Origin: Bacillota bacterium
Lineage (GTDB): Bacteria > Bacillota > Clostridia > Lachnospirales > WQUN01
NCBI GenBank assembly: GCA_009778185.1
Contig: WRKG01000296.1
Coordinates: 1-47,341, forward strand
Length of the DNA: 47,341 nt
Direction of reading: 5' to 3'
In this document: positions 1-47,341 of the stretch, piece by piece
Position numbering within the stretch: the first letter of the stretch is position 1
How the letters are laid out: each line of letters begins with the position of its first letter
Position numbers and translations under genes: made by a program
The notes under the pieces: model-generated
Database searches by the model: none
What the model was told of the DNA's origin: nothing
The model's input: the letters and a program-made list of their open reading frames with translations, nothing else

Positions 1-139
1 TGTAAGCAGGAATGCCCAACCGCTCCACCGCTGGGGATTTGTAGTTTAGCTGTGATGCTCGCTCTTCTAATGTCATTTCGGCAACTAGTGCCTCGGCGCG
101 TTCTTGCGCCGATAAAGTTTTGTCTTCGTATTTTTTCAT
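1..139 (-). CDS. Glycoside hydrolase family 3 (beta-xylosidase/beta-glucosidase-like), first 46 codons only; gene runs off the window start
   Basis: Own minus-strand translation from ATG 139-137 gives MKKYEDKTLSAQERAEALVAEMTLEERASQLNYKSPAVERLGIPAY, a typical GH3 N-terminus (TLEE..QL, LGIP). GGAGGA RBS at 146-151. Confidence 0.55.
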   Translation of the reverse strand, partial: MKKYEDKTLSAQERAEALVAEMTLEERASQLNYKSPAVERLGIPAY

Positions 140-182
140 ATAATATCCTCCGTAAATATTAAAACATTAAAATTATGGGATT

Positions 183-210
183 GTAGGGGCGAACGTCCCC
201 GTTCGCCCGT
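183..210 (+). repeat. REP-like hairpin, GTAG type, variant stem (GTAGGGGCGAACG-TCCC-CGTTCGCCCGT)
   Basis: GTAG followed by a GC-rich palindrome. Same architecture as the GGGCGGATATTATCCGCCC copies elsewhere, with a different but self-complementary stem. Confidence 0.7.
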
Positions 211-345
211 TTCTTCAACGTTTGCAATTTCTTCAACGTTCGCAATTTTTCAACATTCACAATTATTGAACATTCCCAAAACTGCAAAAATCCCAAATTA
301 AAATTTATAGAATTTTCCAATTTGCAAAAAATCCCAAATTACAAT
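211..345 (+). repeat. Degenerate tandem tail of the REP element (about 17-19-nt units containing TTCAAC, ending in AAAAATCCCAAATT motifs)
   Basis: Units read as TTCTTCAACGTTTGCAA / TTTCTTCAACGTTCGCAA / TTTTTCAACATTCACAA / TTATTGAACATTCCCAAA, then two AAAAATCCCAAATT copies. Homologous tail follows the REP at 9429. Confidence 0.55.
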
Positions 346-1223
346 TACTCTTTAACAGCACCCAACGAAATCCCAGTAACAATATACTTAGAAAACGCCA
401 AATAAACAATGATTATCGGAATCAACGTAAACGCCATTCCAAAATAAATTGCGCCCAAATCTCGGCGGAAAACGTCGCCTTGCATACGGCTCATTAAAAT
501 TGGCAGCGTGTGCAATTCGGTATTTGCGCCCAACAGGAACAGCGGTCCCATGAATGCGTTCCACGAGCCTACGAACGAGAAAATTCCCATGGTGAACGCT
601 CCAGGAGCGGCTAACGGCAGTCCGATTGAGTTGAATATTCTAAACTCGGATGCGCCGTCAATGCGTGCCGCTTCGATTAACTCTAGCGAAACGCTGCTGT
701 CCAAATATTGCTTGAAGAAAAATACCGCGCCAGGTGCCGCTATTGCGGGAATTATCAACGGCGCGAACGTTCCCAACAATCCCAACGTGTTCATATATTG
801 AAAATAGCCGATTAGGTAAAGTTGCCCAGGAATCATCGTCATCGCAATGATAAAGGCGAACATTGCCCGCTTAAAGCGGAACTGGTACACAACAACCGCC
901 CAAGCCGTCAACATTGAAAAATATATCGTCAAAAATGTGCTAGAAAACGCCACGATTGCCGAGTTGCGTATGCCAAGCCAAACATCAACGCCGAGCGTTG
1001 TTAGCGTGCTCCAGTTTGTGAAAAACTCCGTGCCTGGCAACAGCGACGGGCCCGCATTTATCTGCACCGTGCTGCGCGTCGAATTTATCAACAGCATATA
1101 AACAGGCACTATACAAACCAACAGCAGAAAAATCAACAGCGCATAGCACAAACCCTTTGTAACTCGCTGTTTCATAACATATGAATTAGTTTTTTGTGCA
1201 TAATTCACATTTGCAGTTTTCAT
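345..1223 (-). CDS. Carbohydrate ABC transporter permease (MalG/CUT1-type)
   Basis: 292 aa, multi-TM. EAA loop EAARIDGASEFRIFNSIGLPLAAPG. GAGGAGG RBS upstream of ATG 1223. Confidence 0.85.
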   Translation of the reverse strand: MKTANVNYAQKTNSYVMKQRVTKGLCYALLIFLLLVCIVPVYMLLINSTRSTVQINAGPSLLPGTEFFTNWSTLTTLGVDVWLGIRNSAIVAFSSTFLTIYFSMLTAWAVVVYQFRFKRAMFAFIIAMTMIPGQLYLIGYFQYMNTLGLLGTFAPLIIPAIAAPGAVFFFKQYLDSSVSLELIEAARIDGASEFRIFNSIGLPLAAPGAFTMGIFSFVGSWNAFMGPLFLLGANTELHTLPILMSRMQGDVFRRDLGAIYFGMAFTLIPIIIVYLAFSKYIVTGISLGAVKE

Positions 1224-1239
1224 AATTTAACCTCCTCAA

Positions 1240-2175
1240 TTAGGATTCCCGTTTTTCGGCGGGATCGCGGAATAAGCGGAACACAACCAACGCAACAAAG
1301 CTAGACATAAAGAACAGCAAAACGGAAATTGCGGCGGAATTGCCCAACAACAGCGATGGCGCGCCACGGCGATTGTTCATCAACATATTTACCGTTAAAA
1401 CGGAGTTTCCTGGGTTGCCGAACGAGCCAGCCAAAAGGTGCGGAATATCAAACATATGAAGTCCGCCAACAAGGCTTGTTACAAGCACAAACAGCAAAAT
1501 CGGTTTAAGCAACGGGATAGTAATTTTGAAGAACATTTTTGCTTGGGATGCTCCGTCAATCATGGCGGATTCGTATAGCGAGGGCGAAATTGCGGTCATT
1601 CCAGCCACAAGCACGATTGCTGTTTGACCAAACCACATCCACGTTTGCAGAAAAATAACGGTAATCCGCACATCTGTTGCATTTTGCAGGAAGTTACGCG
1701 CGGTGTCCCAAATTCCCAAAGTGCCAACCATAACCTGGTTTACAGGCCCAAGAAGTCCCAAAAAAGATTGGAACAGCGCGGCAATCGTAACAGGCATTAG
1801 CAAATTGGGCAAATAATAAGCCGCCTTAAAAAAGCCAGTTCCCTTTAATTTGAACGTTGTGCTTGTGAACATTGCGGCAAGCACCAAAGCCAAAATCATT
1901 TGCGGAACAAAGTTAAACAGCCAAAGCATCCAAGTATTGCGAACCGCCAACTGGAACATCGGTTCGCCAAGCAGTTCGATAAAGTTGGCAATACCAACAA
2001 AATCGCCGCCCCATGTGCCTGGTCTAATTCGTGCGTCTGTCAAACTCAAATAAAATGTATTAAATATCGGTATCATTATAAACGCTAAAAAGATTATTAT
2101 AAACGGTGCCATAAAAATATAGCCATAATAATCCTTTGAAATAGCCGATTTTCTCTTATTCAAAAAAAACACCAC
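1240..2175 (-). CDS. Carbohydrate ABC transporter permease (MalF/UgpA-type)
   Basis: 311 aa. EAA loop SAMIDGASQAKMFFKITIPLLKP. Start ambiguous: GTG 2175 overlaps the AAAGGTGG RBS, so TTG 2166 is more likely. Confidence 0.85.
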   Translation of the reverse strand: MVFFLNKRKSAISKDYYGYIFMAPFIIIFLAFIMIPIFNTFYLSLTDARIRPGTWGGDFVGIANFIELLGEPMFQLAVRNTWMLWLFNFVPQMILALVLAAMFTSTTFKLKGTGFFKAAYYLPNLLMPVTIAALFQSFLGLLGPVNQVMVGTLGIWDTARNFLQNATDVRITVIFLQTWMWFGQTAIVLVAGMTAISPSLYESAMIDGASQAKMFFKITIPLLKPILLFVLVTSLVGGLHMFDIPHLLAGSFGNPGNSVLTVNMLMNNRRGAPSLLLGNSAAISVLLFFMSSFVALVVFRLFRDPAEKRES

Positions 2176-2184
2176 CTTTTACAA

Positions 2185-2248
2185 AATTCAAAACCGTGGG
2201 GAGCGCTGCCCCCCACACCCCCCGCAAGGAGCTTCGCCCCTTGACCCG
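2185..2248 (-). repeat. GC-rich two-hairpin repeat, family B, copy 1
   Basis: Reverse complement aligns with 18987-19042 (AATTCAAAACCGTGGG..CGCTGCCC..ACACCC..GCAAGGA...CCCTTGACCCG) apart from short indels. Stems GTGGGG/CCCCAC and CAAGG/CCTTG. Confidence 0.7.
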
Positions 2249-2276
2249 TTAAAAATTTTTGGGAGGTCTGTATAAT

Positions 2277-2327
2277 AAATTCCCTGGGCGTGTAGGTTTC
2301 GCAGAGGTAATTACACCCAGGGAATTT
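2277..2327 (-). other. Long stem-loop immediately 3' of the solute-binding-protein gene (intra-operon mRNA structure)
   Basis: AAATTCCCTGGG(C)GTGTA ... TACACCCAGGGAATTT gives about 16-17 bp with one bulge. No clean U-run follows on the minus strand. Confidence 0.55.
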
Positions 2328-2343
2328 CGTCAGTTTGTTTAAT

Positions 2344-3765
2344 TTAGTTTACAGAAATTTGTGGAATAGCCATACCAACATCGCCACGGAACGAGGCAAT
2401 CGCCTCATCTCGTGTCATAATGCCGCTTATGTACATATCCACGGCATCGATGAACGCATCGCCAATAGTTTGGTCAGTTCCTTGTTGCAAGCCAAAACTA
2501 ACATCCAAAGCGGCATCGCCGAAAATCTCATAAGGATTTTGTCCGCCGATAAACGCCGCCGCAGGAGATTGAGCAATAGTTGGTCCCAGTTCGCGAATTA
2601 ACAACGCGCTAGAAACCAAATCGCCAGCATCCTGGCTTAAGCCGTCTGGAATGTTGGGGTTAATGTTTGACAAGAAAGCGTTTGTATACACGCCAGTTGC
2701 CCAGTTACGCAAGTGATCTTCGTCCAAAGTAGCAAAGCGGACAAATTCGATAGCGTTTTCGGGGTTATTAGCAAGTTCGGTAACGCCAAGCCAAGTTCCG
2801 CCCCATTGGAAAGGCAACGGTCCAGGAATGATTCCCCAGTCGCCAGCGGTATCGGGAGCGTTTGTCATTAAAACGAAAGGCAAGCCCCAAGTTGGCAAGA
2901 AGAACGAGAATATTTCGAGAGGATTTCCAGCGGCATCAACAACATCGCCGCGCATACCGTCAAACCATGGGCTATCCCATTGTCCAATTTCGGCATCCAA
3001 GCCCTCTTGACGGAGGTTGAATGCGAAAGTCATGTATTCCTCCATAAGTGGATCGATAGTTAGCGTATCGTTGACAACCCAAGGGTTTGTTCTGTTTGGC
3101 AAGAACGCTCTAAAAACTTCGGTTGGGCTTGCGACAACTCTGGTCGAGCCGCCCGATTGAGCGTGCATAAGCCGAGCGTTTTCGACAAATCCGTCCAAAG
3201 TAGCGAACATAGGCTCGAGAGTAGCTGGATCGTCCGTGCCGAAATAGCGTTGTGCTAAACTACGTCTGTAGAACATAGCACCAGGAGTAGCTTGATAGGA
3301 TAAAGCGCGAACAACGCCGGCATCGTCCGTACCTGCTTGGATAGTGAACGGAATCGTTTCAACAGAAGCAGCCTCGCCCATGATAGCTGTGAGTGGTTGC
3401 AGCATATTAGGCTCTAGCACGAAACTTCTTACAAAGTCGGCCTCCATGAAAACGATGTCAGGCACATTTCCGCCAACCGCAAGAGATGTCCAAACCCATT
3501 CAAGGTACATTCCGTCTTCCATGGGCGTAATTTGGAAATCCAAATTTACGTTAGGGTTTGCGCCTTGGAAAGCGGTTGCAATAACTTGTGCCTCGGTGGT
3601 AAAGCTCCAAACGGTCAAATCGCCAGAGGCTTGCCCAGGAGCGACAGGTTGCACATAAGCATCGCCGCCACCGCCGCCGCCAGCTGTTCCACCGCCGCCG
3701 CCGTTACAGGCAGCAAGTGCAAACATTGCAACTGCTAACATCAATAAAATTGGTACTTTTTTCAT
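2344..3765 (-). CDS. Extracellular sugar-binding lipoprotein of ABC transporter (family 1 SBP)
   Basis: 473 aa. Lipoprotein signal ...ALAACNGGGGG with Gly-rich linker. First gene of a three-gene operon with two permeases. Confidence 0.8.
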   Translation of the reverse strand: MKKVPILLMLAVAMFALAACNGGGGGTAGGGGGGDAYVQPVAPGQASGDLTVWSFTTEAQVIATAFQGANPNVNLDFQITPMEDGMYLEWVWTSLAVGGNVPDIVFMEADFVRSFVLEPNMLQPLTAIMGEAASVETIPFTIQAGTDDAGVVRALSYQATPGAMFYRRSLAQRYFGTDDPATLEPMFATLDGFVENARLMHAQSGGSTRVVASPTEVFRAFLPNRTNPWVVNDTLTIDPLMEEYMTFAFNLRQEGLDAEIGQWDSPWFDGMRGDVVDAAGNPLEIFSFFLPTWGLPFVLMTNAPDTAGDWGIIPGPLPFQWGGTWLGVTELANNPENAIEFVRFATLDEDHLRNWATGVYTNAFLSNINPNIPDGLSQDAGDLVSSALLIRELGPTIAQSPAAAFIGGQNPYEIFGDAALDVSFGLQQGTDQTIGDAFIDAVDMYISGIMTRDEAIASFRGDVGMAIPQISVN

Positions 3766-3811
3766 AAAAAGTCCCCCTTTTCAAAAAAATTGATTAAATG
3801 CGTGAATTTCT

Positions 3812-3851
3812 ATCACGTGTTTATAGTAACATATTAACAAAAAAATTGCAA
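3812..3851 (-). promoter_or_regulatory. Promoter TTGCAA-17-TACTAT of ABC operon 1 with abutting operator-like ATCACGTGTTTA
   Basis: -35 at 3846-3851 and -10 at 3823-3828 (minus strand). 12-mer ATCACGTGTTTA at 3812-3823, identical to 15038-15049. Confidence 0.45.
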
Positions 3852-3948
3852 ACTTTTTTTATAAATTTGTGGGAATTGGCATAAAAAAAATTTTTTTGGG
3901 GGTTTTTGGGGAAAAATGCCGTGAATATTTTTGCTTTATGGTCGAATA

Positions 3949-4476
3949 TTATTCGCTCCATCCGCTCCATAGATGTCCTGTTGTTAAATGCACCCAAAGT
4001 TGCACCATGTCAACCAATTCTGTAAACAATTCTTCATCAATGGTAAACCACATTGTAGGCTCGTCTTCGATTTCAACTGATACAAAGCCTTCTCTGCCTG
4101 GTGGCGCGAAAATCATTGTAACTGGGATTTCGCTTTCTGTGCGTATCACAACCCAAAAACCGCCAAATACAGTATCTCTAGTTTCCCAAGGCGAAGTGTA
4201 CAATCCGCCCTCGTATACTTCGAGAGTATTCAGCAAATTGTAAATTATTTCTAATTCCGCTGCGGTAAATTCTGTTTTTGACGGAAATCCATTTGCTTCA
4301 TTCCAAAACTCAGTAAGGGAAAAATTATCGTGCATTGTTATTGGTAAATATTCGGAAAATCTGCCGCTTGGCAAATGGGATAAATCGGGCGGTTGGTTAT
4401 CTAATTGTTGTGCAAAAACAGCTATAGCTATATATATAATTATTGCAGTAAGGATATATTTGGTTTTTTTGGTCAT
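3949..4476 (-). CDS. Hypothetical membrane-anchored protein
   Basis: 175 aa. N-terminal TM YILTAIIIYIAIAVFA. No recognisable family. Confidence 0.55.
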   Translation of the reverse strand: MTKKTKYILTAIIIYIAIAVFAQQLDNQPPDLSHLPSGRFSEYLPITMHDNFSLTEFWNEANGFPSKTEFTAAELEIIYNLLNTLEVYEGGLYTSPWETRDTVFGGFWVVIRTESEIPVTMIFAPPGREGFVSVEIEDEPTMWFTIDEELFTELVDMVQLWVHLTTGHLWSGWSE

Positions 4477-4564
4477 GTTATTCTCCGTTTCTGTGTAAAT
4501 TTGTTTGGATTATGTTATCCTAGTTTATTGTAAATTTTACCGTGTTTTTTGTGAATATGCAAGT

Positions 4565-4610
4565 TTTTCCACAAAACAACAGTCGCAAATATTTTGTATT
4601 TGCGGCTGTT
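4565..4610 (+). repeat. 46-nt direct repeat containing a terminator-like hairpin, copy A
   Basis: TTTTCCACAAAACAACAGTCGCAAATATTTTGTATTTGCGGCTGTT. 43/46 identical to 6206-6251. Confidence 0.75.
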
Positions 4611-4743
4611 GTTGATTTTATAACAATTTTATTTTTTATTTACCTTATATGGACATTATCCGTCCCTATTTCAAATATTCTCATTTTTTACCTCCATTTT
4701 CGCCCAAAAACCAAAACAAAAATAAATTTTTTTATTCTTGCTA

Positions 4744-4772
4744 TTGACAAATCATTTTTTCTAGTATATACT
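4744..4772 (+). promoter_or_regulatory. Sigma-70-type promoter TTGACA-17-TATACT
   Basis: -35 at 4744-4749 and -10 at 4767-4772. Predicted TSS about 4779, followed by an about 175-nt leader to ATG 4954. Confidence 0.45.
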
Positions 4773-4778
4773 GTATTT

Positions 4779-4795
4779 ATTCTAGTTTGGGCTAG
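4779..4795 (+). repeat. 17-bp inverted repeat, left arm (ATTCTAGTTTGGGCTAG)
   Basis: Perfect reverse complement of 5589-5605. Confidence 0.8.
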
Positions 4796-4953
4796 GGTAT
4801 GCAATCATATTTACTTCTTACACTATATCACATTCGCATTTTACACTTGGCTATTTTAGCAAGGTATTGGAGAACATAGTCGATATTGGCTTTGTTCATG
4901 TTATGGGCTGATTTTACAGCCTTTGGTTAGTTCTTGTGAAGGAGGACTTTTGA

Positions 4954-5568
4954 ATGCAAAAATTGATATTAAGTTTAGTAATGGCGATTATACTTTCGCT
5001 TAGCACCGTTTCTGCTACTTTTGCAGCAGATTACAGCGTTAATGATTCAGATGAGATTGTTGGTGTACTTGTAGAACCTTATGAGATATTGCAACAATTT
5101 GCACCACGTACTTCCAATGGGCGTAATATTTCGCTCGAAAATTTAGATACACTAAATCAAATGGCATTAGATGCCGTTTTGAGAGACGAACTTCTATACA
5201 CAGCTGTTTTTTATGTTGACCATGAAGGCAATTTTCTTGGACAAGGCGATATTTTTTCTAGACAAGTGTTTTTTGCTAATGTTCTAAGAATAACTATGGT
5301 TGGCAGTCAATCAATTAATAATGCTATTTGGTTAGTTGAAAATATTGGCTCTTCAAGCATTATAGTAAATGCCTCAGCGGCTATATTCCCTTCCTCCCCT
5401 ATGAGTTCTACTAGTGCAAGCAGACAATTAGCATCGTTTGGTCGTTTTGAGATGACAACTATCACAGCTTCGAGTACCTGGACTCACTCTACATTTTCAG
5501 CTGGTATAAATGCTGTTGGTACTTCCGTTGGCACAATTAATGTTGGACCTTTCACTGTCCGCAGATAG
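4954..5568 (+). CDS. Hypothetical secreted protein
   Basis: 204 aa. Signal peptide ...LSTVSATFA/ADYS. GAAGGAGG RBS. Confidence 0.6.
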   Translation: MQKLILSLVMAIILSLSTVSATFAADYSVNDSDEIVGVLVEPYEILQQFAPRTSNGRNISLENLDTLNQMALDAVLRDELLYTAVFYVDHEGNFLGQGDIFSRQVFFANVLRITMVGSQSINNAIWLVENIGSSSIIVNASAAIFPSSPMSSTSASRQLASFGRFEMTTITASSTWTHSTFSAGINAVGTSVGTINVGPFTVRR

Positions 5569-5588
5569 TTAATAATCACTAATTAAAA

Positions 5589-5605
5589 CTAGCCCAAACT
5601 AGAAT
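5589..5605 (-). repeat. 17-bp inverted repeat, right arm (CTAGCCCAAACTAGAAT)
   Basis: Perfect reverse complement of 4779-4795. Confidence 0.8.
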
Positions 5606-5635
5606 TTAATTTTATGTGAATACTAGGAGGACTCT

Positions 5636-6130
5636 ATGAAAATATATAAACTAAAAAAATTGAAGTTATTGCTATGTGCTTTAACAATTCCATTTATATC
5701 AGCCTGTGCAGTGCAAGCCGCCGAAGAAACAGTCGTTACACAATCAGAAGAAGTAATAGTAATAGAAGAAACAGCCGTTGCACAATCAGAAGAAGTAATA
5801 GCAATAGAAGAAACAGCCGTTGCACAATCAGAAGAAATAATAGTAATATATGATGCTGAAACACCTAGGCTTCGTACACGTGCTGAAGTTGAACGGGCTT
5901 CACGAACTGAACCGCAACGCCCTGCAACGGAAGACGAAATAGCTTGGATTGTAGAAGGCATGGAGGAAACTTTATTAGAACTGCTCGCAAACGGCGACTA
6001 CGACAGAGCCGAACTACAACAACAAATGATAGATGATATTCTTTCGGGCGTGGTACCCATAACTTTCTTTGAATCATTTGACCGTAACGAGGAGATTGAT
6101 TTTGGTAATATGATTCCGCCATTTTGGTAA
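5636..6130 (+). CDS. Hypothetical lipoprotein with three 14-aa acidic repeats
   Basis: 164 aa. Lipobox FISAC. EETAVAQSEEVIAI x3. AGGAGG RBS. Confidence 0.6.
   Translation: MKIYKLKKLKLLLCALTIPFISACAVQAAEETVVTQSEEVIVIEETAVAQSEEVIAIEETAVAQSEEIIVIYDAETPRLRTRAEVERASRTEPQRPATEDEIAWIVEGMEETLLELLANGDYDRAELQQQMIDDILSGVVPITFFESFDRNEEIDFGNMIPPFW
5723..5848 (+). repeat. 3 x 42-bp in-frame tandem repeat
   Basis: Units at 5723-5764, 5765-5806 and 5807-5848, each starting GAAGAAACAG. Confidence 0.85.
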
Positions 6131-6205
6131 TATGATTCCGCCAAATGCAAACTAACATAAACAAGATTATTGTAAATTTTACTGCATTTTCTGCAAATAC
6201 GCAAA

Positions 6206-6251
6206 TTTTCCACAAAACAACAGCCGCAAATATTTTACATTTGCGGCTGTT
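6206..6251 (+). repeat. 46-nt direct repeat, copy B (overlaps terminator)
   Basis: TTTTCCACAAAACAACAGCCGCAAATATTTTACATTTGCGGCTGTT. Confidence 0.75.
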
Positions 6252-6254
6252 TTT
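6219..6254. terminator. Bidirectional intrinsic terminator between convergent genes
   Basis: Stem AACAGCCGCAAAT / ATTTGCGGCTGTT with 7-nt loop. T-run at 6250-6254 and an A-rich 5' flank. Confidence 0.65.
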
Positions 6255-6294
6255 CATTCATTTACATTTTGGTAAACGTTCCCAAATCCCAAAC

Positions 6295-6639
6295 TCAACC
6301 AAAAAAAATATTAGCAGAATCAACAAACTCCGCAACAAAAACAACCAAGCTAATCGCCCAAACAACAACCGCCGCAATCAACGGCTTTTTGGCTGTTTTT
6401 GGTGGCGGCAATATTTTATTTTTGCGACCAACCACCAAATAAACAATCAAACCCAACCAACTAAACAAAAACACTACAAAACTCCACAAAATCGGCGGTT
6501 GCTGTGATTTCACTTTTGCATCTTTGTAAACCCAAATTGCTAGCAAAATTGCAACCGCTAGCGAAATCAGCAAAAACGCTACCATTGCCGCAAACCAGTT
6601 GCCGCCGCCCATGAAAATTGTAACTTCTGGAATATTCAT
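6295..6639 (-). CDS. Small membrane protein with PLD-nuclease N-terminal-like (PLDc_N) motif
   Basis: 114 aa, 3 TM. ILWSFVVFLFSWLGLIVYLVVGRK resembles the PLDc_N signature. Confidence 0.5.
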   Translation of the reverse strand: MNIPEVTIFMGGGNWFAAMVAFLLISLAVAILLAIWVYKDAKVKSQQPPILWSFVVFLFSWLGLIVYLVVGRKNKILPPPKTAKKPLIAAVVVWAISLVVFVAEFVDSANIFFG

Positions 6640-6648
6640 AGCATTCGG

Positions 6649-7830
6649 CTAATTTATAGCAAACGCTGTTTCGTTGCCCTCGCAAACCGCCAAATAATCC
6701 CCTTTTGTGCCAACAACAGAGACGTTTCCGTTGCCGTCGGCGGTTATTGTTTGCGGTGCTGTCCACCAATCGCCCTTGATTAGCTTGTGCAATGCTGTGT
6801 ACACTGGCTTTATGTTGCTTTCTTTGTCAACCAAACCTGCTGGCGCGTTCAGCCATAAGCCGTCATTGAAATTCCACCATGTAATCGATTCCAATAGCGG
6901 ATGCTCGTATAATTTTGTGTAAAATGCGGCGGCTTGCTCGGCTTGTCTTGTCAAGCCCTCTTCGGTGGACGGCCATTCTTTAGGGGCAAAATCGTTTAAG
7001 TCGCCAATGTGAGCTGGCATTAAATCCCCCGAAATCAAGGTTATCTCGGTGAAGTGAATCGGCAAATTGAACCGTGAAAAACGGTGCAAAACTTCTTCCA
7101 ATTTCTCCATTTCCCAAACGCCTTGGTGCATATGCGATTGAATGCCGATTGTTTTGATTGGCACGCCAGATTCTAGCAAGCCTTCGATGAGAATATCGTA
7201 CGCCTCGGATGTGTCAAAATCGTTTATCAAAAATGTTGCGTTGGGATTTGTTTCCCAAGCGACTTTGAACAGCTTGCGAACGAGATCGATTCGCCCGTAT
7301 TGCTGGCATATTCTCGTGATTGCGTTGTCGTAACGGTCAAAAATGGGCATTATTACGGTTTCGTTGATAACATCCCAAATGTCGATTATTCCTGCGAACG
7401 CCGAAATTTCTCGTTTTAGGCGATTTAGCTGAATTTCCAGGATTTTCTCGTTGGGATATTGCATTAGCCAATCGGCGCAAACCGTGTGCCAGCACAGCGG
7501 ATGCCCTTTTAGCGTTATGCCCCGCTCTTTTAGCCATTTTGCACCCTTTAGAGTGTCCTCAAAATGCGGCTTGCCTTCTTCTTGCTCGTAACGTCCCCAA
7601 TAAAAGGGCAATGTTACGGCGTTGAAAATTTCCACAAGATGGTCAAAGCGGCGTTTTGCGATTTCGGCTTGCTGTGGCGGCATATTTCCGCTTAAATAAT
7701 GCGGCACGGTAAACTCGGATGTGCCGAATAAAAATTTGTGCCGTGTTTGCTTGATTTCTACAGGCTTGTTGGCGAAATTTGCGCCAAGCGATATTGTCGC
7801 TGTGCCTTTGCGATGCTGTAAATCTTTCAT
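6649..7830 (-). CDS. Glycoside hydrolase family 10 (endo-1,4-beta-xylanase-like), no signal peptide
   Basis: 393 aa. WDVINE (acid/base Glu) and IHFTEITL (nucleophile Glu) match GH10 WDVVNE / ITELD. Confidence 0.8.
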   Translation of the reverse strand: MKDLQHRKGTATISLGANFANKPVEIKQTRHKFLFGTSEFTVPHYLSGNMPPQQAEIAKRRFDHLVEIFNAVTLPFYWGRYEQEEGKPHFEDTLKGAKWLKERGITLKGHPLCWHTVCADWLMQYPNEKILEIQLNRLKREISAFAGIIDIWDVINETVIMPIFDRYDNAITRICQQYGRIDLVRKLFKVAWETNPNATFLINDFDTSEAYDILIEGLLESGVPIKTIGIQSHMHQGVWEMEKLEEVLHRFSRFNLPIHFTEITLISGDLMPAHIGDLNDFAPKEWPSTEEGLTRQAEQAAAFYTKLYEHPLLESITWWNFNDGLWLNAPAGLVDKESNIKPVYTALHKLIKGDWWTAPQTITADGNGNVSVVGTKGDYLAVCEGNETAFAIN

Positions 7831-7893
7831 ATTATGTGAATCTCCAATCGTAAAACCGTTTGCCGTTGATAGGCTATCGGTTGGTTATAAATT

Positions 7894-9264
7894 TTAATTT
7901 TGCCTACCGATAATTTGCTCAATTTCGGCGATGTCAACGCTGTAAAAAACGTTGTCGCCAACCACAAATAATGCCGCTCCTCTCGGAGTAAACTCTCCTG
8001 CGGTGCGTTCGGCTTGCAGTTGCTCTTCTATAAAATCGAGATAGGCTTGATAGTTAATGGCAACCTCAAACAGCAGATTTCCGTAAACATCTCTGTGAAT
8101 GCGGTTGACGTTTTGTTGCAAAAATTGGGAAATATCGTTGTCTTCGATGAAAACATTTGCGGTGGAAAATTTCCATTGCTGTAAATCCAGTAAATACAGG
8201 GTTTGATCGTTGAAATTCCAAAATAAAATTAAACCGTTTCCGTCAAAATCAAAGGAATTTCCAATAATATTCGCCGCACCAAGCCGTTGCAACGAAGCAG
8301 GAATGTCAACCTCGATTAGCGAATTGCCCACAATGGCGTACATTAAAATTCTGTTGTGCAGCGTTTGCAAAATTACAAGATTGTCGGTTATGAAAAGTTG
8401 CATAACGGAATCCTCCGCACTGACTTCTGGCATATACAAAGCGTTTTCGATGTCCAAGTTTAGGCGATTGACAAAATTTCCCGCAAAATCGTATTCTTCT
8501 ATGTAGAAATTTCTTGTGCCGTTTTGCGAGATTTCCACGCGGTACAAAAATATGCTCGCATTTTGGACAAAAATATTTGCGATAATTTCGCCAAAGTTGG
8601 TAACGGTGGAAAATTCCCTTGCTATTATAACATTTTCGGAATTTTCCTGCAAGTTGCGGTTGATAATTTGGTAGATAAAAATTTCGCTTTCGTCCTCAAA
8701 AATTGGTTCAAAAATTATCATGTTGTCGCCGTCCACAAAAAAATTTATATAGGAAACTTGCGGCATTTCTCGGATAATTGTTGCTTGACGTTGCGTATTT
8801 TCACCGAGAATCATCGGCGGAACAGCAGAATTTAGCTTGACAATTTTTTGTGTTTCGACAAGTTCGCCTTTTTCGCCAGGTTCACCAAAATTTTCCGAAA
8901 ATACCAACGGAATATAAAAATAATCGTCCGATATTGAAACAGTGGGAAATTGCACAGTTGCGTTTTCGATTGTGTACAATTCGGGCATTCCAAAACCGCC
9001 GAAAATTTCTTCGAACCTGTGAATATTCAACTCGCCAAATTGCGAAGTTCGCTCGTGGGACGACATAAATATATTGCCGTCTATTCCCATGAAAACTACG
9101 GTTGACGGGCTTAGCAAATAGCGGTTTTCGCTTGATAGCGTTATTTTGTGAAGTTCGCTGTTTTGGGTAATTGGAGGATTTTCGGTGGTTGTGCAAGTTG
9201 TTGATAAAAATAATACTAATAGCGAAAATACGATTGACAGTGGTTTTGCAAATTTTTTTGGCAT
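7894..9264 (-). CDS. Hypothetical lipoprotein
   Basis: 456 aa. Signal plus Cys (LFLSTTC). No family recognised. Confidence 0.55.
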   Translation of the reverse strand: MPKKFAKPLSIVFSLLVLFLSTTCTTTENPPITQNSELHKITLSSENRYLLSPSTVVFMGIDGNIFMSSHERTSQFGELNIHRFEEIFGGFGMPELYTIENATVQFPTVSISDDYFYIPLVFSENFGEPGEKGELVETQKIVKLNSAVPPMILGENTQRQATIIREMPQVSYINFFVDGDNMIIFEPIFEDESEIFIYQIINRNLQENSENVIIAREFSTVTNFGEIIANIFVQNASIFLYRVEISQNGTRNFYIEEYDFAGNFVNRLNLDIENALYMPEVSAEDSVMQLFITDNLVILQTLHNRILMYAIVGNSLIEVDIPASLQRLGAANIIGNSFDFDGNGLILFWNFNDQTLYLLDLQQWKFSTANVFIEDNDISQFLQQNVNRIHRDVYGNLLFEVAINYQAYLDFIEEQLQAERTAGEFTPRGAALFVVGDNVFYSVDIAEIEQIIGRQN

Positions 9265-9295
9265 GGTTTTTTCCTGTAATGTTAATAAATTTTTT

Positions 9296-9392
9296 GAAAA
9301 CGGGTGGATTTTGGGAACAACGGGCGAATATTAGGAAAACGGGCGATTTTGGGAAAACGGGCGATGTTGGGAAAACAGGCGATGTTAGGAAA
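9296..9392 (-). repeat. Five degenerate 18-20-nt tandem copies of the REP half-site (GAAAACGGGCGATGTTGG-like)
   Basis: GAAAACGGGTGGATTTTGG / GAACAACGGGCGAATATTAG / GAAAACGGGCGATTTTGG / GAAAACGGGCGATGTTGG / GAAAACAGGCGATGTTAG, running into the REP at 9393. Confidence 0.7.
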
Positions 9393-9417
9393 ACGGGCGG
9401 ATAATATCCGCCCCTAC
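9393..9417 (-). repeat. REP-like hairpin (ACGGGCGGATAATATCCGCCCCTAC), left member of an inverted pair
   Basis: Palindrome GGGCGGATAATATCCGCCC plus CTAC. Read on the minus strand it is hairpin plus T-run downstream of the permease gene. Confidence 0.8.
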
Positions 9418-9428
9418 GGTTGCGGGTT

Positions 9429-9453
9429 GTAGGGGCGGATATTATCCGCCCGT
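9429..9453 (+). repeat. REP-like hairpin (GTAGGGGCGGATATTATCCGCCCGT), right member of the inverted pair
   Basis: BIME-like head-to-head arrangement with an 11-nt spacer. Confidence 0.8.
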
Positions 9454-9668
9454 ATTTTCACGACATTGATTTAATATTTGTTCAACATTTATCCAAAATC
9501 TGTTCAACATCTATCCAAAATTTGTCAAAATCAACCAAAAATCCCAATTTCAAATTACAAATCCCCCAAAAAATCATATGGGCGGATTTTCGGAAACTCC
9601 GCCCAATACAATTTTATGGTTTACGGGCGAAAAATATCTGCCCGTACAAATCTATTGAAATCTCAAAA

Positions 9669-10604
9669 CTACTCTTTAACGCCGCCCAACTGAATACCAT
9701 GCACAAAATAATTTTGCAAGAACGGATAAACAATCAAAATCGGCACAGATGCCACAACCGTAATAGCCGCACGAATAGCTTGCGGAGTTACCATTGTTAT
9801 GCCAACTGCGGCTTGCGCTGCCATTGCTCCAGGAGCGGCTTGTCCCGCTTGCATTGCCGAGGCAAGCAACCGTTGCAGCTCAAATTGCAAAACGGATAAA
9901 TGTTGCGCACCAATATTGAAAATAAACGTATCAAACCAAGTGTTCCAAGCGCCAACGGCTACGAAAAGGGCGATTGTCGCCAAAGTTGGCTTACACAACG
10001 GCATGATAATTTGTGCATAAATGCGGAAATCACTTGCACCGTCCAGCCGCGCCGATTCTACCAGCGATTCCGAAACGCTCTTCATGTATGTGCGGATAAT
10101 AATTAGGTTAAACGCCGAAATCATGGTTGGCACCCAATAAACCGCAAACGTGTTTATCATTCCCAAATTTTGAATTAACAAGAAATACGGGATAAGTCCA
10201 ACGTTGAGATACATTGTAATAACGAAAACTATCGAGATAGGCTTTCTCAAAATAAATTCTGGTCGGCTTAATGCAAACGCCAACATTGACGTTACGAGAA
10301 TGTTCGTAACAACCTGCACAACAGTGCGGTAAACAGACATCCAAAACGCCGCAAAAATTGTGTGCATTCCCAAAACAGTTTGGAAATTTTGCAAAGTAAA
10401 TTGTCGTGGCCAAATATGGATTCCGCCACGAATTGTGTCAAGCCCTTCGTTAAAGGCGATTGCAACCGTGTTTAACATTGGGAACATCATTATAATGCAC
10501 AAAATAGCCAAGAAAAAATAATTTATCGAGTGGAAGATGATTGGCTCTAGTGAAACTACTTTTTTGCCTACTTTTGCATTTTTAGTGGTACTTAAACTCG
10601 CCAT
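9669..10604 (-). CDS. Carbohydrate ABC transporter permease (LplC-type)
   Basis: 311 aa. EAA loop ESARLDGASDFRIYAQIIMPLCKP. Confidence 0.85.
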   Translation of the reverse strand: MASLSTTKNAKVGKKVVSLEPIIFHSINYFFLAILCIIMMFPMLNTVAIAFNEGLDTIRGGIHIWPRQFTLQNFQTVLGMHTIFAAFWMSVYRTVVQVVTNILVTSMLAFALSRPEFILRKPISIVFVITMYLNVGLIPYFLLIQNLGMINTFAVYWVPTMISAFNLIIIRTYMKSVSESLVESARLDGASDFRIYAQIIMPLCKPTLATIALFVAVGAWNTWFDTFIFNIGAQHLSVLQFELQRLLASAMQAGQAAPGAMAAQAAVGITMVTPQAIRAAITVVASVPILIVYPFLQNYFVHGIQLGGVKE

Positions 10605-10616
10605 AATTCTTCCTCC

Positions 10617-11606
10617 TTAAAATAGTGTTTCTTGACCAAGCAATTTTGCAATAAAGTTAGCGGCGGTCAACATAAGAATCGCCACGCCAGTACGCAAAAT
10701 GCCCGCTGCAGTTGCCAAACCAAAGTTGTTCATTTCAAGACCATAACGCAAAACGAAAATGTCGATATTTTCGGAACGTGTGATATTTACGCCGTGTCCC
10801 AAGAACCATTGAATTTCAAAGCCGCTAGTGAGCAGCCAGCCGACGTTCATAATAAGCAAAATTACGATTGTCGAGCGAATGCTAGGCAACGTAACGTGCC
10901 AAGCCTTGTGATAGCGGTTAGCGCCGTCAATAGATGCCGCCTCGTACAGCGCGGGATCGATTGCCGTCATTGCCGCCATGTAGATAATCGTGTTCCAACC
11001 GAGATTTTTCCACAACATACTGCCAGCTACAATTCCCCAAAAATAATTGGGATTAGCCAAAAAGTGGATAGGCTCGTGGATAATGCCGACAGCGAGTAAT
11101 GCGTTATTGATAAACCCGCCAGAATCGGGCAAAGCAAGTGCGGTCGAAACCAAACCTGCAACGATAACCCAACTTAAAAAGTGGGGCAAATACAAAAAGT
11201 TTTGGATAATGCGTTTTACGCCAATTTGCCGCACTTCGTTAAGCATTAACGAAAGCAAAATTGTAAAGAAAAATCCTAACGCAAGCGAAAGAATACTTTG
11301 CCCTAAAGTGTTGACAACGGCTCGCATAAAGCGTTGTCCGATAAGGGCGCTTGTGTCTAACAGCGTGATAAAGTGTCCAAAGCCAACCCACTCGCTAGTT
11401 GCAACCTGCTGAAAAATGTTTGCACCAACCCGTGGGCGAAAGTTTTGAAACGCCATAACCCAGCCTAATAAAGGCACATAGGCAAATACGATAATATACA
11501 AAAACATTGGCACGCTCATCATTAGCAGTTGCCATTGTGCAAGTATTGCCTTAAGTTTGCCGCCTTTTTTTTCTTGTTTGTTGCTTTTTGTTGTTACTGC
11601 ACTCAT
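10617..11606 (-). CDS. Carbohydrate ABC transporter permease (LplB-type)
   Basis: EAA loop EAASIDGANRYHKAWHVTLPSIRS. Start moved to ATG 11606 (MSAVTTK) because AAAGGTGG at 11614-11621 is its RBS. Confidence 0.85.
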   Translation of the reverse strand: MSAVTTKSNKQEKKGGKLKAILAQWQLLMMSVPMFLYIIVFAYVPLLGWVMAFQNFRPRVGANIFQQVATSEWVGFGHFITLLDTSALIGQRFMRAVVNTLGQSILSLALGFFFTILLSLMLNEVRQIGVKRIIQNFLYLPHFLSWVIVAGLVSTALALPDSGGFINNALLAVGIIHEPIHFLANPNYFWGIVAGSMLWKNLGWNTIIYMAAMTAIDPALYEAASIDGANRYHKAWHVTLPSIRSTIVILLIMNVGWLLTSGFEIQWFLGHGVNITRSENIDIFVLRYGLEMNNFGLATAAGILRTGVAILMLTAANFIAKLLGQETLF

Positions 11607-11616
11607 AAAAATACCA

Positions 11617-11634
11617 CCTTTCAATAGGTATAAA
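11617..11634 (-). repeat. 18-nt leader repeat (minus strand TTTATACCTATTGAAAGG), copy 1, upstream of the LplB-type permease
   Basis: Identical to 13030-13047. Similarity extends to about 28 nt with 1 mismatch and 1 indel. Confidence 0.75.
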
Positions 11635-11681
11635 GGCTAGGCTACCCGTTTTTCGAGTATTTAAGCCAAACTAGGTTATTT

Positions 11682-13019
11682 TTAATGTAACGTTAATCCC
11701 AATGTGTTCAATATTAAATCTGCTCTTACGTACCAACCGATATTAGGATTAGCTTCATTCCGAGCAACTATCATTCCAGAAACAGGATGCGTACTTCCAG
11801 CGGATTCAGTGTAAACAAGTCCTCCGCTATCGCCTTGTTGAACAGTCCTAGAAAAGGTAACAGGTACTGCAAGAATGGTAACACCATGTATATTTATATT
11901 GCTACCCAAAGAATTTATTCTTCCCACGTTAATCCCAGACCGTGATAAACTAACAACTGCATTCCCTACCACTGGTGTAGCAACGAATGTTCCTAGTGAG
12001 CCAGAAGGTAACCAATTAGTAACCGAAGCACCTGAAAGCGTTACAAACGCAGCATCTCGTATATGAGATATGTCAGTGGCACTTTGTATCAAACCCACAA
12101 GCTGAGTAGTAGTATTACCAGCATATACCCTAGTGTTTGAGGTGAAAAAACTTCCTCCTGAATGTGCTGCTGTAACAAAACCATTTACACTACCTCTTCT
12201 AGCTCTAAACCCTAGTGATCTGGTGCCACTTGATGTAGAGATAGAATTTCCAGAATTTAGCTGTACATTAAGTGGAGAAATGATGTTTTCGTCTTCGTTG
12301 TAAAATTCTGATTCTTGAGGAATTAACTCGTAATCTTCTTCGTCGTAAAATATGAAATCTTCAGGTATAAAGTCAGGTATTGGTTCAACCGTAAAGGTTG
12401 ATTCAACAAAATGTAGCGTAGGCGAGTCTAAAACAGTAGACCTAAACAACTCAATTTGCTCTGGAGTATATTCGTGTAGATAAATAACTACTCTATTTTG
12501 AATAATGTCCAAAGAAAATACATTTGCTATACTAAAAACCCTCTGAACATCTGCAGCAGCAATTCGTTGAATGTACTCCATATCAGCGACAAGTTCGTTG
12601 TAAGAAAATTCCACAAATCTAAAAAGCGAGCCTAATTCAGAAAATGTGCGAGCGTTAAAAGAATCGGTAAAAGTATCGGTTTCTACGAGCAAAGTAACTA
12701 ATATACCAGCATCATTGATATATACTCCACCAAAAAAATCGGGGTGTACTGTTTCTCCTGCTCTATTTTGCGGGAAAGTTGCCATTATTTCGTCATGAAT
12801 TTTTAGCGATTCGTTTTGGTTTTGCATAAATTCCACTCCAAACGCTTCAACAAGGTAATTTTGGACATCTGCCAAAAAATCCTCATTTTGGAAATAGTCT
12901 TCGGGAAAAATCACGTTATCGTATTCCGCCGAAACAGTAGACATCATTGCTAAGTTAAAAATCATTGTAAATGATAATAAAATCGCAATAAATTTACTTT
13001 TTGTTAAGTTTGTATTCAT
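11682..13019 (-). CDS. Secreted S1-family serine protease (alpha-lytic/streptogrisin-like) with N-terminal pro-region
   Basis: NGFVTAAHSGG (His) and QQGDSGGLVY (Ser). Signal/TM FIAILLSFTMIFNLAMMSTVSA. Start set to ATG 13019 with GGGGG RBS. Confidence 0.8.
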   Translation of the reverse strand: MNTNLTKSKFIAILLSFTMIFNLAMMSTVSAEYDNVIFPEDYFQNEDFLADVQNYLVEAFGVEFMQNQNESLKIHDEIMATFPQNRAGETVHPDFFGGVYINDAGILVTLLVETDTFTDSFNARTFSELGSLFRFVEFSYNELVADMEYIQRIAAADVQRVFSIANVFSLDIIQNRVVIYLHEYTPEQIELFRSTVLDSPTLHFVESTFTVEPIPDFIPEDFIFYDEEDYELIPQESEFYNEDENIISPLNVQLNSGNSISTSSGTRSLGFRARRGSVNGFVTAAHSGGSFFTSNTRVYAGNTTTQLVGLIQSATDISHIRDAAFVTLSGASVTNWLPSGSLGTFVATPVVGNAVVSLSRSGINVGRINSLGSNINIHGVTILAVPVTFSRTVQQGDSGGLVYTESAGSTHPVSGMIVARNEANPNIGWYVRADLILNTLGLTLH

Positions 13020-13029
13020 TTGATTACCC

Positions 13030-13047
13030 CCTTTCAATAGGTATAAA
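13030..13047 (-). repeat. 18-nt leader repeat, copy 2, upstream of the protease gene
   Basis: Identical to 11617-11634. Confidence 0.75.
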
Positions 13048-13160
13048 AGGTTGGGATTTTTTAGGTCGATTTCACATTTCAAACCATAAAAACCTCAAAA
13101 TCAACCATAAAAATCCCAACCCAGCTAGGTTATAAAATTCATAAAACTGAAATTTACCGA

Positions 13161-14912
13161 TTAGTTACCAAACAAAGCAATACGCTCTTGTATACCTTCG
13201 GTGATAACAGCCTCAAAAGCGGCAACATCGATTAGGTCAAATTGAGCAATATAGGCTGCCCAGTTTGCATCAAATTGGTCTACAGGACCCATTATAGCAG
13301 GTGGTAAAAATTGCATAGCGGCATCGTCCATTTGGGAGGCTGCAACTTGTGCTGCAGATCCGTCTGGAGGAGAAATTTGCCATGCTGGGAAGTAAGGTGG
13401 GTTATCTGGCGGATCGTTAAGGAATTCGCGCCAAGTGTTTTTGCCCATTTGCTCTAGGAAGAAACGGTTGTAATCGCTAAGTCCAACTTGGAACTCTTCA
13501 GGTTGGTCGCCAGGCGAGAAAGCGTTTCCATCTGGCAATGTACCTTGAATTTTAGGAAGTTGGTCAAACAAAGCCATTAAACGGTTGCTTGTACGCCAGT
13601 TAAGATCGTTAGCGTTTGCACGTTGCTCGTCGTTGCGGTAGAATCTGCCATTTGCGTCAACAAAGTAGTCGATTCCTTCTTCGCCCCAGCTAAGGATAAT
13701 TTGCCATTCTGGGCTAATCAAAGTTTCAAGGAAAGTCATTAACATTTCGGGATCTTCAGCATTAACGCCGATTCCGAAACCTTGGTTAATGTTCATAACA
13801 TCACGGTCAGCGTACCAAGGCTCGATGCCGTCAAATGTAGGCACAGTAGCAAACCAAGTGCGTTCAAATTGCTCGTTGGCAACCAAAGCGTCGTAAGCAA
13901 CGCCAAATCCCCAACGTTGATCGTGCATTCCCAAAACACGACCAGATGCTAATTTAGCAAAATATTGGTCAAGTGTTTGAGTAAAAGTTTCGGGATCAAG
14001 CAATCCGCGAGCGTTTACATCGTTAAGAATGCGGAAGTAACGCTCTGCCCATTCACTGTTTGCGTAAATTTGGGCTTGTCCGTCAAATACCATAACACCG
14101 CCGTTGTTGGGGTGTCCTGCAAGGAATAACGGAGGATTAAGCAATCCCCAAATACGTCCAGAAACTGGGAAAGTAAAGCCGATAGTAGGCATTCCGTCGA
14201 TTGTTGGATTTGCAAGCATATATTCTTCAATCATGTCGAAGTAGCGGTATAAATCCAAGTTATCCATGTTAGGAAAGCCGTGCCATTCAGCAACAGCCTT
14301 TTGCATCCAAAAAGCTGTTCCCCACCAAGTTGGGCCCATTATAGGAGGATCGCCGTAAAAACGGTTGTAGTTAGGAAATTGATAGAAACCGTCTTCAACG
14401 CCGCCGCCGTTCCAGGAAAGGCGAGTTCTGTAAGGAGCGATATGTTGGTAGAGAAGTGGGAAGTCGCCGCTATCAAGGAAAGGATCGAGACGGAGCAAAG
14501 CACCGCCTTGCACAAGACGAGCCTGTGCATCGGTCGAGCCGACTAATTCTGGGATGTCGCCGCCAGCTAGCATAACGCCGACTTGTTGATCTTGCTGTTC
14601 GGGAGTAACCAACATATAGTTGATAGTAACGCCCAATCTGTCCGCTAATAAAGCGGAGATTCTGTTATCGGGAGCAGGAGCCATTTCTTGAGTAACAATC
14701 CAAGCGTTGATAGTGCGAGGGTTGTCAGGAGAAAGAACAGCACCGCCGCCAGCAGCTCCAGTATCGGTAGTAGCGGCAGTTCCGCCAGTTGCACCACCAG
14801 CAGCGCCAGTGCCAGCACCAGCCGCAGGAGCGTCATCTTGTCCGCAAGCGGTAATAACCAACGCCAAAGTAGCGATTGCGGCAAGGATAAAAATTTTCTT
14901 TAGATTTTTCAC
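13161..14912 (-). CDS. Extracellular solute-binding lipoprotein (LplA-type, large SBP)
   Basis: About 583 aa. Lipobox VITACGQ with Ala/Gly/Thr linker. Start set to GTG 14912 with GGAGGTG RBS at 14917-14923. Confidence 0.75.
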   Translation of the reverse strand: MKNLKKIFILAAIATLALVITACGQDDAPAAGAGTGAAGGATGGTAATTDTGAAGGGAVLSPDNPRTINAWIVTQEMAPAPDNRISALLADRLGVTINYMLVTPEQQDQQVGVMLAGGDIPELVGSTDAQARLVQGGALLRLDPFLDSGDFPLLYQHIAPYRTRLSWNGGGVEDGFYQFPNYNRFYGDPPIMGPTWWGTAFWMQKAVAEWHGFPNMDNLDLYRYFDMIEEYMLANPTIDGMPTIGFTFPVSGRIWGLLNPPLFLAGHPNNGGVMVFDGQAQIYANSEWAERYFRILNDVNARGLLDPETFTQTLDQYFAKLASGRVLGMHDQRWGFGVAYDALVANEQFERTWFATVPTFDGIEPWYADRDVMNINQGFGIGVNAEDPEMLMTFLETLISPEWQIILSWGEEGIDYFVDANGRFYRNDEQRANANDLNWRTSNRLMALFDQLPKIQGTLPDGNAFSPGDQPEEFQVGLSDYNRFFLEQMGKNTWREFLNDPPDNPPYFPAWQISPPDGSAAQVAASQMDDAAMQFLPPAIMGPVDQFDANWAAYIAQFDLIDVAAFEAVITEGIQERIALFGN

Positions 14913-15037
14913 ATTGCACCTCCATGGCAATTTGCACGAACGGGATTGTGGGCTTTTGTGGAATATGACAGTTGCGAAATCGGGAAAGCGGTGGAAAGTA
15001 GGGCAAAAAAGCGATAAATCCGTTCTAGCAGTAAATA

Positions 15038-15056
15038 ATCACGTGTTTACATTATA
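15038..15056 (-). promoter_or_regulatory. -10 TATAAT of ABC operon 2 with adjacent operator-like ATCACGTGTTTA
   Basis: 12-mer at 15038-15049 is identical to 3812-3823. TATAAT (minus strand) at 15051-15056; weak -35 TTTATC. Confidence 0.4.
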
Positions 15057-15320
15057 CGTGAAGTGATAAATTGGATAAATTTAACAAGCATGAAAAATTT
15101 TTTAGGGTAAAATGGATAGCTGTTGTGAAAATTCACATGGTTTGCTAAAAAATATCTGTTAATATTGTATATTATAAACAAGGGATTTTTATTTGTCAAG
15201 TGGTTTGGGAAATTTTTTTTGTAAATATTTTTATGTTTTTTTATAATTGAGATGTTTTAATTGTAATAAATAACTACAAGCCTGTCAACAGCATGAGAAA
15301 TTGCACCGTTCACGGAATAC

Positions 15321-15343
15321 GAGCGAATAATATCCGCCCCTAC
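15321..15343 (-). repeat. Decayed REP copy (GAGCGAATAATATCCGCCCCTAC) with conserved head CTACAAAACATCTAAAATTT
   Basis: The right arm and flank match 45931-45955 and 46025-46050. The left arm is mutated. Confidence 0.6.
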
Positions 15344-15414
15344 AAAACATCTAAAATTTGAATATCAAATATCAGCAAAAAAACCCCCAACAAAATCCCA
15401 AAAATAAAAATCCC

Positions 15415-15442
15415 TTGACAAACCCAACTCAACTATTATAAA
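15415..15442 (+). promoter_or_regulatory. Promoter TTGACA-16-TATAAA upstream of the FtsX-type permease
   Basis: -35 at 15415-15420 and -10 at 15437-15442. Confidence 0.4.
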
Positions 15443-15490
15443 ATAATAAAATACCAAATTTTACCATTTTTTAAGCAAGGAGAAAATTTT

Positions 15491-18400
15491 ATGCGAAAGA
15501 ATATTTATCTAAAATCAATGTTGCGGCAACCTGGACGTACTTTTTTAATTATGTTGCTTATTGCGATTGTGGTTTTTGCGGTTGTTTTGCGGGTTTCCGA
15601 GTTTATAAACTTAAATTCGCATATTTCGCAAATTGCCGAAACGTACACATCTATTGGGCTTTTGCAGGCGGATTCGCAACTTGCCGACGTTAGCCCATGG
15701 GCAGATATTGTCGCAAATAGCCAATTTGTCGGCTTTGACGACCGCCGCCGATTTGCCGAAGGTATCTTGGAAGATTTTTTTAGTGCAGATATGTCTGGAA
15801 TGGACAACGGCTTTTTTTGGAACGGAATAATCAATTATGACAATCAACCTAGAATCACTGAAACCTTGTTTGTCGGATATTTGTGGAATATCGAAGAAAT
15901 GGACGAAGATAATTCTTGGATGCAATTTTGGGTTTCGTGGCTTGGTGCAGGAATGCCCGAGCATATTCAGCAGGGAAATTCCGTTTCGGTTGCCGTGCAT
16001 CACAACGTAATGCTAAACGGCGAAATGGTTCGCATAAATCCAACCGATTTTTTGCAACCCGAAAATAATTATCTTGTGCGCGCGTATTTTCGCGAACCTG
16101 TTGGACCTGCCGCTGCTACGTGGTTTCCCAATGCTAACAGCGTCGGGCTTGCAAGTTGGGGCGGTCCAACTGTACAAGATTTAACTCTGCTTCCGCTAAA
16201 CGAAAATTTGAATGATTTTGACGAAATTTTTTGGGTTTTGCCCGTCGAATGGGTTTCCACCGAAACGGGCGAATTGGTGCAATCTACTTTGGATTACGTG
16301 GAATTAGACGATTTTCAACCCTTATTTGATAATTTGGAAAAAATTAACCGAAATCAACGAGCGGTATTTTTGCAAACTACTCGCAATATGTATCTTATGC
16401 CGCAAATGCTTGTAAATAGCCATTTGCGCATGATAAACGATTTTAATAATCCTGGAAGACTAATAAATTTTGACGATTACATAAATCAAAATCCTGTAGC
16501 GGTTGTAAATGCCGATTTTGCCCGAATCCGCCAGCTTTCGCTAGGAGATACTTTTGTTGTTAATGTTTCGCCGAATCAATTTGTCAGCGGAGTAAATTCT
16601 CGTGCGACTGGCTGGGGAATTTTTAACGATTTTGTTATACGTAGCGAAAATTTGGAAAATGCCGAAAATGCCGAAAATTCCCAAGATTCAGATATTAGGT
16701 TGGAATTGGAAATTATCGGAATTGTCGAAAACGGTTTGCCAGGTTTTCGTACGCAAGCACCTCGATATATTTATATTCCCGATTCGCTGTTGCCTGCCGA
16801 TTTTGCTATCACGGGAATCGAAAACACTTTACCCGCCGATAGATTCAGTTTTATGTTGACCAGTTCGCGCCACGAGCAAACTTTTTATAATGAATATAAT
16901 CATCTTTTGGAAGAAATGGGCGTAAATTTAACTTTGCTTTGGACAGGTAGCGTTGGCTTTTGGATTGCCGCGGATTCTATTTTGACAATGGCAGGATTTA
17001 ATGCGATTGCCATGATTATTGCTTTGGTGCTTGTTTTTGTTATATCGTCTGCAATTTTGTTGCAACAGCGCCGAAAAGATTTTGCTATATTGCGGGCTTT
17101 GGGCGTTTCTTCTGCTAAAATTTTTATGCAGCTTTTTGCTTGTGTAATTATAATTATTGCTCCTGCAATTTTGGTTGGCAGTTTTGCCGCTTGGCAATTT
17201 ACGCAATCCGAAATTTTTTACGTAAATTTGGACGAAATTTTATCGCAAGTTGCGCCGCAAAATATCCCAGGAGCAGGAGTAGAACGCCACTTTTTGCAAA
17301 TAGTTCCGCCGATGGATATAACCGCAGGATTGCCAATTTATCTTATTTTGGGAATGTCGGGAATATTTTTTGCAATAATATTCATTATGATTGCATTTGG
17401 CGCAATTTATATGTTAAAACGCTCAACTTTAGCAATGTTGCAGGGAACAGTCCCAAAAATGCGATTGGTCGAAACTGTTCCAATCAGCAAAAAATTTGAA
17501 ATGCCCAATCTGCAAGAGGTTTTCGCAACCACAAAAAAATGGGAAATCTCAAATAAAATGCAGTATATTTACAAAAATATTGTGAGAGCGCCGTTGCAAT
17601 CGGTTTTGTGCCTAATTGTTGCGTTGGCTTTTATGCTGTTGCTTGGCTGGTTGCAGCAATCCATTTTTTTAACGGAACTAGAAATAGCGACAATTCACGA
17701 TACAACGCCCGTTGAAATTGAAGTATTTGCAGGTTCGGATGCACGTGCCTTAAGTGCAGGATCATCTTTGCCCATGCCATTTGACAGACGAATGGACGAC
17801 TTTATCGCCACAAATACAATTAACCGAATCCGCGAATCGGATTATTTTCACGAAGTTTATTATGTTGGCGCGCATTTTATTTCATTTTTGGTTAATTCTC
17901 CAACGGGAGTTTTGCCTGTAAATTGGCGGCAAAATGTTGGATTTGACGAATCGTGGGGAATTTGGGATTTTTCAATAAATCAAATAATAAATCCCATGAT
18001 TGGCGTTCACAATTTGGAGCAATTTGTACAGCGAAGTGAAAGCATTTTTGTTGACGGCGTTGTCGGAGATTTAGCCATAACTTTTGCGGACGGCTTTGGT
18101 TATTCCGATTTTGCCAATCCGCAAGCCGATTTTTTGCCAATAATCGTTTCGCAAAGTACGTTAAACGCTCGCAATTTGCAACTGGGAGATGTTGCATCTA
18201 TTAGCTACAGGCTAGTTTTGCCACGCGTTTGGTACGACAAACCAGCGATAATAATCGGAGTACATAACGATCACATTTCTGGCTCTGCATCACAGCAAGC
18301 GATGATTGTTCCGTTGCAATTTTTGGAAGAAAACATTGGCAGTTGGCTAGGTTACACAACGTTATCGTTCGAAGTTACGCCAGAATACAGCAATACCGAA

Positions 18401-18874
18401 AGTTTAGCCCAAGTTCGCCAAACGGTTGATGAGATAATTCGCCGCGGCGACGGCACTTTTTGGATTTTAGATTTTTTTATGTGGGATGAAGAACTCCGCA
18501 ATTTGAGCGGTGCATTAGAACAAGTGCTTATTTTGCTAAATTTGCTTTATCCGATTGTTGTGGCTATTGCGGTTGCGGTTGCAATATTTTTGTCCATTTT
18601 GCTGATGTTGCAAAATGCGAAAATGGTCGCAATAATGAGCGTTTTGGGTTCTAGCAAGCCAAAAATAGCGTTAATGCTTTGCATAAAACAACTAGCTGTA
18701 TTTTTGGGCGGAATAATTTTAGGATTACTATTAACGCTAATTCTCGGTTGGAATTTTTCGCTAATTTTGCCGCTTTCGTTAAATTATTTTGTCGGTGCAA
18801 TAATCGGCTCAATTTTCGGTGCAATTTTAGTTACAAAAAAATCGCCAATCGATATGTTGCAAGTACGAGAATAA
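15491..18874 (+). CDS. Giant ABC transporter permease with two FtsX domains and two large extracytoplasmic domains (MacB/YbbP-like)
   Basis: 1127 aa. The pattern TM - large loop - 3 TM occurs twice. FtsX-type segments RRKDFAILRALGVSSAKIF and NAKMVAIMSVLGSSKPKIA. AAGGAG RBS. Confidence 0.8.
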   Translation: MRKNIYLKSMLRQPGRTFLIMLLIAIVVFAVVLRVSEFINLNSHISQIAETYTSIGLLQADSQLADVSPWADIVANSQFVGFDDRRRFAEGILEDFFSADMSGMDNGFFWNGIINYDNQPRITETLFVGYLWNIEEMDEDNSWMQFWVSWLGAGMPEHIQQGNSVSVAVHHNVMLNGEMVRINPTDFLQPENNYLVRAYFREPVGPAAATWFPNANSVGLASWGGPTVQDLTLLPLNENLNDFDEIFWVLPVEWVSTETGELVQSTLDYVELDDFQPLFDNLEKINRNQRAVFLQTTRNMYLMPQMLVNSHLRMINDFNNPGRLINFDDYINQNPVAVVNADFARIRQLSLGDTFVVNVSPNQFVSGVNSRATGWGIFNDFVIRSENLENAENAENSQDSDIRLELEIIGIVENGLPGFRTQAPRYIYIPDSLLPADFAITGIENTLPADRFSFMLTSSRHEQTFYNEYNHLLEEMGVNLTLLWTGSVGFWIAADSILTMAGFNAIAMIIALVLVFVISSAILLQQRRKDFAILRALGVSSAKIFMQLFACVIIIIAPAILVGSFAAWQFTQSEIFYVNLDEILSQVAPQNIPGAGVERHFLQIVPPMDITAGLPIYLILGMSGIFFAIIFIMIAFGAIYMLKRSTLAMLQGTVPKMRLVETVPISKKFEMPNLQEVFATTKKWEISNKMQYIYKNIVRAPLQSVLCLIVALAFMLLLGWLQQSIFLTELEIATIHDTTPVEIEVFAGSDARALSAGSSLPMPFDRRMDDFIATNTINRIRESDYFHEVYYVGAHFISFLVNSPTGVLPVNWRQNVGFDESWGIWDFSINQIINPMIGVHNLEQFVQRSESIFVDGVVGDLAITFADGFGYSDFANPQADFLPIIVSQSTLNARNLQLGDVASISYRLVLPRVWYDKPAIIIGVHNDHISGSASQQAMIVPLQFLEENIGSWLGYTTLSFEVTPEYSNTESLAQVRQTVDEIIRRGDGTFWILDFFMWDEELRNLSGALEQVLILLNLLYPIVVAIAVAVAIFLSILLMLQNAKMVAIMSVLGSSKPKIALMLCIKQLAVFLGGIILGLLLTLILGWNFSLILPLSLNYFVGAIIGSIFGAILVTKKSPIDMLQVRE

Positions 18875-18879
18875 AAAAT
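18845..18879 (+). repeat. Direct repeat flanking a REP, copy 1 (3' end of the permease gene)
   Basis: CCAATCGATATGTTGCAAGTACGAGAATAAAAA, repeated at 18931-18960 with a 4-nt deletion. Confidence 0.75.
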
Positions 18880-18896
18880 GCGATATTTCACACACC

Positions 18897-18921
18897 GTAG
18901 GGGCGGATATTATCCGCCCGT
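18897..18921 (+). repeat. REP-like hairpin (GTAGGGGCGGATATTATCCGCCCGT) inside the permease-ATPase spacer
   Basis: Identical core to 9429, 34024 and 46096. Confidence 0.8.
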
Positions 18922-18930
18922 TATACTAAA

Positions 18931-18960
18931 CCAATCGATATGTTGCACGAGAATAAAAAT
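18931..18960 (+). repeat. Direct repeat flanking a REP, copy 2 (non-coding relic)
   Basis: CCAATCGATATGTTGCACGAGAATAAAAAT. Confidence 0.75.
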
Positions 18961-18986
18961 ATAACAATCCAAATTAAGAAAAAATG

Positions 18987-19042
18987 CGGGTCAAGGGCGC
19001 GCGCGTCCTTGCGGGTGTGGGCAGCGCCCACGGTTTTGAATT
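18987..19042 (+). repeat. GC-rich two-hairpin repeat, family B, copy 2
   Basis: CGGGTCAAGGGCGCGCGCGTCCTTGCGGGTGTGGGCAGCGCCCACGGTTTTGAATT. The GTGGGC/GCCCAC stem is compensatory relative to copy 1. Confidence 0.7.
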
Positions 19043-19059
19043 AAGCCACGGAGGAATTT

Positions 19060-19728
19060 ATGGATAATTTATTGATAAAAGATGTAATTTACAAATACAA
19101 AAATGGCGACCGTGAAGTTTTGAAAAGTGTAAACGCCTTTTTTGAACCAGGATATATGTACTCGGTTGTTGGACCTTCTGGCAGCGGAAAAACTACGCTG
19201 TTATCCATTATGGCAGGATTAGATTTGCCGACCAGCGGCGAAGTTTACATTGGCGGCGAAAATGTTAAATTGTTAAACCTAAACGAGTACAGAAGTAAGC
19301 GAATTTCGGTTATATTTCAAGCGTTTCAGTTGTTTCCATTGCTTACAACTGTAGAAAATGTTTCGTATCCGCTAGAATTTATGGGAACAAACCGCAAAAA
19401 TGCCACCGAGCGAGCAAAAATATTGCTAAACAGCGTTGGAATTGACGAAAACAAACACAAGCGTTATCCTGCGAACCTTTCGGGCGGCGAACAGCAACGT
19501 GTTGCAATAGCCCGCGCGCTTTCCACAGGAGCAAAAATAATTTTGGCAGATGAACCAACTGGCAACCTCGATTTGGAAAACGGCAGAGCAGTAATTTCTA
19601 TTTTGCAAAAACTTGCACACGAAGAAAAATATTGCGTTATTGTTGTAACTCACAACCAGGAAATAGCCGATATTTCCGATACAGTTTACAAAATGTCGGA
19701 CGGAATTTTAACCGAAGTTGCCAATTAA
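19060..19728 (+). CDS. ABC transporter ATP-binding protein (MacB/LolD-type)
   Basis: Walker [10 protein letters not shown], signature [15 protein letters not shown], Walker B ILADEPT. Confidence 0.9.
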
Positions 19729-19734
19729 ATTTTA

Positions 19735-19763
19735 TTGTGCAATGCAAATTTTTATGTTATAAT
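19735..19763 (+). promoter_or_regulatory. Promoter TTGTGC-17-(TGt)TATAAT upstream of aguA
   Basis: -35 at 19735-19740, extended -10 at 19755-19763. Confidence 0.45.
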
Positions 19764-19798
19764 ATTTTTATGACAATAAATTTAGGGGGAAATTTTCC

Positions 19799-21742
19799 AT
19801 GAATAAAGAAACAAGATGCAGTTTTACCTATAAAGCCTGGCTTGGCAACATCGAAAACAAGACGCAAACGTTCAAAGTTACAGGCGAAAATTCTAATGCA
19901 GATTTTGCAATAGCAGAATGTAAACACGGATTAGGCAATTTGGCAACCGATAACGGAAATATTGCGGTTAATTTGAAAATCTCGGAAAACCTGCCAACCG
20001 AAGGTTTTTCTATTGTTGGAAAAACGGACAACGTCGAAATAACGGGCGGCGATAAAATTGGCTTGCTGTACGGAGTTTACAAATTTTTAACCTTGTTACG
20101 CCAAAATATTGACGTTACAAATATTTCGTTAAACGACCAGCCAACCGTTGCCAACCGCATTCTCAATCACTGGGATAATATCGACGGTTCGGTTGAACGT
20201 GGCTATGCAGGAAAATCCATATTTTTCCGCAATAATCAGCTGCATTACGATGCCGACCGTCTGCAAGATTACGCTCGGCTGTTGGCAAGCGTTGGCATAA
20301 ATCAAATTTGCCTTAACAATGTCAATGTATATTTTGAAAGTGCAAAACTCATTACCGAGGAAAAATTGCCAGATTTAGCTAAAGTTGCCGATATTTTTCG
20401 TCCGTTTGGCATTCGTTTAATTATTGCGGTGCATTTTGAAAGCCCTGTTTTACTGGGCGGAATCCAAACAGCCGATCCGTTGGACGAAAAAGTGGCGGAA
20501 TGGTGGCAAAACGCAACAAAATTGGTTTACAAATATATTCCCGATTTAGTGGGCTTTTTAATGAAAGCGGATTCCGAGTTTCGTAGCGGGCCCGCCGCAA
20601 TGGGTCGCACGCAAGCCGAAGGGGCTCGTCCGATTGCAAAAGCCTTGCAGCTTTTTGGCGGCATAATTTACTGGCGTTGTTTCATTTACAACTGTATGCA
20701 GGATTGGCGCGACACAAAAACCGATCGTCCAAAAGCCGCATACGATTATTTTTATCCGCTGGACGGCAAATTTGAAGATAACGTTATTTTGCAAATTAAA
20801 CATGGACCTTCCGATTTTCAGGTTCGCGAGCCAAATTCACCACTTTTGGGAGCAATGCAACACACGCCCCAAAACATGGAATTGCAAATTACGCAAGAAT
20901 ACACTGGTCAGCAAAAAGATTTGTACACGCTTGCGGTGCAATGGGACGAAGTTTTGGAGCATCCCATAAACGAAAAGCAAACTACACGAGATATTATCGG
21001 TGCGGACAACAAAATAATTGCACTTTCGGCAGTGGCAAATGTCGGCGACGACGAAAACTGGACAGGGCATTTATTGGCACAAGCCAATTTGTACGCTTTC
21101 GCGCGCCTTGCGTGGAATCCCAAGCAAACGCCAAAGCAGCTTACACAAGAATGGATTGCTTGCACTTTTGGCAATAATCCTAAATTGTTGCAGCCGCTAA
21201 CCGAAATGATGTTAAAATCGCGGGCGGTTTACGAACAATATAACGCTCCTTTGGGAATCGGCTGGATGGTCAATATACATCATCATTATGGTCCAAGCGT
21301 TGACGGCTACGAGTACATGAAATGGGGAACATATCACCGTGCAGATACAAAAGAAATCGGCGTAAATCGCACCGCCGCAGGAACTGGCTACACAACGCAA
21401 TATCAACCGTATGTTCGGGATATGTACGAAAATTTGGAAACTTGTCCACAAGATATGTTGCTGTATTTCCACCGTTTACCGTACAATTTTATGCTAAAAA
21501 GTGGCAAAACGTTAATTCAACATATTTACGATACCCATTTTGAGGGCGTTGAGGGCGTTGAAGAATTTATAAAAACATGGGATTCTTTGAAAGAATTTAT
21601 GCCGCAAGTTGCCCACGAATCAGTAAAAGAGCGTTTTGCAATGCAATTAGAAAATGCCAAAGAATGGCGCGATGTTGTTAATAGTTATTTTTATCGTAAA
21701 ACGGGGATTGATGATGCAAAAGGGCGGAAGATTTATGTTTAG
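19799..21742 (+). CDS. aguA: Alpha-glucuronidase, GH67
   Basis: 647 aa. NHWDNIDGSVERGYAGKSIFF, DYARLLASVGINQ, MKADSEFRSGP, WRCFIYNCMQDWRD and EWRDVVNSYFYRKTGIDDAKGRKIYV match Geobacillus AguA as I recall it. Confidence 0.95.
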   Translation: MNKETRCSFTYKAWLGNIENKTQTFKVTGENSNADFAIAECKHGLGNLATDNGNIAVNLKISENLPTEGFSIVGKTDNVEITGGDKIGLLYGVYKFLTLLRQNIDVTNISLNDQPTVANRILNHWDNIDGSVERGYAGKSIFFRNNQLHYDADRLQDYARLLASVGINQICLNNVNVYFESAKLITEEKLPDLAKVADIFRPFGIRLIIAVHFESPVLLGGIQTADPLDEKVAEWWQNATKLVYKYIPDLVGFLMKADSEFRSGPAAMGRTQAEGARPIAKALQLFGGIIYWRCFIYNCMQDWRDTKTDRPKAAYDYFYPLDGKFEDNVILQIKHGPSDFQVREPNSPLLGAMQHTPQNMELQITQEYTGQQKDLYTLAVQWDEVLEHPINEKQTTRDIIGADNKIIALSAVANVGDDENWTGHLLAQANLYAFARLAWNPKQTPKQLTQEWIACTFGNNPKLLQPLTEMMLKSRAVYEQYNAPLGIGWMVNIHHHYGPSVDGYEYMKWGTYHRADTKEIGVNRTAAGTGYTTQYQPYVRDMYENLETCPQDMLLYFHRLPYNFMLKSGKTLIQHIYDTHFEGVEGVEEFIKTWDSLKEFMPQVAHESVKERFAMQLENAKEWRDVVNSYFYRKTGIDDAKGRKIYV

Positions 21743-21770
21743 GGTTGGGATTATACTAAATCTGACAAAC

Positions 21771-21797
21771 AAAAAAGACCAAATAAAGGTCTTTTTT
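21771..21797. terminator. Bidirectional intrinsic terminator
   Basis: AAAAAAGACC-aaataaa-GGTCTTTTTT between convergent aguA and 21820..22866. Confidence 0.7.
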
Positions 21798-21819
21798 GTT
21801 TTTTCAAAATTTGTAAATT

Positions 21820-22866
21820 TTAGAAAAGTTGATTTATGCGGTCGAACATTGTGTCGGTTGGCAAGTTTTCAATATTTCGTGTGCCTATAGCATCGTCTAT
21901 GCTGTTCATAAAGTCGAAAGTAAACCCATTTTCGCTAGGTTCGGCATTTTGCAAGTGATTTAACAAACTTAATTGTTGCTCTTCGGAGGAAACTAAACCG
22001 TTTTGCATTACAAAATCTTTTACAATGTTGGTAAAATGGTTTAGAGATTCTCGTATACCATTGGAAATTTTATCGATTAGCTGTAACATATCGTTAATTT
22101 TTTCTTCGCTAATCTCTATTTTACCCATGTTAAAATTGCCAACTCTGCCATCTGCAACTGCTTGGTTGTGGTAGAACATTTGAGACATTTCGAAGTGCAT
22201 CCTCATGAAAGTTTGCATTTCTCTATCTCCAGCATAAAGATTCGCAGTCAAATCAAAAGCACGGTCAAGGTTAGATATTTGAGTTTCTAACTCTTCTCCA
22301 GTAAACTGTTCTTCTAGCGATTGGCGCATTTCGGCGTATTTATTGGCTAAATCGGTCATATTTTGTACATCGGAATTATTATAGTTGAGTACAGTCATAA
22401 GTTGGGCACCCAATTCAGCCATTGGGATATTGTCGATTGAAAAATGTTGTATTTGTTTATCTATATCAGTAACCTTGGTTGTTTGTGTACGATTAAGAAA
22501 ATGAGCGGCTTCTGCAGAAATACCAAATTTTTGTTGATCTTGCTCACCTAACCAAAAACTAGCCCAGTCTGCCTTGGACAATTCGTCCATTCTAGCGTTT
22601 GACAAATGCGAAAGCATAGTATTTTTTGAGCGAGTAAAGTAATCGTTTTCAGGTGGAATAACTTCGGTAAATTCTTTTTGTTTTAACTGGTTAGGATTTT
22701 CTTTCTGTATAGCTTGGAACATTTGGCGAGCCTCATTACTAATATCTAAAGTTGCGTTTTCTGATAACGTAAAAGTTTGCGATTTTAGGGTTTTAGCAAG
22801 GTTAAAAGGGTTTGATGATGGCTTGTTTATAGTCAAAGCACCGTTGTTTATAGTTGTAATTTGCAT
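21820..22866 (-). CDS. Hypothetical, predicted helical cytoplasmic protein
   Basis: About 348 aa. Start set to ATG 22866 (AAAGGAG RBS, 8-nt spacing). No family recognised. Confidence 0.55.
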   Translation of the reverse strand: MQITTINNGALTINKPSSNPFNLAKTLKSQTFTLSENATLDISNEARQMFQAIQKENPNQLKQKEFTEVIPPENDYFTRSKNTMLSHLSNARMDELSKADWASFWLGEQDQQKFGISAEAAHFLNRTQTTKVTDIDKQIQHFSIDNIPMAELGAQLMTVLNYNNSDVQNMTDLANKYAEMRQSLEEQFTGEELETQISNLDRAFDLTANLYAGDREMQTFMRMHFEMSQMFYHNQAVADGRVGNFNMGKIEISEEKINDMLQLIDKISNGIRESLNHFTNIVKDFVMQNGLVSSEEQQLSLLNHLQNAEPSENGFTFDFMNSIDDAIGTRNIENLPTDTMFDRINQLF

Positions 22867-22883
22867 ATTTTTCACTCCTTTCG

Positions 22884-24626
22884 TTATCGTAATATTGGGG
22901 CACCATTCATATAAGGAGTATGACCATATCGCCTATAAAGCACGTTTATCTCTGGAAAATCGATTACTTGACCAGTTGCAATATCTACAACCATAGGTGT
23001 ATACGGAGGTCCCCCTATTGTAACGCCAGGAGATTCAAAATCTTCGGCGTACCAAATATCGAGATGTGTATTGAAATATTGAAAATATTGATATAATGCA
23101 CCTATTCCCGAAACGAGAACAATTATAGCTCTATCAGAACTTATATCCGTCCAAACAGGGTCTGACAGTACAGCTCCTGTGTAAGGACCTATTGCATTCG
23201 GCACTTTAGCTACTACAACTGTGTTTCCTGTAGAAAAAATGCTTTCTTGTCTTGAGGTATAACTATTATTTGAAGTTGGAAATGTGCGAGCGGTACGATG
23301 TATATACAATCCATTAAAATTAAGTGCTACACCATCAATATAAAGTTTACCATTTTTGACTTCGGGTTCGGGCAAAGCCAAATTCTCCTCAACTACCGAC
23401 AACGAATAACTACTAGTTGCACTATATCCACCGTTAAGGCTACGTACTTCAATATAAAAAGTAGTATTTTGCGGCAACTGCCAAATTCTCGTTTCCTCGT
23501 TTGCACTTGCAAATGCTGCTAACAAATTTAAGTTGTAATCGTACAAATAAACAGCATAAGTTGCACCGTTCGGCACGTTTGACAAAGTAACGTTTAATAA
23601 ATCGGAATCGCCTGTTGTAAATGCAAACCAATCAACATCCAAAGGACTGTCGAGCGTTTGGTTGGCGGTAAATGGCAAAGTGTGTTCTCGTGCATCTAAT
23701 GCGTTGTCGTCAAATTCGGAGTTGTCAAAATCTGTAGATGTATGGATTATAAAATTGTACAATCCGTTTACAGGTGCTAATGGAACAAGTTGCAGAAAAT
23801 ACATATTTGTTGTAGGCACAAGATAACTAACCTGTTGCAAGACATCTGTAGTATAATATGCGGAAATTGCAACCGCATTAAGCATATTGCCATCGAGTCT
23901 GTATAAAACTACTGCGTAAACTCCGTACATTGGTTGCTCTAATGCTACTGTTAGCTTGGTGTTTTCGGGAGCAACAAATGCGTACCAACTTTCGTCAGCA
24001 CTAGATATGTTTGTCAACCACAATCCAAACAGAGAGTTATCCACAATGTAAGCATTATTTGGATTTGTATTAAAACGCACCGTTCTTGTTGATGTTTCGA
24101 AAGGATATGTTACAGAATTTTGTGGGATTGTTACATCTTCAAAGGTGTTTCCAAGCAAGTTGTCAACATTTATAGCAACAGGAGCATTTTCGCCGTTTAG
24201 TTCGTCAACTAAAATGTCAACCTCTAAAGTTGCGTTTGCGGCAAATGGTGCAACAACGTTTTCTATGTTTAATTCGCGATGTTGTAGTTCCATTGGAACA
24301 GATTCTACTTGCTCGGTAATTTCTTCCGAAAGTTGATTTTCAACAGTTTCTTCGGTTTCGTATTCTATGTAATTTTGGTCAACCGTTGTTTCTGGTTCTT
24401 CAAGTTCGGTAATTTCTTCCAAAATAGGCTTTTCAAAAATTTCTTCGGTTTCGTATTCTATGTAATTTTCGTCAACCGTTGTTTCGGTTTCTTCCAGTTC
24501 GGTAACTTCTTCCAAAACGGGATTTTCCAAGAAATCGTCCGCATTTGCAAAAGTTACAGTCGGCAATATCATTGTAAAAACTAGCATTAAAGCCATTATT
24601 GCCGTAAAAAATTTTTTTCCATTCAT
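22884..24626 (-). CDS. Secreted protein with acidic 31-aa repeats and two pre-peptidase C-terminal (PPC)-like domains
   Basis: 580 aa. Signal ...PTVTFANA. WYAFVAPENTKLTVAL and VDWFAFTTGDSDLLNVTLSNVPNGATYAVYLYD resemble PPC domains. No catalytic motif seen. Confidence 0.55.
   Translation of the reverse strand: MNGKKFFTAIMALMLVFTMILPTVTFANADDFLENPVLEEVTELEETETTVDENYIEYETEEIFEKPILEEITELEEPETTVDQNYIEYETEETVENQLSEEITEQVESVPMELQHRELNIENVVAPFAANATLEVDILVDELNGENAPVAINVDNLLGNTFEDVTIPQNSVTYPFETSTRTVRFNTNPNNAYIVDNSLFGLWLTNISSADESWYAFVAPENTKLTVALEQPMYGVYAVVLYRLDGNMLNAVAISAYYTTDVLQQVSYLVPTTNMYFLQLVPLAPVNGLYNFIIHTSTDFDNSEFDDNALDAREHTLPFTANQTLDSPLDVDWFAFTTGDSDLLNVTLSNVPNGATYAVYLYDYNLNLLAAFASANEETRIWQLPQNTTFYIEVRSLNGGYSATSSYSLSVVEENLALPEPEVKNGKLYIDGVALNFNGLYIHRTARTFPTSNNSYTSRQESIFSTGNTVVVAKVPNAIGPYTGAVLSDPVWTDISSDRAIIVLVSGIGALYQYFQYFNTHLDIWYAEDFESPGVTIGGPPYTPMVVDIATGQVIDFPEINVLYRRYGHTPYMNGAPILR
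24347..24532 (-). repeat. 2 x 93-bp tandem repeat (31-aa acidic units)
   Basis: TTTCTTCGGTTTCGTATTCTATGTAATTTT begins at both 24347 and 24440. Confidence 0.8.
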
Positions 24627-24774
24627 AATTACTTTCCTCTCATATTTTATTATTTTTGGATATTTTTCCTAAAAACCAACCTCCTTTTTAATATTTGCCA
24701 AATTACAAATATTATACCACACAAAATTTTTTCCGTCAACAAAATTACTTTGAACTTCCCTCTCTACCCAAAAA

Positions 24775-24803
24775 TTGACATCCCCAAAAAATCATGTTAA
24801 AAT
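24775..24803 (+). promoter_or_regulatory. Promoter TTGACA-17-(TGt)TAAAAT
   Basis: -35 at 24775-24780 and -10 at 24798-24803. Confidence 0.5.
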
Positions 24804-24835
24804 AAAATACAATCCACCATAAAAAGGAGTTCCCC

Positions 24836-25792
24836 ATGATTTTCCTACAAATTCGCTTAAAAAATACCTGTACCAAAATTTTTTGGATAACCGCTGCGTT
24901 AATTCCAATTATGATTATTGGATTATCGTTGATTTTTGGCTATTCTAGCGGATTAGCTATACAAGTTGGAATTTACGGCAACACAACCATAAACGGCGGC
25001 GATGACATTACCATTATAAATTATGACAACCTAGAAAATTTGCACCGTGATGTTGCCAACCGCCGATTAGAACTAGCTTACGTAATATCTAATGAAAATC
25101 CGCCAACCGTTACCGTTTACACTTCTCCCGTAACTTTAACCGAGCGAGTTGTCAATTTGCTATTAGCGGCAACTTTATTAGAGCCACGTACTGGCGAAGT
25201 CGGCGCGGAATCGTTGCCCTTTGATGCCGATGCCGCCGCTATTCAAGCCCGTGTAAATGAATTTTTGGCGGACGGCGTTTTAATGGAACGCAACGTTATC
25301 AGCATTAACGAAACCGCAACGCCAACCGTGCCATTTAGAAGGCTCTTTCACGGCTTGCTTGCTCTATTTGCACAGCTTACGGCAATGTTATGCGCAACCG
25401 AGTTTACAAAGCAGAAAATAATAGCAAACCGCATAAAAATCATAAGCAACCGCAAATATGTTTCCTATACTTTGGCGGGCTGGCTTGCGATATTTATGTT
25501 GACGGCGACAATTATGTCTACCGCAATTTTGCCTGTTGCCTTGCTATTACCTGGCGTTTGGATTTTTAGTGATTTTTACATATTTACTTTGTATATGCTC
25601 ATTATTAGTGGGTTGACATTGCTGCTTACAAAACTGCCACAAGCGGCATATTCAAGCGTTTTGGTGGTTGGCTTTATTTTTACGGCACTTATGGGCGGAA
25701 TAATTTTTGATTTACGGGAAATGTTACAAGAATTTGCATTTTTGCGGTTGATATTTCCAAGCACTTATTACATGGAGTTGTTAAATTTATGA
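24836..25792 (+). CDS. Polytopic membrane protein, ABC-2-permease-like topology
   Basis: 318 aa. N-terminal TM, about 140-aa loop, then 5 TM. AAGGAG RBS. No ATPase partner adjacent. Confidence 0.5.
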   Translation: MIFLQIRLKNTCTKIFWITAALIPIMIIGLSLIFGYSSGLAIQVGIYGNTTINGGDDITIINYDNLENLHRDVANRRLELAYVISNENPPTVTVYTSPVTLTERVVNLLLAATLLEPRTGEVGAESLPFDADAAAIQARVNEFLADGVLMERNVISINETATPTVPFRRLFHGLLALFAQLTAMLCATEFTKQKIIANRIKIISNRKYVSYTLAGWLAIFMLTATIMSTAILPVALLLPGVWIFSDFYIFTLYMLIISGLTLLLTKLPQAAYSSVLVVGFIFTALMGGIIFDLREMLQEFAFLRLIFPSTYYMELLNL

Positions 25793-26676
25793 GCATTTTT
25801 ATTGCCAACGATTGGCTTGATTACAAAATTTTAGATGCAGGACAAGGCGAAAAGCTAGAAAACTGGGGAAATATCACCACAATAAGACCCGATCCGCAAG
25901 TTATTTGGGAACGCAATAATCCAAAAATATGGCAAAATTATCATATGCACTATCATCGCAGTAAATCGGGCGGTGGTAGCTGGCAAACCGCCAAACAAGC
26001 ACCTTCGCACTGGAAAATTAACTACAATAACTTAACTTTTAGCATAAAACCAACCGATTTCAAGCACATGGGATTATTCCCAGAGCAGGCGAGTAATTGG
26101 AACTGGCTTATGAACACCATAAAATTGCACAAAAAACCTGTTAGGATTCTTAATCTTTTTGGTTATACTGGCGGTGCAACGGTTGCTTGCATTAGTGCAG
26201 GAGCAAAAGTTACTCATGTAGATGCCGCAAAGGGCATGAATCAATGGGCAAAGGAAAACATTCGCCTATCTTCACTGCACGAAATGCCGTATCGCATTTT
26301 TACAGACGATGTTCACAAATTTGTTAAACGAGAACAGCGGCGCGAAAGTTTTTACGAGGGAATTATCCTAGATCCGCCATCGTACGGTCGCGGCCCATCT
26401 GGCGAAATTTGGAAACTGGAAGAGCGTTTATATAATTTAATCGAAAATTGTATTGCTCTTTTGTCGGAAAATCCTCTGTTTGTGCTGTTAAACACTTATA
26501 CAACAGGCTTTACGGCAATCGCCGCTGAAAATGTGCTAAAAATGGCAGTTGCAAAAGCGGGCAAAAAAATCTCGCAAGCCGCCATAAATAGCGGAACTTT
26601 GGCTTTGCCAATCGCAAATAGCAACCTTATTTTGCCTTGCGGCAACTCTGTTCGCTGGACAATACAAAAATCTTAA
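25789..26676 (+). CDS. Class I SAM-dependent methyltransferase (RlmI/YwbD C-terminal-domain type)
   Basis: LNLFGYTGGATVAC (SAM motif I) and ILDPPSYGRG (motif IV). ATGA overlap with the upstream gene. Confidence 0.8.
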   Translation: MSIFIANDWLDYKILDAGQGEKLENWGNITTIRPDPQVIWERNNPKIWQNYHMHYHRSKSGGGSWQTAKQAPSHWKINYNNLTFSIKPTDFKHMGLFPEQASNWNWLMNTIKLHKKPVRILNLFGYTGGATVACISAGAKVTHVDAAKGMNQWAKENIRLSSLHEMPYRIFTDDVHKFVKREQRRESFYEGIILDPPSYGRGPSGEIWKLEERLYNLIENCIALLSENPLFVLLNTYTTGFTAIAAENVLKMAVAKAGKKISQAAINSGTLALPIANSNLILPCGNSVRWTIQKS

Positions 26677-26715
26677 TTACAATATTTTTAACTTTTTTGG
26701 AGGATTTATATAAAT

Positions 26716-27810
26716 ATGAAAATACTTAATATATTCGGCACAAGACCAGAAGCGGTAAAAATGGTGCCTGTAATTCAGGCATTATCGGCGGTTGACGAGG
26801 TTGACAATCTTGTTTGCGTAACGGCGCAACATCGCGAACTTTTGGACGAAGTTTTAACTCCGTTTAATATTGTGCCAAATTACGACCTAAATTTAATGAA
26901 AGAACGGCAAACTTTAACCGAATTAACCGCCGCAGCTTTGGTTGGCATTGGACAAGTTATTCAGCAATCCAAGCCAGATTGGGTTTTGGTTCACGGAGAT
27001 ACTGCAACCACGTTATCGGCATCCTTGGCGGCTTTTTACAACAAAGTTAAAGTTGGACATATCGAGGCTGGCTTGCGTTCCTATGATAAATATCAGCCTT
27101 TTCCCGAGGAAATCAACCGAAAAGTTGCCACAGCTATTGCCGATTACCATTTTGCTCCAACGGAACTTGCGAAAAACCAGTTGATAAACGAAAATATTCC
27201 GCAAAATACTATCTTTGTAACGGGAAACACAGGCATCGATATAATTTCAACCACCGTAAAAACTGGCTATCAATTCCGCAATAAAGATATTCAAAATGTC
27301 AACGGAAAAATTTTGCTAATGACCGCACATCGCCGCGAAAATTGGGGCGAACCTTTAGAAAACATTTGCAAAGCCGTCAAACAGCTTGCTCTCGATTTCC
27401 CCGATATAACGGTCGTTTATCCTGTGCATCCCAATCCAGTTGTAAAGGAAACGGTGTTTTCGATACTAGCAAATTGCACAAATATTATACTAACAGAGCC
27501 ACTAAATATATTCGATATGCACAATTTAATGGCAAAATCTTATTTAGTGTTGACAGATTCGGGCGGCTTGCAAGAAGAAGCTCCCGCCCTTGACAAGCCC
27601 GTTGTCGTTCTGCGCGAAGTTACCGAACGTCCCGAGGGCGAAACCGCTGGAACTCTACTACTTGCTGGCACAAACCAACAAAAAATTTACAACTCCGTCA
27701 AAATTTTATTAACCGACCAAGAAAAATACAACCAAATGTCAACTGCGAAAAACCCGTTCGGCGACGGCAAAGCAGCAAAAAGAATAGTAGAAATCTTGTT
27801 AAAAAAGTAA
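26716..27810 (+). CDS. wecB: UDP-N-acetylglucosamine 2-epimerase (non-hydrolysing)
   Basis: FGTRPEAVKMVPV, HGDTATT, HIEAGLRS, LTDSGGLQEEAP. Confidence 0.95.
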   Translation: MKILNIFGTRPEAVKMVPVIQALSAVDEVDNLVCVTAQHRELLDEVLTPFNIVPNYDLNLMKERQTLTELTAAALVGIGQVIQQSKPDWVLVHGDTATTLSASLAAFYNKVKVGHIEAGLRSYDKYQPFPEEINRKVATAIADYHFAPTELAKNQLINENIPQNTIFVTGNTGIDIISTTVKTGYQFRNKDIQNVNGKILLMTAHRRENWGEPLENICKAVKQLALDFPDITVVYPVHPNPVVKETVFSILANCTNIILTEPLNIFDMHNLMAKSYLVLTDSGGLQEEAPALDKPVVVLREVTERPEGETAGTLLLAGTNQQKIYNSVKILLTDQEKYNQMSTAKNPFGDGKAAKRIVEILLKK

Positions 27811-27839
27811 AAAATTTACAAAAATAGAAAGGTAAAAAA

Positions 27840-28712
27840 ATGATAGCTTTAATTTCGGATATACACGGAAATATTCACGCACTAAATGCGGTTTTGGCGG
27901 ATATGCCAAAAGTTGAGGAAGTTTGGGTTTTGGGCGATCTTGTTGGCGGATTTTCGTTTAACAACGAGGTGCTTGACAGAATCACAAACCTGCAAAATAC
28001 AAAAATTATTATGGGCAACTGGGACGAGTTTTTTTTGCGAATAAACAGCAATCGCAAAGAAAAATATTGGCAAAGTCCGCGGTACGGCACGGTTTCTTAT
28101 TTGGTTGACACCTTGCAGCCGCATAATGCTAAATTTTTAGAAAATATGGCACGAGAAATAATTGTCGAAAGTAAAAATGCGTTGCTATATCACGGCAGCC
28201 CAACGGATATTGAGGGCGTTATTTTATCTCACGAAACGGCACAAGCAACGGTACAAAACCATTCGCAAACCCTGCTTGTCGGCGGGCATAGCCACAAAGC
28301 ACGCTATTTTACAATAAATGGCAAAACGCTCATCGGAATCGGCTCGGTTGGCTTGTCATTTGACGAATTGCCAGGAACTGCCTGTTACACGCTAATTGAT
28401 TTTGATGAAAATTCCCAACTTAAAAATGTGGTTTTTCGGCACGTTGCGTACGATTTAACGGCGGCATTGCTGGCTCTAAAAAATAGCGAATTGCCCGAAC
28501 GCAGTCCATATTTTACAAAATCGTTTGCTTTAACGGCTGTAACGGGGCAAAATTACACAAAAGGAGCGGACGGAATTTGGACTTTTATAGACAATTACGC
28601 CGAAAAACACGGTTACAGTCCCGATAATATCCCAGACGATTTTTGGGAAAACGCCGCAAAACTGTGGAAACCCAACGTAAGCCCATATTTACTAGAAAAA
28701 ATAGGGTGGTAA
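27840..28712 (+). CDS. Metallophosphoesterase family protein
   Basis: ISDIHGN, VLGDLVG, GNWD, GGHSH. Confidence 0.75.
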   Translation: MIALISDIHGNIHALNAVLADMPKVEEVWVLGDLVGGFSFNNEVLDRITNLQNTKIIMGNWDEFFLRINSNRKEKYWQSPRYGTVSYLVDTLQPHNAKFLENMAREIIVESKNALLYHGSPTDIEGVILSHETAQATVQNHSQTLLVGGHSHKARYFTINGKTLIGIGSVGLSFDELPGTACYTLIDFDENSQLKNVVFRHVAYDLTAALLALKNSELPERSPYFTKSFALTAVTGQNYTKGADGIWTFIDNYAEKHGYSPDNIPDDFWENAAKLWKPNVSPYLLEKIGW

Positions 28713-28715
28713 CGT

Positions 28716-29177
28716 ATGATAACATCAGAAATAATTTTAGGAGTTGACGAAACGGCAATCGAATCCCTTAACAAAGCCAAAAAAATTAGATACGCCGTTT
28801 TCTGCGAAGAACAACAAATATCTCAAGCAATCGAAGATGACGGCTTGGATACCGCCGCCGTTCATGTAATAACCAGCATGAACGGCGAACCTGTCGCAAC
28901 GGGCAGGTTATTAGTGGGCGAAGATTTTACCATAAGCCGAGTCGCTGTTTTGCCGCAACATCGCAAATTGGGCTTGGGAGATTTGGTCGTACGTATTTTA
29001 ATACGTGTCGCCTTTGATATGGGCGCAACCGAGCAGATTGTGCATTCCCAGCTATCAGCAAAGCAATTTTACGAAAAACTCAACTTTACGGCAATCGGCG
29101 AACCGTACACCGAAGCGGGAATTTCTCATATAACAATGGTGCATAAAGGCGATGTTTTCGGTAAATGTGCGGAATAA
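28716..29177 (+). CDS. GNAT family N-acetyltransferase
   Basis: 153 aa. VLPQHRKLGLGDLVV acetyl-CoA motif. Confidence 0.8.
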   Translation: MITSEIILGVDETAIESLNKAKKIRYAVFCEEQQISQAIEDDGLDTAAVHVITSMNGEPVATGRLLVGEDFTISRVAVLPQHRKLGLGDLVVRILIRVAFDMGATEQIVHSQLSAKQFYEKLNFTAIGEPYTEAGISHITMVHKGDVFGKCAE

Positions 29178-29197
29178 TTGTTAAATTACATATCGCC

Positions 29198-29241
29198 AAT
29201 TTTTAAGTTGTTCGAATATATACTCGAACAACTTAAAAATT
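29198..29241. repeat. Perfect 18-bp inverted repeat with 8-nt loop
   Basis: AATTTTTAAGTTGTTCGA-atatatac-TCGAACAACTTAAAAATT, just after the GNAT stop. Candidate terminator or island boundary. Confidence 0.8.
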
Positions 29242-29372
29242 TACCGTTTCGAAAATACTAAACTGTTCCCAAAAATGGTTGATGCTTTTTGAAAATGGCA
29301 ACATCTTTGACAAAATCAAAATTAAGCGGTATGTTTAACTCATTCATTACGATTTGAGAGGAGCCAATAATT

Positions 29373-29684
29373 ATGAGCAAAAGTAAGGCAAAGATTTACC
29401 TAGAAAATGATTTAGAAAAAACGAGCAACAAAATAAATAAAAGAGTTAAGTTTGACGACCTGTACGATACATACCCTGGAAAATGGGTATTATTTGTAAA
29501 TTCAGAGTATATAGGCAACAAAAGGGATACTTGCGAAGTTTACGGGGTTTATGATACTGATGATGATGGGTATCTTGCAGCAAGAAACATTAAAGGTGGT
29601 TCTGGGCTATATTATATGGTTAGAGAGGAAGAGGAAATTGGATACAGTTTATCCTCAGTACCCATTGAAGAAGAGTTCGAATGA
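29373..29684 (+). CDS. Small hypothetical protein (YPGKWV motif; DUF5678-like by memory)
   Basis: 103 aa. GAGAGGAG RBS. LYDTYPGKWVLFVNSEYIG... Confidence 0.55.
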   Translation: MSKSKAKIYLENDLEKTSNKINKRVKFDDLYDTYPGKWVLFVNSEYIGNKRDTCEVYGVYDTDDDGYLAARNIKGGSGLYYMVREEEEIGYSLSSVPIEEEFE

Positions 29685-30444
29685 TAGCGTTCTTCTATCT
29701 TTTGACGTTAAAAGCAAGACAACGTTCAAGATAGAATGTAAGTTGTATTCTTCTGACGGCAAAGATTATAAAGAAATCTCATTACTTATCGATACAGGAG
29801 CATCTCAAACAGCTATAGTGCGTAATGTTTTGACAGAATTTGGATATATCAAATTTACTAAAAGCAAGTATGAAAAACAGACTGCTACAGGAAGAAAGAC
29901 GTTCGATATTACTAAAATATCTCAGTTGCACATGATAGGGATATACAAACGAAAGAATTTTGAGGTTGAAGTTTTGGATTGGAAAAAGTATTCGTATCAT
30001 GGAATTATTGGAATGGATATATTATCAAGACTACATTTTCGTTCTGATACTAAACTATTTGAACTACAAAACAAACCTTTTGATTTTCAACCTATTCAAC
30101 TTGCACAAACTTCTCCTCTTATGAAGAGAGGTGTAAAAGGAGTAGCTTTGGAGTTCCCTACACAATATTCTATTGTTACCGAAACCGAATGGGTTGACAA
30201 TATGCTAATTGGCAGTTTACACAGTATACACGACTCTTTAGAGCAAGCTGAAGATGTAATTACAGAGTTAAAAGACAAAGCAGAAAATGTTGTGGTTACT
30301 AATTTAGATAGGGCGACCAAAAACACTGTGTTGTGGTTATTAGAACTCAATCAATTAAAAGAAAAAGATAATAAAGAACAACCACAACCCGAAGAGAACG
30401 AAAAGTTGCCAAAAACTAATTTCGTCACGCAAAAAGAACCGTAA
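29638..30444 (+). CDS. Retropepsin-like (clan AA) aspartic protease with about 150-aa C-terminal extension
   Basis: LLIDTGASQTAI (DTGA active site) and HGIIGMDILSRL. Start tentative: TTG 29638 with AGAGG RBS 9 nt upstream. The ORF-track ATG 29551 has no RBS and overlaps the upstream gene by 134 nt. Confidence 0.6.
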   Translation: MDTVYPQYPLKKSSNDSVLLSFDVKSKTTFKIECKLYSSDGKDYKEISLLIDTGASQTAIVRNVLTEFGYIKFTKSKYEKQTATGRKTFDITKISQLHMIGIYKRKNFEVEVLDWKKYSYHGIIGMDILSRLHFRSDTKLFELQNKPFDFQPIQLAQTSPLMKRGVKGVALEFPTQYSIVTETEWVDNMLIGSLHSIHDSLEQAEDVITELKDKAENVVVTNLDRATKNTVLWLLELNQLKEKDNKEQPQPEENEKLPKTNFVTQKEP

Positions 30445-30493
30445 AAATATAAAACAGAAGATGTTGTAAATACACAAAATTTCCCAATCTCCC

Positions 30494-30856
30494 CTAAAAA
30501 GCATCCTCAATATGGCTTATTTCCAACCGATTACCTATTTCCAAAACTTCGACAACATCAAAACGCATGGCTGGCTCGATGGCTGTTTTTGTGAGCACAA
30601 ATTTCTCCAAATAGTGCATTGCGGTTAATTTAATGCGTTGCTGTTTTTGTGGCGTTACCGATTCGCGCGGTAAACCGTAATTTACGCTCCGCCGATATTT
30701 TACCTCTACAAAAACGAAACAATCGTTATCCTGCATAATAAGGTCAATTTCGCCACCGATAATTTTGAAATTGCTTGCAAGCAATTTCAACCCTTTTTTA
30801 CATAAAAATTCTAGGGCTTTATTTTGTCCGTATTGCCCCAATTTTGTTTTATTCAT
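30494..30856 (-). CDS. yraN: YraN-family (UPF0102) endonuclease-like protein
   Basis: 120 aa. GGEIDLIMQD...FVFVEVKYR. Confidence 0.85.
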   Translation of the reverse strand: MNKTKLGQYGQNKALEFLCKKGLKLLASNFKIIGGEIDLIMQDNDCFVFVEVKYRRSVNYGLPRESVTPQKQQRIKLTAMHYLEKFVLTKTAIEPAMRFDVVEVLEIGNRLEISHIEDAF

Positions 30857-31148
30857 GTTTTTTTTGCGTTTTATCTAATTCGCTGATAAAAATTAAAATT
30901 TGAGCAACTACATCGTATAAATCTGGCGGAATATGCTCGCCTAAATCCATTTTGGTAAGTTCTTCCACCAAACTTGCATCTTGATAAACGGCAATTTCGG
31001 ATTCTTTGGCTTGCTCCAGGATTTTTTCGGCGACCGTGCCTGCACCTTTTGCCATAACTTTTGGAGCGTGCTCATCTGGGTTATATTGCAAAGCAACGGC
31101 TTTTTGGCGAGGTTTTGGAGTTTCTTTTTTGTTATCCATAAAATTCAC
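30849..31148 (-). CDS. FlhB C-terminal-domain-like protein (EscU/YscU family, B. subtilis YlqH-like)
   Basis: 99 aa. AVALQYNPDEHAPKVMAKGAGTVAEKILEQAKESEIAVYQDASLV. Confidence 0.8.
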   Translation of the reverse strand: MNFMDNKKETPKPRQKAVALQYNPDEHAPKVMAKGAGTVAEKILEQAKESEIAVYQDASLVEELTKMDLGEHIPPDLYDVVAQILIFISELDKTQKKHE

Positions 31149-32296
31149 ACTCTCATATCAAAAGTATAGCGTTTATTGCTATTAGTGGCTTGCTGGGAAT
31201 CATCGGCTTTTTCGCAGTTTAGCAAATTTGTTGGGCTTTCGGCACTTTTATAAGATATTTCCGTTACCGCAAAACCTTTTTTTGCCAAATTTGCCGTTAA
31301 TTGCGGACTTTTCGCTTGTATCAAATTTATTGTTTTTTCTTCGCAAGCGAAATTAAATTTTACGTTGCGATTGGTTTTTGTGGTTAAAATTTCAACTCTG
31401 CCTATGTTTTGTGTATCTAAAGCAATAATTGCGGTTGACTGCTCGTTAGATTTAGCTTGATTTTTTTTGTTGCCAAAAATAAATAATTCGGCTTGTCCAG
31501 GTTGCTTTTTGAACGCAAACGGAATCTGATAATAAGCTATTTTTCCGTTTTTTTGGGATTGCTGCTCCATAAATGCCATAAACGCCAAATTTTGCAATAC
31601 TTGAAACGAAATTTTTGGGTTGGCAACGAGATTTTTATAATATTGCTGTAACGATTTTTGCGTTAAATTTTGCAAACTTGACAAATTGAGCAAATCCGAC
31701 AAATAATCGGCATTTTTCGCATTTGTCAACATTTGAGTTAAATGTTGACTTAACACGCCGTTTAACATTTTTATGCTATTTTCGTTTTCGGGAAATTCAT
31801 TTTGCATTAAAAATAGCGTTTTTTGCAAAGTTGCGGCATTTTGATGTTGAAAAAACATAGCTTTTTGCAAAGTTGTTTCGTCCAAAGGTAGGTTGTCATT
31901 TAATATTGCTCTGCCGATGTCCATGTTTTGGTCGGCGGCGATAATTCCCGATTTTTGCAACATTTCCTTTACCAATTTATCTTGGCTGTGCTGCGGAGAA
32001 CTTCGCAACATTTCAAGCTGTATCAAGCCATCGAGATTGTTCGATTTCACTAAAAAATAGCTTTCTTCGCCAATGCGAGCATCGGGCAAAACCATTGTAC
32101 GGGCTGTAAAACTGCTTTCGTCATTTAATTTAATTGTAATTTTCCCAGGTTGAATATCCAAAATTAGCGCCTTAAAACGCGTTCCTGGCGGAAAAGCATA
32201 AAAATTGTTGGTGTTATAAGCATATCCGCCGCCCATTTGCGAAGTTCCCGCCGATTGTGCATTGGATGTGCTTCTTGTAGTTGCTGCTGTTCTCAT
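31145..32296 (-). CDS. Hypothetical protein in the YlqG position (possibly FliK-like)
   Basis: 383 aa. Call rests on the rnhB-ylqG-ylqH synteny known from B. subtilis, not on motifs. Confidence 0.4.
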   Translation of the reverse strand: MRTAATTRSTSNAQSAGTSQMGGGYAYNTNNFYAFPPGTRFKALILDIQPGKITIKLNDESSFTARTMVLPDARIGEESYFLVKSNNLDGLIQLEMLRSSPQHSQDKLVKEMLQKSGIIAADQNMDIGRAILNDNLPLDETTLQKAMFFQHQNAATLQKTLFLMQNEFPENENSIKMLNGVLSQHLTQMLTNAKNADYLSDLLNLSSLQNLTQKSLQQYYKNLVANPKISFQVLQNLAFMAFMEQQSQKNGKIAYYQIPFAFKKQPGQAELFIFGNKKNQAKSNEQSTAIIALDTQNIGRVEILTTKTNRNVKFNFACEEKTINLIQAKSPQLTANLAKKGFAVTEISYKSAESPTNLLNCEKADDSQQATNSNKRYTFDMRV

Positions 32297-32299
32297 TTG

Positions 32300-32929
32300 T
32301 CAAGTCCTTTCTGATTTATTTTCGTTATTTTCCAATATTTTAGTCAAAAAAGTTTGGCGGTGCAAAGGACAAATCCCGTATTTTTTGATTGCGTCAACGT
32401 GTTTTTTTGTGCCGTAACCTTTGTTTTTGTCAAATCCATATTGCGGATATTTTTCGTGGCATTTTTGCATATAGGAATCTCGTGCGGTTTTGGCTATAAT
32501 GCTAGCGGCAGCAATGGAATGGCTCAATTTATCGCCTTTTTTTATAAATTTGTGCGGAATATTTGGTCGCCAAGTTCCTTGCAAGCCGTCAATTAAAATG
32601 TATTGCGGCGGATTTTTCAAATTTGTCAACGCAATGTGCATTGCCTTATAAGTTGCTTGCAAAATGTTGATTTTATCGATTAGCGATTCGTCAACCCAAC
32701 CTACAGAATAATCTATTGCAGCAAGTTTTATTTCTGATGCAAGCAAATCACGTTTTTTTGCAGAAAGTGCTTTGGAATCATTTACGCCAGTAATTTGTAC
32801 ATTTGCTGGCAAAATAACGGCACAAGCCACAACGGGCCCTGCCAACGAACCTCTGCCAACTTCGTCAATGCCAGCAATTTTGCTAATTCCAACGGAATAT
32901 AATTCTCGTTCATATTCTAAAAGATGCAC
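32300..32929 (-). CDS. rnhB: Ribonuclease HII
   Basis: AGIDEVGRGSLAGPVVACAV; 209 aa. Confidence 0.95.
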   Translation of the reverse strand: MHLLEYERELYSVGISKIAGIDEVGRGSLAGPVVACAVILPANVQITGVNDSKALSAKKRDLLASEIKLAAIDYSVGWVDESLIDKINILQATYKAMHIALTNLKNPPQYILIDGLQGTWRPNIPHKFIKKGDKLSHSIAAASIIAKTARDSYMQKCHEKYPQYGFDKNKGYGTKKHVDAIKKYGICPLHRQTFLTKILENNENKSERT

Positions 32930-32953
32930 AAAATACCTCCATCATTTTGCTGT

Positions 32954-33943
32954 TTACAACAAGCGGATTCCCTTTTCCTTGCAAATTTGCTTGGTTTTGT
33001 CATCCCACAAACTTGCTTGCACTTGACCTATATGAATTTTATTCAAAAAGTACATACACAGGCGACTTTGACCTATTCCTCCGCCGATTGTCAAGGGTAA
33101 TTCTCCTGATAACAGCTTGTTGTGATAATCTAATTTTTGGGATTTTAGCTGTCGGTTGAGAGCATTTTTGTCAACTCTAATTCCCATGGAACTTACTTCC
33201 ATTGGCATATTAAGCTGTTCAAACCAAAAAATAATATCGCCGTTAAGTTGCCAATCGTCATAATCGGGTGCGCGCAAATCGTGCGGAGAGCCACTTTGCA
33301 GGGTTTCGCCGATTCCCATAATAAAGACGGCTTTATGCTGTTTTGTAATTTCATGCTCGCGCTGTTTTGGCGTTAAATTGGGATATTTATTTTCCAGGTT
33401 TTGGCTTGAAATAAACGTAATATCGGCGGGTAAAGTGGCGGGCAACCACGGATAACGCCGAACAGCTAAATCTTGTATATGCTTAAACGATTGATAAATT
33501 TTGCGGACGGTATTTTGCAAAAAGTCGATATTGCGGTCTTTTTCCTCGATGATTAGTTCCCAATCCCATTGATCAACGTAGATAGAATGCAGGTTGTCGA
33601 GGGTTTCGTCTTTGCGGATTGCGTTCATGTCGGTGTAAAGTCCTTCGCCTGGCAAAAGCTGATAATCCGCAAGGGCTTGTCGTTTCCATTTTGCCAAAGA
33701 ATGCACAACTTCCACGGTTTTATTGGGAATCTCTTGCGAGGTAAAATTTACGGCTTGCTCAATTCCGTTTAGATTGTCGTTTAATCCTGTGTCAACCGTA
33801 ACAAATAACGGCGCTGTAACTCGCATTAAATTTAGCTCGGACGACAAAAACGCCTCAAAGCTGTCTTTTAGTAGCTTTATTGCAATTTGCGTTTCTTTTA
33901 AGTTCATGTAACTTGTGTAATCTTGTGCTTCAAAAAAGTTCAT
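32954..33943 (-). CDS. asnA: Aspartate--ammonia ligase (asparagine synthetase A)
   Basis: VVHSLAKWKRQ, YVDQWDWE, LRAPDYDDW, SSMGIRVD, TIGGGIGQSRL, HIGQVQA. Confidence 0.95.
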   Translation of the reverse strand: MNFFEAQDYTSYMNLKETQIAIKLLKDSFEAFLSSELNLMRVTAPLFVTVDTGLNDNLNGIEQAVNFTSQEIPNKTVEVVHSLAKWKRQALADYQLLPGEGLYTDMNAIRKDETLDNLHSIYVDQWDWELIIEEKDRNIDFLQNTVRKIYQSFKHIQDLAVRRYPWLPATLPADITFISSQNLENKYPNLTPKQREHEITKQHKAVFIMGIGETLQSGSPHDLRAPDYDDWQLNGDIIFWFEQLNMPMEVSSMGIRVDKNALNRQLKSQKLDYHNKLLSGELPLTIGGGIGQSRLCMYFLNKIHIGQVQASLWDDKTKQICKEKGIRLL

Positions 33944-33985
33944 ATTTTTACCTCTTTAATTTTATGATTTGGCAAAGGCTAAAAT

Positions 33986-34010
33986 GCGGGCGGATAATAT
34001 CCGCCCCTAC
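33986..34010 (-). repeat. REP-like hairpin, left member of an inverted pair
   Basis: GCGGGCGGATAATATCCGCCCCTAC. Confidence 0.8.
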
Positions 34011-34023
34011 GGTTTGGTGGTTT

Positions 34024-34048
34024 GTAGGGGCGGATATTATCCGCCCGT
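34024..34048 (+). repeat. REP-like hairpin, right member of the inverted pair
   Basis: GTAGGGGCGGATATTATCCGCCCGT followed by TTT and a decaying tail (TCCGCAATATTTCACAC...). Confidence 0.8.
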
Positions 34049-34130
34049 TTTCCAAATCCGCAATATTTCACACTTTGCGACAATACACCCATTGTGAATA
34101 AGCGTAATATTTCAAATGCTGATTTACCTC

Positions 34131-34526
34131 TTATAATGTGGAATTTTCCTCTGTTTCCTCTGTTTCTTCTAAAATTATTTGCGGATTTTCCGATTCTTCC
34201 GTGATTTTTGGCAATTCGTTTAACAAATCCTCTAAATATTGAAAATTGCTGTTTTCGTCAGTAATTTGCTCAAAGCCAAACAATTTTGCAGTAACTGCTC
34301 CTGGGAAATTGCTTATGTAGCGATTATATTTGTCCACCGCTTTTTGATAGGCAGTTTGCAACTTTTGTATTTTTTCTGGTTGACTAAAATCGCTGGTTTC
34401 TAGCAGGTTGGTTAATTCTTTCAAAATGCTTTCGGTTTTGCCAAGTTTGGATGTTAAGCTGGTAACCAAAAAGGTGATTCCCAGCGAAACCGCAATTACA
34501 GCCACAAAAAACAATGTGATAGACAT
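34131..34526 (-). CDS. Short LemA-like membrane protein
   Basis: 131 aa. N-terminal TM. AVDKYNRYISNFPGAVTAKLFGFE matches the LemA C-terminal motif. Confidence 0.5.
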   Translation of the reverse strand: MSITLFFVAVIAVSLGITFLVTSLTSKLGKTESILKELTNLLETSDFSQPEKIQKLQTAYQKAVDKYNRYISNFPGAVTAKLFGFEQITDENSNFQYLEDLLNELPKITEESENPQIILEETEETEENSTL

Positions 34527-34528
34527 AA

Positions 34529-36190
34529 CTAAATTTTGAACAGTGCATCAAATTTAGTTAGCAACACAAAATTTCCGCGCACTTTTATTCTGCCAATCAT
34601 AAAGGCTTTTTGGGCTGTATGAGTGCCTTTTAGCACATCGTGCCAATTTTTTGATTCGGCAATTATGTTAATTTCGGGATTTTCGGCAACGCCTTCAGTG
34701 TATTCACATTCGCTGTTGACAATCGTGAGATAGCCATTAAATGCGTCTGTTCCAGTTATTGTAAACTGGATTACCGCACGTAATCCCGCCGATATTTGCG
34801 GTTGAAAATAATGCGGTAAATTTTGCGTAAGCTGTTTTACTGTTTTTTGTGCTGGCAGTTCTGGTTTTTTTGCCTCTTTCGGCGGTTTTTCGGTTGACAA
34901 TTCCTGATTTTTGGGAAATTGCGGTTTGGTTGGCGTTCTTTTGGCTAGCTGTTCGCTTGGAGCATAATTTTGCAAAAATTGTGGCGGTTGTGGTGCTTTT
35001 GGCGAAAAAGTTGGCTCTTTGGGTTGGCTGTAATTTTGTGGCTCTTGCGGTTGGCTGTAATTTTGTGGCTGTTGCGGTTGAACATAATTTTGTGGATTTT
35101 GCGGATTATAATTTTGCGGTTGATAATTATACGGCTGATTGTAATTTACTGGCTCGTGATAATTATAATCCTGCGGATTTTGCGAATTTGGCAAAACTGG
35201 CGAATGCGTAGAAACTGGCGAAAAATTTTGATTTTGTGGATGTTGCGAACCTTGCAAAACAGGCGAATTTTGCGAACCTGCCGAATTTACCGAATTTTGC
35301 GAACCTGTCGAACTTGTCGAACCTGTCGAAAAAGGCAAATTTTGCTGAACAGGAGGAGCGTGATGAATCGGCGGTTGTGTTGGTGGTTGCTGATAATTCT
35401 GTTGATAATTTTGTTGATTTTGAAAATTTACAACAGGCGGTGGAGAATTTTGTGCATCCGTATATTTTTGCGTAAAAAATTGCGTAAGTTCGTGAGTAGC
35501 TTGTTCGTTGCGTTCGGCTTGCTCAATTTGCGGGGCTTTTTCGTACGGAGTATTGTGCATATTTGGCTGTTGTATGTACGCAGTTGGAATGCTAGGATTT
35601 ACCTGGGCAATTACAGTAATCGAGTTATCCAAAGGTACAATATATTTGCGATTTTGTCGAACCGAACGGTACAAATCTTCCGCAATTTTTTCGACAATAT
35701 CCCGCACAGAGCCGGGTTCAACGTCAACGCCGCCTTCGATAGTCATTGCATAATTTTCTTGCAAGCCAATGCGGCCGCTTTCGAAGCCGCCAAAATAGCA
35801 AATTGTTCTTCCCAAATAATCCAAAGCGGTACGTTCGCCGCCATTTTTGGACACAACTATTGGTAGACAATATTTTTCGAATAAAACATCATTATATTCG
35901 TTGCATTCTAAAAATTCCAAAAAAGTTTGCAAAATAGAACTTGGTGCAAACAGTTGCGAAGTACAAGCCAAAATAATACCTTTAGAGTTACGCAACCGCA
36001 AAATAATGTCGTCCATAACGCGGGCGCGCAATCCGTCAAAATAAGACATTTGTGCAAAGCCTAAATTTATTTGATCAACTTCCATATCTAACTCGGTTAA
36101 TGCGGCGGCAACAATGGAAATAACTCGGTTAAGTCCAAAATCGTAATGCGGAATGCTGCCGTTGACAATAGCAATTCTCATAGTATCCAT
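34529..36190 (-). CDS. Fusion protein: flavodoxin-like/FMN-reductase-like N-domain, about 230-aa Q/N/P/Y-rich linker, SCP2 sterol-carrier-like C-domain
   Basis: 553 aa. N-terminus MRIAIVNGS.... C-terminus AVIQFTITG...AQKAFMIGRIKVRGNFVLLTKFDALF is SCP2-like. Confidence 0.6.
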   Translation of the reverse strand: MDTMRIAIVNGSIPHYDFGLNRVISIVAAALTELDMEVDQINLGFAQMSYFDGLRARVMDDIILRLRNSKGIILACTSQLFAPSSILQTFLEFLECNEYNDVLFEKYCLPIVVSKNGGERTALDYLGRTICYFGGFESGRIGLQENYAMTIEGGVDVEPGSVRDIVEKIAEDLYRSVRQNRKYIVPLDNSITVIAQVNPSIPTAYIQQPNMHNTPYEKAPQIEQAERNEQATHELTQFFTQKYTDAQNSPPPVVNFQNQQNYQQNYQQPPTQPPIHHAPPVQQNLPFSTGSTSSTGSQNSVNSAGSQNSPVLQGSQHPQNQNFSPVSTHSPVLPNSQNPQDYNYHEPVNYNQPYNYQPQNYNPQNPQNYVQPQQPQNYSQPQEPQNYSQPKEPTFSPKAPQPPQFLQNYAPSEQLAKRTPTKPQFPKNQELSTEKPPKEAKKPELPAQKTVKQLTQNLPHYFQPQISAGLRAVIQFTITGTDAFNGYLTIVNSECEYTEGVAENPEINIIAESKNWHDVLKGTHTAQKAFMIGRIKVRGNFVLLTKFDALFKI

Positions 36191-36202
36191 AATTTTCTCC
36201 TT

Positions 36203-37765
36203 TTAACTTGGCAAATCGGGCAATCTAATTGTATTTAACCAATAACTAAAAAAACTTGATAGCGGTCTGCCGTCAATTTCTTGGGCTAGCGCGATAAAAT
36301 CGGCAGAGTTTGTCCGCGAAAATGCGTAACGAGAATAATATTCTCGCAAAAGTTGCCTAAAATTTTCTTCGCCAATCTCGTGAAACAGCGAATAAAACAT
36401 TAGTTGCGATTTTCTGTGCTGTATTCTAAAATAATCCATCCAATTTTGGTAGACATTTATTCTATTATTCAAACGCCGCAAATTGGAATCCTCCACTGTG
36501 CCTTGACGACCTAGCAAATAGTTGTGTTCTCGTTCCATTGCGGTGCGTAGTTCGGCGGGCTGTTCCAAAAGCCCTTCGTGCAAAAACATTACTAAACCGC
36601 CGCTTAACCATGCTTCTTCGATGGGATTTGTGCCAACAACTACCGAAAACCATTGATGACCTATCTCGTTTCGCAAGCTGGTTAGTGTTTGAGATGTTCG
36701 CAAATGGTTGCTATCCATAAATATTGTGGCAGAAAAATTTTCGGCGTTGCGAAACATATCGGTTTCGACAATATTAAGCTGGTGATACGGCAACGATCCA
36801 AGCGTTTCCTCAAAAAATGCGACGCTTTCGCTAGCTATTTCCAAAATATGCTCGGTGTTAATATCGGCGGTATAATGGTACAAAGCAATTTCTTGACCAG
36901 ACAAAGTTGTAGTGGTTGCCCGTTGAAAATGCGGCGAAATTGCAAAGGCAAAATCTCGTATCATAGGAGCGTTAAAGCTAGTTATAGTACGCTGTTCGTC
37001 TTCAAGCTGAAGTTGCGTTTTTGTGCCAGCGCCAACCACAACATAATTTATCGGCGTATTTATATCGATAATATAATTTACTGTGTTTAATACAAACGGG
37101 TTTCCTATCGGATAAAATGAATCCGTTTGCCAACCGTTTGCTCCAAAAACCGCCTCGAACGGAAGAAACGCACCGCCCCAAATTGCTAGATTATTGCTAC
37201 CAGTACGATGCGCCATCGCTGGAATTTGCGCCTCAAATTGTAGCATAATTTGCACCGTTTCGTTGGGATATAATGTCAAGGGCAAATCTATTGTTAAAAT
37301 TGTGCCGTTTAGCTGAAAATTTAGCACTTCGTTTCCTTGCGAAACTAGCAAAATATCCATATTTGCGTAGGTTTTGTCGTTGCGAAAAATTCGGTTAAAA
37401 AATTCGTCTGGGTACGGTTGAATCGGCTCGGATTGCCGCCAAGCATTAAGCGGCACTCTAAAAACTAACTCGTTCAAGGGAAAATCGGTACGATTACTAT
37501 AAGTAACCGTTTGCATACCGCTAATAGTGCGTTCGGTTTCGTCAAAAAATAGCGAAACAGAATATTCATTAAAAAGCGGAACAACCACATTTTCAATGGG
37601 AGTAGCGGGTTCTAGCAAGGTTAAAGCAACCTCTTGTAAATGCGGCGGCGTATTTGTAATTATAACGGGCGGTGCAGGAATATCTAAACTTTCAAGCGGA
37701 GCAACATCTTCACAAGCAACCAAAAACAAGCATAATAAAAAAATTGGCAATATTTTTTTTTGCAT
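36203..37765 (-). CDS. M1-family metallopeptidase-like lipoprotein with degenerate zinc site
   Basis: 520 aa. Lipobox FLVAC. RNAEN (cf. GAMEN). NEIGHQWF...EEAWLSGGL aligns with HExxHQWF...WLNEGF. Confidence 0.7.
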   Translation of the reverse strand: MQKKILPIFLLCLFLVACEDVAPLESLDIPAPPVIITNTPPHLQEVALTLLEPATPIENVVVPLFNEYSVSLFFDETERTISGMQTVTYSNRTDFPLNELVFRVPLNAWRQSEPIQPYPDEFFNRIFRNDKTYANMDILLVSQGNEVLNFQLNGTILTIDLPLTLYPNETVQIMLQFEAQIPAMAHRTGSNNLAIWGGAFLPFEAVFGANGWQTDSFYPIGNPFVLNTVNYIIDINTPINYVVVGAGTKTQLQLEDEQRTITSFNAPMIRDFAFAISPHFQRATTTTLSGQEIALYHYTADINTEHILEIASESVAFFEETLGSLPYHQLNIVETDMFRNAENFSATIFMDSNHLRTSQTLTSLRNEIGHQWFSVVVGTNPIEEAWLSGGLVMFLHEGLLEQPAELRTAMEREHNYLLGRQGTVEDSNLRRLNNRINVYQNWMDYFRIQHRKSQLMFYSLFHEIGEENFRQLLREYYSRYAFSRTNSADFIALAQEIDGRPLSSFFSYWLNTIRLPDLPS

Positions 37766-37780
37766 ACGAAATTCCCCCTT

Positions 37781-37870
37781 TTGTGTTAAAATAGATATGT
37801 AAATATTATATCATGTATTTGTAAGTTTGTCATTTATTATTGTATAAAAAGGATGTTATTTGTGAAAATT
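37781..37870 (+). repeat. 90-bp perfect direct repeat, copy 1
   Basis: Base-for-base identical to 39003-39092 (period 1222 bp). Confidence 0.95.
37805..37833 (-). promoter_or_regulatory. Promoter ATGACA-17-TATAAT (copy in DR1) driving the M1-like operon
   Basis: -10 at 37805-37810 and -35 at 37828-37833 on the minus strand. Confidence 0.5.
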
Positions 37871-37946
37871 AGCAAAAATACCAATAAAAATAGGCTTGAC
37901 AATTTTTCAATATTTTTCAAATTGTCAATCCTAAAATATTTCAAAG

Positions 37947-38447
37947 CTAAAAAATATCGTTATAAAGTTTGTGCCACGGTTCGGATTTGTTTAATGTCAA
38001 CCGGTATTTTGCAAAAATTTGCTCGTATTCGTACATTTTAAGTTGCATTGCAGGCACTTGCGATGCCAACGAATGTATTAGAAAAAAATATTCTTGCAAC
38101 TCGTTTTTGCAAAGTAGCAAGGAAAAATGTTTAACGAAAGTTAATTCTAACCTAAAAAACAAGGTTTCTTCGGTTGCATTTTGCGAGATTGTTTCGTAGG
38201 CATTTTGTAAGGTTATGTCTGTCAATGTTGCTCCTAAATTGGACTTTATAAGAAAAACAGCTAATTGCAAATATTTTCGCAAAATATCGTCTTGCCAATC
38301 GTAAAAGTTTGTGTCTATTTCGGCGGTTGCTGGAATTTCTTGTAGATACAATTCGTTAAATTGTAAAATTGTGCTATCTAGCCAAGCGTGTTTGTTTGCG
38401 TAAGTCCATTTTAGCATACGAGTGTAGTTTGTTGAAAAAGTATCCAT
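37947..38447 (-). CDS. Hypothetical protein, paralog B
   Basis: 166 aa from ATG 38447 (GGGAGG RBS). Shares ELYL.E, KYLQ.A, TLQ.AY, N.T.EE and L.EYF with paralog A. Confidence 0.6.
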   Translation of the reverse strand: MDTFSTNYTRMLKWTYANKHAWLDSTILQFNELYLQEIPATAEIDTNFYDWQDDILRKYLQLAVFLIKSNLGATLTDITLQNAYETISQNATEETLFFRLELTFVKHFSLLLCKNELQEYFFLIHSLASQVPAMQLKMYEYEQIFAKYRLTLNKSEPWHKLYNDIF

Positions 38448-38449
38448 TT

Positions 38450-38977
38450 TTATTCCTCCCATTTGCCTATTTGCTCCGCTTTGGAGGATAAATTCCAACG
38501 TTCCACAAACAGAGGTTCGTATTTGGATAAATCCACTTTTGGCGAGACAATTTTGCTTATCATCGAAAAATATTCTTTCAAGGCGAAATTACTCAACAGT
38601 AAAAATGATTCCTTGATTAGCAATAATGGCAACCTAATATTTTGCAATTCTTCCTGTGTAGAGTTTGCCACAACCGAATCATACGCCGTTTGCAAAGTTA
38701 CAGCTATTGCAGTTGGCACAATCCCGCACGATTGCACAAGAAAAGCAAATTGCAAATATTTGTCAACTTTATCGGTTGTCCAAGAATTAAAGTCAACATC
38801 AATTTGCTCAATTAAATCGTCTACATAGCCAGTTTCAAATTGAAAATTTTTGTATTTTTCATATAAATATAATTCTGTTATGTTTATTATTGTTTTATCG
38901 ATAATATTTTGACTAGTTTGCGTTAAATTTAGAAGTTTGGCGTAATGACTTAAAGGTTGGTTATCCAAAATTTTCAT
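38450..38977 (-). CDS. Hypothetical protein, paralog A
   Basis: 175 aa. AAAGGAG RBS. No signal peptide or known motif. Confidence 0.6.
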   Translation of the reverse strand: MKILDNQPLSHYAKLLNLTQTSQNIIDKTIINITELYLYEKYKNFQFETGYVDDLIEQIDVDFNSWTTDKVDKYLQFAFLVQSCGIVPTAIAVTLQTAYDSVVANSTQEELQNIRLPLLLIKESFLLLSNFALKEYFSMISKIVSPKVDLSKYEPLFVERWNLSSKAEQIGKWEE

Positions 38978-39002
38978 CTCCTTTCTAATAATTTTTTCGT
39001 AA

Positions 39003-39092
39003 TTGTGTTAAAATAGATATGTAAATATTATATCATGTATTTGTAAGTTTGTCATTTATTATTGTATAAAAAGGATGTTATTTGTGAAAATT
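39003..39092 (+). repeat. 90-bp perfect direct repeat, copy 2 (contains the true murG RBS and start)
   Basis: Identical to 37781-37870. Confidence 0.95.
39027..39055 (-). promoter_or_regulatory. Promoter ATGACA-17-TATAAT (copy in DR2) driving the paralog pair
   Basis: Same sequence as 37805-37833, shifted by 1222 bp. Confidence 0.5.
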
Positions 39093-40160
39093 GTTTTAAC
39101 AGGCGGCGGAACAGCAGGACACGTTACGCCAAACATTGCTTTATTGCCAACTTTGGCAAAATTGGGCTATCAAGTAGAATATATCGGCAGCCACAACGGA
39201 ATCGAGCGCGGCTTGATAAATCTTTGTGAAATACCTTATCACAGTATATCTAGCGGAAAATTGCGCCGTTATTTTGACCTAAAAAATTTTACCGATATTT
39301 TTCGCATTATAAAAGGCTTTTTTGATGCGTTGCTAATTTTGCGAAAAATTAGACCCAACATTATTTTCAGCAAAGGCGGATTTGTGGCTGTTCCTGTTGC
39401 GTTGGCAGGGCATATTTTGAAAATTCCGATAGTTATTCACGAATCGGATATAACTCCAGGTTTGGCAACCAAAATTATTATGCCGTTTGCAAAAGTTGTG
39501 TGTGCAAGTTTTCCCGAAACGGTAAAACACACAACAAAAGGCATTTTAACAGGAAGTCCAATACGAGAAGAGTTAATTTTGGGCGACAAAACAATCGCAA
39601 TGCAGTTATGCGGGTTTGACAAGTTTGACAAAAAATCGCAAAAGCCGATTATTTTGGTCATCGGCGGCAGTTTAGGAGCAACCACAATTAACAAGCACAT
39701 CTTCGAACTTTTGCCAACTTTATTGGAAGATTTTCACGTGATTCACGTTTGCGGAAAAGGCAATATTTCTGTGGATGCTTGCCCAGGATATGCTCCTTTT
39801 GAGTACGTACAAGAGGAACTTCCGCATATTTTTGCGGCTGCCGATTTGATTATTTCGCGAGCGGGTGCAAATACCTTGTTCGAACTTTTGGCATTAAAAA
39901 AGCCGCATTTGCTTATCCCGCTAACACGAGCAGCCAGCCGCGGCGACCAAATTTTGAATGCAGAATCCTTTGAAAAGCAGGGTTTTTCCGCCGTTTTGCA
40001 AGAAGAACAACTCGAAAATTTGTATCTCGCAATTTTGGATTTGTACGAAAAAAGGGAAATGTATGTAAGCCAAATGCAAACCAAAGAAACTAGCAAAGGT
40101 ATAGATAATGTAATTGCACAAATAAAACAGTGGACAAAAGTCGGCAAAGACATTGAATAA
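39084..40160 (+). CDS. murG: Undecaprenyldiphospho-muramoylpentapeptide beta-N-acetylglucosaminyltransferase
   Basis: KIVLTGGGTAGHVTPN. GTG 39084 is preferred (AAAGGA RBS, 8-nt spacing) over ATG 39075. Confidence 0.95.
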   Translation: MKIVLTGGGTAGHVTPNIALLPTLAKLGYQVEYIGSHNGIERGLINLCEIPYHSISSGKLRRYFDLKNFTDIFRIIKGFFDALLILRKIRPNIIFSKGGFVAVPVALAGHILKIPIVIHESDITPGLATKIIMPFAKVVCASFPETVKHTTKGILTGSPIREELILGDKTIAMQLCGFDKFDKKSQKPIILVIGGSLGATTINKHIFELLPTLLEDFHVIHVCGKGNISVDACPGYAPFEYVQEELPHIFAAADLIISRAGANTLFELLALKKPHLLIPLTRAASRGDQILNAESFEKQGFSAVLQEEQLENLYLAILDLYEKREMYVSQMQTKETSKGIDNVIAQIKQWTKVGKDIE

Positions 40161-40174
40161 AGGAAGTGCTTTTC

Positions 40175-40924
40175 ATGGAAAAATCTTTTGAATTTGTTAG
40201 CAGAAACTCTGTTAAACAATCGTCAAGCAATGGTTATGCAGAAAAATTTGAACAGGATGGATTTTGGTACAAAGCCAATGTTGGTGCATTTAATTCTCAT
40301 GCAGAAGTGGTTGCTTGCAGGTTGTCAAAATATACAAATGTGAACAAATGCGTTGAATATTCTTTAATTAAGCAAAATAATGAATATTTTACTAAATCTG
40401 CCGACTTTATAAAAGGAAGACCTTTTGAAACCTTGTCAAGTTTGCATTCCAAAGTAACAGGCACTTCCATTGAATATGTGCAAAATACTTTGTTTGGGGA
40501 AAAATTGTTCACGTACGTTATAAACTTTGTTAAATCTGCCGTTAAAAAAGATGTAACTGAAGATTTAGTAAAAATATTAAAATTTGATGCTTTTGTCCTA
40601 AACGAAGATAGACATTTTAAGAATTTGGCTTTATTATTAGTCAATAATCAATGGGAAATTTTTCCAATGTACGATTTTGATTGTGCTTTATTTTCGTGTA
40701 TCGAGGATTTAGATAACTTGCCAACCGAACATAAATCGTTGCCATTTTTCTTTACACACAATGAACAGTTGCGATTCTTAAATAAAATATCTAATTTTAA
40801 GCTAATTGTTAAACCTTTTAATCCACAACAAATTATTGACAACCTTTGGGATAAAGAATATACTATAGGTAATGATGTAATTTTAGCTTATTTGGAAACT
40901 GTAAAAGGAGGTTTAACTTTATGA
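40175..40924 (+). CDS. Minimal HipA-family kinase core (no N-terminal subdomains)
   Basis: 249 aa. GYAEK, LNEDRHFKNLAL and FPMYDFD align with HipA GAQEK, ATDGHAKNFS and TPFYDI. AGGAAG RBS 8 nt before ATG 40175. Confidence 0.7.
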   Translation: MEKSFEFVSRNSVKQSSSNGYAEKFEQDGFWYKANVGAFNSHAEVVACRLSKYTNVNKCVEYSLIKQNNEYFTKSADFIKGRPFETLSSLHSKVTGTSIEYVQNTLFGEKLFTYVINFVKSAVKKDVTEDLVKILKFDAFVLNEDRHFKNLALLLVNNQWEIFPMYDFDCALFSCIEDLDNLPTEHKSLPFFFTHNEQLRFLNKISNFKLIVKPFNPQQIIDNLWDKEYTIGNDVILAYLETVKGGLTL

Positions 40925-41256
40925 TTTCAATGTTTAACTGCGAATTTAACTACTACTACATGGGAGAAAAAACTGCTCATGTCAAAATAGTCAATGGACA
41001 CGCCACTACCGAGCAGTTTTCGAAAGAATGGTACAGGTTGCCTTTTGGAATGGTTCCCGATCACAATGTCCGCCGCGAAACTATCCGCATTTTCTTCGAA
41101 GAGCATTGCATTCCCAAGCACCGCAAAGATTTGCAAAAGTTTTTGGATTACTACGGTTTAGAAAAATGGGATGCCTTCAAAATTTGCAGAATAACCAACG
41201 GCGAACACGCCCATAAATACGGCTTTATTGAATGGTTAGATAAACAACAAAATTAA
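40921..41256 (+). CDS. Small protein translationally coupled to the kinase; possibly HipA-N-terminal/HipS-like
   Basis: 111 aa. ATGA overlap and AAAGGAGG RBS. WYRLPFGMVPDHNVRRETIRIFFEEHCIPKHRKDLQKFL. Confidence 0.6.
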   Translation: MISMFNCEFNYYYMGEKTAHVKIVNGHATTEQFSKEWYRLPFGMVPDHNVRRETIRIFFEEHCIPKHRKDLQKFLDYYGLEKWDAFKICRITNGEHAHKYGFIEWLDKQQN

Positions 41257-41322
41257 CCTACCAAAAATTAACCATTTTGTCAACATCAACCGAGAGGAGG
41301 CTGGGCTTTTGCCCAAACCCGA

Positions 41323-42789
41323 ATGAAATTACCTTTAATTATGCAGGACATAGAATACGAAATACTAAAAGACTGCAACTTTAACGAAGTATCCGTTGCC
41401 GATATTGTTATTGACTCGCGTAAAGTTACGCAAAATAGCTTGTTTGTCTGCTTGCGTGGCTCGCAATCCGATGGACACGACTTTATTTTTGAGGTAGCCC
41501 AAAAAGGCGCAGCCGCCATTATAGTTGATAAATTGGAAGCCAACTATTCATCAATTCCGCAAAATTTGCCCATTATAAAAGTAAATAATGCTCGCCGTGC
41601 TTTGTGCGTTATTTCTGCCAATTTTTATAGCCGCCCTGCAAAAAAGTTGCGTCTTTTTGGCGTAACAGGCACAAACGGCAAAACTTCCGTTACTTATATG
41701 ATTGAAAATATTTTGCGGCAAATATCTAATACAGGACTTATTGGCACAATCGGCTTGCATTTTAACGGCGAGCCTGTAAATATCCCGTTTGCAACCTCTA
41801 CAACGCCCGATCCACAAGAACTTCACCAAATTTTAGATTATATCTTGCAAAATGGTGGACAAAATGTTATCATGGAAGTGTCTTCTCATGCCCTAAAATT
41901 GCACAAAGTTGACGGACTTTTTTTTGAAACCGCCATTTTTACCAACTTAACACAAGATCACCTGGATTTTCACAGGACAATGGACAATTATTTGGCTTGT
42001 AAAGTTCGCTTGTTTACTCGTGCAAAAAATGGCATAATTAACGTTGACGATAAATATTCCCAGCAAATAATCGATTTAGGCACTTGCGAAAACTGGATTA
42101 CTTACGGCATCGATAATGATTGTGATATTAAAGCCGTTGACATTAAAAATTTAGACGAAGGTTCGGCGTTTTCCATTGCAATAAACGGCACTTTAGAGCA
42201 GTTTTTTATTCCAACCAAAGGATTATTCAACATTTATAATGCTCTTGCTGCCATTGCAACTGCACTTTCGGTTGACGTAAGTTTATCTCAAATAAAAGCG
42301 GGAATTTCCTCGTTTGCTGGCGTTCCTGGACGTATTCAAATTGTGCCGAACAACAAAGGATTGCGAGTTTTAGTAGATTATGCTCACAGCCCAGACGGAT
42401 TAGTCAACATAATTAACGCTGTTCGCAACTTTACCGAGGGAAAATTGATTACTCTTTTTGGTTGCGGCGGCGAACGAGATACCGAAAAACGCCCAATTAT
42501 GGGACGTATCGCTGGCGAACTTTCCGACCATTGCATAATAACGTCTGACAATCCTCGGTCCGAATCGCCCGAAACCATAATTGCACAAATACAAGACGGC
42601 ATAAAAGAAACATCTTGCACATTCGACTCTTTTGTTGACAGAAAAACAGCTATATCTCATGGTATTTCGATAATGCAACCTGGCGATTCGCTGATTATTG
42701 CGGGCAAAGGGCATGAAAATTACCAGCTAATCGGAAAAAATACTTTTCCCTTTGACGATTTCGAAATTGCCAAAAGTATTTTAGATTAA
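41323..42789 (+). CDS. murE: UDP-N-acetylmuramoyl-L-alanyl-D-glutamate--2,6-diaminopimelate ligase
   Basis: GVTGTNGKTS. DNPR motif (ITSDNPRSE) typical of DAP-adding MurE. Confidence 0.95.
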   Translation: MKLPLIMQDIEYEILKDCNFNEVSVADIVIDSRKVTQNSLFVCLRGSQSDGHDFIFEVAQKGAAAIIVDKLEANYSSIPQNLPIIKVNNARRALCVISANFYSRPAKKLRLFGVTGTNGKTSVTYMIENILRQISNTGLIGTIGLHFNGEPVNIPFATSTTPDPQELHQILDYILQNGGQNVIMEVSSHALKLHKVDGLFFETAIFTNLTQDHLDFHRTMDNYLACKVRLFTRAKNGIINVDDKYSQQIIDLGTCENWITYGIDNDCDIKAVDIKNLDEGSAFSIAINGTLEQFFIPTKGLFNIYNALAAIATALSVDVSLSQIKAGISSFAGVPGRIQIVPNNKGLRVLVDYAHSPDGLVNIINAVRNFTEGKLITLFGCGGERDTEKRPIMGRIAGELSDHCIITSDNPRSESPETIIAQIQDGIKETSCTFDSFVDRKTAISHGISIMQPGDSLIIAGKGHENYQLIGKNTFPFDDFEIAKSILD

Positions 42790-42819
42790 AACCTTGTTTT
42801 TATTATGGAGGACTATAAA

Positions 42820-44253
42820 TTGAATCTAACAGTTAAAGAAATTTGTAATGCAACAATGGGCAAACTGCACAATGTTGATTACGGCGATCCTATTAAAGGA
42901 GTATCCATAGATAGCCGTGAAATACCCAAAAATTGCCTTTTTGTGCCAATAATAGGCGAAAATTTTGACGGGCATAACTTTATTTTGGAAGCCGTCGCAA
43001 AAGGCGCAATTTGTGCTTTGTACGAACACGATTTCGCCGAGATGAATAATTTAACCGTTCCTTTAATAAAAGTGGCATCTTGTCGGCGTGCTTTAATCGA
43101 TTTGGCGATTCTTATGCGAAGCCAGTTTAATGGCGAAGTTATAGCAATAACTGGCAGTGCAGGCAAAACCACTACAAAAGATATGACCGCCTCAATATTA
43201 TCCAAAAAATACGAAACGCTAAAAACCAAAGGCAATTTCAACAACGACATTGGTTTACCGTTGACTTTGCTAAATTTACAGCCCCAAAATAACGCTCTTG
43301 TGCTAGAAATGGGAATGAATCACCCTGGCGAAATTTCTTTGCTTAGCAATATATCCCTGCCGAAAGTTTGCATTATCACAAATATTGGCGATGCTCACAT
43401 AGAAAATTTTGGCAACCGCAGCGGAATATTAAAGGCAAAAGCCGAAATTTTTCAAGGTATTCAACAAGAAGGCACTGCTATATTAAATGGCGATGATCCC
43501 CTATTAGCGGGACTTTCCACGGTTGCCAATATGTCTAATATTGCACTTACGGTTTATGCCCACATAAAAAACGATAGTTCTAAAATATCTTCTAGCAAAA
43601 AAAACGTTATTTTTGCTGAAGTTATCAACCGCAACGGCTTTATGGGAACGGTTTGCAATATTCATTGGAACATTTACGGCATTGGCGAGGGACAAACCGA
43701 GGCGTTGATTCCTTTGCCTGGCGACCACATGATAATGAACGCACTTTTGGCATTTGCAACAGGATTAGTTTTGCAAGTTGATGTTGACAGCATTGTCGAT
43801 GGAATAAAATCGTTTCAGCCATCGGGCTATCGAATGGCAATGTCCACCATAAACGGCGTAACTATTGTCAACGACACATATAATGCAAGCACGTTATCCA
43901 TGAAAGCTACAATAGATATGATGAACGTTGCAGAAGGTCGCAAAGTGTGCATTTTTGGCGATATGTTCGAGTTGGGCGATTATGCAAAAAATTTACACAG
44001 CGAAATTGGACGTTACGCCAGCGAAAAAATCGATTTAATGCTAACGGTAGGCACATTGTCCAAGCATATTCACGATTCTTTTATTGCGGAAGGTCAAACA
44101 AACGCCGTGCATTTTGACACAAAAGAGGATTTTTTACAGCACTGGGAAGAGCATATAAAATTTGGAGATACCGTTCTAATAAAGGCATCTCGCGGAATGA
44201 CGCTAGAAACCATCGTAGCTACAATGATAGAGCAATTACATAAATCAGAATAG
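42820..44253 (+). CDS. murF: UDP-N-acetylmuramoyl-tripeptide--D-alanyl-D-alanine ligase
   Basis: ITGSAGKTTTKDM. TTG 42820 is preferred (GGAGGA RBS at 42807-42812) over ATG 42805. Confidence 0.9.
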   Translation: MNLTVKEICNATMGKLHNVDYGDPIKGVSIDSREIPKNCLFVPIIGENFDGHNFILEAVAKGAICALYEHDFAEMNNLTVPLIKVASCRRALIDLAILMRSQFNGEVIAITGSAGKTTTKDMTASILSKKYETLKTKGNFNNDIGLPLTLLNLQPQNNALVLEMGMNHPGEISLLSNISLPKVCIITNIGDAHIENFGNRSGILKAKAEIFQGIQQEGTAILNGDDPLLAGLSTVANMSNIALTVYAHIKNDSSKISSSKKNVIFAEVINRNGFMGTVCNIHWNIYGIGEGQTEALIPLPGDHMIMNALLAFATGLVLQVDVDSIVDGIKSFQPSGYRMAMSTINGVTIVNDTYNASTLSMKATIDMMNVAEGRKVCIFGDMFELGDYAKNLHSEIGRYASEKIDLMLTVGTLSKHIHDSFIAEGQTNAVHFDTKEDFLQHWEEHIKFGDTVLIKASRGMTLETIVATMIEQLHKSE

Positions 44254-44264
44254 GAGCAAAAACC

Positions 44265-45245
44265 ATGGAATATTCACTTAGTCCCGCAATATACGCTTTA
44301 TTTATAGCGTTTATAACAAGTGCAATACTTTGTCCCGTTTTAATACCGTATTTAACAAGGCTCAAATTTGGGCAATATGTACGCAGCGACGGCGTAAAAG
44401 AGCATTTGCGAAAAGCTGGCACGCCCACAATGGGCGGAATTGTAATATTATTAAGTTTAATACCAGTGTCGTTATTTTTTCTGCACGGCAACCGTGAGGG
44501 CGTGGCTTTGGTATTAGCAACTGTTGGCTTTGGTTTAATCGGCTTTGTGGACGATTTTATTAGTATAAAAAAGCATCGTTCACTCGGCTTGCGAGCCTAT
44601 CAAAAATTTACTGCTCAAACTTTGGTGGCGGTTGCCTTTGCAACGTATTGCTACTTTTTGCCAGAGTTTTCCACGCATATAATAATGCCGTTTGCACCGC
44701 ATATTTCGGGAAATATTGGCGTTGCGTTTATTCCATTGGCAACTTTGGTTATGTTGGGAGCAGTAAATGGCGCAAATTTTACCGACGGTTTGGACGGATT
44801 AGAGGCGGGCGTAACAATTCCTATGGCAGCTTTTTTTATGTTTGTGGCTTGGTCGTTAAACAGCCCAATTTTACCGATAACAGGTGCGGTAATTGGCAGT
44901 TTAATGGGATTTCTACTTTTTAATTGTTATCCCGCAAGAGTTTTTATGGGAGATACTGGCTCGCTTGCATTGGGCGGATTTGTCGCTGGTTCGGCTATTT
45001 TGTTGGGTGTTCCATTGTGGCTAGGAATAGTCGCATTTATTTACGTTATCGAGGTTTTGTCTGTGATAATTCAGGTGCTGTATTTTAAGGCAACAGGAGG
45101 AAAACGCTTTTTTAAGATGGCTCCCATTCACCATAGTTTTGAGCTTTCTGGTTGGCCCGAAAATCGTGTAGTTGCGTTGTTTTGCACAGTAACAATATTG
45201 CTCTCGTTACTGGGATATTTGGCGTTTAATCCTTTGATTATGTAA
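44265..45245 (+). CDS. mraY: Phospho-N-acetylmuramoyl-pentapeptide-transferase
   Basis: GTPTMGG, NGANFTDGLDGL, MGDTGSLALGG. Confidence 0.95.
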   Translation: MEYSLSPAIYALFIAFITSAILCPVLIPYLTRLKFGQYVRSDGVKEHLRKAGTPTMGGIVILLSLIPVSLFFLHGNREGVALVLATVGFGLIGFVDDFISIKKHRSLGLRAYQKFTAQTLVAVAFATYCYFLPEFSTHIIMPFAPHISGNIGVAFIPLATLVMLGAVNGANFTDGLDGLEAGVTIPMAAFFMFVAWSLNSPILPITGAVIGSLMGFLLFNCYPARVFMGDTGSLALGGFVAGSAILLGVPLWLGIVAFIYVIEVLSVIIQVLYFKATGGKRFFKMAPIHHSFELSGWPENRVVALFCTVTILLSLLGYLAFNPLIM

Positions 45246-45299
45246 TTGTTGTTGCGTGCAAAATGTGCGGTTGACAATTTTGTTGGAGGATTATCTCTG

Positions 45300-45563
45300 C
45301 TAATTGTAGGGGCGGATAATATCCGCCCGTTTTTCCCTACAGCTGCAATTTTTCAACCGCTGTTTCGCATTATAATAAAATAAAAAAATCCAAAACGGCT
45401 CGGTTTTGTGCCATGTTTTGGATTTTTTTCGGTTGTATAATTTGGAATTTGGCTTTTTGCGTGTTATCGGGTTTATATCCCAGCTATTACGGGCGGCTTT
45501 GTAATGCTCTTTTTGGCATTTTTTGGATTGCTTTTCGATTGGTACAAATTTTTTGTTTTGCAT
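45300..45563 (-). CDS. Small basic hypothetical protein; C-terminus reads through a REP
   Basis: Only the N-terminal about 50 aa (MQNKKFVPIEKQSKKCQKEHYKAARNSWDINPITRKKPNSKLYNRKKSK) look protein-like. The last residues (ADIIRPYN) are REP translation. Confidence 0.3.
   Translation of the reverse strand: MQNKKFVPIEKQSKKCQKEHYKAARNSWDINPITRKKPNSKLYNRKKSKTWHKTEPFWIFLFYYNAKQRLKNCSCREKRADIIRPYN
45306..45330 (+). repeat. REP-like hairpin, likely acting as the mraY terminator
   Basis: GTAGGGGCGGATAATATCCGCCCGT followed by TTTTT. Confidence 0.75.
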
Positions 45564-45602
45564 AATATTCTCCTAGCGTTTCGTTAAAATTGGTTACACA
45601 AA

Positions 45603-45631
45603 AAATTTAGCACAAAATATTGGAAATGTCA
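45603..45631 (-). promoter_or_regulatory. Promoter TTGACA-17-TAAATT
   Basis: Part of the shared 16-mer ATGTCAAGAAAAATTT (45625-45640). Confidence 0.45.
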
Positions 45632-45661
45632 AGAAAAATTTTTACAATATTTTGATAATTT

Positions 45662-45697
45662 AGAAAAACAAAAGCCATGAAATAAATTCATGGCCTT
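45662..45697 (-). terminator. Intrinsic terminator (minus strand)
   Basis: GCCATGAA-tttat-TTCATGGC followed by TTTTGTTTTTC on the minus strand. Confidence 0.65.
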
Positions 45698-45756
45698 CGG
45701 AAAGAAATAGAGGTAGATGAAAACGAACCAACAAACAAAAGCTGGAGTTACATCAC
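45662..45756 (-). ncRNA. Candidate about 95-nt sRNA (orphan promoter-terminator unit)
   Basis: Promoter TTGACA-17-CATAAT at 45763-45791 and terminator at 45662-45697. No minus-strand ORF. UC-rich stretch CUACCUCUAUUUCUUUCC. Confidence 0.35.
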
Positions 45757-45762
45757 TATTCT

Positions 45763-45791
45763 ATTATGAACCAAGTTATTAAAAATGTCAA
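45763..45791 (-). promoter_or_regulatory. Promoter TTGACA-17-CATAAT
   Basis: -35 at 45786-45791 and -10 at 45763-45768. Shared 16-mer at 45785-45800. Confidence 0.45.
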
Positions 45792-45909
45792 GAAAAATTT
45801 TTTATTTTTAGAAAAAATTTTTTGGCAAGATGCAAAATAAAATGTGAATATAATCGAACAAATTAAAAATAAATTTATGCGGATTAAAAACAAATTTATG
45901 TTGAAGAAA

Positions 45910-45934
45910 ACGGGCGGATATTATCCGCCCCTAC
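45910..45934 (-). repeat. REP-like hairpin
   Basis: ACGGGCGGATATTATCCGCCCCTAC. Confidence 0.8.
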
Positions 45935-46102
45935 GAAACATCTAAAATTTTAATATATTATTGGATAATATCACGGATAATGAATAAGCCGAGGATATTG
46001 TAGGGGCAATCGTCTCGATCGCCCCTACGAAACATCTAAAATTTTAGTATATGATTGGACAATATCACGGATAATCGAACGAGTCGATAATATTTGTAGG
46101 GG
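45928..46102. repeat. Two tandem about 95-nt composite units (CCCCTAC - about 66-nt conserved segment - GTAGGGG)
   Basis: 45928-46006 and 46022-46102 align along their length (CGAAACATCTAAAATTTTA.TATAT.ATTGGA.AATATCACGGATAAT...). Confidence 0.7.
46000..46028. repeat. REP variant with a different, self-complementary stem (GTAGGGGCAATCGTCTCGATCGCCCCTAC)
   Basis: GTAG and CTAC on both sides; 9 of 10 stem pairs. Confidence 0.7.
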
Positions 46103-46120
46103 CGGATATTATCCGCCCGC
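46096..46120 (+). repeat. REP-like hairpin
   Basis: GTAGGGGCGGATATTATCCGCCCGC. Confidence 0.8.
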
Positions 46121-46216
46121 ATTTTTTGCCTGTCCGCACCAGGCGGGTTAAGTTGATTTAACACATTATAAATTAAACGGCTATTGACATTTTTCAACAA
46201 AACAAATTCAAACAAA

Positions 46217-46238
46217 TAAAAAAAGGGCATAAAAGCCC
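46217..46238 (-). terminator. Intrinsic terminator of the tRNA operon
   Basis: GGGC-ttttat-GCCC followed by TTTTTTTATTT on the minus strand. Confidence 0.6.
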
Positions 46239-46291
46239 AAGAAAAACAGAAAGAATAATAAAACAATGAAAGAGTAAAATGAAAAACAACG

Positions 46292-46363
46292 AGCCGACGA
46301 CCGGACTTGAACCGGTAACCTGCTGATTACAAGTCAGCTGCTCTACCATTGAGCCACGTCGGC
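46292..46363 (-). tRNA. tRNA-Thr (anticodon UGU)
   Basis: Hand-folded cloverleaf: acceptor GCCGACG/CGTCGGC, anticodon arm GCTGA-CTTGTAA-TCAGC, T arm ACCGG-TTCAAGT-CCGGT. 72 nt, no encoded CCA. Confidence 0.9.
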
Positions 46364-46393
46364 ATTATTTTTACGAAAGTTGTCAACTTTATA

Positions 46394-46465
46394 TGACCCG
46401 TATGGGAATCGAACCCATCTCTCAGCCGTGAAAGGGCCGTGTCTTAGCCGCTTGACCAACGGGCC
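46394..46465 (-). tRNA. tRNA-Glu (anticodon UUC)
   Basis: GGCCCGTTGGTCAAGCGGCTAAGACACGGCCCTTTCACGGCTGAGAGATGGGTTCGATTCCCATACGGGTCA. Anticodon loop CTTTCAC. Confidence 0.9.
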
Positions 46466-46516
46466 AAATTAACAAACTTTCAACTTACTTATAAAAACTA
46501 TAAAAATCATAAAATT

Positions 46517-46666
46517 TTACGCACCGCACCACTTGCAAACTGCTTTTTTATTTTCGTCAACCGTTTTTTCCCAAAGTAATTTTACTCCAGTGCGGTTACA
46601 TACAGGGCAGGTACCTTTCCAAGTAGCCGTATTTTTTACAGCACGACCTCTTTTTGGTTTTGGCAT
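46517..46666 (-). CDS. 49-aa zinc-ribbon protein (CxxC...CxxC), absent from the ORF track
   Basis: Own translation gives MPKPKRGRAVKNTATWKGTCPVCNRTGVKLLWEKTVDENKKAVCKWCGA. AGGAAG RBS, own promoter. Confidence 0.5.
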   Translation of the reverse strand: MPKPKRGRAVKNTATWKGTCPVCNRTGVKLLWEKTVDENKKAVCKWCGA

Positions 46667-46752
46667 AATTTCACTTCCTATCTAATATACAGCGAAGAAA
46701 AAATTTTTAGTTGATATTTGTTGCAAAAGTTCGTAAGCAACACTACTTTTTA

Positions 46753-46781
46753 AGTATATCAGCAAGTTCTGAATATGTCAA
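46753..46781 (-). promoter_or_regulatory. Promoter TTGACA-17-TATACT
   Basis: -35 at 46776-46781 and -10 at 46753-46758. Shared 16-mer at 46775-46790. Confidence 0.5.
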
Positions 46782-46885
46782 GAAAAATTTGAAAAAAATT
46801 TGAAAAAATTTTCAACAAAATTTTCCTGTATTTTAGGGCATTTTATAAGAAATTGCCAAATTGCAAAAATAAAAATAAAAAACAC

Positions 46886-46914
46886 TTGCAAAATTTTCAA
46901 ACATATAGTAAAAT
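46886..46914 (+). promoter_or_regulatory. Promoter TTGCAA-17-TAAAAT upstream of PFOR
   Basis: -35 at 46886-46891 and -10 at 46909-46914. Confidence 0.45.
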
Positions 46915-46995
46915 AATTTAGTAAAGTTATATATGGAGTAAGCCTGTTCGGTTGACACCCAACTGACCGCTTACAACCAGGAAGGAGCTTGTTGA

Positions 46996-47341
<346 letters not shown>

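Follow-up and report, generated by a model that had tools for sequence, protein, structure and literature searches.

Two small genes stand between murG and a divergent operon headed by an M1-family peptidase gene, and the segment that carries them is bordered on both sides by the same stretch of DNA. This raises the question of how the segment came to lie beside an essential cell-wall operon while both neighbours kept what they need for expression. The window analysed here was the whole contig of 47,341 nt. The answer reached below is that the locus is probably an insertion with long target duplication (ILTD), in which the target was nearly the complete intergenic region. The features are collected in Table 1.

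Table 1. Positions of the features of the murG-M1 locus and of a second repeat-bracketed cassette in the window
Feature	Position	Strand	Remarks
Direct repeat, copy 1	37781..37870	.	Copied from the native murG-M1 intergenic sequence and the initial 9 nt of murG; predicted to serve the M1 operon now
Direct repeat, copy 2	39003..39092	.	Minus strand: predicted to drive the cassette; plus strand: murG upstream region, RBS and first 3 codons
Insert	37871..39002	-	1132 bp; RBS, gene A, gene B, terminator; own promoter absent
Gene A	38450..38977	-	175 aa; 172 aa from TTG 38968, with better GGAG RBS spacing; predicted all-alpha protein
Gene B	37947..38447	-	166 aa; begins 2 nt past the stop codon of A; family profile match E 5e-83
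Terminator-like hairpin and U-rich tract	37871..37933	-	Arms 37891-37905/37919-37933; U-rich 37871-37890; 3' end of cassette
Relic ORF	37853..38041	+	From duplicated murG start in copy 1; antisense through terminator and 3' end of gene B
Promoter-like site	39027..39055	-	In copy 2; ATGACA-17-TGnTATAAT; predicted driver of A and B
Promoter-like site	37805..37833	-	Identical, in copy 1; predicted driver of M1 peptidase/flavodoxin-SCP2/LemA operon
murG	39084..40160	+	GT28 N- and C-terminal domains (Pfam E 1.5e-37 and 3.2e-28); likely start GTG 39084
M1 operon	34131..37765	-	Downstream of copy 1; M1 36203-37765, flavodoxin/SCP2 34529-36190, LemA-like 34131-34526
Second cassette, unrelated cargo	4522..6258	+	Repeats of 96 nt, 84% identity: 4522-4617 and 6164-6258

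The direct repeat

The two copies were identical at 90 of 90 bases with a spacing of 1222 nt, as the initial annotation had stated. They were the sole perfect long repeat of the window, and the sequence occurred twice within the 47 kb. The edges were abrupt (t at 37780, a at 39002), and the flanks downstream were unrelated. Each copy held nearly the whole native murG-M1 intergenic region and 9 nt of murG. The outer ends lay in native context on both sides, conserved with a relative from termite gut (L003): the left end of copy 1, TTGTGTT after CCCCCTT, was shared with L003 beside the M1 RBS, and at the right end of copy 2 GTGAAAATT ran into the conserved MurG N-terminus KIVLTGGG.

Flanking genes and promoters

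The gene murG heads the operon murG-(insert)-murE-murF-mraY. Its start is most likely GTG 39084 (MKIVLTGGG). JGI and ENA both called a protein of 358 aa, relatives had the same start, and AAAGGA was located 8 nt upstream, which made the ATG start proposed earlier (ATG TTA TTT GTG...) doubtful. With murG starting at this GTG, just 9 nt of its coding sequence were duplicated. The M1-family peptidase gene encodes a lipoprotein, and the order M1, flavodoxin-like/SCP2, LemA-like was also found in L003. A HipA-like insertion is present nearby, and a search for a duplication flanking it found none.

The minus-strand promoter ATGACA-17-TATAAT reported in the repeat was confirmed, with 11 of 12 positions matching and an extended TG in both copies. 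Because each copy has this strong promoter, the cassette and the M1/flavodoxin-SCP2/LemA operon would own one each, which is consistent with the sequence. The plus-strand murG promoter TTGTAA-18-TATAAA that was suggested together with it is doubtful, since only 3 nt separate its -10 element from the RBS and the promoter scan did not pass it.

The cassette

The insert is compositionally foreign and AT-richer than its flanks, with a GC content of 0.325 vs 0.40-0.41 in murG and M1; the 19/60 GC given for 38581-38640 was reproduced by recounting. The two minus-strand genes, 2 nt apart, were intact ORFs and paralogs as described (30% identity across 155 aa, E 3e-18). Among the motifs listed as shared, ELYL.E, KYLQ.A, TLQ.AY and L.EYF were recovered, and N.T.EE was matched only in part (NSTQEE vs NATEET). 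The hairpin following the genes was present as well, with arms of 15 nt (93% complementary) and not of 10 bp. As minus-strand RNA it had a folding energy of -16.5 kcal/mol (z -2.9), with the U-rich tract next to it. The relic ORF, which was in the ORF list, is probably not a gene.

No terminal inverted repeats were revealed in this insert or in the three others described below, with the left end vs the reverse-complemented right end scoring at or below the shuffled mean in all four, and no conserved cassette ends existed among them. An Rfam search of the cassette region gave no match, and no Pfam match to a recombinase, transposase or integrase was identified in any large ORF of the contig.

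Protein family of A and B

The family of A and B had 16 representatives among 1.84 billion sequences, while a word-indexed homolog search with A alone returned only A itself. Pfam, NCBIfam, PADLOC and PHROGs gave nothing above noise for A and B, and a PDB sequence-profile search with the family had no match. AlphaFold produced an all-alpha model with pLDDT 87 from the 16-sequence alignment; a model made from a 2-sequence alignment reached pLDDT 40 and was discarded. When the former was searched with Foldseek against PDB and BFVD, the best hit was not significant (E 0.77, 14-3-3, TM 0.38), and the fold had no nuclease or methyltransferase resemblance. The paralogs, for which no family had been recognised at first, matched neither a Pfam family nor a fold in the structure search. 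A neighbour-joining tree, built for the question whether two tandem pairs came from one ancestral pair, was star-like with bootstrap values of 20-34%.

Most family members were solitary genes in unrelated contexts, and no recognisable toxin gene was observed in the 11 non-redundant family contexts. Together with the lack of PADLOC, Pfam and NCBIfam matches, this speaks against the immunity-protein array that had been put forward. In two of the 11 contexts (L021 and L023) the family gene came directly after a small secreted protein, a weak hint only, and the similarity of the two secreted proteins was not significant (E ~0.1). A and B are taken as cytoplasmic, all-alpha members of a rare, mobile and lineage-restricted family. 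Our best guess, held with low confidence, is that they are non-enzymatic binding or partner proteins rather than enzymes. The very rare family defined here has a confidently predicted fold which matches nothing solved.

Empty site in relatives

In three relatives from termite gut (L003/L009, L010 and L012) murG and M1 were divergently adjacent with no cassette between them. The M1 protein identity was 72% for L003/L009 and 52-53% for L010 and L012. The murG-M1 spacing was only some 45-85 nt in L010/L012, and the native one here, about 96 nt, is similar. The interior of the repeat was too diverged to be aligned with any relative, and the intergenic region of L003 was much expanded. Since the divergent murG/M1 arrangement was cassette-free in these relatives, the insertion is the derived state. 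The initial annotation had proposed that a cassette of about 1.13 kb entered the divergent murG/M1 region with duplication of 90 bp, and this was upheld by the cassette-free relatives, which are distant (52-72% M1 identity, not intraspecific), by the AT-rich insert and by the native outer ends. A conspecific empty site was not found, as this contig set was the only source of proteins with more than 90% identity to this MurG. No donor of the cassette was obtained by the homolog search, by tblastn against phages and plasmids (no A/B match) or by the scan of viral contigs with the family profile (no match).

Recurrence at other loci

The architecture was not restricted to this locus. At the second family locus, L016, a duplicated intergenic region of 108 nt (98% identical) brackets the insert, and at the third, L021, the duplicated intergenic region has 156 nt (86% identical). 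A further case with unrelated cargo was located in the window itself (4522-6258). Each of its repeats has a terminator hairpin, and the approximately 1.55 kb between them contains two genes for secreted proteins (4954-5568 and 5636-6130) together with a promoter. These three are AT-rich inserts of 1.2-1.55 kb between near-complete duplicated intergenic regions. The duplicated sequences at the four loci had nothing in common, each being the local intergenic region. The repeat identities of 98%, 86% and 84% look like an age series. In total, 3 of 11 non-redundant family loci had the repeat-bracketed architecture, plus a weak fourth, and the sites were unrelated. At L016 an empty site was sought via the RsmF-like flank, and the homologs, at most 51% identical, were too distant for the comparison. 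At L021 a resolvase gene stands directly upstream of the first repeat.

A retro-copied transcript was also tried as the origin of the cassette, which starts near an RBS and ends at the U-tract of a terminator. It was rejected because the other three cassettes carry their own promoters or are without terminators.

[quoted passage not shown] In the ancestor, murG and the M1-peptidase operon would have been divergent, with a bidirectional promoter region of about 96 nt between them. A foreign, AT-rich and promoterless segment of 1132 bp, with an RBS, A, B and an intrinsic terminator, would then have been inserted, and the target would have been doubled over 90 bp that reach from a point shortly upstream of the M1 RBS through murG codon 3. 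In copy 2 murG would have retained an intact upstream region, RBS and start codon, while the minus-strand promoter of this copy is predicted to transcribe A and B, with the cassette terminator ending the transcript. Copy 1 would give the identical promoter to the M1/flavodoxin-SCP2/LemA operon, and the murG start duplicated there would be a dead-end relic. The flanking genes would have kept all their expression signals, which probably explains why the insertion was tolerated beside the essential cell-wall operon.

The leading candidate for the duplication, held with modest confidence, is that two single-strand breaks occurred at the ends of the intergenic region, a linear fragment was captured and the overhangs of about 90 nt were filled in. 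The duplication may also have arisen by a template switch during replication, or through a repeat-bearing circle that integrated in the Campbell manner. The 90/90 identity argues that the event was recent, which is plausible, and gene conversion could also hold the repeats identical. RecA-dependent excision or amplification between the repeats is possible, the copies being long enough.

In the criteria of Furuta et al. (2010), the duplication is longer than 30 bp and the insert shorter than 20 kb (PMC2853133). The values here were 90 bp and 1132 bp, the insert was absent from collinear relatives, distant ones with 52-72% M1 identity, and within the 47-kb contig neither mobile-element functions nor a multicopy repeat were present. 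A restriction-modification (RM) system, the typical but not required cargo, was absent from this cassette.

Alternative explanations

The unlikely alternative that survives best is Campbell-type integration, in which a circle with the cassette and one 90-bp copy entered the empty site by a single homologous crossover. The circle could come from another cell of the same species, and the repeats would be duplicated homology rather than the product of fill-in. The perfect repeat identity, the native repeat sequence and the lack of a recombinase and of terminal inverted repeats all agree with this, and such repeats are known to permit amplification. The Logan k=31 contig L001 of 1192 nt, which is the insert plus 30 nt of repeat per side, fits a 1222-bp circle equally well. 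However, the origin of the first repeat-plus-cassette unit is left unexplained, the four different duplicated sequences would require four pre-existing circles, and RecA-dependent recombination would have had only 90 bp to act on, which is short.

It is rather improbable that the all-alpha family itself marks or drives a novel minimal mobile cassette in termite-gut Clostridia. If true, insertion would proceed by duplicating whole intergenic regions (90-156 bp) and would involve neither a transposase or integrase nor terminal repeats. The same architecture with unrelated cargo at 4522-6258 points to a process of the host lineage, which is against the family-driven reading.

An old resident cassette is very unlikely. 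It would have received the second promoter copy later, by dispersed duplication or gene conversion with concerted evolution, and the relatives would have lost the cassette between the repeats. The distance of the empty-site relatives, the age of the paralogs A and B (30% identity) and the diverged older repeats at analogous loci would suit such a history. But three separate clean losses would be required, and the intergenic regions of L010/L012 are short and of ordinary size. The foreign composition of the cassette, the patchy family in unrelated contexts and the repeat identity, which stops abruptly with no decayed homology outside, are also against it.

Site-specific recombination has still less probability. 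The repeats would be attL/attR of a small non-autonomous integrative element, with the integrase or serine recombinase encoded elsewhere and acting in trans. Direct repeats do border many integrated elements, and the resolvase gene of L021 would fit, but no recombinase was found on the contig, and the repeats of the four loci share no sequence, each being the local intergenic region. The predicted folding of the repeat was no more stable than that of shuffled sequence (z +0.8 and +1.2), the repeat had no palindromic core, and cassette ends were not conserved. The att-like carry-over of 90 bp considered earlier is thus unlikely, as no integrase was found on the contig, no secondary structure is predicted for the repeat and the other cases duplicate different sequences.

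An assembly artefact, with the cassette of a separate replicon or other strain threaded in via the shared 90 bp, is hardly credible: although this is a metagenome contig and the cassette is a separate node in the k=31 graph, the MEGAHIT k=141 contig L002 matched the JGI contig at 100% identity across 19.4 kb including both repeat copies, its k exceeds the repeat so that both junctions were necessarily spanned by reads, and a separate replicon with the exact murG promoter region would need its own explanation. The JGI, MEGAHIT and Logan assemblies probably come from one read set or one sample, and hence are not independent biological replicates.

Comparison with known systems

ILTD was described by Nobusato et al. 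2000 (Gene 259:99) and Furuta, Abe & Kobayashi 2010 (NAR, PMC2853133). In the published cases a block of a few kb or less, absent from relatives and often of lower GC, is bordered by direct repeats of 46-423 bp which equal one target copy, with no transposase, integrase or inverted repeats, and the repeats can support amplification (PMC2853133). Most of the cargo consists of RM genes, the hosts are Proteobacteria and species with natural competence, and DNA breaks made by the cargo were proposed to underlie the event (PMC2853133); ILTD was also recognised for RM systems "and other DNAs" (PMC3457768). The locus described here is alike in being a short low-GC block between long direct repeats, absent in relatives, again with no transposase, integrase or inverted repeats. 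It differs in its cargo of two small all-alpha proteins without recognisable nuclease signature, in its host, an uncultured termite-gut member of Clostridia, and in the empty site, which comes from distant relatives and not from within the species. In addition, the four cases here duplicate nearly all of the intergenic region together with its promoter or terminator.

Insertion sequences of the IS1634/IS1549 type (IS4 family) have long and variable direct repeats, a DDE transposase and terminal inverted repeats. Long target duplications of variable length are shared with them, whereas neither the transposase nor the inverted repeats were found here. An IS, MITE or composite transposon would have a transposase, terminal inverted repeats and a target duplication that is short and of fixed length; these features were likewise lacking. 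An integron cassette is similar in being small and promoterless with an external promoter, and possibly in a circular form; however, no attC-like structured site and no integrase were found on this contig, and integron cassettes are not bordered by duplicated target sequence. Phage morons and accessory islets resemble the insert as AT-rich accessory units between conserved genes with their own terminator, but morons have their own promoter and no long flanking duplication, and there was no phage context here.

Significance

Genome comparisons have pointed to ILTD since 2000, mostly in connection with RM genes and with no established mechanism. The architecture is thus already described, and its recurrence across loci is what deserves attention; the finding has modest practical importance, the organism being uncultured. 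One pristine example (90/90) and three older ones (98%, 86% and 84%) are added from termite-gut Clostridia, none with RM genes. The pattern suggests a link to gene boundaries, either of the breakpoints or of the insertions that survive. Since the whole intergenic region was duplicated almost exactly, both neighbours and the newcomer were left with promoters or terminators, which shows a way for accessory genes to enter beside essential operons such as murG-murE-murF-mraY without polar damage.

Direct repeat and cassette structure

Self-comparison of the window confirmed that a perfect 90-nt direct repeat brackets a cassette of two paralogous genes, as the initial annotation had described, and the identity breaks off sharply at either side, leaving an insert of 1132 nt between the two copies (table below). 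The repeat begins 15 nt upstream of the start codon of the M1-family peptidase gene, immediately beyond the RBS, and extends to the third codon of murG. The flanking context of the left end (CCCCCTT/TTGTGTT, slash at the boundary) is conserved with L003, a related locus lacking the cassette, and so is that of the right end, which runs on into KIVLTGGG. Because both ends lie in conserved context, the repeat appears to be essentially the whole native murG-M1 intergenic region of about 96 nt. No secondary structure was predicted in it (folding z +0.8 and +1.2), which ruled out an attC-like site.

The 5' end of murG had been read as ATG TTA TTT, but the gene almost certainly starts at GTG 39084 (MKIVLTGGG) instead. 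AAAGGA lies 8 nt upstream of this codon, murG is 358 aa long in two of three public gene calls, and murG of the relatives starts at the same place. From this start it would follow that only 9 coding nt of murG were duplicated. The relic ORF at copy 1 was present as described.

Genes A and B lie 2 nt apart and are true paralogs, being 30% identical across 155 aa (E 3e-18). Downstream of B, a hairpin was predicted on the minus-strand RNA (-16.5 kcal/mol, z -2.9), with a U-rich tract after it. Both repeat copies contain a minus-strand promoter-like site close to consensus, ATGACA-17-TGnTATAAT (11/12 positions match). A plus-strand promoter TTGTAA-18-TATAAA had also been proposed; it ends 3 nt before the RBS and failed the promoter scan. 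The insert is poorer in GC than M1 (0.408), murG (0.400) and the contig (0.397). The sequence supports a cassette which is itself promoterless and ends in a terminator.

Repeat-bracketed units and other features of the window and of related loci
Feature	Position	Repeat	Spacing (nt)	Content	GC of insert or gene pair
murG cassette, window	37781-37870 (copy 1) / 39003-39092 (copy 2)	90 nt, 100%	1222	genes A and B, terminator	0.325
L016, family locus	302-1760	108 nt, 98%	1351	tandem family pair P0011 and P0014	0.286 (flanks 0.41-0.43)
L021, family locus	4042-5614	156 nt, 86%	1417	secreted-protein gene and family gene P0018	0.332
Second case, window	4522-4617 / 6164-6258	96 nt, 84%	1642	two secreted-protein genes unrelated to the family	0.360
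L023, family locus (weak, possible fifth case)	3538-4465 pair	34 nt, 91%	1581		
L003, murG-M1 gap	5488-5745	53 nt, 87%	205	152-nt GC-rich insert	
Gene A	38450-38977, minus strand			175 aa (172 aa from TTG 38968)	
Gene B	37947-38447, minus strand			166 aa	
Hairpin downstream of B	37891-37905 / 37919-37933			15-nt arms	
Relic ORF	37853-38041				
HipA-like pair	40166-40924 and 40921-41256			HipA-like kinase gene and 111-aa ORF	0.329
Flavodoxin-like/SCP2 gene	34529-36190			27-nt DNA repeats at 35012-35092	
Tandem repeats, second case	5723-5853	42 nt		in one secreted-protein gene	
P0020 at L022	294-776			family gene	
REP-like element	9389-9456, 9619-9648, 15315-15344, 18895-18924, 33982-34051, 45304-45333, 45906-45935, 46094-46123			GTAGGGGCGGATATTATCCGCCCGT	
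Short repeat run	9289-9399	18 nt		GGGAAAACGGGCG-type	
In-frame tandem duplication	24290-24475	93 nt, 81%		in 580-aa gene 22884-24626	
Shared 5' stretch	11581-11641 / 12994-13054	61 nt, 74%		adjacent genes 10617-11624 and 11682-13082	

Assembly check and empty site in relatives

An assembler artefact was excluded by two further assemblies. The window is an entire JGI contig, and the ENA MEGAHIT contig k141_922682 (L002) is 100% identical over 19.4 kb including both repeat copies; since k=141 exceeds the 90-nt repeat, reads must support both junctions. A Logan k=31 contig from SRR5248856 (L001) is 1192 nt long, namely the 1132-nt insert plus 30 nt of repeat per end, and these ends equal k-1 = 30 nt, the overhang that a unique segment flanked by two repeat copies should leave. 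The three assemblies probably share one read set and so are not independent samples.

The contig, from a termite-gut member of the Clostridia, has the Defluviitaleaceae MAG Th196P1bin9 as its closest genome match, and it encodes xylan-utilisation, flagellar and cell-wall functions. Copy 2 leads into murG (GT28 domains), murE, murF and mraY; after copy 1, on the opposite strand, come genes for the M1-family peptidase, a flavodoxin-like/SCP2 protein and a LemA-like protein. In L003/L009 (M1 72% identical), mraY-murF-murE-murG is divergent from M1-flavodoxin/SCP2-LemA and the cassette is absent. In the more distant metagenome relatives L010 and L012 (M1 52-53% identical), murG and M1 are also divergent neighbours with a gap of only about 45-85 nt. 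Because murG and M1 are adjacent in all these relatives, gene order indicates that the divergent pair with a short intergenic region is ancestral and the cassette a derived insertion.

The intergenic region of L003 is expanded to 450 nt with its own direct repeat, which contains a TTGACA promoter-like motif and brackets a small insert. The same kind of duplication-plus-insertion process may have acted here in miniature, at the same site as in the window. Between murG and murE of the window lie a HipA-like kinase gene (Pfam HipA_C E 2.5e-7; PADLOC PDC-M03A E 1e-10) and a small ORF (PDC-M03B E 1.4e-3), with lower GC than the surrounding 0.40; the pair is absent from L003, where murG abuts murE. 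No flanking duplication was found around it; it is a second accessory insertion, directly beside the cassette, and a candidate defence or toxin pair. The flavodoxin-like/SCP2 protein has a linker of ~250 aa rich in Q, P, N and Y, and the L003 linker is of the same kind but repeated differently.

A family of all-alpha proteins

A and B had no match in Pfam, NCBIfam, PADLOC or PHROGs, and the phage, plasmid and viral collections searched contained neither protein. A full HMMER scan of 1.84 billion representatives with an A+B profile revealed only 14 further relatives (E 6.5e-17 to 7e-4, 89-181 aa), none with a Pfam or PDB sequence match, which share the motif LQNAYE.I..N...EL..LRLQLLFVKKAI.LLH.G...DYF.LI..S. 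AlphaFold gave an eight-helix all-alpha model from the 16-sequence alignment (pLDDT 87, pTM 0.84), for which Foldseek found nothing significant in PDB (best E 0.77, 14-3-3, TM 0.38) or in BFVD. The family is previously undescribed. Relatives with a named source come from the same termite-gut assembly series, one being annotated as Defluviitaleaceae.

The genomic contexts of family members are mutually unrelated: flanked by DUF368/VCA0040-like and VanW genes; behind a GNAT gene, a SCIFF/radical-SAM pair or a chemoreceptor gene; wedged between the ribosomal genes rplA and rplJ (P0020, from the same sample as the window); and on a contig resembling a plasmid or phage. At two loci, L021 and L023, a small secreted-protein gene immediately precedes the family gene. 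At L023 the secreted protein has 157 aa and the end of its gene overlaps P0017; the weak 34-nt repeat brackets this pair, and a further murG homolog lies 0.8 kb from P0017. The suggestion that A and B form an immunity-protein array was unsupported, because no toxin partner was recognisable in these contexts and the secreted proteins of L021 and L023 are not detectably related (E about 0.1). The neighbour-joining tree is star-like, and the tandem pairs of the window and L016 may or may not derive from a single ancestral pair.

Recurrence of the architecture

Among about 146 kb of non-redundant loci compared with themselves, only four non-coding direct-repeat pairs bracketed units of 1.2-1.6 kb. 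The duplicated sequence differs at each locus and is each time nearly the entire local intergenic region; all four inserts are AT-rich and have no terminal inverted repeats, those of L016 and L021 measuring 1.2-1.3 kb. The L016 repeat is a strong palindrome (-45.5 kcal/mol) that nearly fills the gap of two convergent genes, from 7 nt past one stop to 6 nt before the other. The L021 repeat consists of the terminator of an upstream resolvase gene and the leader of the downstream gene, ending 17 nt before its start codon. In the second case of the window an 18-bp terminator stem lies in each repeat, the insert (about 1.55 kb) carries a promoter of its own, and the secreted-protein genes had no Pfam match. 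The differing repeat identities look like a series of separate events of unequal age, the murG one being the youngest.

L021 has a serine recombinase (resolvase) gene immediately upstream and RepA_N, Mor and amidase genes in its vicinity, which points to plasmid or phage surroundings. Other repeats in the window include a GC-rich palindromic REP-like element with at least 10 intergenic occurrences, often as inverted pairs, and a stretch common to two adjacent genes which comprises the 5' UTR and first codons.

Relation to known insertions and proposed origin

The sizeable ORFs of the 47-kb contig yielded no transposase, integrase or recombinase domain, the cassette region had no Rfam match, and the insert ends showed no terminal inverted repeats, scoring no higher than the shuffled mean when aligned. 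The cassette is missing in relatives (empty sites only in distant ones), has a duplication longer than 30 bp and an insert shorter than 20 kb, and lacks mobility genes. [quoted passage not shown] 2000) and later surveyed by Furuta, Abe and Kobayashi (2010; PMC2853133). Such insertions contain no other mobile element and are frequently low in GC, come mostly from naturally competent species, and have repeats able to support amplification; double-strand breakage by the cargo has been suggested as their cause (PMC2853133). Unlike the published cases, the present cassette has no restriction-modification genes or nuclease signature, belongs to a different host lineage, and is one of several in which the duplicated unit is consistently a whole intergenic region.

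The empty site in relatives and the promoter-like site in each copy support the earlier proposal of an insertion with 90-bp duplication that left both sides owning a promoter; the insertion is probably recent. Copy 2 would give the cassette a strong minus-strand promoter and keep the murG 5' region intact, and copy 1, lying past the terminator of the cassette, would give the M1 operon an identical promoter back, with promoter and terminator activity as predicted from sequence. Antisense transcription could arise from the relic murG start in copy 1, and recombination between the repeats could lead to excision or amplification. The duplication might have been produced by fill-in after staggered breaks at either end of the intergenic region, by a template switch or by circle integration. 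The breakpoints at gene boundaries may reflect selection, the survivors being insertions that preserve the signals of both neighbours, or equally the mechanism. That the A/B family is itself the driver of such insertions is unlikely, since the window also holds an unrelated cassette of the same architecture. Of all aspects of the finding this recurrence, with a second case inside the same window, is the most notable.

Follow-up and report, generated by a model that had tools for sequence, protein, structure and literature searches.

A compact HipA-superfamily kinase gene and its putative HipS-like partner inserted between murG and murE in a Bacillota genome

Two small genes lie between murG and murE in the window, as we call the 47,341-nucleotide stretch of Bacillota DNA analysed here. 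They probably form a horizontally acquired two-gene module of the HipA superfamily, a hipJS-like and HIRAN-less relative of hipIN (PADLOC candidate PDC-M03, a HipA-like kinase with a HipS-like-HIRAN protein), in which the product of the second gene (ORF2) would neutralise the kinase encoded by the first (ORF1). We infer toxicity, neutralisation and target of the pair by analogy with HipA and HipT. Since this kind of module was described by computer analysis in 2021, ORF1-ORF2 is a new and unusually compact example of a kind already known and does not establish a new type.

An insertion in the murG-murE-murF-mraY cluster

The original prediction of two coupled ORFs between murG and murE, with an ATGA overlap and a good ribosome-binding site for each, was borne out including its coordinates (Table 1). 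The murG gene stops with a TAA codon at 40158-40160, and an alternative in-frame GTG start for ORF1 at 40166 has a poorer Shine-Dalgarno (SD) spacing than the ATG at 40175. As predicted, the module encodes no HTH protein; according to the ORF list and Pfam, no HTH gene belongs to it and no ORF intervenes between murG and ORF1. Neither ORF1 nor ORF2 has a second copy within the window.

Table 1. Features of the murG-murE interval and its flanks (positions in the window)
Feature	Position	Strand	Remarks
murG	39075..40160	+	Pfam Glyco_transf_28 N and C domains; upstream flank
SD AAGGAAG of ORF1	40160..40166	+	8 nt 5' of ATG; first base is the final base of the murG stop codon
Lineage-specific 1.16-kb segment	40161..41322	+	murG stop to murE start; 95-bp spacer in closest genome found
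ORF1, compact HipA-superfamily Ser/Thr kinase core, putative toxin	40175..40924	+	249 aa, ATG to TGA
SD AAGGAGG of ORF2	40905..40911	+	9 nt 5' of ATG; within ORF1 3' end
ATGA stop/start overlap of ORF1 and ORF2	40921..40924	+	translational coupling, from sequence
ORF2, partner protein, putative HipS-like neutraliser	40921..41256	+	111 aa, ATG to TAA
murE	41323..42789	+	Pfam Mur_ligase, Mur_ligase_M and Mur_ligase_C; downstream flank

Whether murG and murE adjoin each other in a related genome had been proposed as a check. In L009, a Defluviitaleaceae MAG that is the closest genome found and is colinear with the window (protein identities of 74% for MurG, 78% for MurE, 67% for MurF, and 90% for MraY), they are 95 bp apart and both ORF1 and ORF2 are missing. 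Thus, relative to this genome, sequence comparison identifies the pair as a lineage-specific insertion into the cluster. Its description as AT-rich fits ORF1 (GC 0.297, GC3 0.24) and not ORF2 (GC 0.396, GC3 0.48), which is close to the window mean of 0.397. The segment boundaries carry no meaningful direct or inverted repeats and no integrase, transposase, or tRNA genes; insertion by a mobile element was considered as a mechanism and dropped, as neither repeats, integrase, and transposase nor a terminator at the boundaries supported it. The locus lies outside any recognisable defence island or mobile element. Another window-specific segment (37947-38977, minus strand) carries two ORFs without a match in Pfam, PADLOC, or plasmid tblastn.

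No terminator-like site was found within 40161..41322. The best local promoter-like site (TTGACA-17-TATACT, 40836-40864) was evaluated as an internal antitoxin promoter and rejected because it is missing at the equivalent position of nine homologous loci, and we take it to be a by-product of AT-richness. As the module has no HTH component and its junctions show neither a terminator nor a good promoter, expression of ORF1-ORF2 probably rides on read-through from murG. The location between murG and murE without a terminator, with co-transcription as its probable consequence, would also suit a pair domesticated in the mur operon to phosphorylate Mur or division proteins instead of serving as a selfish toxin-antitoxin (TA) or defence module, and E. 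coli HipH/YjjJ is reported to affect cell division (PMC9948734). However, the insertion is entirely absent from the closest genome found, and homologous pairs occur in many unrelated contexts, including Ku/LigD genes, ABC transporters, prophage-like regions, and plasmids, with none adjoining mur genes, which makes such a cell-wall role very improbable.

A kinase core and its small partner protein

By sequence and predicted structure, ORF1 is a HipA-fold kinase core that lacks N-subdomain 1 and starts at the Gly-rich loop (S17-S18-N-G20-Y-A-E-K24), in agreement with the original prediction that the protein begins at the ATP loop and that the N-terminal subdomains of HipA are missing. The match to Pfam HipA_C is a marginal pass (E=2.5e-7, 31.0 bits against a cut-off of 30.5, residues 101-172), and many ORF1 homologues have a precomputed PF07804 match. 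The best PADLOC family is PDC-M03A (E=9.7e-11, residues 41-175), which is matched by 25 of the 26 ORF1 homologues with a best E of 2.5e-14; a match to NCBIfam YjjJ is also present. The AF2 model of ORF1 (pLDDT 83, pTM 0.82) retrieved CtkA, HipT(Lp), HipA, and HipT(Ec) as top structures when compared with the PDB using Foldseek, and the 36 matches at E<=1e-3 (TMq 0.4-0.62) all belong to CtkA, HipT, or HipA, apart from two entries for CotH kinases. The Pfam and Foldseek checks that had been proposed for ORF1 therefore both lead to the HipA family. The best structural match, CtkA of Helicobacter pylori (JHP0940, PDB 3AKL; E=1e-6, TMq 0.61), is likewise a stand-alone HipA-like kinase core, but has 15% identity with ORF1 and is a secreted pro-inflammatory kinase without a HipS-like partner.

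The key residues of ORF1 comprise K33, the catalytic motif D145-R-H147-F-K-N150, and the Mg2+-binding D167-F-D169. In hhalign, LNEDRHFKN pairs with ATDGHAKNF of HipA and FPMYDFD with TPFYDII, placing D145/H147/K149/N150/D167 of ORF1 opposite D309/H311/K313/N314/D332 of HipA. The independent Pfam HipA_C alignment agrees. The ATP-loop, catalytic, and Mg motifs first noted in the sequence are all present. Across an alignment of 26 kinase sequences including ORF1, K33, D145, R146, N150, D167, and D169 are invariant, while S17, S18, G20, and K24 are nearly so. With these catalytic and Mg2+ residues in place, ORF1 is predicted to be catalytically intact. At 249 aa, it is somewhat shorter than the described short Hip kinases (279-321 aa; PMC8262856), so that the claim of a kinase smaller than any known family holds marginally, with relatives on plasmids measuring 261-269 aa. 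Together with the aberrant GC of ORF1, this unusual shortness could be taken as a sign of decay, the pair being an inactive remnant of a HipA-like gene split by a frameshift. Yet ORF1 keeps every residue that is invariant in the alignment, and the two-gene structure, the gene sizes, and the overlap are kept at 37-55% identity over many loci. Moreover, a simple frameshift in hipA cannot yield this arrangement because ORF2 comes after the kinase and not before it, and we find decay hardly credible.

An ORF2 homologue directly follows the kinase gene in all seven close metagenome loci inspected (L001, L002, L003, L004, L005/6, L007/8, and L031), and the same order recurs on two Bacillaceae plasmids and a 140-kb viral contig. 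Bacillaceae plasmid relatives include WP_012961257/WP_012961258 on pBpOF4-02 of A. pseudofirmus, and culturable hosts exist for such plasmids. The kinase and partner genes overlap by 4 or 14 nt in L001, L003, L005, L007, and L031. Because the pair recurs with similar coupling in metagenomic, plasmid, and viral loci, the pairing is not due to chance, and sequence conservation identifies ORF2 as the cognate, translationally coupled partner of ORF1. A defence or mobile context of the relatives is indicated by neighbouring genes such as SocA_Panacea, PARG, RadC, ImmA/M78, and Lar, by a TIR-kinase fusion, by their occurrence on plasmids, and by the PDC-M03A matches of 25 of 26 kinases.

Members of the ORF2 family occur widely, in Bacillota genomes as well as on plasmids and viral contigs. 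The family comprises 163 representative clusters (50% identity) at E<=1e-3, most of them 100-130 aa long, which have no Pfam model and are annotated elsewhere only as "hypothetical protein". Profile comparison shows ORF2 to be a homologue of PADLOC PDC-M03B over the N-terminal half that lacks HIRAN: ORF2 itself matches profile positions 72-122 of 232 (E=1.4e-3), and 27 of 80 family members match this HipN-type profile at about positions 59-122 of 232-250. Pfam detects no HIRAN domain in ORF2, and the protein ends where the match to the N-half of PDC-M03B ends, leaving no room for one in its 111 aa. The domain occurs in several architectures: standing alone downstream of the kinase, as an HTH fusion encoded upstream of the kinase (P0065, P0069, L034), fused N-terminally to the kinase core (P0099, P0071, P0142, and also L050/L051), in HTH-domain-kinase triple fusions, and fused to HIRAN. 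In the N-terminal fusions ~40 aa separate it from the Gly loop, an arrangement shared with HipA, and by sequence it takes the position of N-subdomain 1. The triple fusions and the YjjJ match of ORF1 had suggested a connection with E. coli HipH/YjjJ, which was abandoned since HipH gave no match to the profile of the ORF2 family.

The likeness of ORF2 to the canonical HipA N-subdomain or HipS is weakly supported by sequence. ORF2 had been predicted to show the pattern of HipA N-domains of Firmicutes, but it was not recognised directly as such a domain: Couple_hipA failed to match ORF2 (E<1), the consensus of its family, and the N-termini of the fusions, with 2 of 80 family members reaching E of about 0.009, and a PDB sequence search with the family profile retrieved two spurious matches and neither HipS nor HipA. 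As a control, the HipA N-domain profile finds HipS chains in the PDB at 1e-7 to 3e-4; the fused relative P0099 had no match among PDB sequences. What survives of the prediction, weakly, is the hhalign comparison of the ORF2 family with the HipA N-domain profile, which is in register over 51 columns (P=0.021; 1 of 200 shuffles as good). The AF2 model of ORF2, built from an alignment of three sequences, is poor (pLDDT 50), and Foldseek gave a best E of 0.48 for it, with HipA (3hzi) at rank 2 and not significant (E=0.9).

These negative results, the lack of any Foldseek match to the model at E<0.4 and of similarity to E. coli HipH among them, would be expected if ORF2 had a fold unrelated to HipS and HipA N-subdomain 1, neutralised or regulated the kinase in another way, for example as a sensor or adaptor, and had reached its HipA-like position by convergent domain shuffling. 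Against this stands the order of secondary-structure elements in the low-confidence model (three strands, four helices, strand), which resembles the mixed alpha/beta layout of N-subdomain 1. The in-register hhalign result, which beat 199 of the 200 shuffles, and the consistent, colinear match to the N-half of PDC-M03B, a protein called HipS-like by Gerdes et al. (PMC8262856), also speak against a different fold, which we regard as distinctly improbable.

Relation to known Hip systems and proposed function

Modules of a short Hip kinase and a downstream HipS-like partner, hipJS and hipIN, were described computationally by Gerdes, Baerentsen, and Brodersen (2021, mBio; PMC8262856), who proposed these downstream genes to encode antitoxins. 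The claim of an undescribed TA/defence-like system thus fails: kinase-first organisations with a HipS-like second gene were already in that study, and hipIN corresponds to PDC-M03. Like ORF1-ORF2, hipJS, defined from two modules only (PMC8262856), is bicistronic with the kinase gene first, and has a core kinase without N-subdomain 1, a Gly-rich loop near the N-terminus, a Ser adjoining this loop, and a downstream partner that measures about 100 aa and has neither HIRAN nor HTH. The likeness is one of organisation; the hipJS kinases are longer than ORF1, and the HipS of hipJS reportedly groups with canonical HipS and HipA-N, in contrast to ORF2, which matches the N-domain of HipN type (PDC-M03B) and not Couple_hipA. 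The hipIN system shares the gene order, the PDC-M03A kinase match, and the match to the N-half of PDC-M03B, but its component B has a HIRAN domain and spans about 232-262 profile positions against the 111 aa of ORF2, and the matches of the window proteins are partial and weak. Table 1 of PMC8262856 lists no kinase of clade XI, the clade of HipJ and HipI, as experimentally analysed in 2021, and our literature searches found no later experimental test of hipJS, hipIN, or PDC-M03.

More distant parallels exist. HipBST of E. coli O127 and Legionella consists of HipB (HTH), HipS (antitoxin, homologue of N-subdomain 1), and the kinase HipT, and likewise divides the HipA architecture between a core kinase and a small protein resembling the N-domain. 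HipT resembles ORF1 in fold (Foldseek E about 3e-6) and in the serines adjoining the Gly loop, but is ~90 aa longer; the gene order is reversed, HipB has no counterpart here, and sequence searches reveal no similarity between ORF2 and HipS. Classical HipBA of E. coli K-12 shares the D-x-H-x-K-N catalytic motif, the Y-D Mg2+ motif, and the fold with ORF1, and its order of N-domain and kinase is reproduced by the fused relatives of the pair. In contrast to ORF1-ORF2, the 440-aa HipA carries N-subdomain 1 in cis and has an upstream HTH protein, HipB, as antitoxin; no hipB is present here. HipAD/DS-6, a HipA-family kinase with a DUF3037/DUF1829 partner, is a validated anti-phage system (PMC13092281). 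Compared by description, it also has two genes, a HipA-like kinase, and a non-HipB partner; its defence requires the kinase catalytic residue, and its partner is unrelated to ORF2.

By analogy with HipS and HipT, ORF2 would bind the ORF1 kinase in trans at the N-subdomain-1 site and keep it inactive; HipS blocks HipT via a Trp inserted into the active site (PMC10627512). If ORF2 were lost, titrated, or not resynthesised, for example upon phage-induced shut-off or loss of the element, the freed kinase could phosphorylate an essential target, which is an aminoacyl-tRNA synthetase for HipA and HipT, and the ensuing growth arrest would result in abortive infection or addiction. The near-invariant Ser17 and Ser18 by the Gly loop suggest control by autophosphorylation, comparable to HipA S150 and HipT S57/S59.

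Inhibition may not be the only role of ORF2, since the N-domain belongs to the active enzyme in the fused relatives and in HipA. The single-polypeptide relatives in HipA order, together with the tight translational coupling by 4-14-nt overlaps, which suggests stoichiometric co-assembly, are compatible with ORF2 being a detached N-subdomain 1 that serves as an obligatory or activating subunit of a two-subunit signalling or stress kinase. We nevertheless consider such a split enzyme rather unlikely. HipBST of E. coli and Legionella is the only split arrangement studied, and its antitoxin is the N-domain protein encoded separately from the kinase (PMC10627512; PMC9325769). The HTH fusions of ORF2-like domains upstream of the kinase correspond to the classic antitoxin/repressor design and fit autorepression. 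In addition, the relatives of ORF1 include a TIR-kinase fusion without any ORF2 gene, and the kinase core is therefore not universally dependent on ORF2. A neutralising ORF2 thus remains our preferred reading.

A broader interpretation would see in the ORF2-like domain a large, unannotated second HipS-like lineage, with 163 or more clusters at 50% identity, that shuffling has combined with short Hip kinases in five or more architectures. In the kinase-first form without HTH found at this locus, ORF2 would both neutralise the kinase and sense infection, the two proteins making up a minimal abortive-infection system. Lying within the murG-murE transcription unit, the module would rely for its antitoxin on transcription of the host's cell-wall operon, and phage-induced transcription shut-off would release the kinase. 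Taken as a whole, this interpretation is speculative and, in our estimate, unlikely.

The concept behind the module has been published before, and a role of HipA-like kinases in phage defence has been validated, so the finding extends existing knowledge without overturning it. A profile of the ORF2 family would improve the annotation of TA and defence systems, given that its members lack a Pfam model and go by "hypothetical protein" only. If the module works as proposed, it would rank, at 249 + 111 aa and free of any DNA-binding component, among the smallest HipA-type kinase/neutraliser pairs that are self-contained, and could serve as a handy minimal model for the control of a Hip kinase by a detached N-subdomain and for the targets of clade-XI kinases.

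The kinase core and its coupled partner

The gene layout originally predicted between murG and murE was borne out by the ORF table and the sequence, with two overlapping ORFs, each preceded by its own Shine-Dalgarno site (see table). ORF1 encodes the intact core of a HipA-fold kinase. Its residues 101-172 match Pfam HipA_C (E=2.5e-7; bit score 31.0, cut-off 30.5), PADLOC assigns it to PDC-M03A (E=1e-10), the kinase of a candidate system corresponding to hipIN, and the sole NCBIfam match is a weak one to the HipA-family toxin YjjJ. Queried with the concatenated pair alignment, a word-index search yielded 29 homologous kinases at 37-48% identity, most of them 250-262 aa long; some carry the NCBI name 'HipA domain-containing protein [Oscillospiraceae bacterium]'. 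Across a 26-sequence kinase alignment, K33, D138, N143, D145, R146, N150, D167, and D169 are invariant, and S17, S18, G20, K24, and H147 nearly so. Using hhalign, ORF1 FDAFVLNEDRHFKNLA...IFPMYDFDCA was aligned to HipA 301-336, which places D145, H147, K149, N150, and D167 on HipA D309, H311, K313, N314, and D332. AlphaFold2 gave a good model of ORF1 (pLDDT 83, pTM 0.82), and 34 of the model's 36 Foldseek matches in the PDB at E<=1e-3 are HipA-family proteins, the other two being CotH kinase entries; matches include CtkA (E=1e-6, TMq 0.61), HipT of Legionella and E. coli, and HipA of Shewanella and E. coli. As the Gly-rich loop already lies at residues 17-24, the HipA N-subdomains are absent from ORF1, as predicted.

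ORF2 is a conserved, coupled small partner of this kinase. At every close kinase locus read (L001, L002, L003, L004, L005/6, L007/8, L031), an ORF2 homologue lies directly downstream, usually overlapping the kinase gene by 4 or 14 nt, and in an exhaustive HMMER search queried with an ORF2 alignment the family reached 163 representative clusters at E<=1e-3, most of them stand-alone and 100-130 aa long.

Coordinates of features in the window and of homologous loci
Feature	Position	Strand	Details
Two overlapping ORFs	37947-38498, 38450-38977	-	183 and 175 aa; in segment 37766-39060
murG	39075-40160	+	Pfam Glyco_transf_28 N and C domains; stop TAA 40158-40160
Shine-Dalgarno of ORF1	40160-40166	+	AAGGAAG, 8 nt before start
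ORF1	ATG 40175 to TGA 40924	+	249 aa
Shine-Dalgarno of ORF2	40905-40911	+	AAGGAGG, 9 nt before start
ORF1/ORF2 overlap	40921-40924	+	ATGA common to both ORFs
ORF2	ATG 40921 to TAA 41256	+	111 aa
murE	start 41323	+	Mur ligase domains (Pfam)
Plasmid pair L033	3001-4188		Alkalihalophilus pseudofirmus OF4 pBpOF4-02, WP_012961257/WP_012961258
Plasmid pair L035	2956-4162		Cytobacillus solani plasmid
HTH/ORF2-like fusion L034	2420-2956		Lachnospira eligens WP_012740875
HTH-fused ORF2-like domains	L048 3023-4417; L049 2972-4402		IMG/VR viral contigs

Relationship of ORF2 to HipA N-domains

Fused relatives place the ORF2 domain in the position of N-subdomain 1. In the homologous proteins P0099, P0071, and P0142 (374-402 aa), an ORF2-like domain occupies residues ~3-101, and an ORF1-homologous kinase core comes ~40 aa further on (E=1e-25 to 3e-14, local hmmsearch; Pfam HipA_C is present in P0071), so that domain order and spacing are those of HipA. 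In other relatives, the ORF2 domain is fused to HTH domains at antitoxin-like positions. Such fusions occur in P0065 and P0069, upstream of a 269-aa kinase in L. eligens ATCC 27750 (178-aa fusion), and likewise upstream of the kinase on two unverified gut 'phage' contigs. A 140-kb IMG/VR contig encodes the kinase first and the partner second, and on other viral contigs HTH, ORF2-like domain, and kinase are joined in a single polypeptide. Such triple fusions mimic HipH in domain order, but E. coli HipH does not match the ORF2-family profile. HTH-fused ORF2-like domains were also recorded at loci L036 and L037. Neither the upstream HTH fusion nor the triple fusion is among the ten Hip gene organisations of Gerdes et al. 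2021.

PDC-M03B, the PADLOC partner profile, is matched by 27/80 ORF2-family members (best E=1.8e-9), always at profile positions ~59-122 of 232-250, the N-terminal, non-HIRAN half, which links the family to HipN. When the ORF2 family was compared with a HipA N-domain alignment (10 sequences from E. coli and plasmid HipAs), hhalign aligned ORF2 39-94 with HipA 44-95, the FFxNLLP region, over 51 colinear columns (score 17.2, P=0.021). Column-shuffled controls averaged 10.6 +/- 2.1, with 1/200 reaching the real score, and the reversed control scored 8.2, giving weak in-register support for the predicted likeness to HipA N-domains. Standard searches did not establish a likeness to canonical HipS or HipA N-domains: Pfam Couple_hipA matches neither ORF2 nor the family consensus (2/80 members at E ~0.009), and a PDB sequence search with the ORF2 family gave no match; the same search with the HipA N-domain does find HipS(Lp), HipS(Ec), and HI_0666. 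For ORF2, AlphaFold2 gave a poor model (pLDDT 50), with which Foldseek was uninformative. We consider the original identification of both proteins correct, ORF2 being probably, if not provenly, a divergent HipS-like domain.

A lineage-specific insertion and the contexts of its relatives

The ORF1-ORF2 pair is a lineage-specific insertion. In the closest genome found, a Defluviitaleaceae MAG (WRKK01000302.1, L009), the region is colinear with the window (identities of 74% for MurG, 78% for MurE, 67% for MurF, and 90% for MraY), and murG and murE are contiguous, with ~95 bp from stop to start and no trace of ORF1 or ORF2 between them. The insertion boundaries revealed no repeats, integrase, or tRNA. 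Since the murG-murE interval contains no terminator-like site and no good promoter directly precedes ORF1, read-through from murG appears plausible from the sequence. The last part of ORF1 contains a near-consensus sigma-70-like promoter (TTGACA-17-TATACT, 11/12; 40836-40864), 57 nt ahead of the ORF2 ATG; as 9 homologous loci do not conserve this site, it is probably a by-product of AT-richness.

The predicted AT-richness of the insertion holds for ORF1 (GC 0.297, GC3 0.24) but not for ORF2 (GC 0.396, GC3 0.48), which lies at the window mean (0.397). This asymmetry between coupled genes of one insertion (GC 0.30 vs. 0.40) is window-specific, not being seen at six homologous loci, and hints that the two genes have separate histories or that codon usage in ORF1 is under selection. 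Another AT-rich segment specific to the window (37766-39060, GC 0.31) closely precedes murG and corresponds to only ~570 bp in the syntenic L009 region. Its two ORFs have no Pfam, PADLOC, or plasmid tblastn match and no detectable relatives; the segment may represent a further small insertion of accessory or TA-like character. Upstream of murE, an SD-like GAGAGGAGG lies 23 nt before the ATG (41292-41323), with a small hairpin (GGGC-TTTT-GCCC, 41303-41314) between the two. As an analogous SD-like element and a hairpin after it (GTAATGC...GCATTAC) precede murE in L009 (~5650-5702), murE translation may start from a structured initiation region that is conserved.

Relatives of the pair sit in mobile or defence-like contexts: near Ku/LigD, near AAA_14/DUF4143, in a region with PARG, SocA_Panacea, DUF3310, and RadC, in another with HTH/ImmA, a Y-family polymerase, and Lar, and on plasmids. 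Such unrelated neighbourhoods fit a mobile, accessory module. The kinase homologue P0031 (506 aa; L030 343-1863), with no adjoining ORF2-like gene, is a TIR-HipA-like kinase fusion whose N-terminal TIR_2 domain matches Thoeris ThsB profiles; this points to a defence association and is suggestive of a defence effector.

Comparison with described Hip modules and possible function

Clade XI of the Hip kinases includes short core kinases without N-subdomain 1 (HipG/I/J/M, 279-321 aa), with a putative antitoxin downstream in hipIN, hipJS, and hipMP; HipN combines a HipS-like domain with HIRAN, whereas HipS of hipJS is HipS-like only (PMC8262856). Given these features, the pair appears to share the organisation of hipJS and to be a HIRAN-less relative of hipIN/PDC-M03, the latter being a HipA plus HIRAN protein pair in PADLOC (cf. 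PMC11706625). ORF1 is shorter still than the described kinases, and the resemblance of ORF2 is to the HipN-type N-domain more than to canonical HipS. The pair differs from HipBST in lacking HipB and in its reversed gene order, from PDC-M03 in that ORF2 has no HIRAN, unlike component B, and also from HipBA in its defining features. The novelty of the module, predicted to be an undescribed TA/defence-like system, was therefore overestimated, as the hipJS/hipIN organisation had already been described (PMC8262856). Among 1,239 modules, that study counted 2 hipJS and 14 hipIN, and no clade XI module appears as experimentally analysed in its Table 1.

In HipBST, HipS neutralises HipT via a Trp inserted into the active site, and two autophosphorylated serines control HipT (PMC10627512). 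By analogy, ORF2 would bind and silence ORF1 in trans. The main alternative is a split enzyme, in which ORF2 may be an obligatory subunit rather than an inhibitor. If ORF2 is the inhibitor, the kinase released by its loss would phosphorylate an essential factor of translation, and the resulting growth arrest could serve abortive infection or addiction; Ser17/18 of ORF1 might provide autophosphorylation control, and expression would depend on murG read-through. HipAD/DS-6, in which the partner of the HipA-family kinase is unrelated, has since been validated as anti-phage defence (PMC13092281).

On A. pseudofirmus OF4 pBpOF4-02 and the C. solani plasmid, an ORF2 homologue of 129-135 aa follows a kinase of 261-265 aa, and each of the four proteins is annotated 'hypothetical protein'. 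The pBpOF4-02 pair adjoins xerS and a replication initiator gene. A plasmid-stabilisation role is possible for these pairs. The ORF1-ORF2 pair is a compact new example of a described kind of module, for which the plasmid pairs of cultured Bacillaceae are candidate experimental models.
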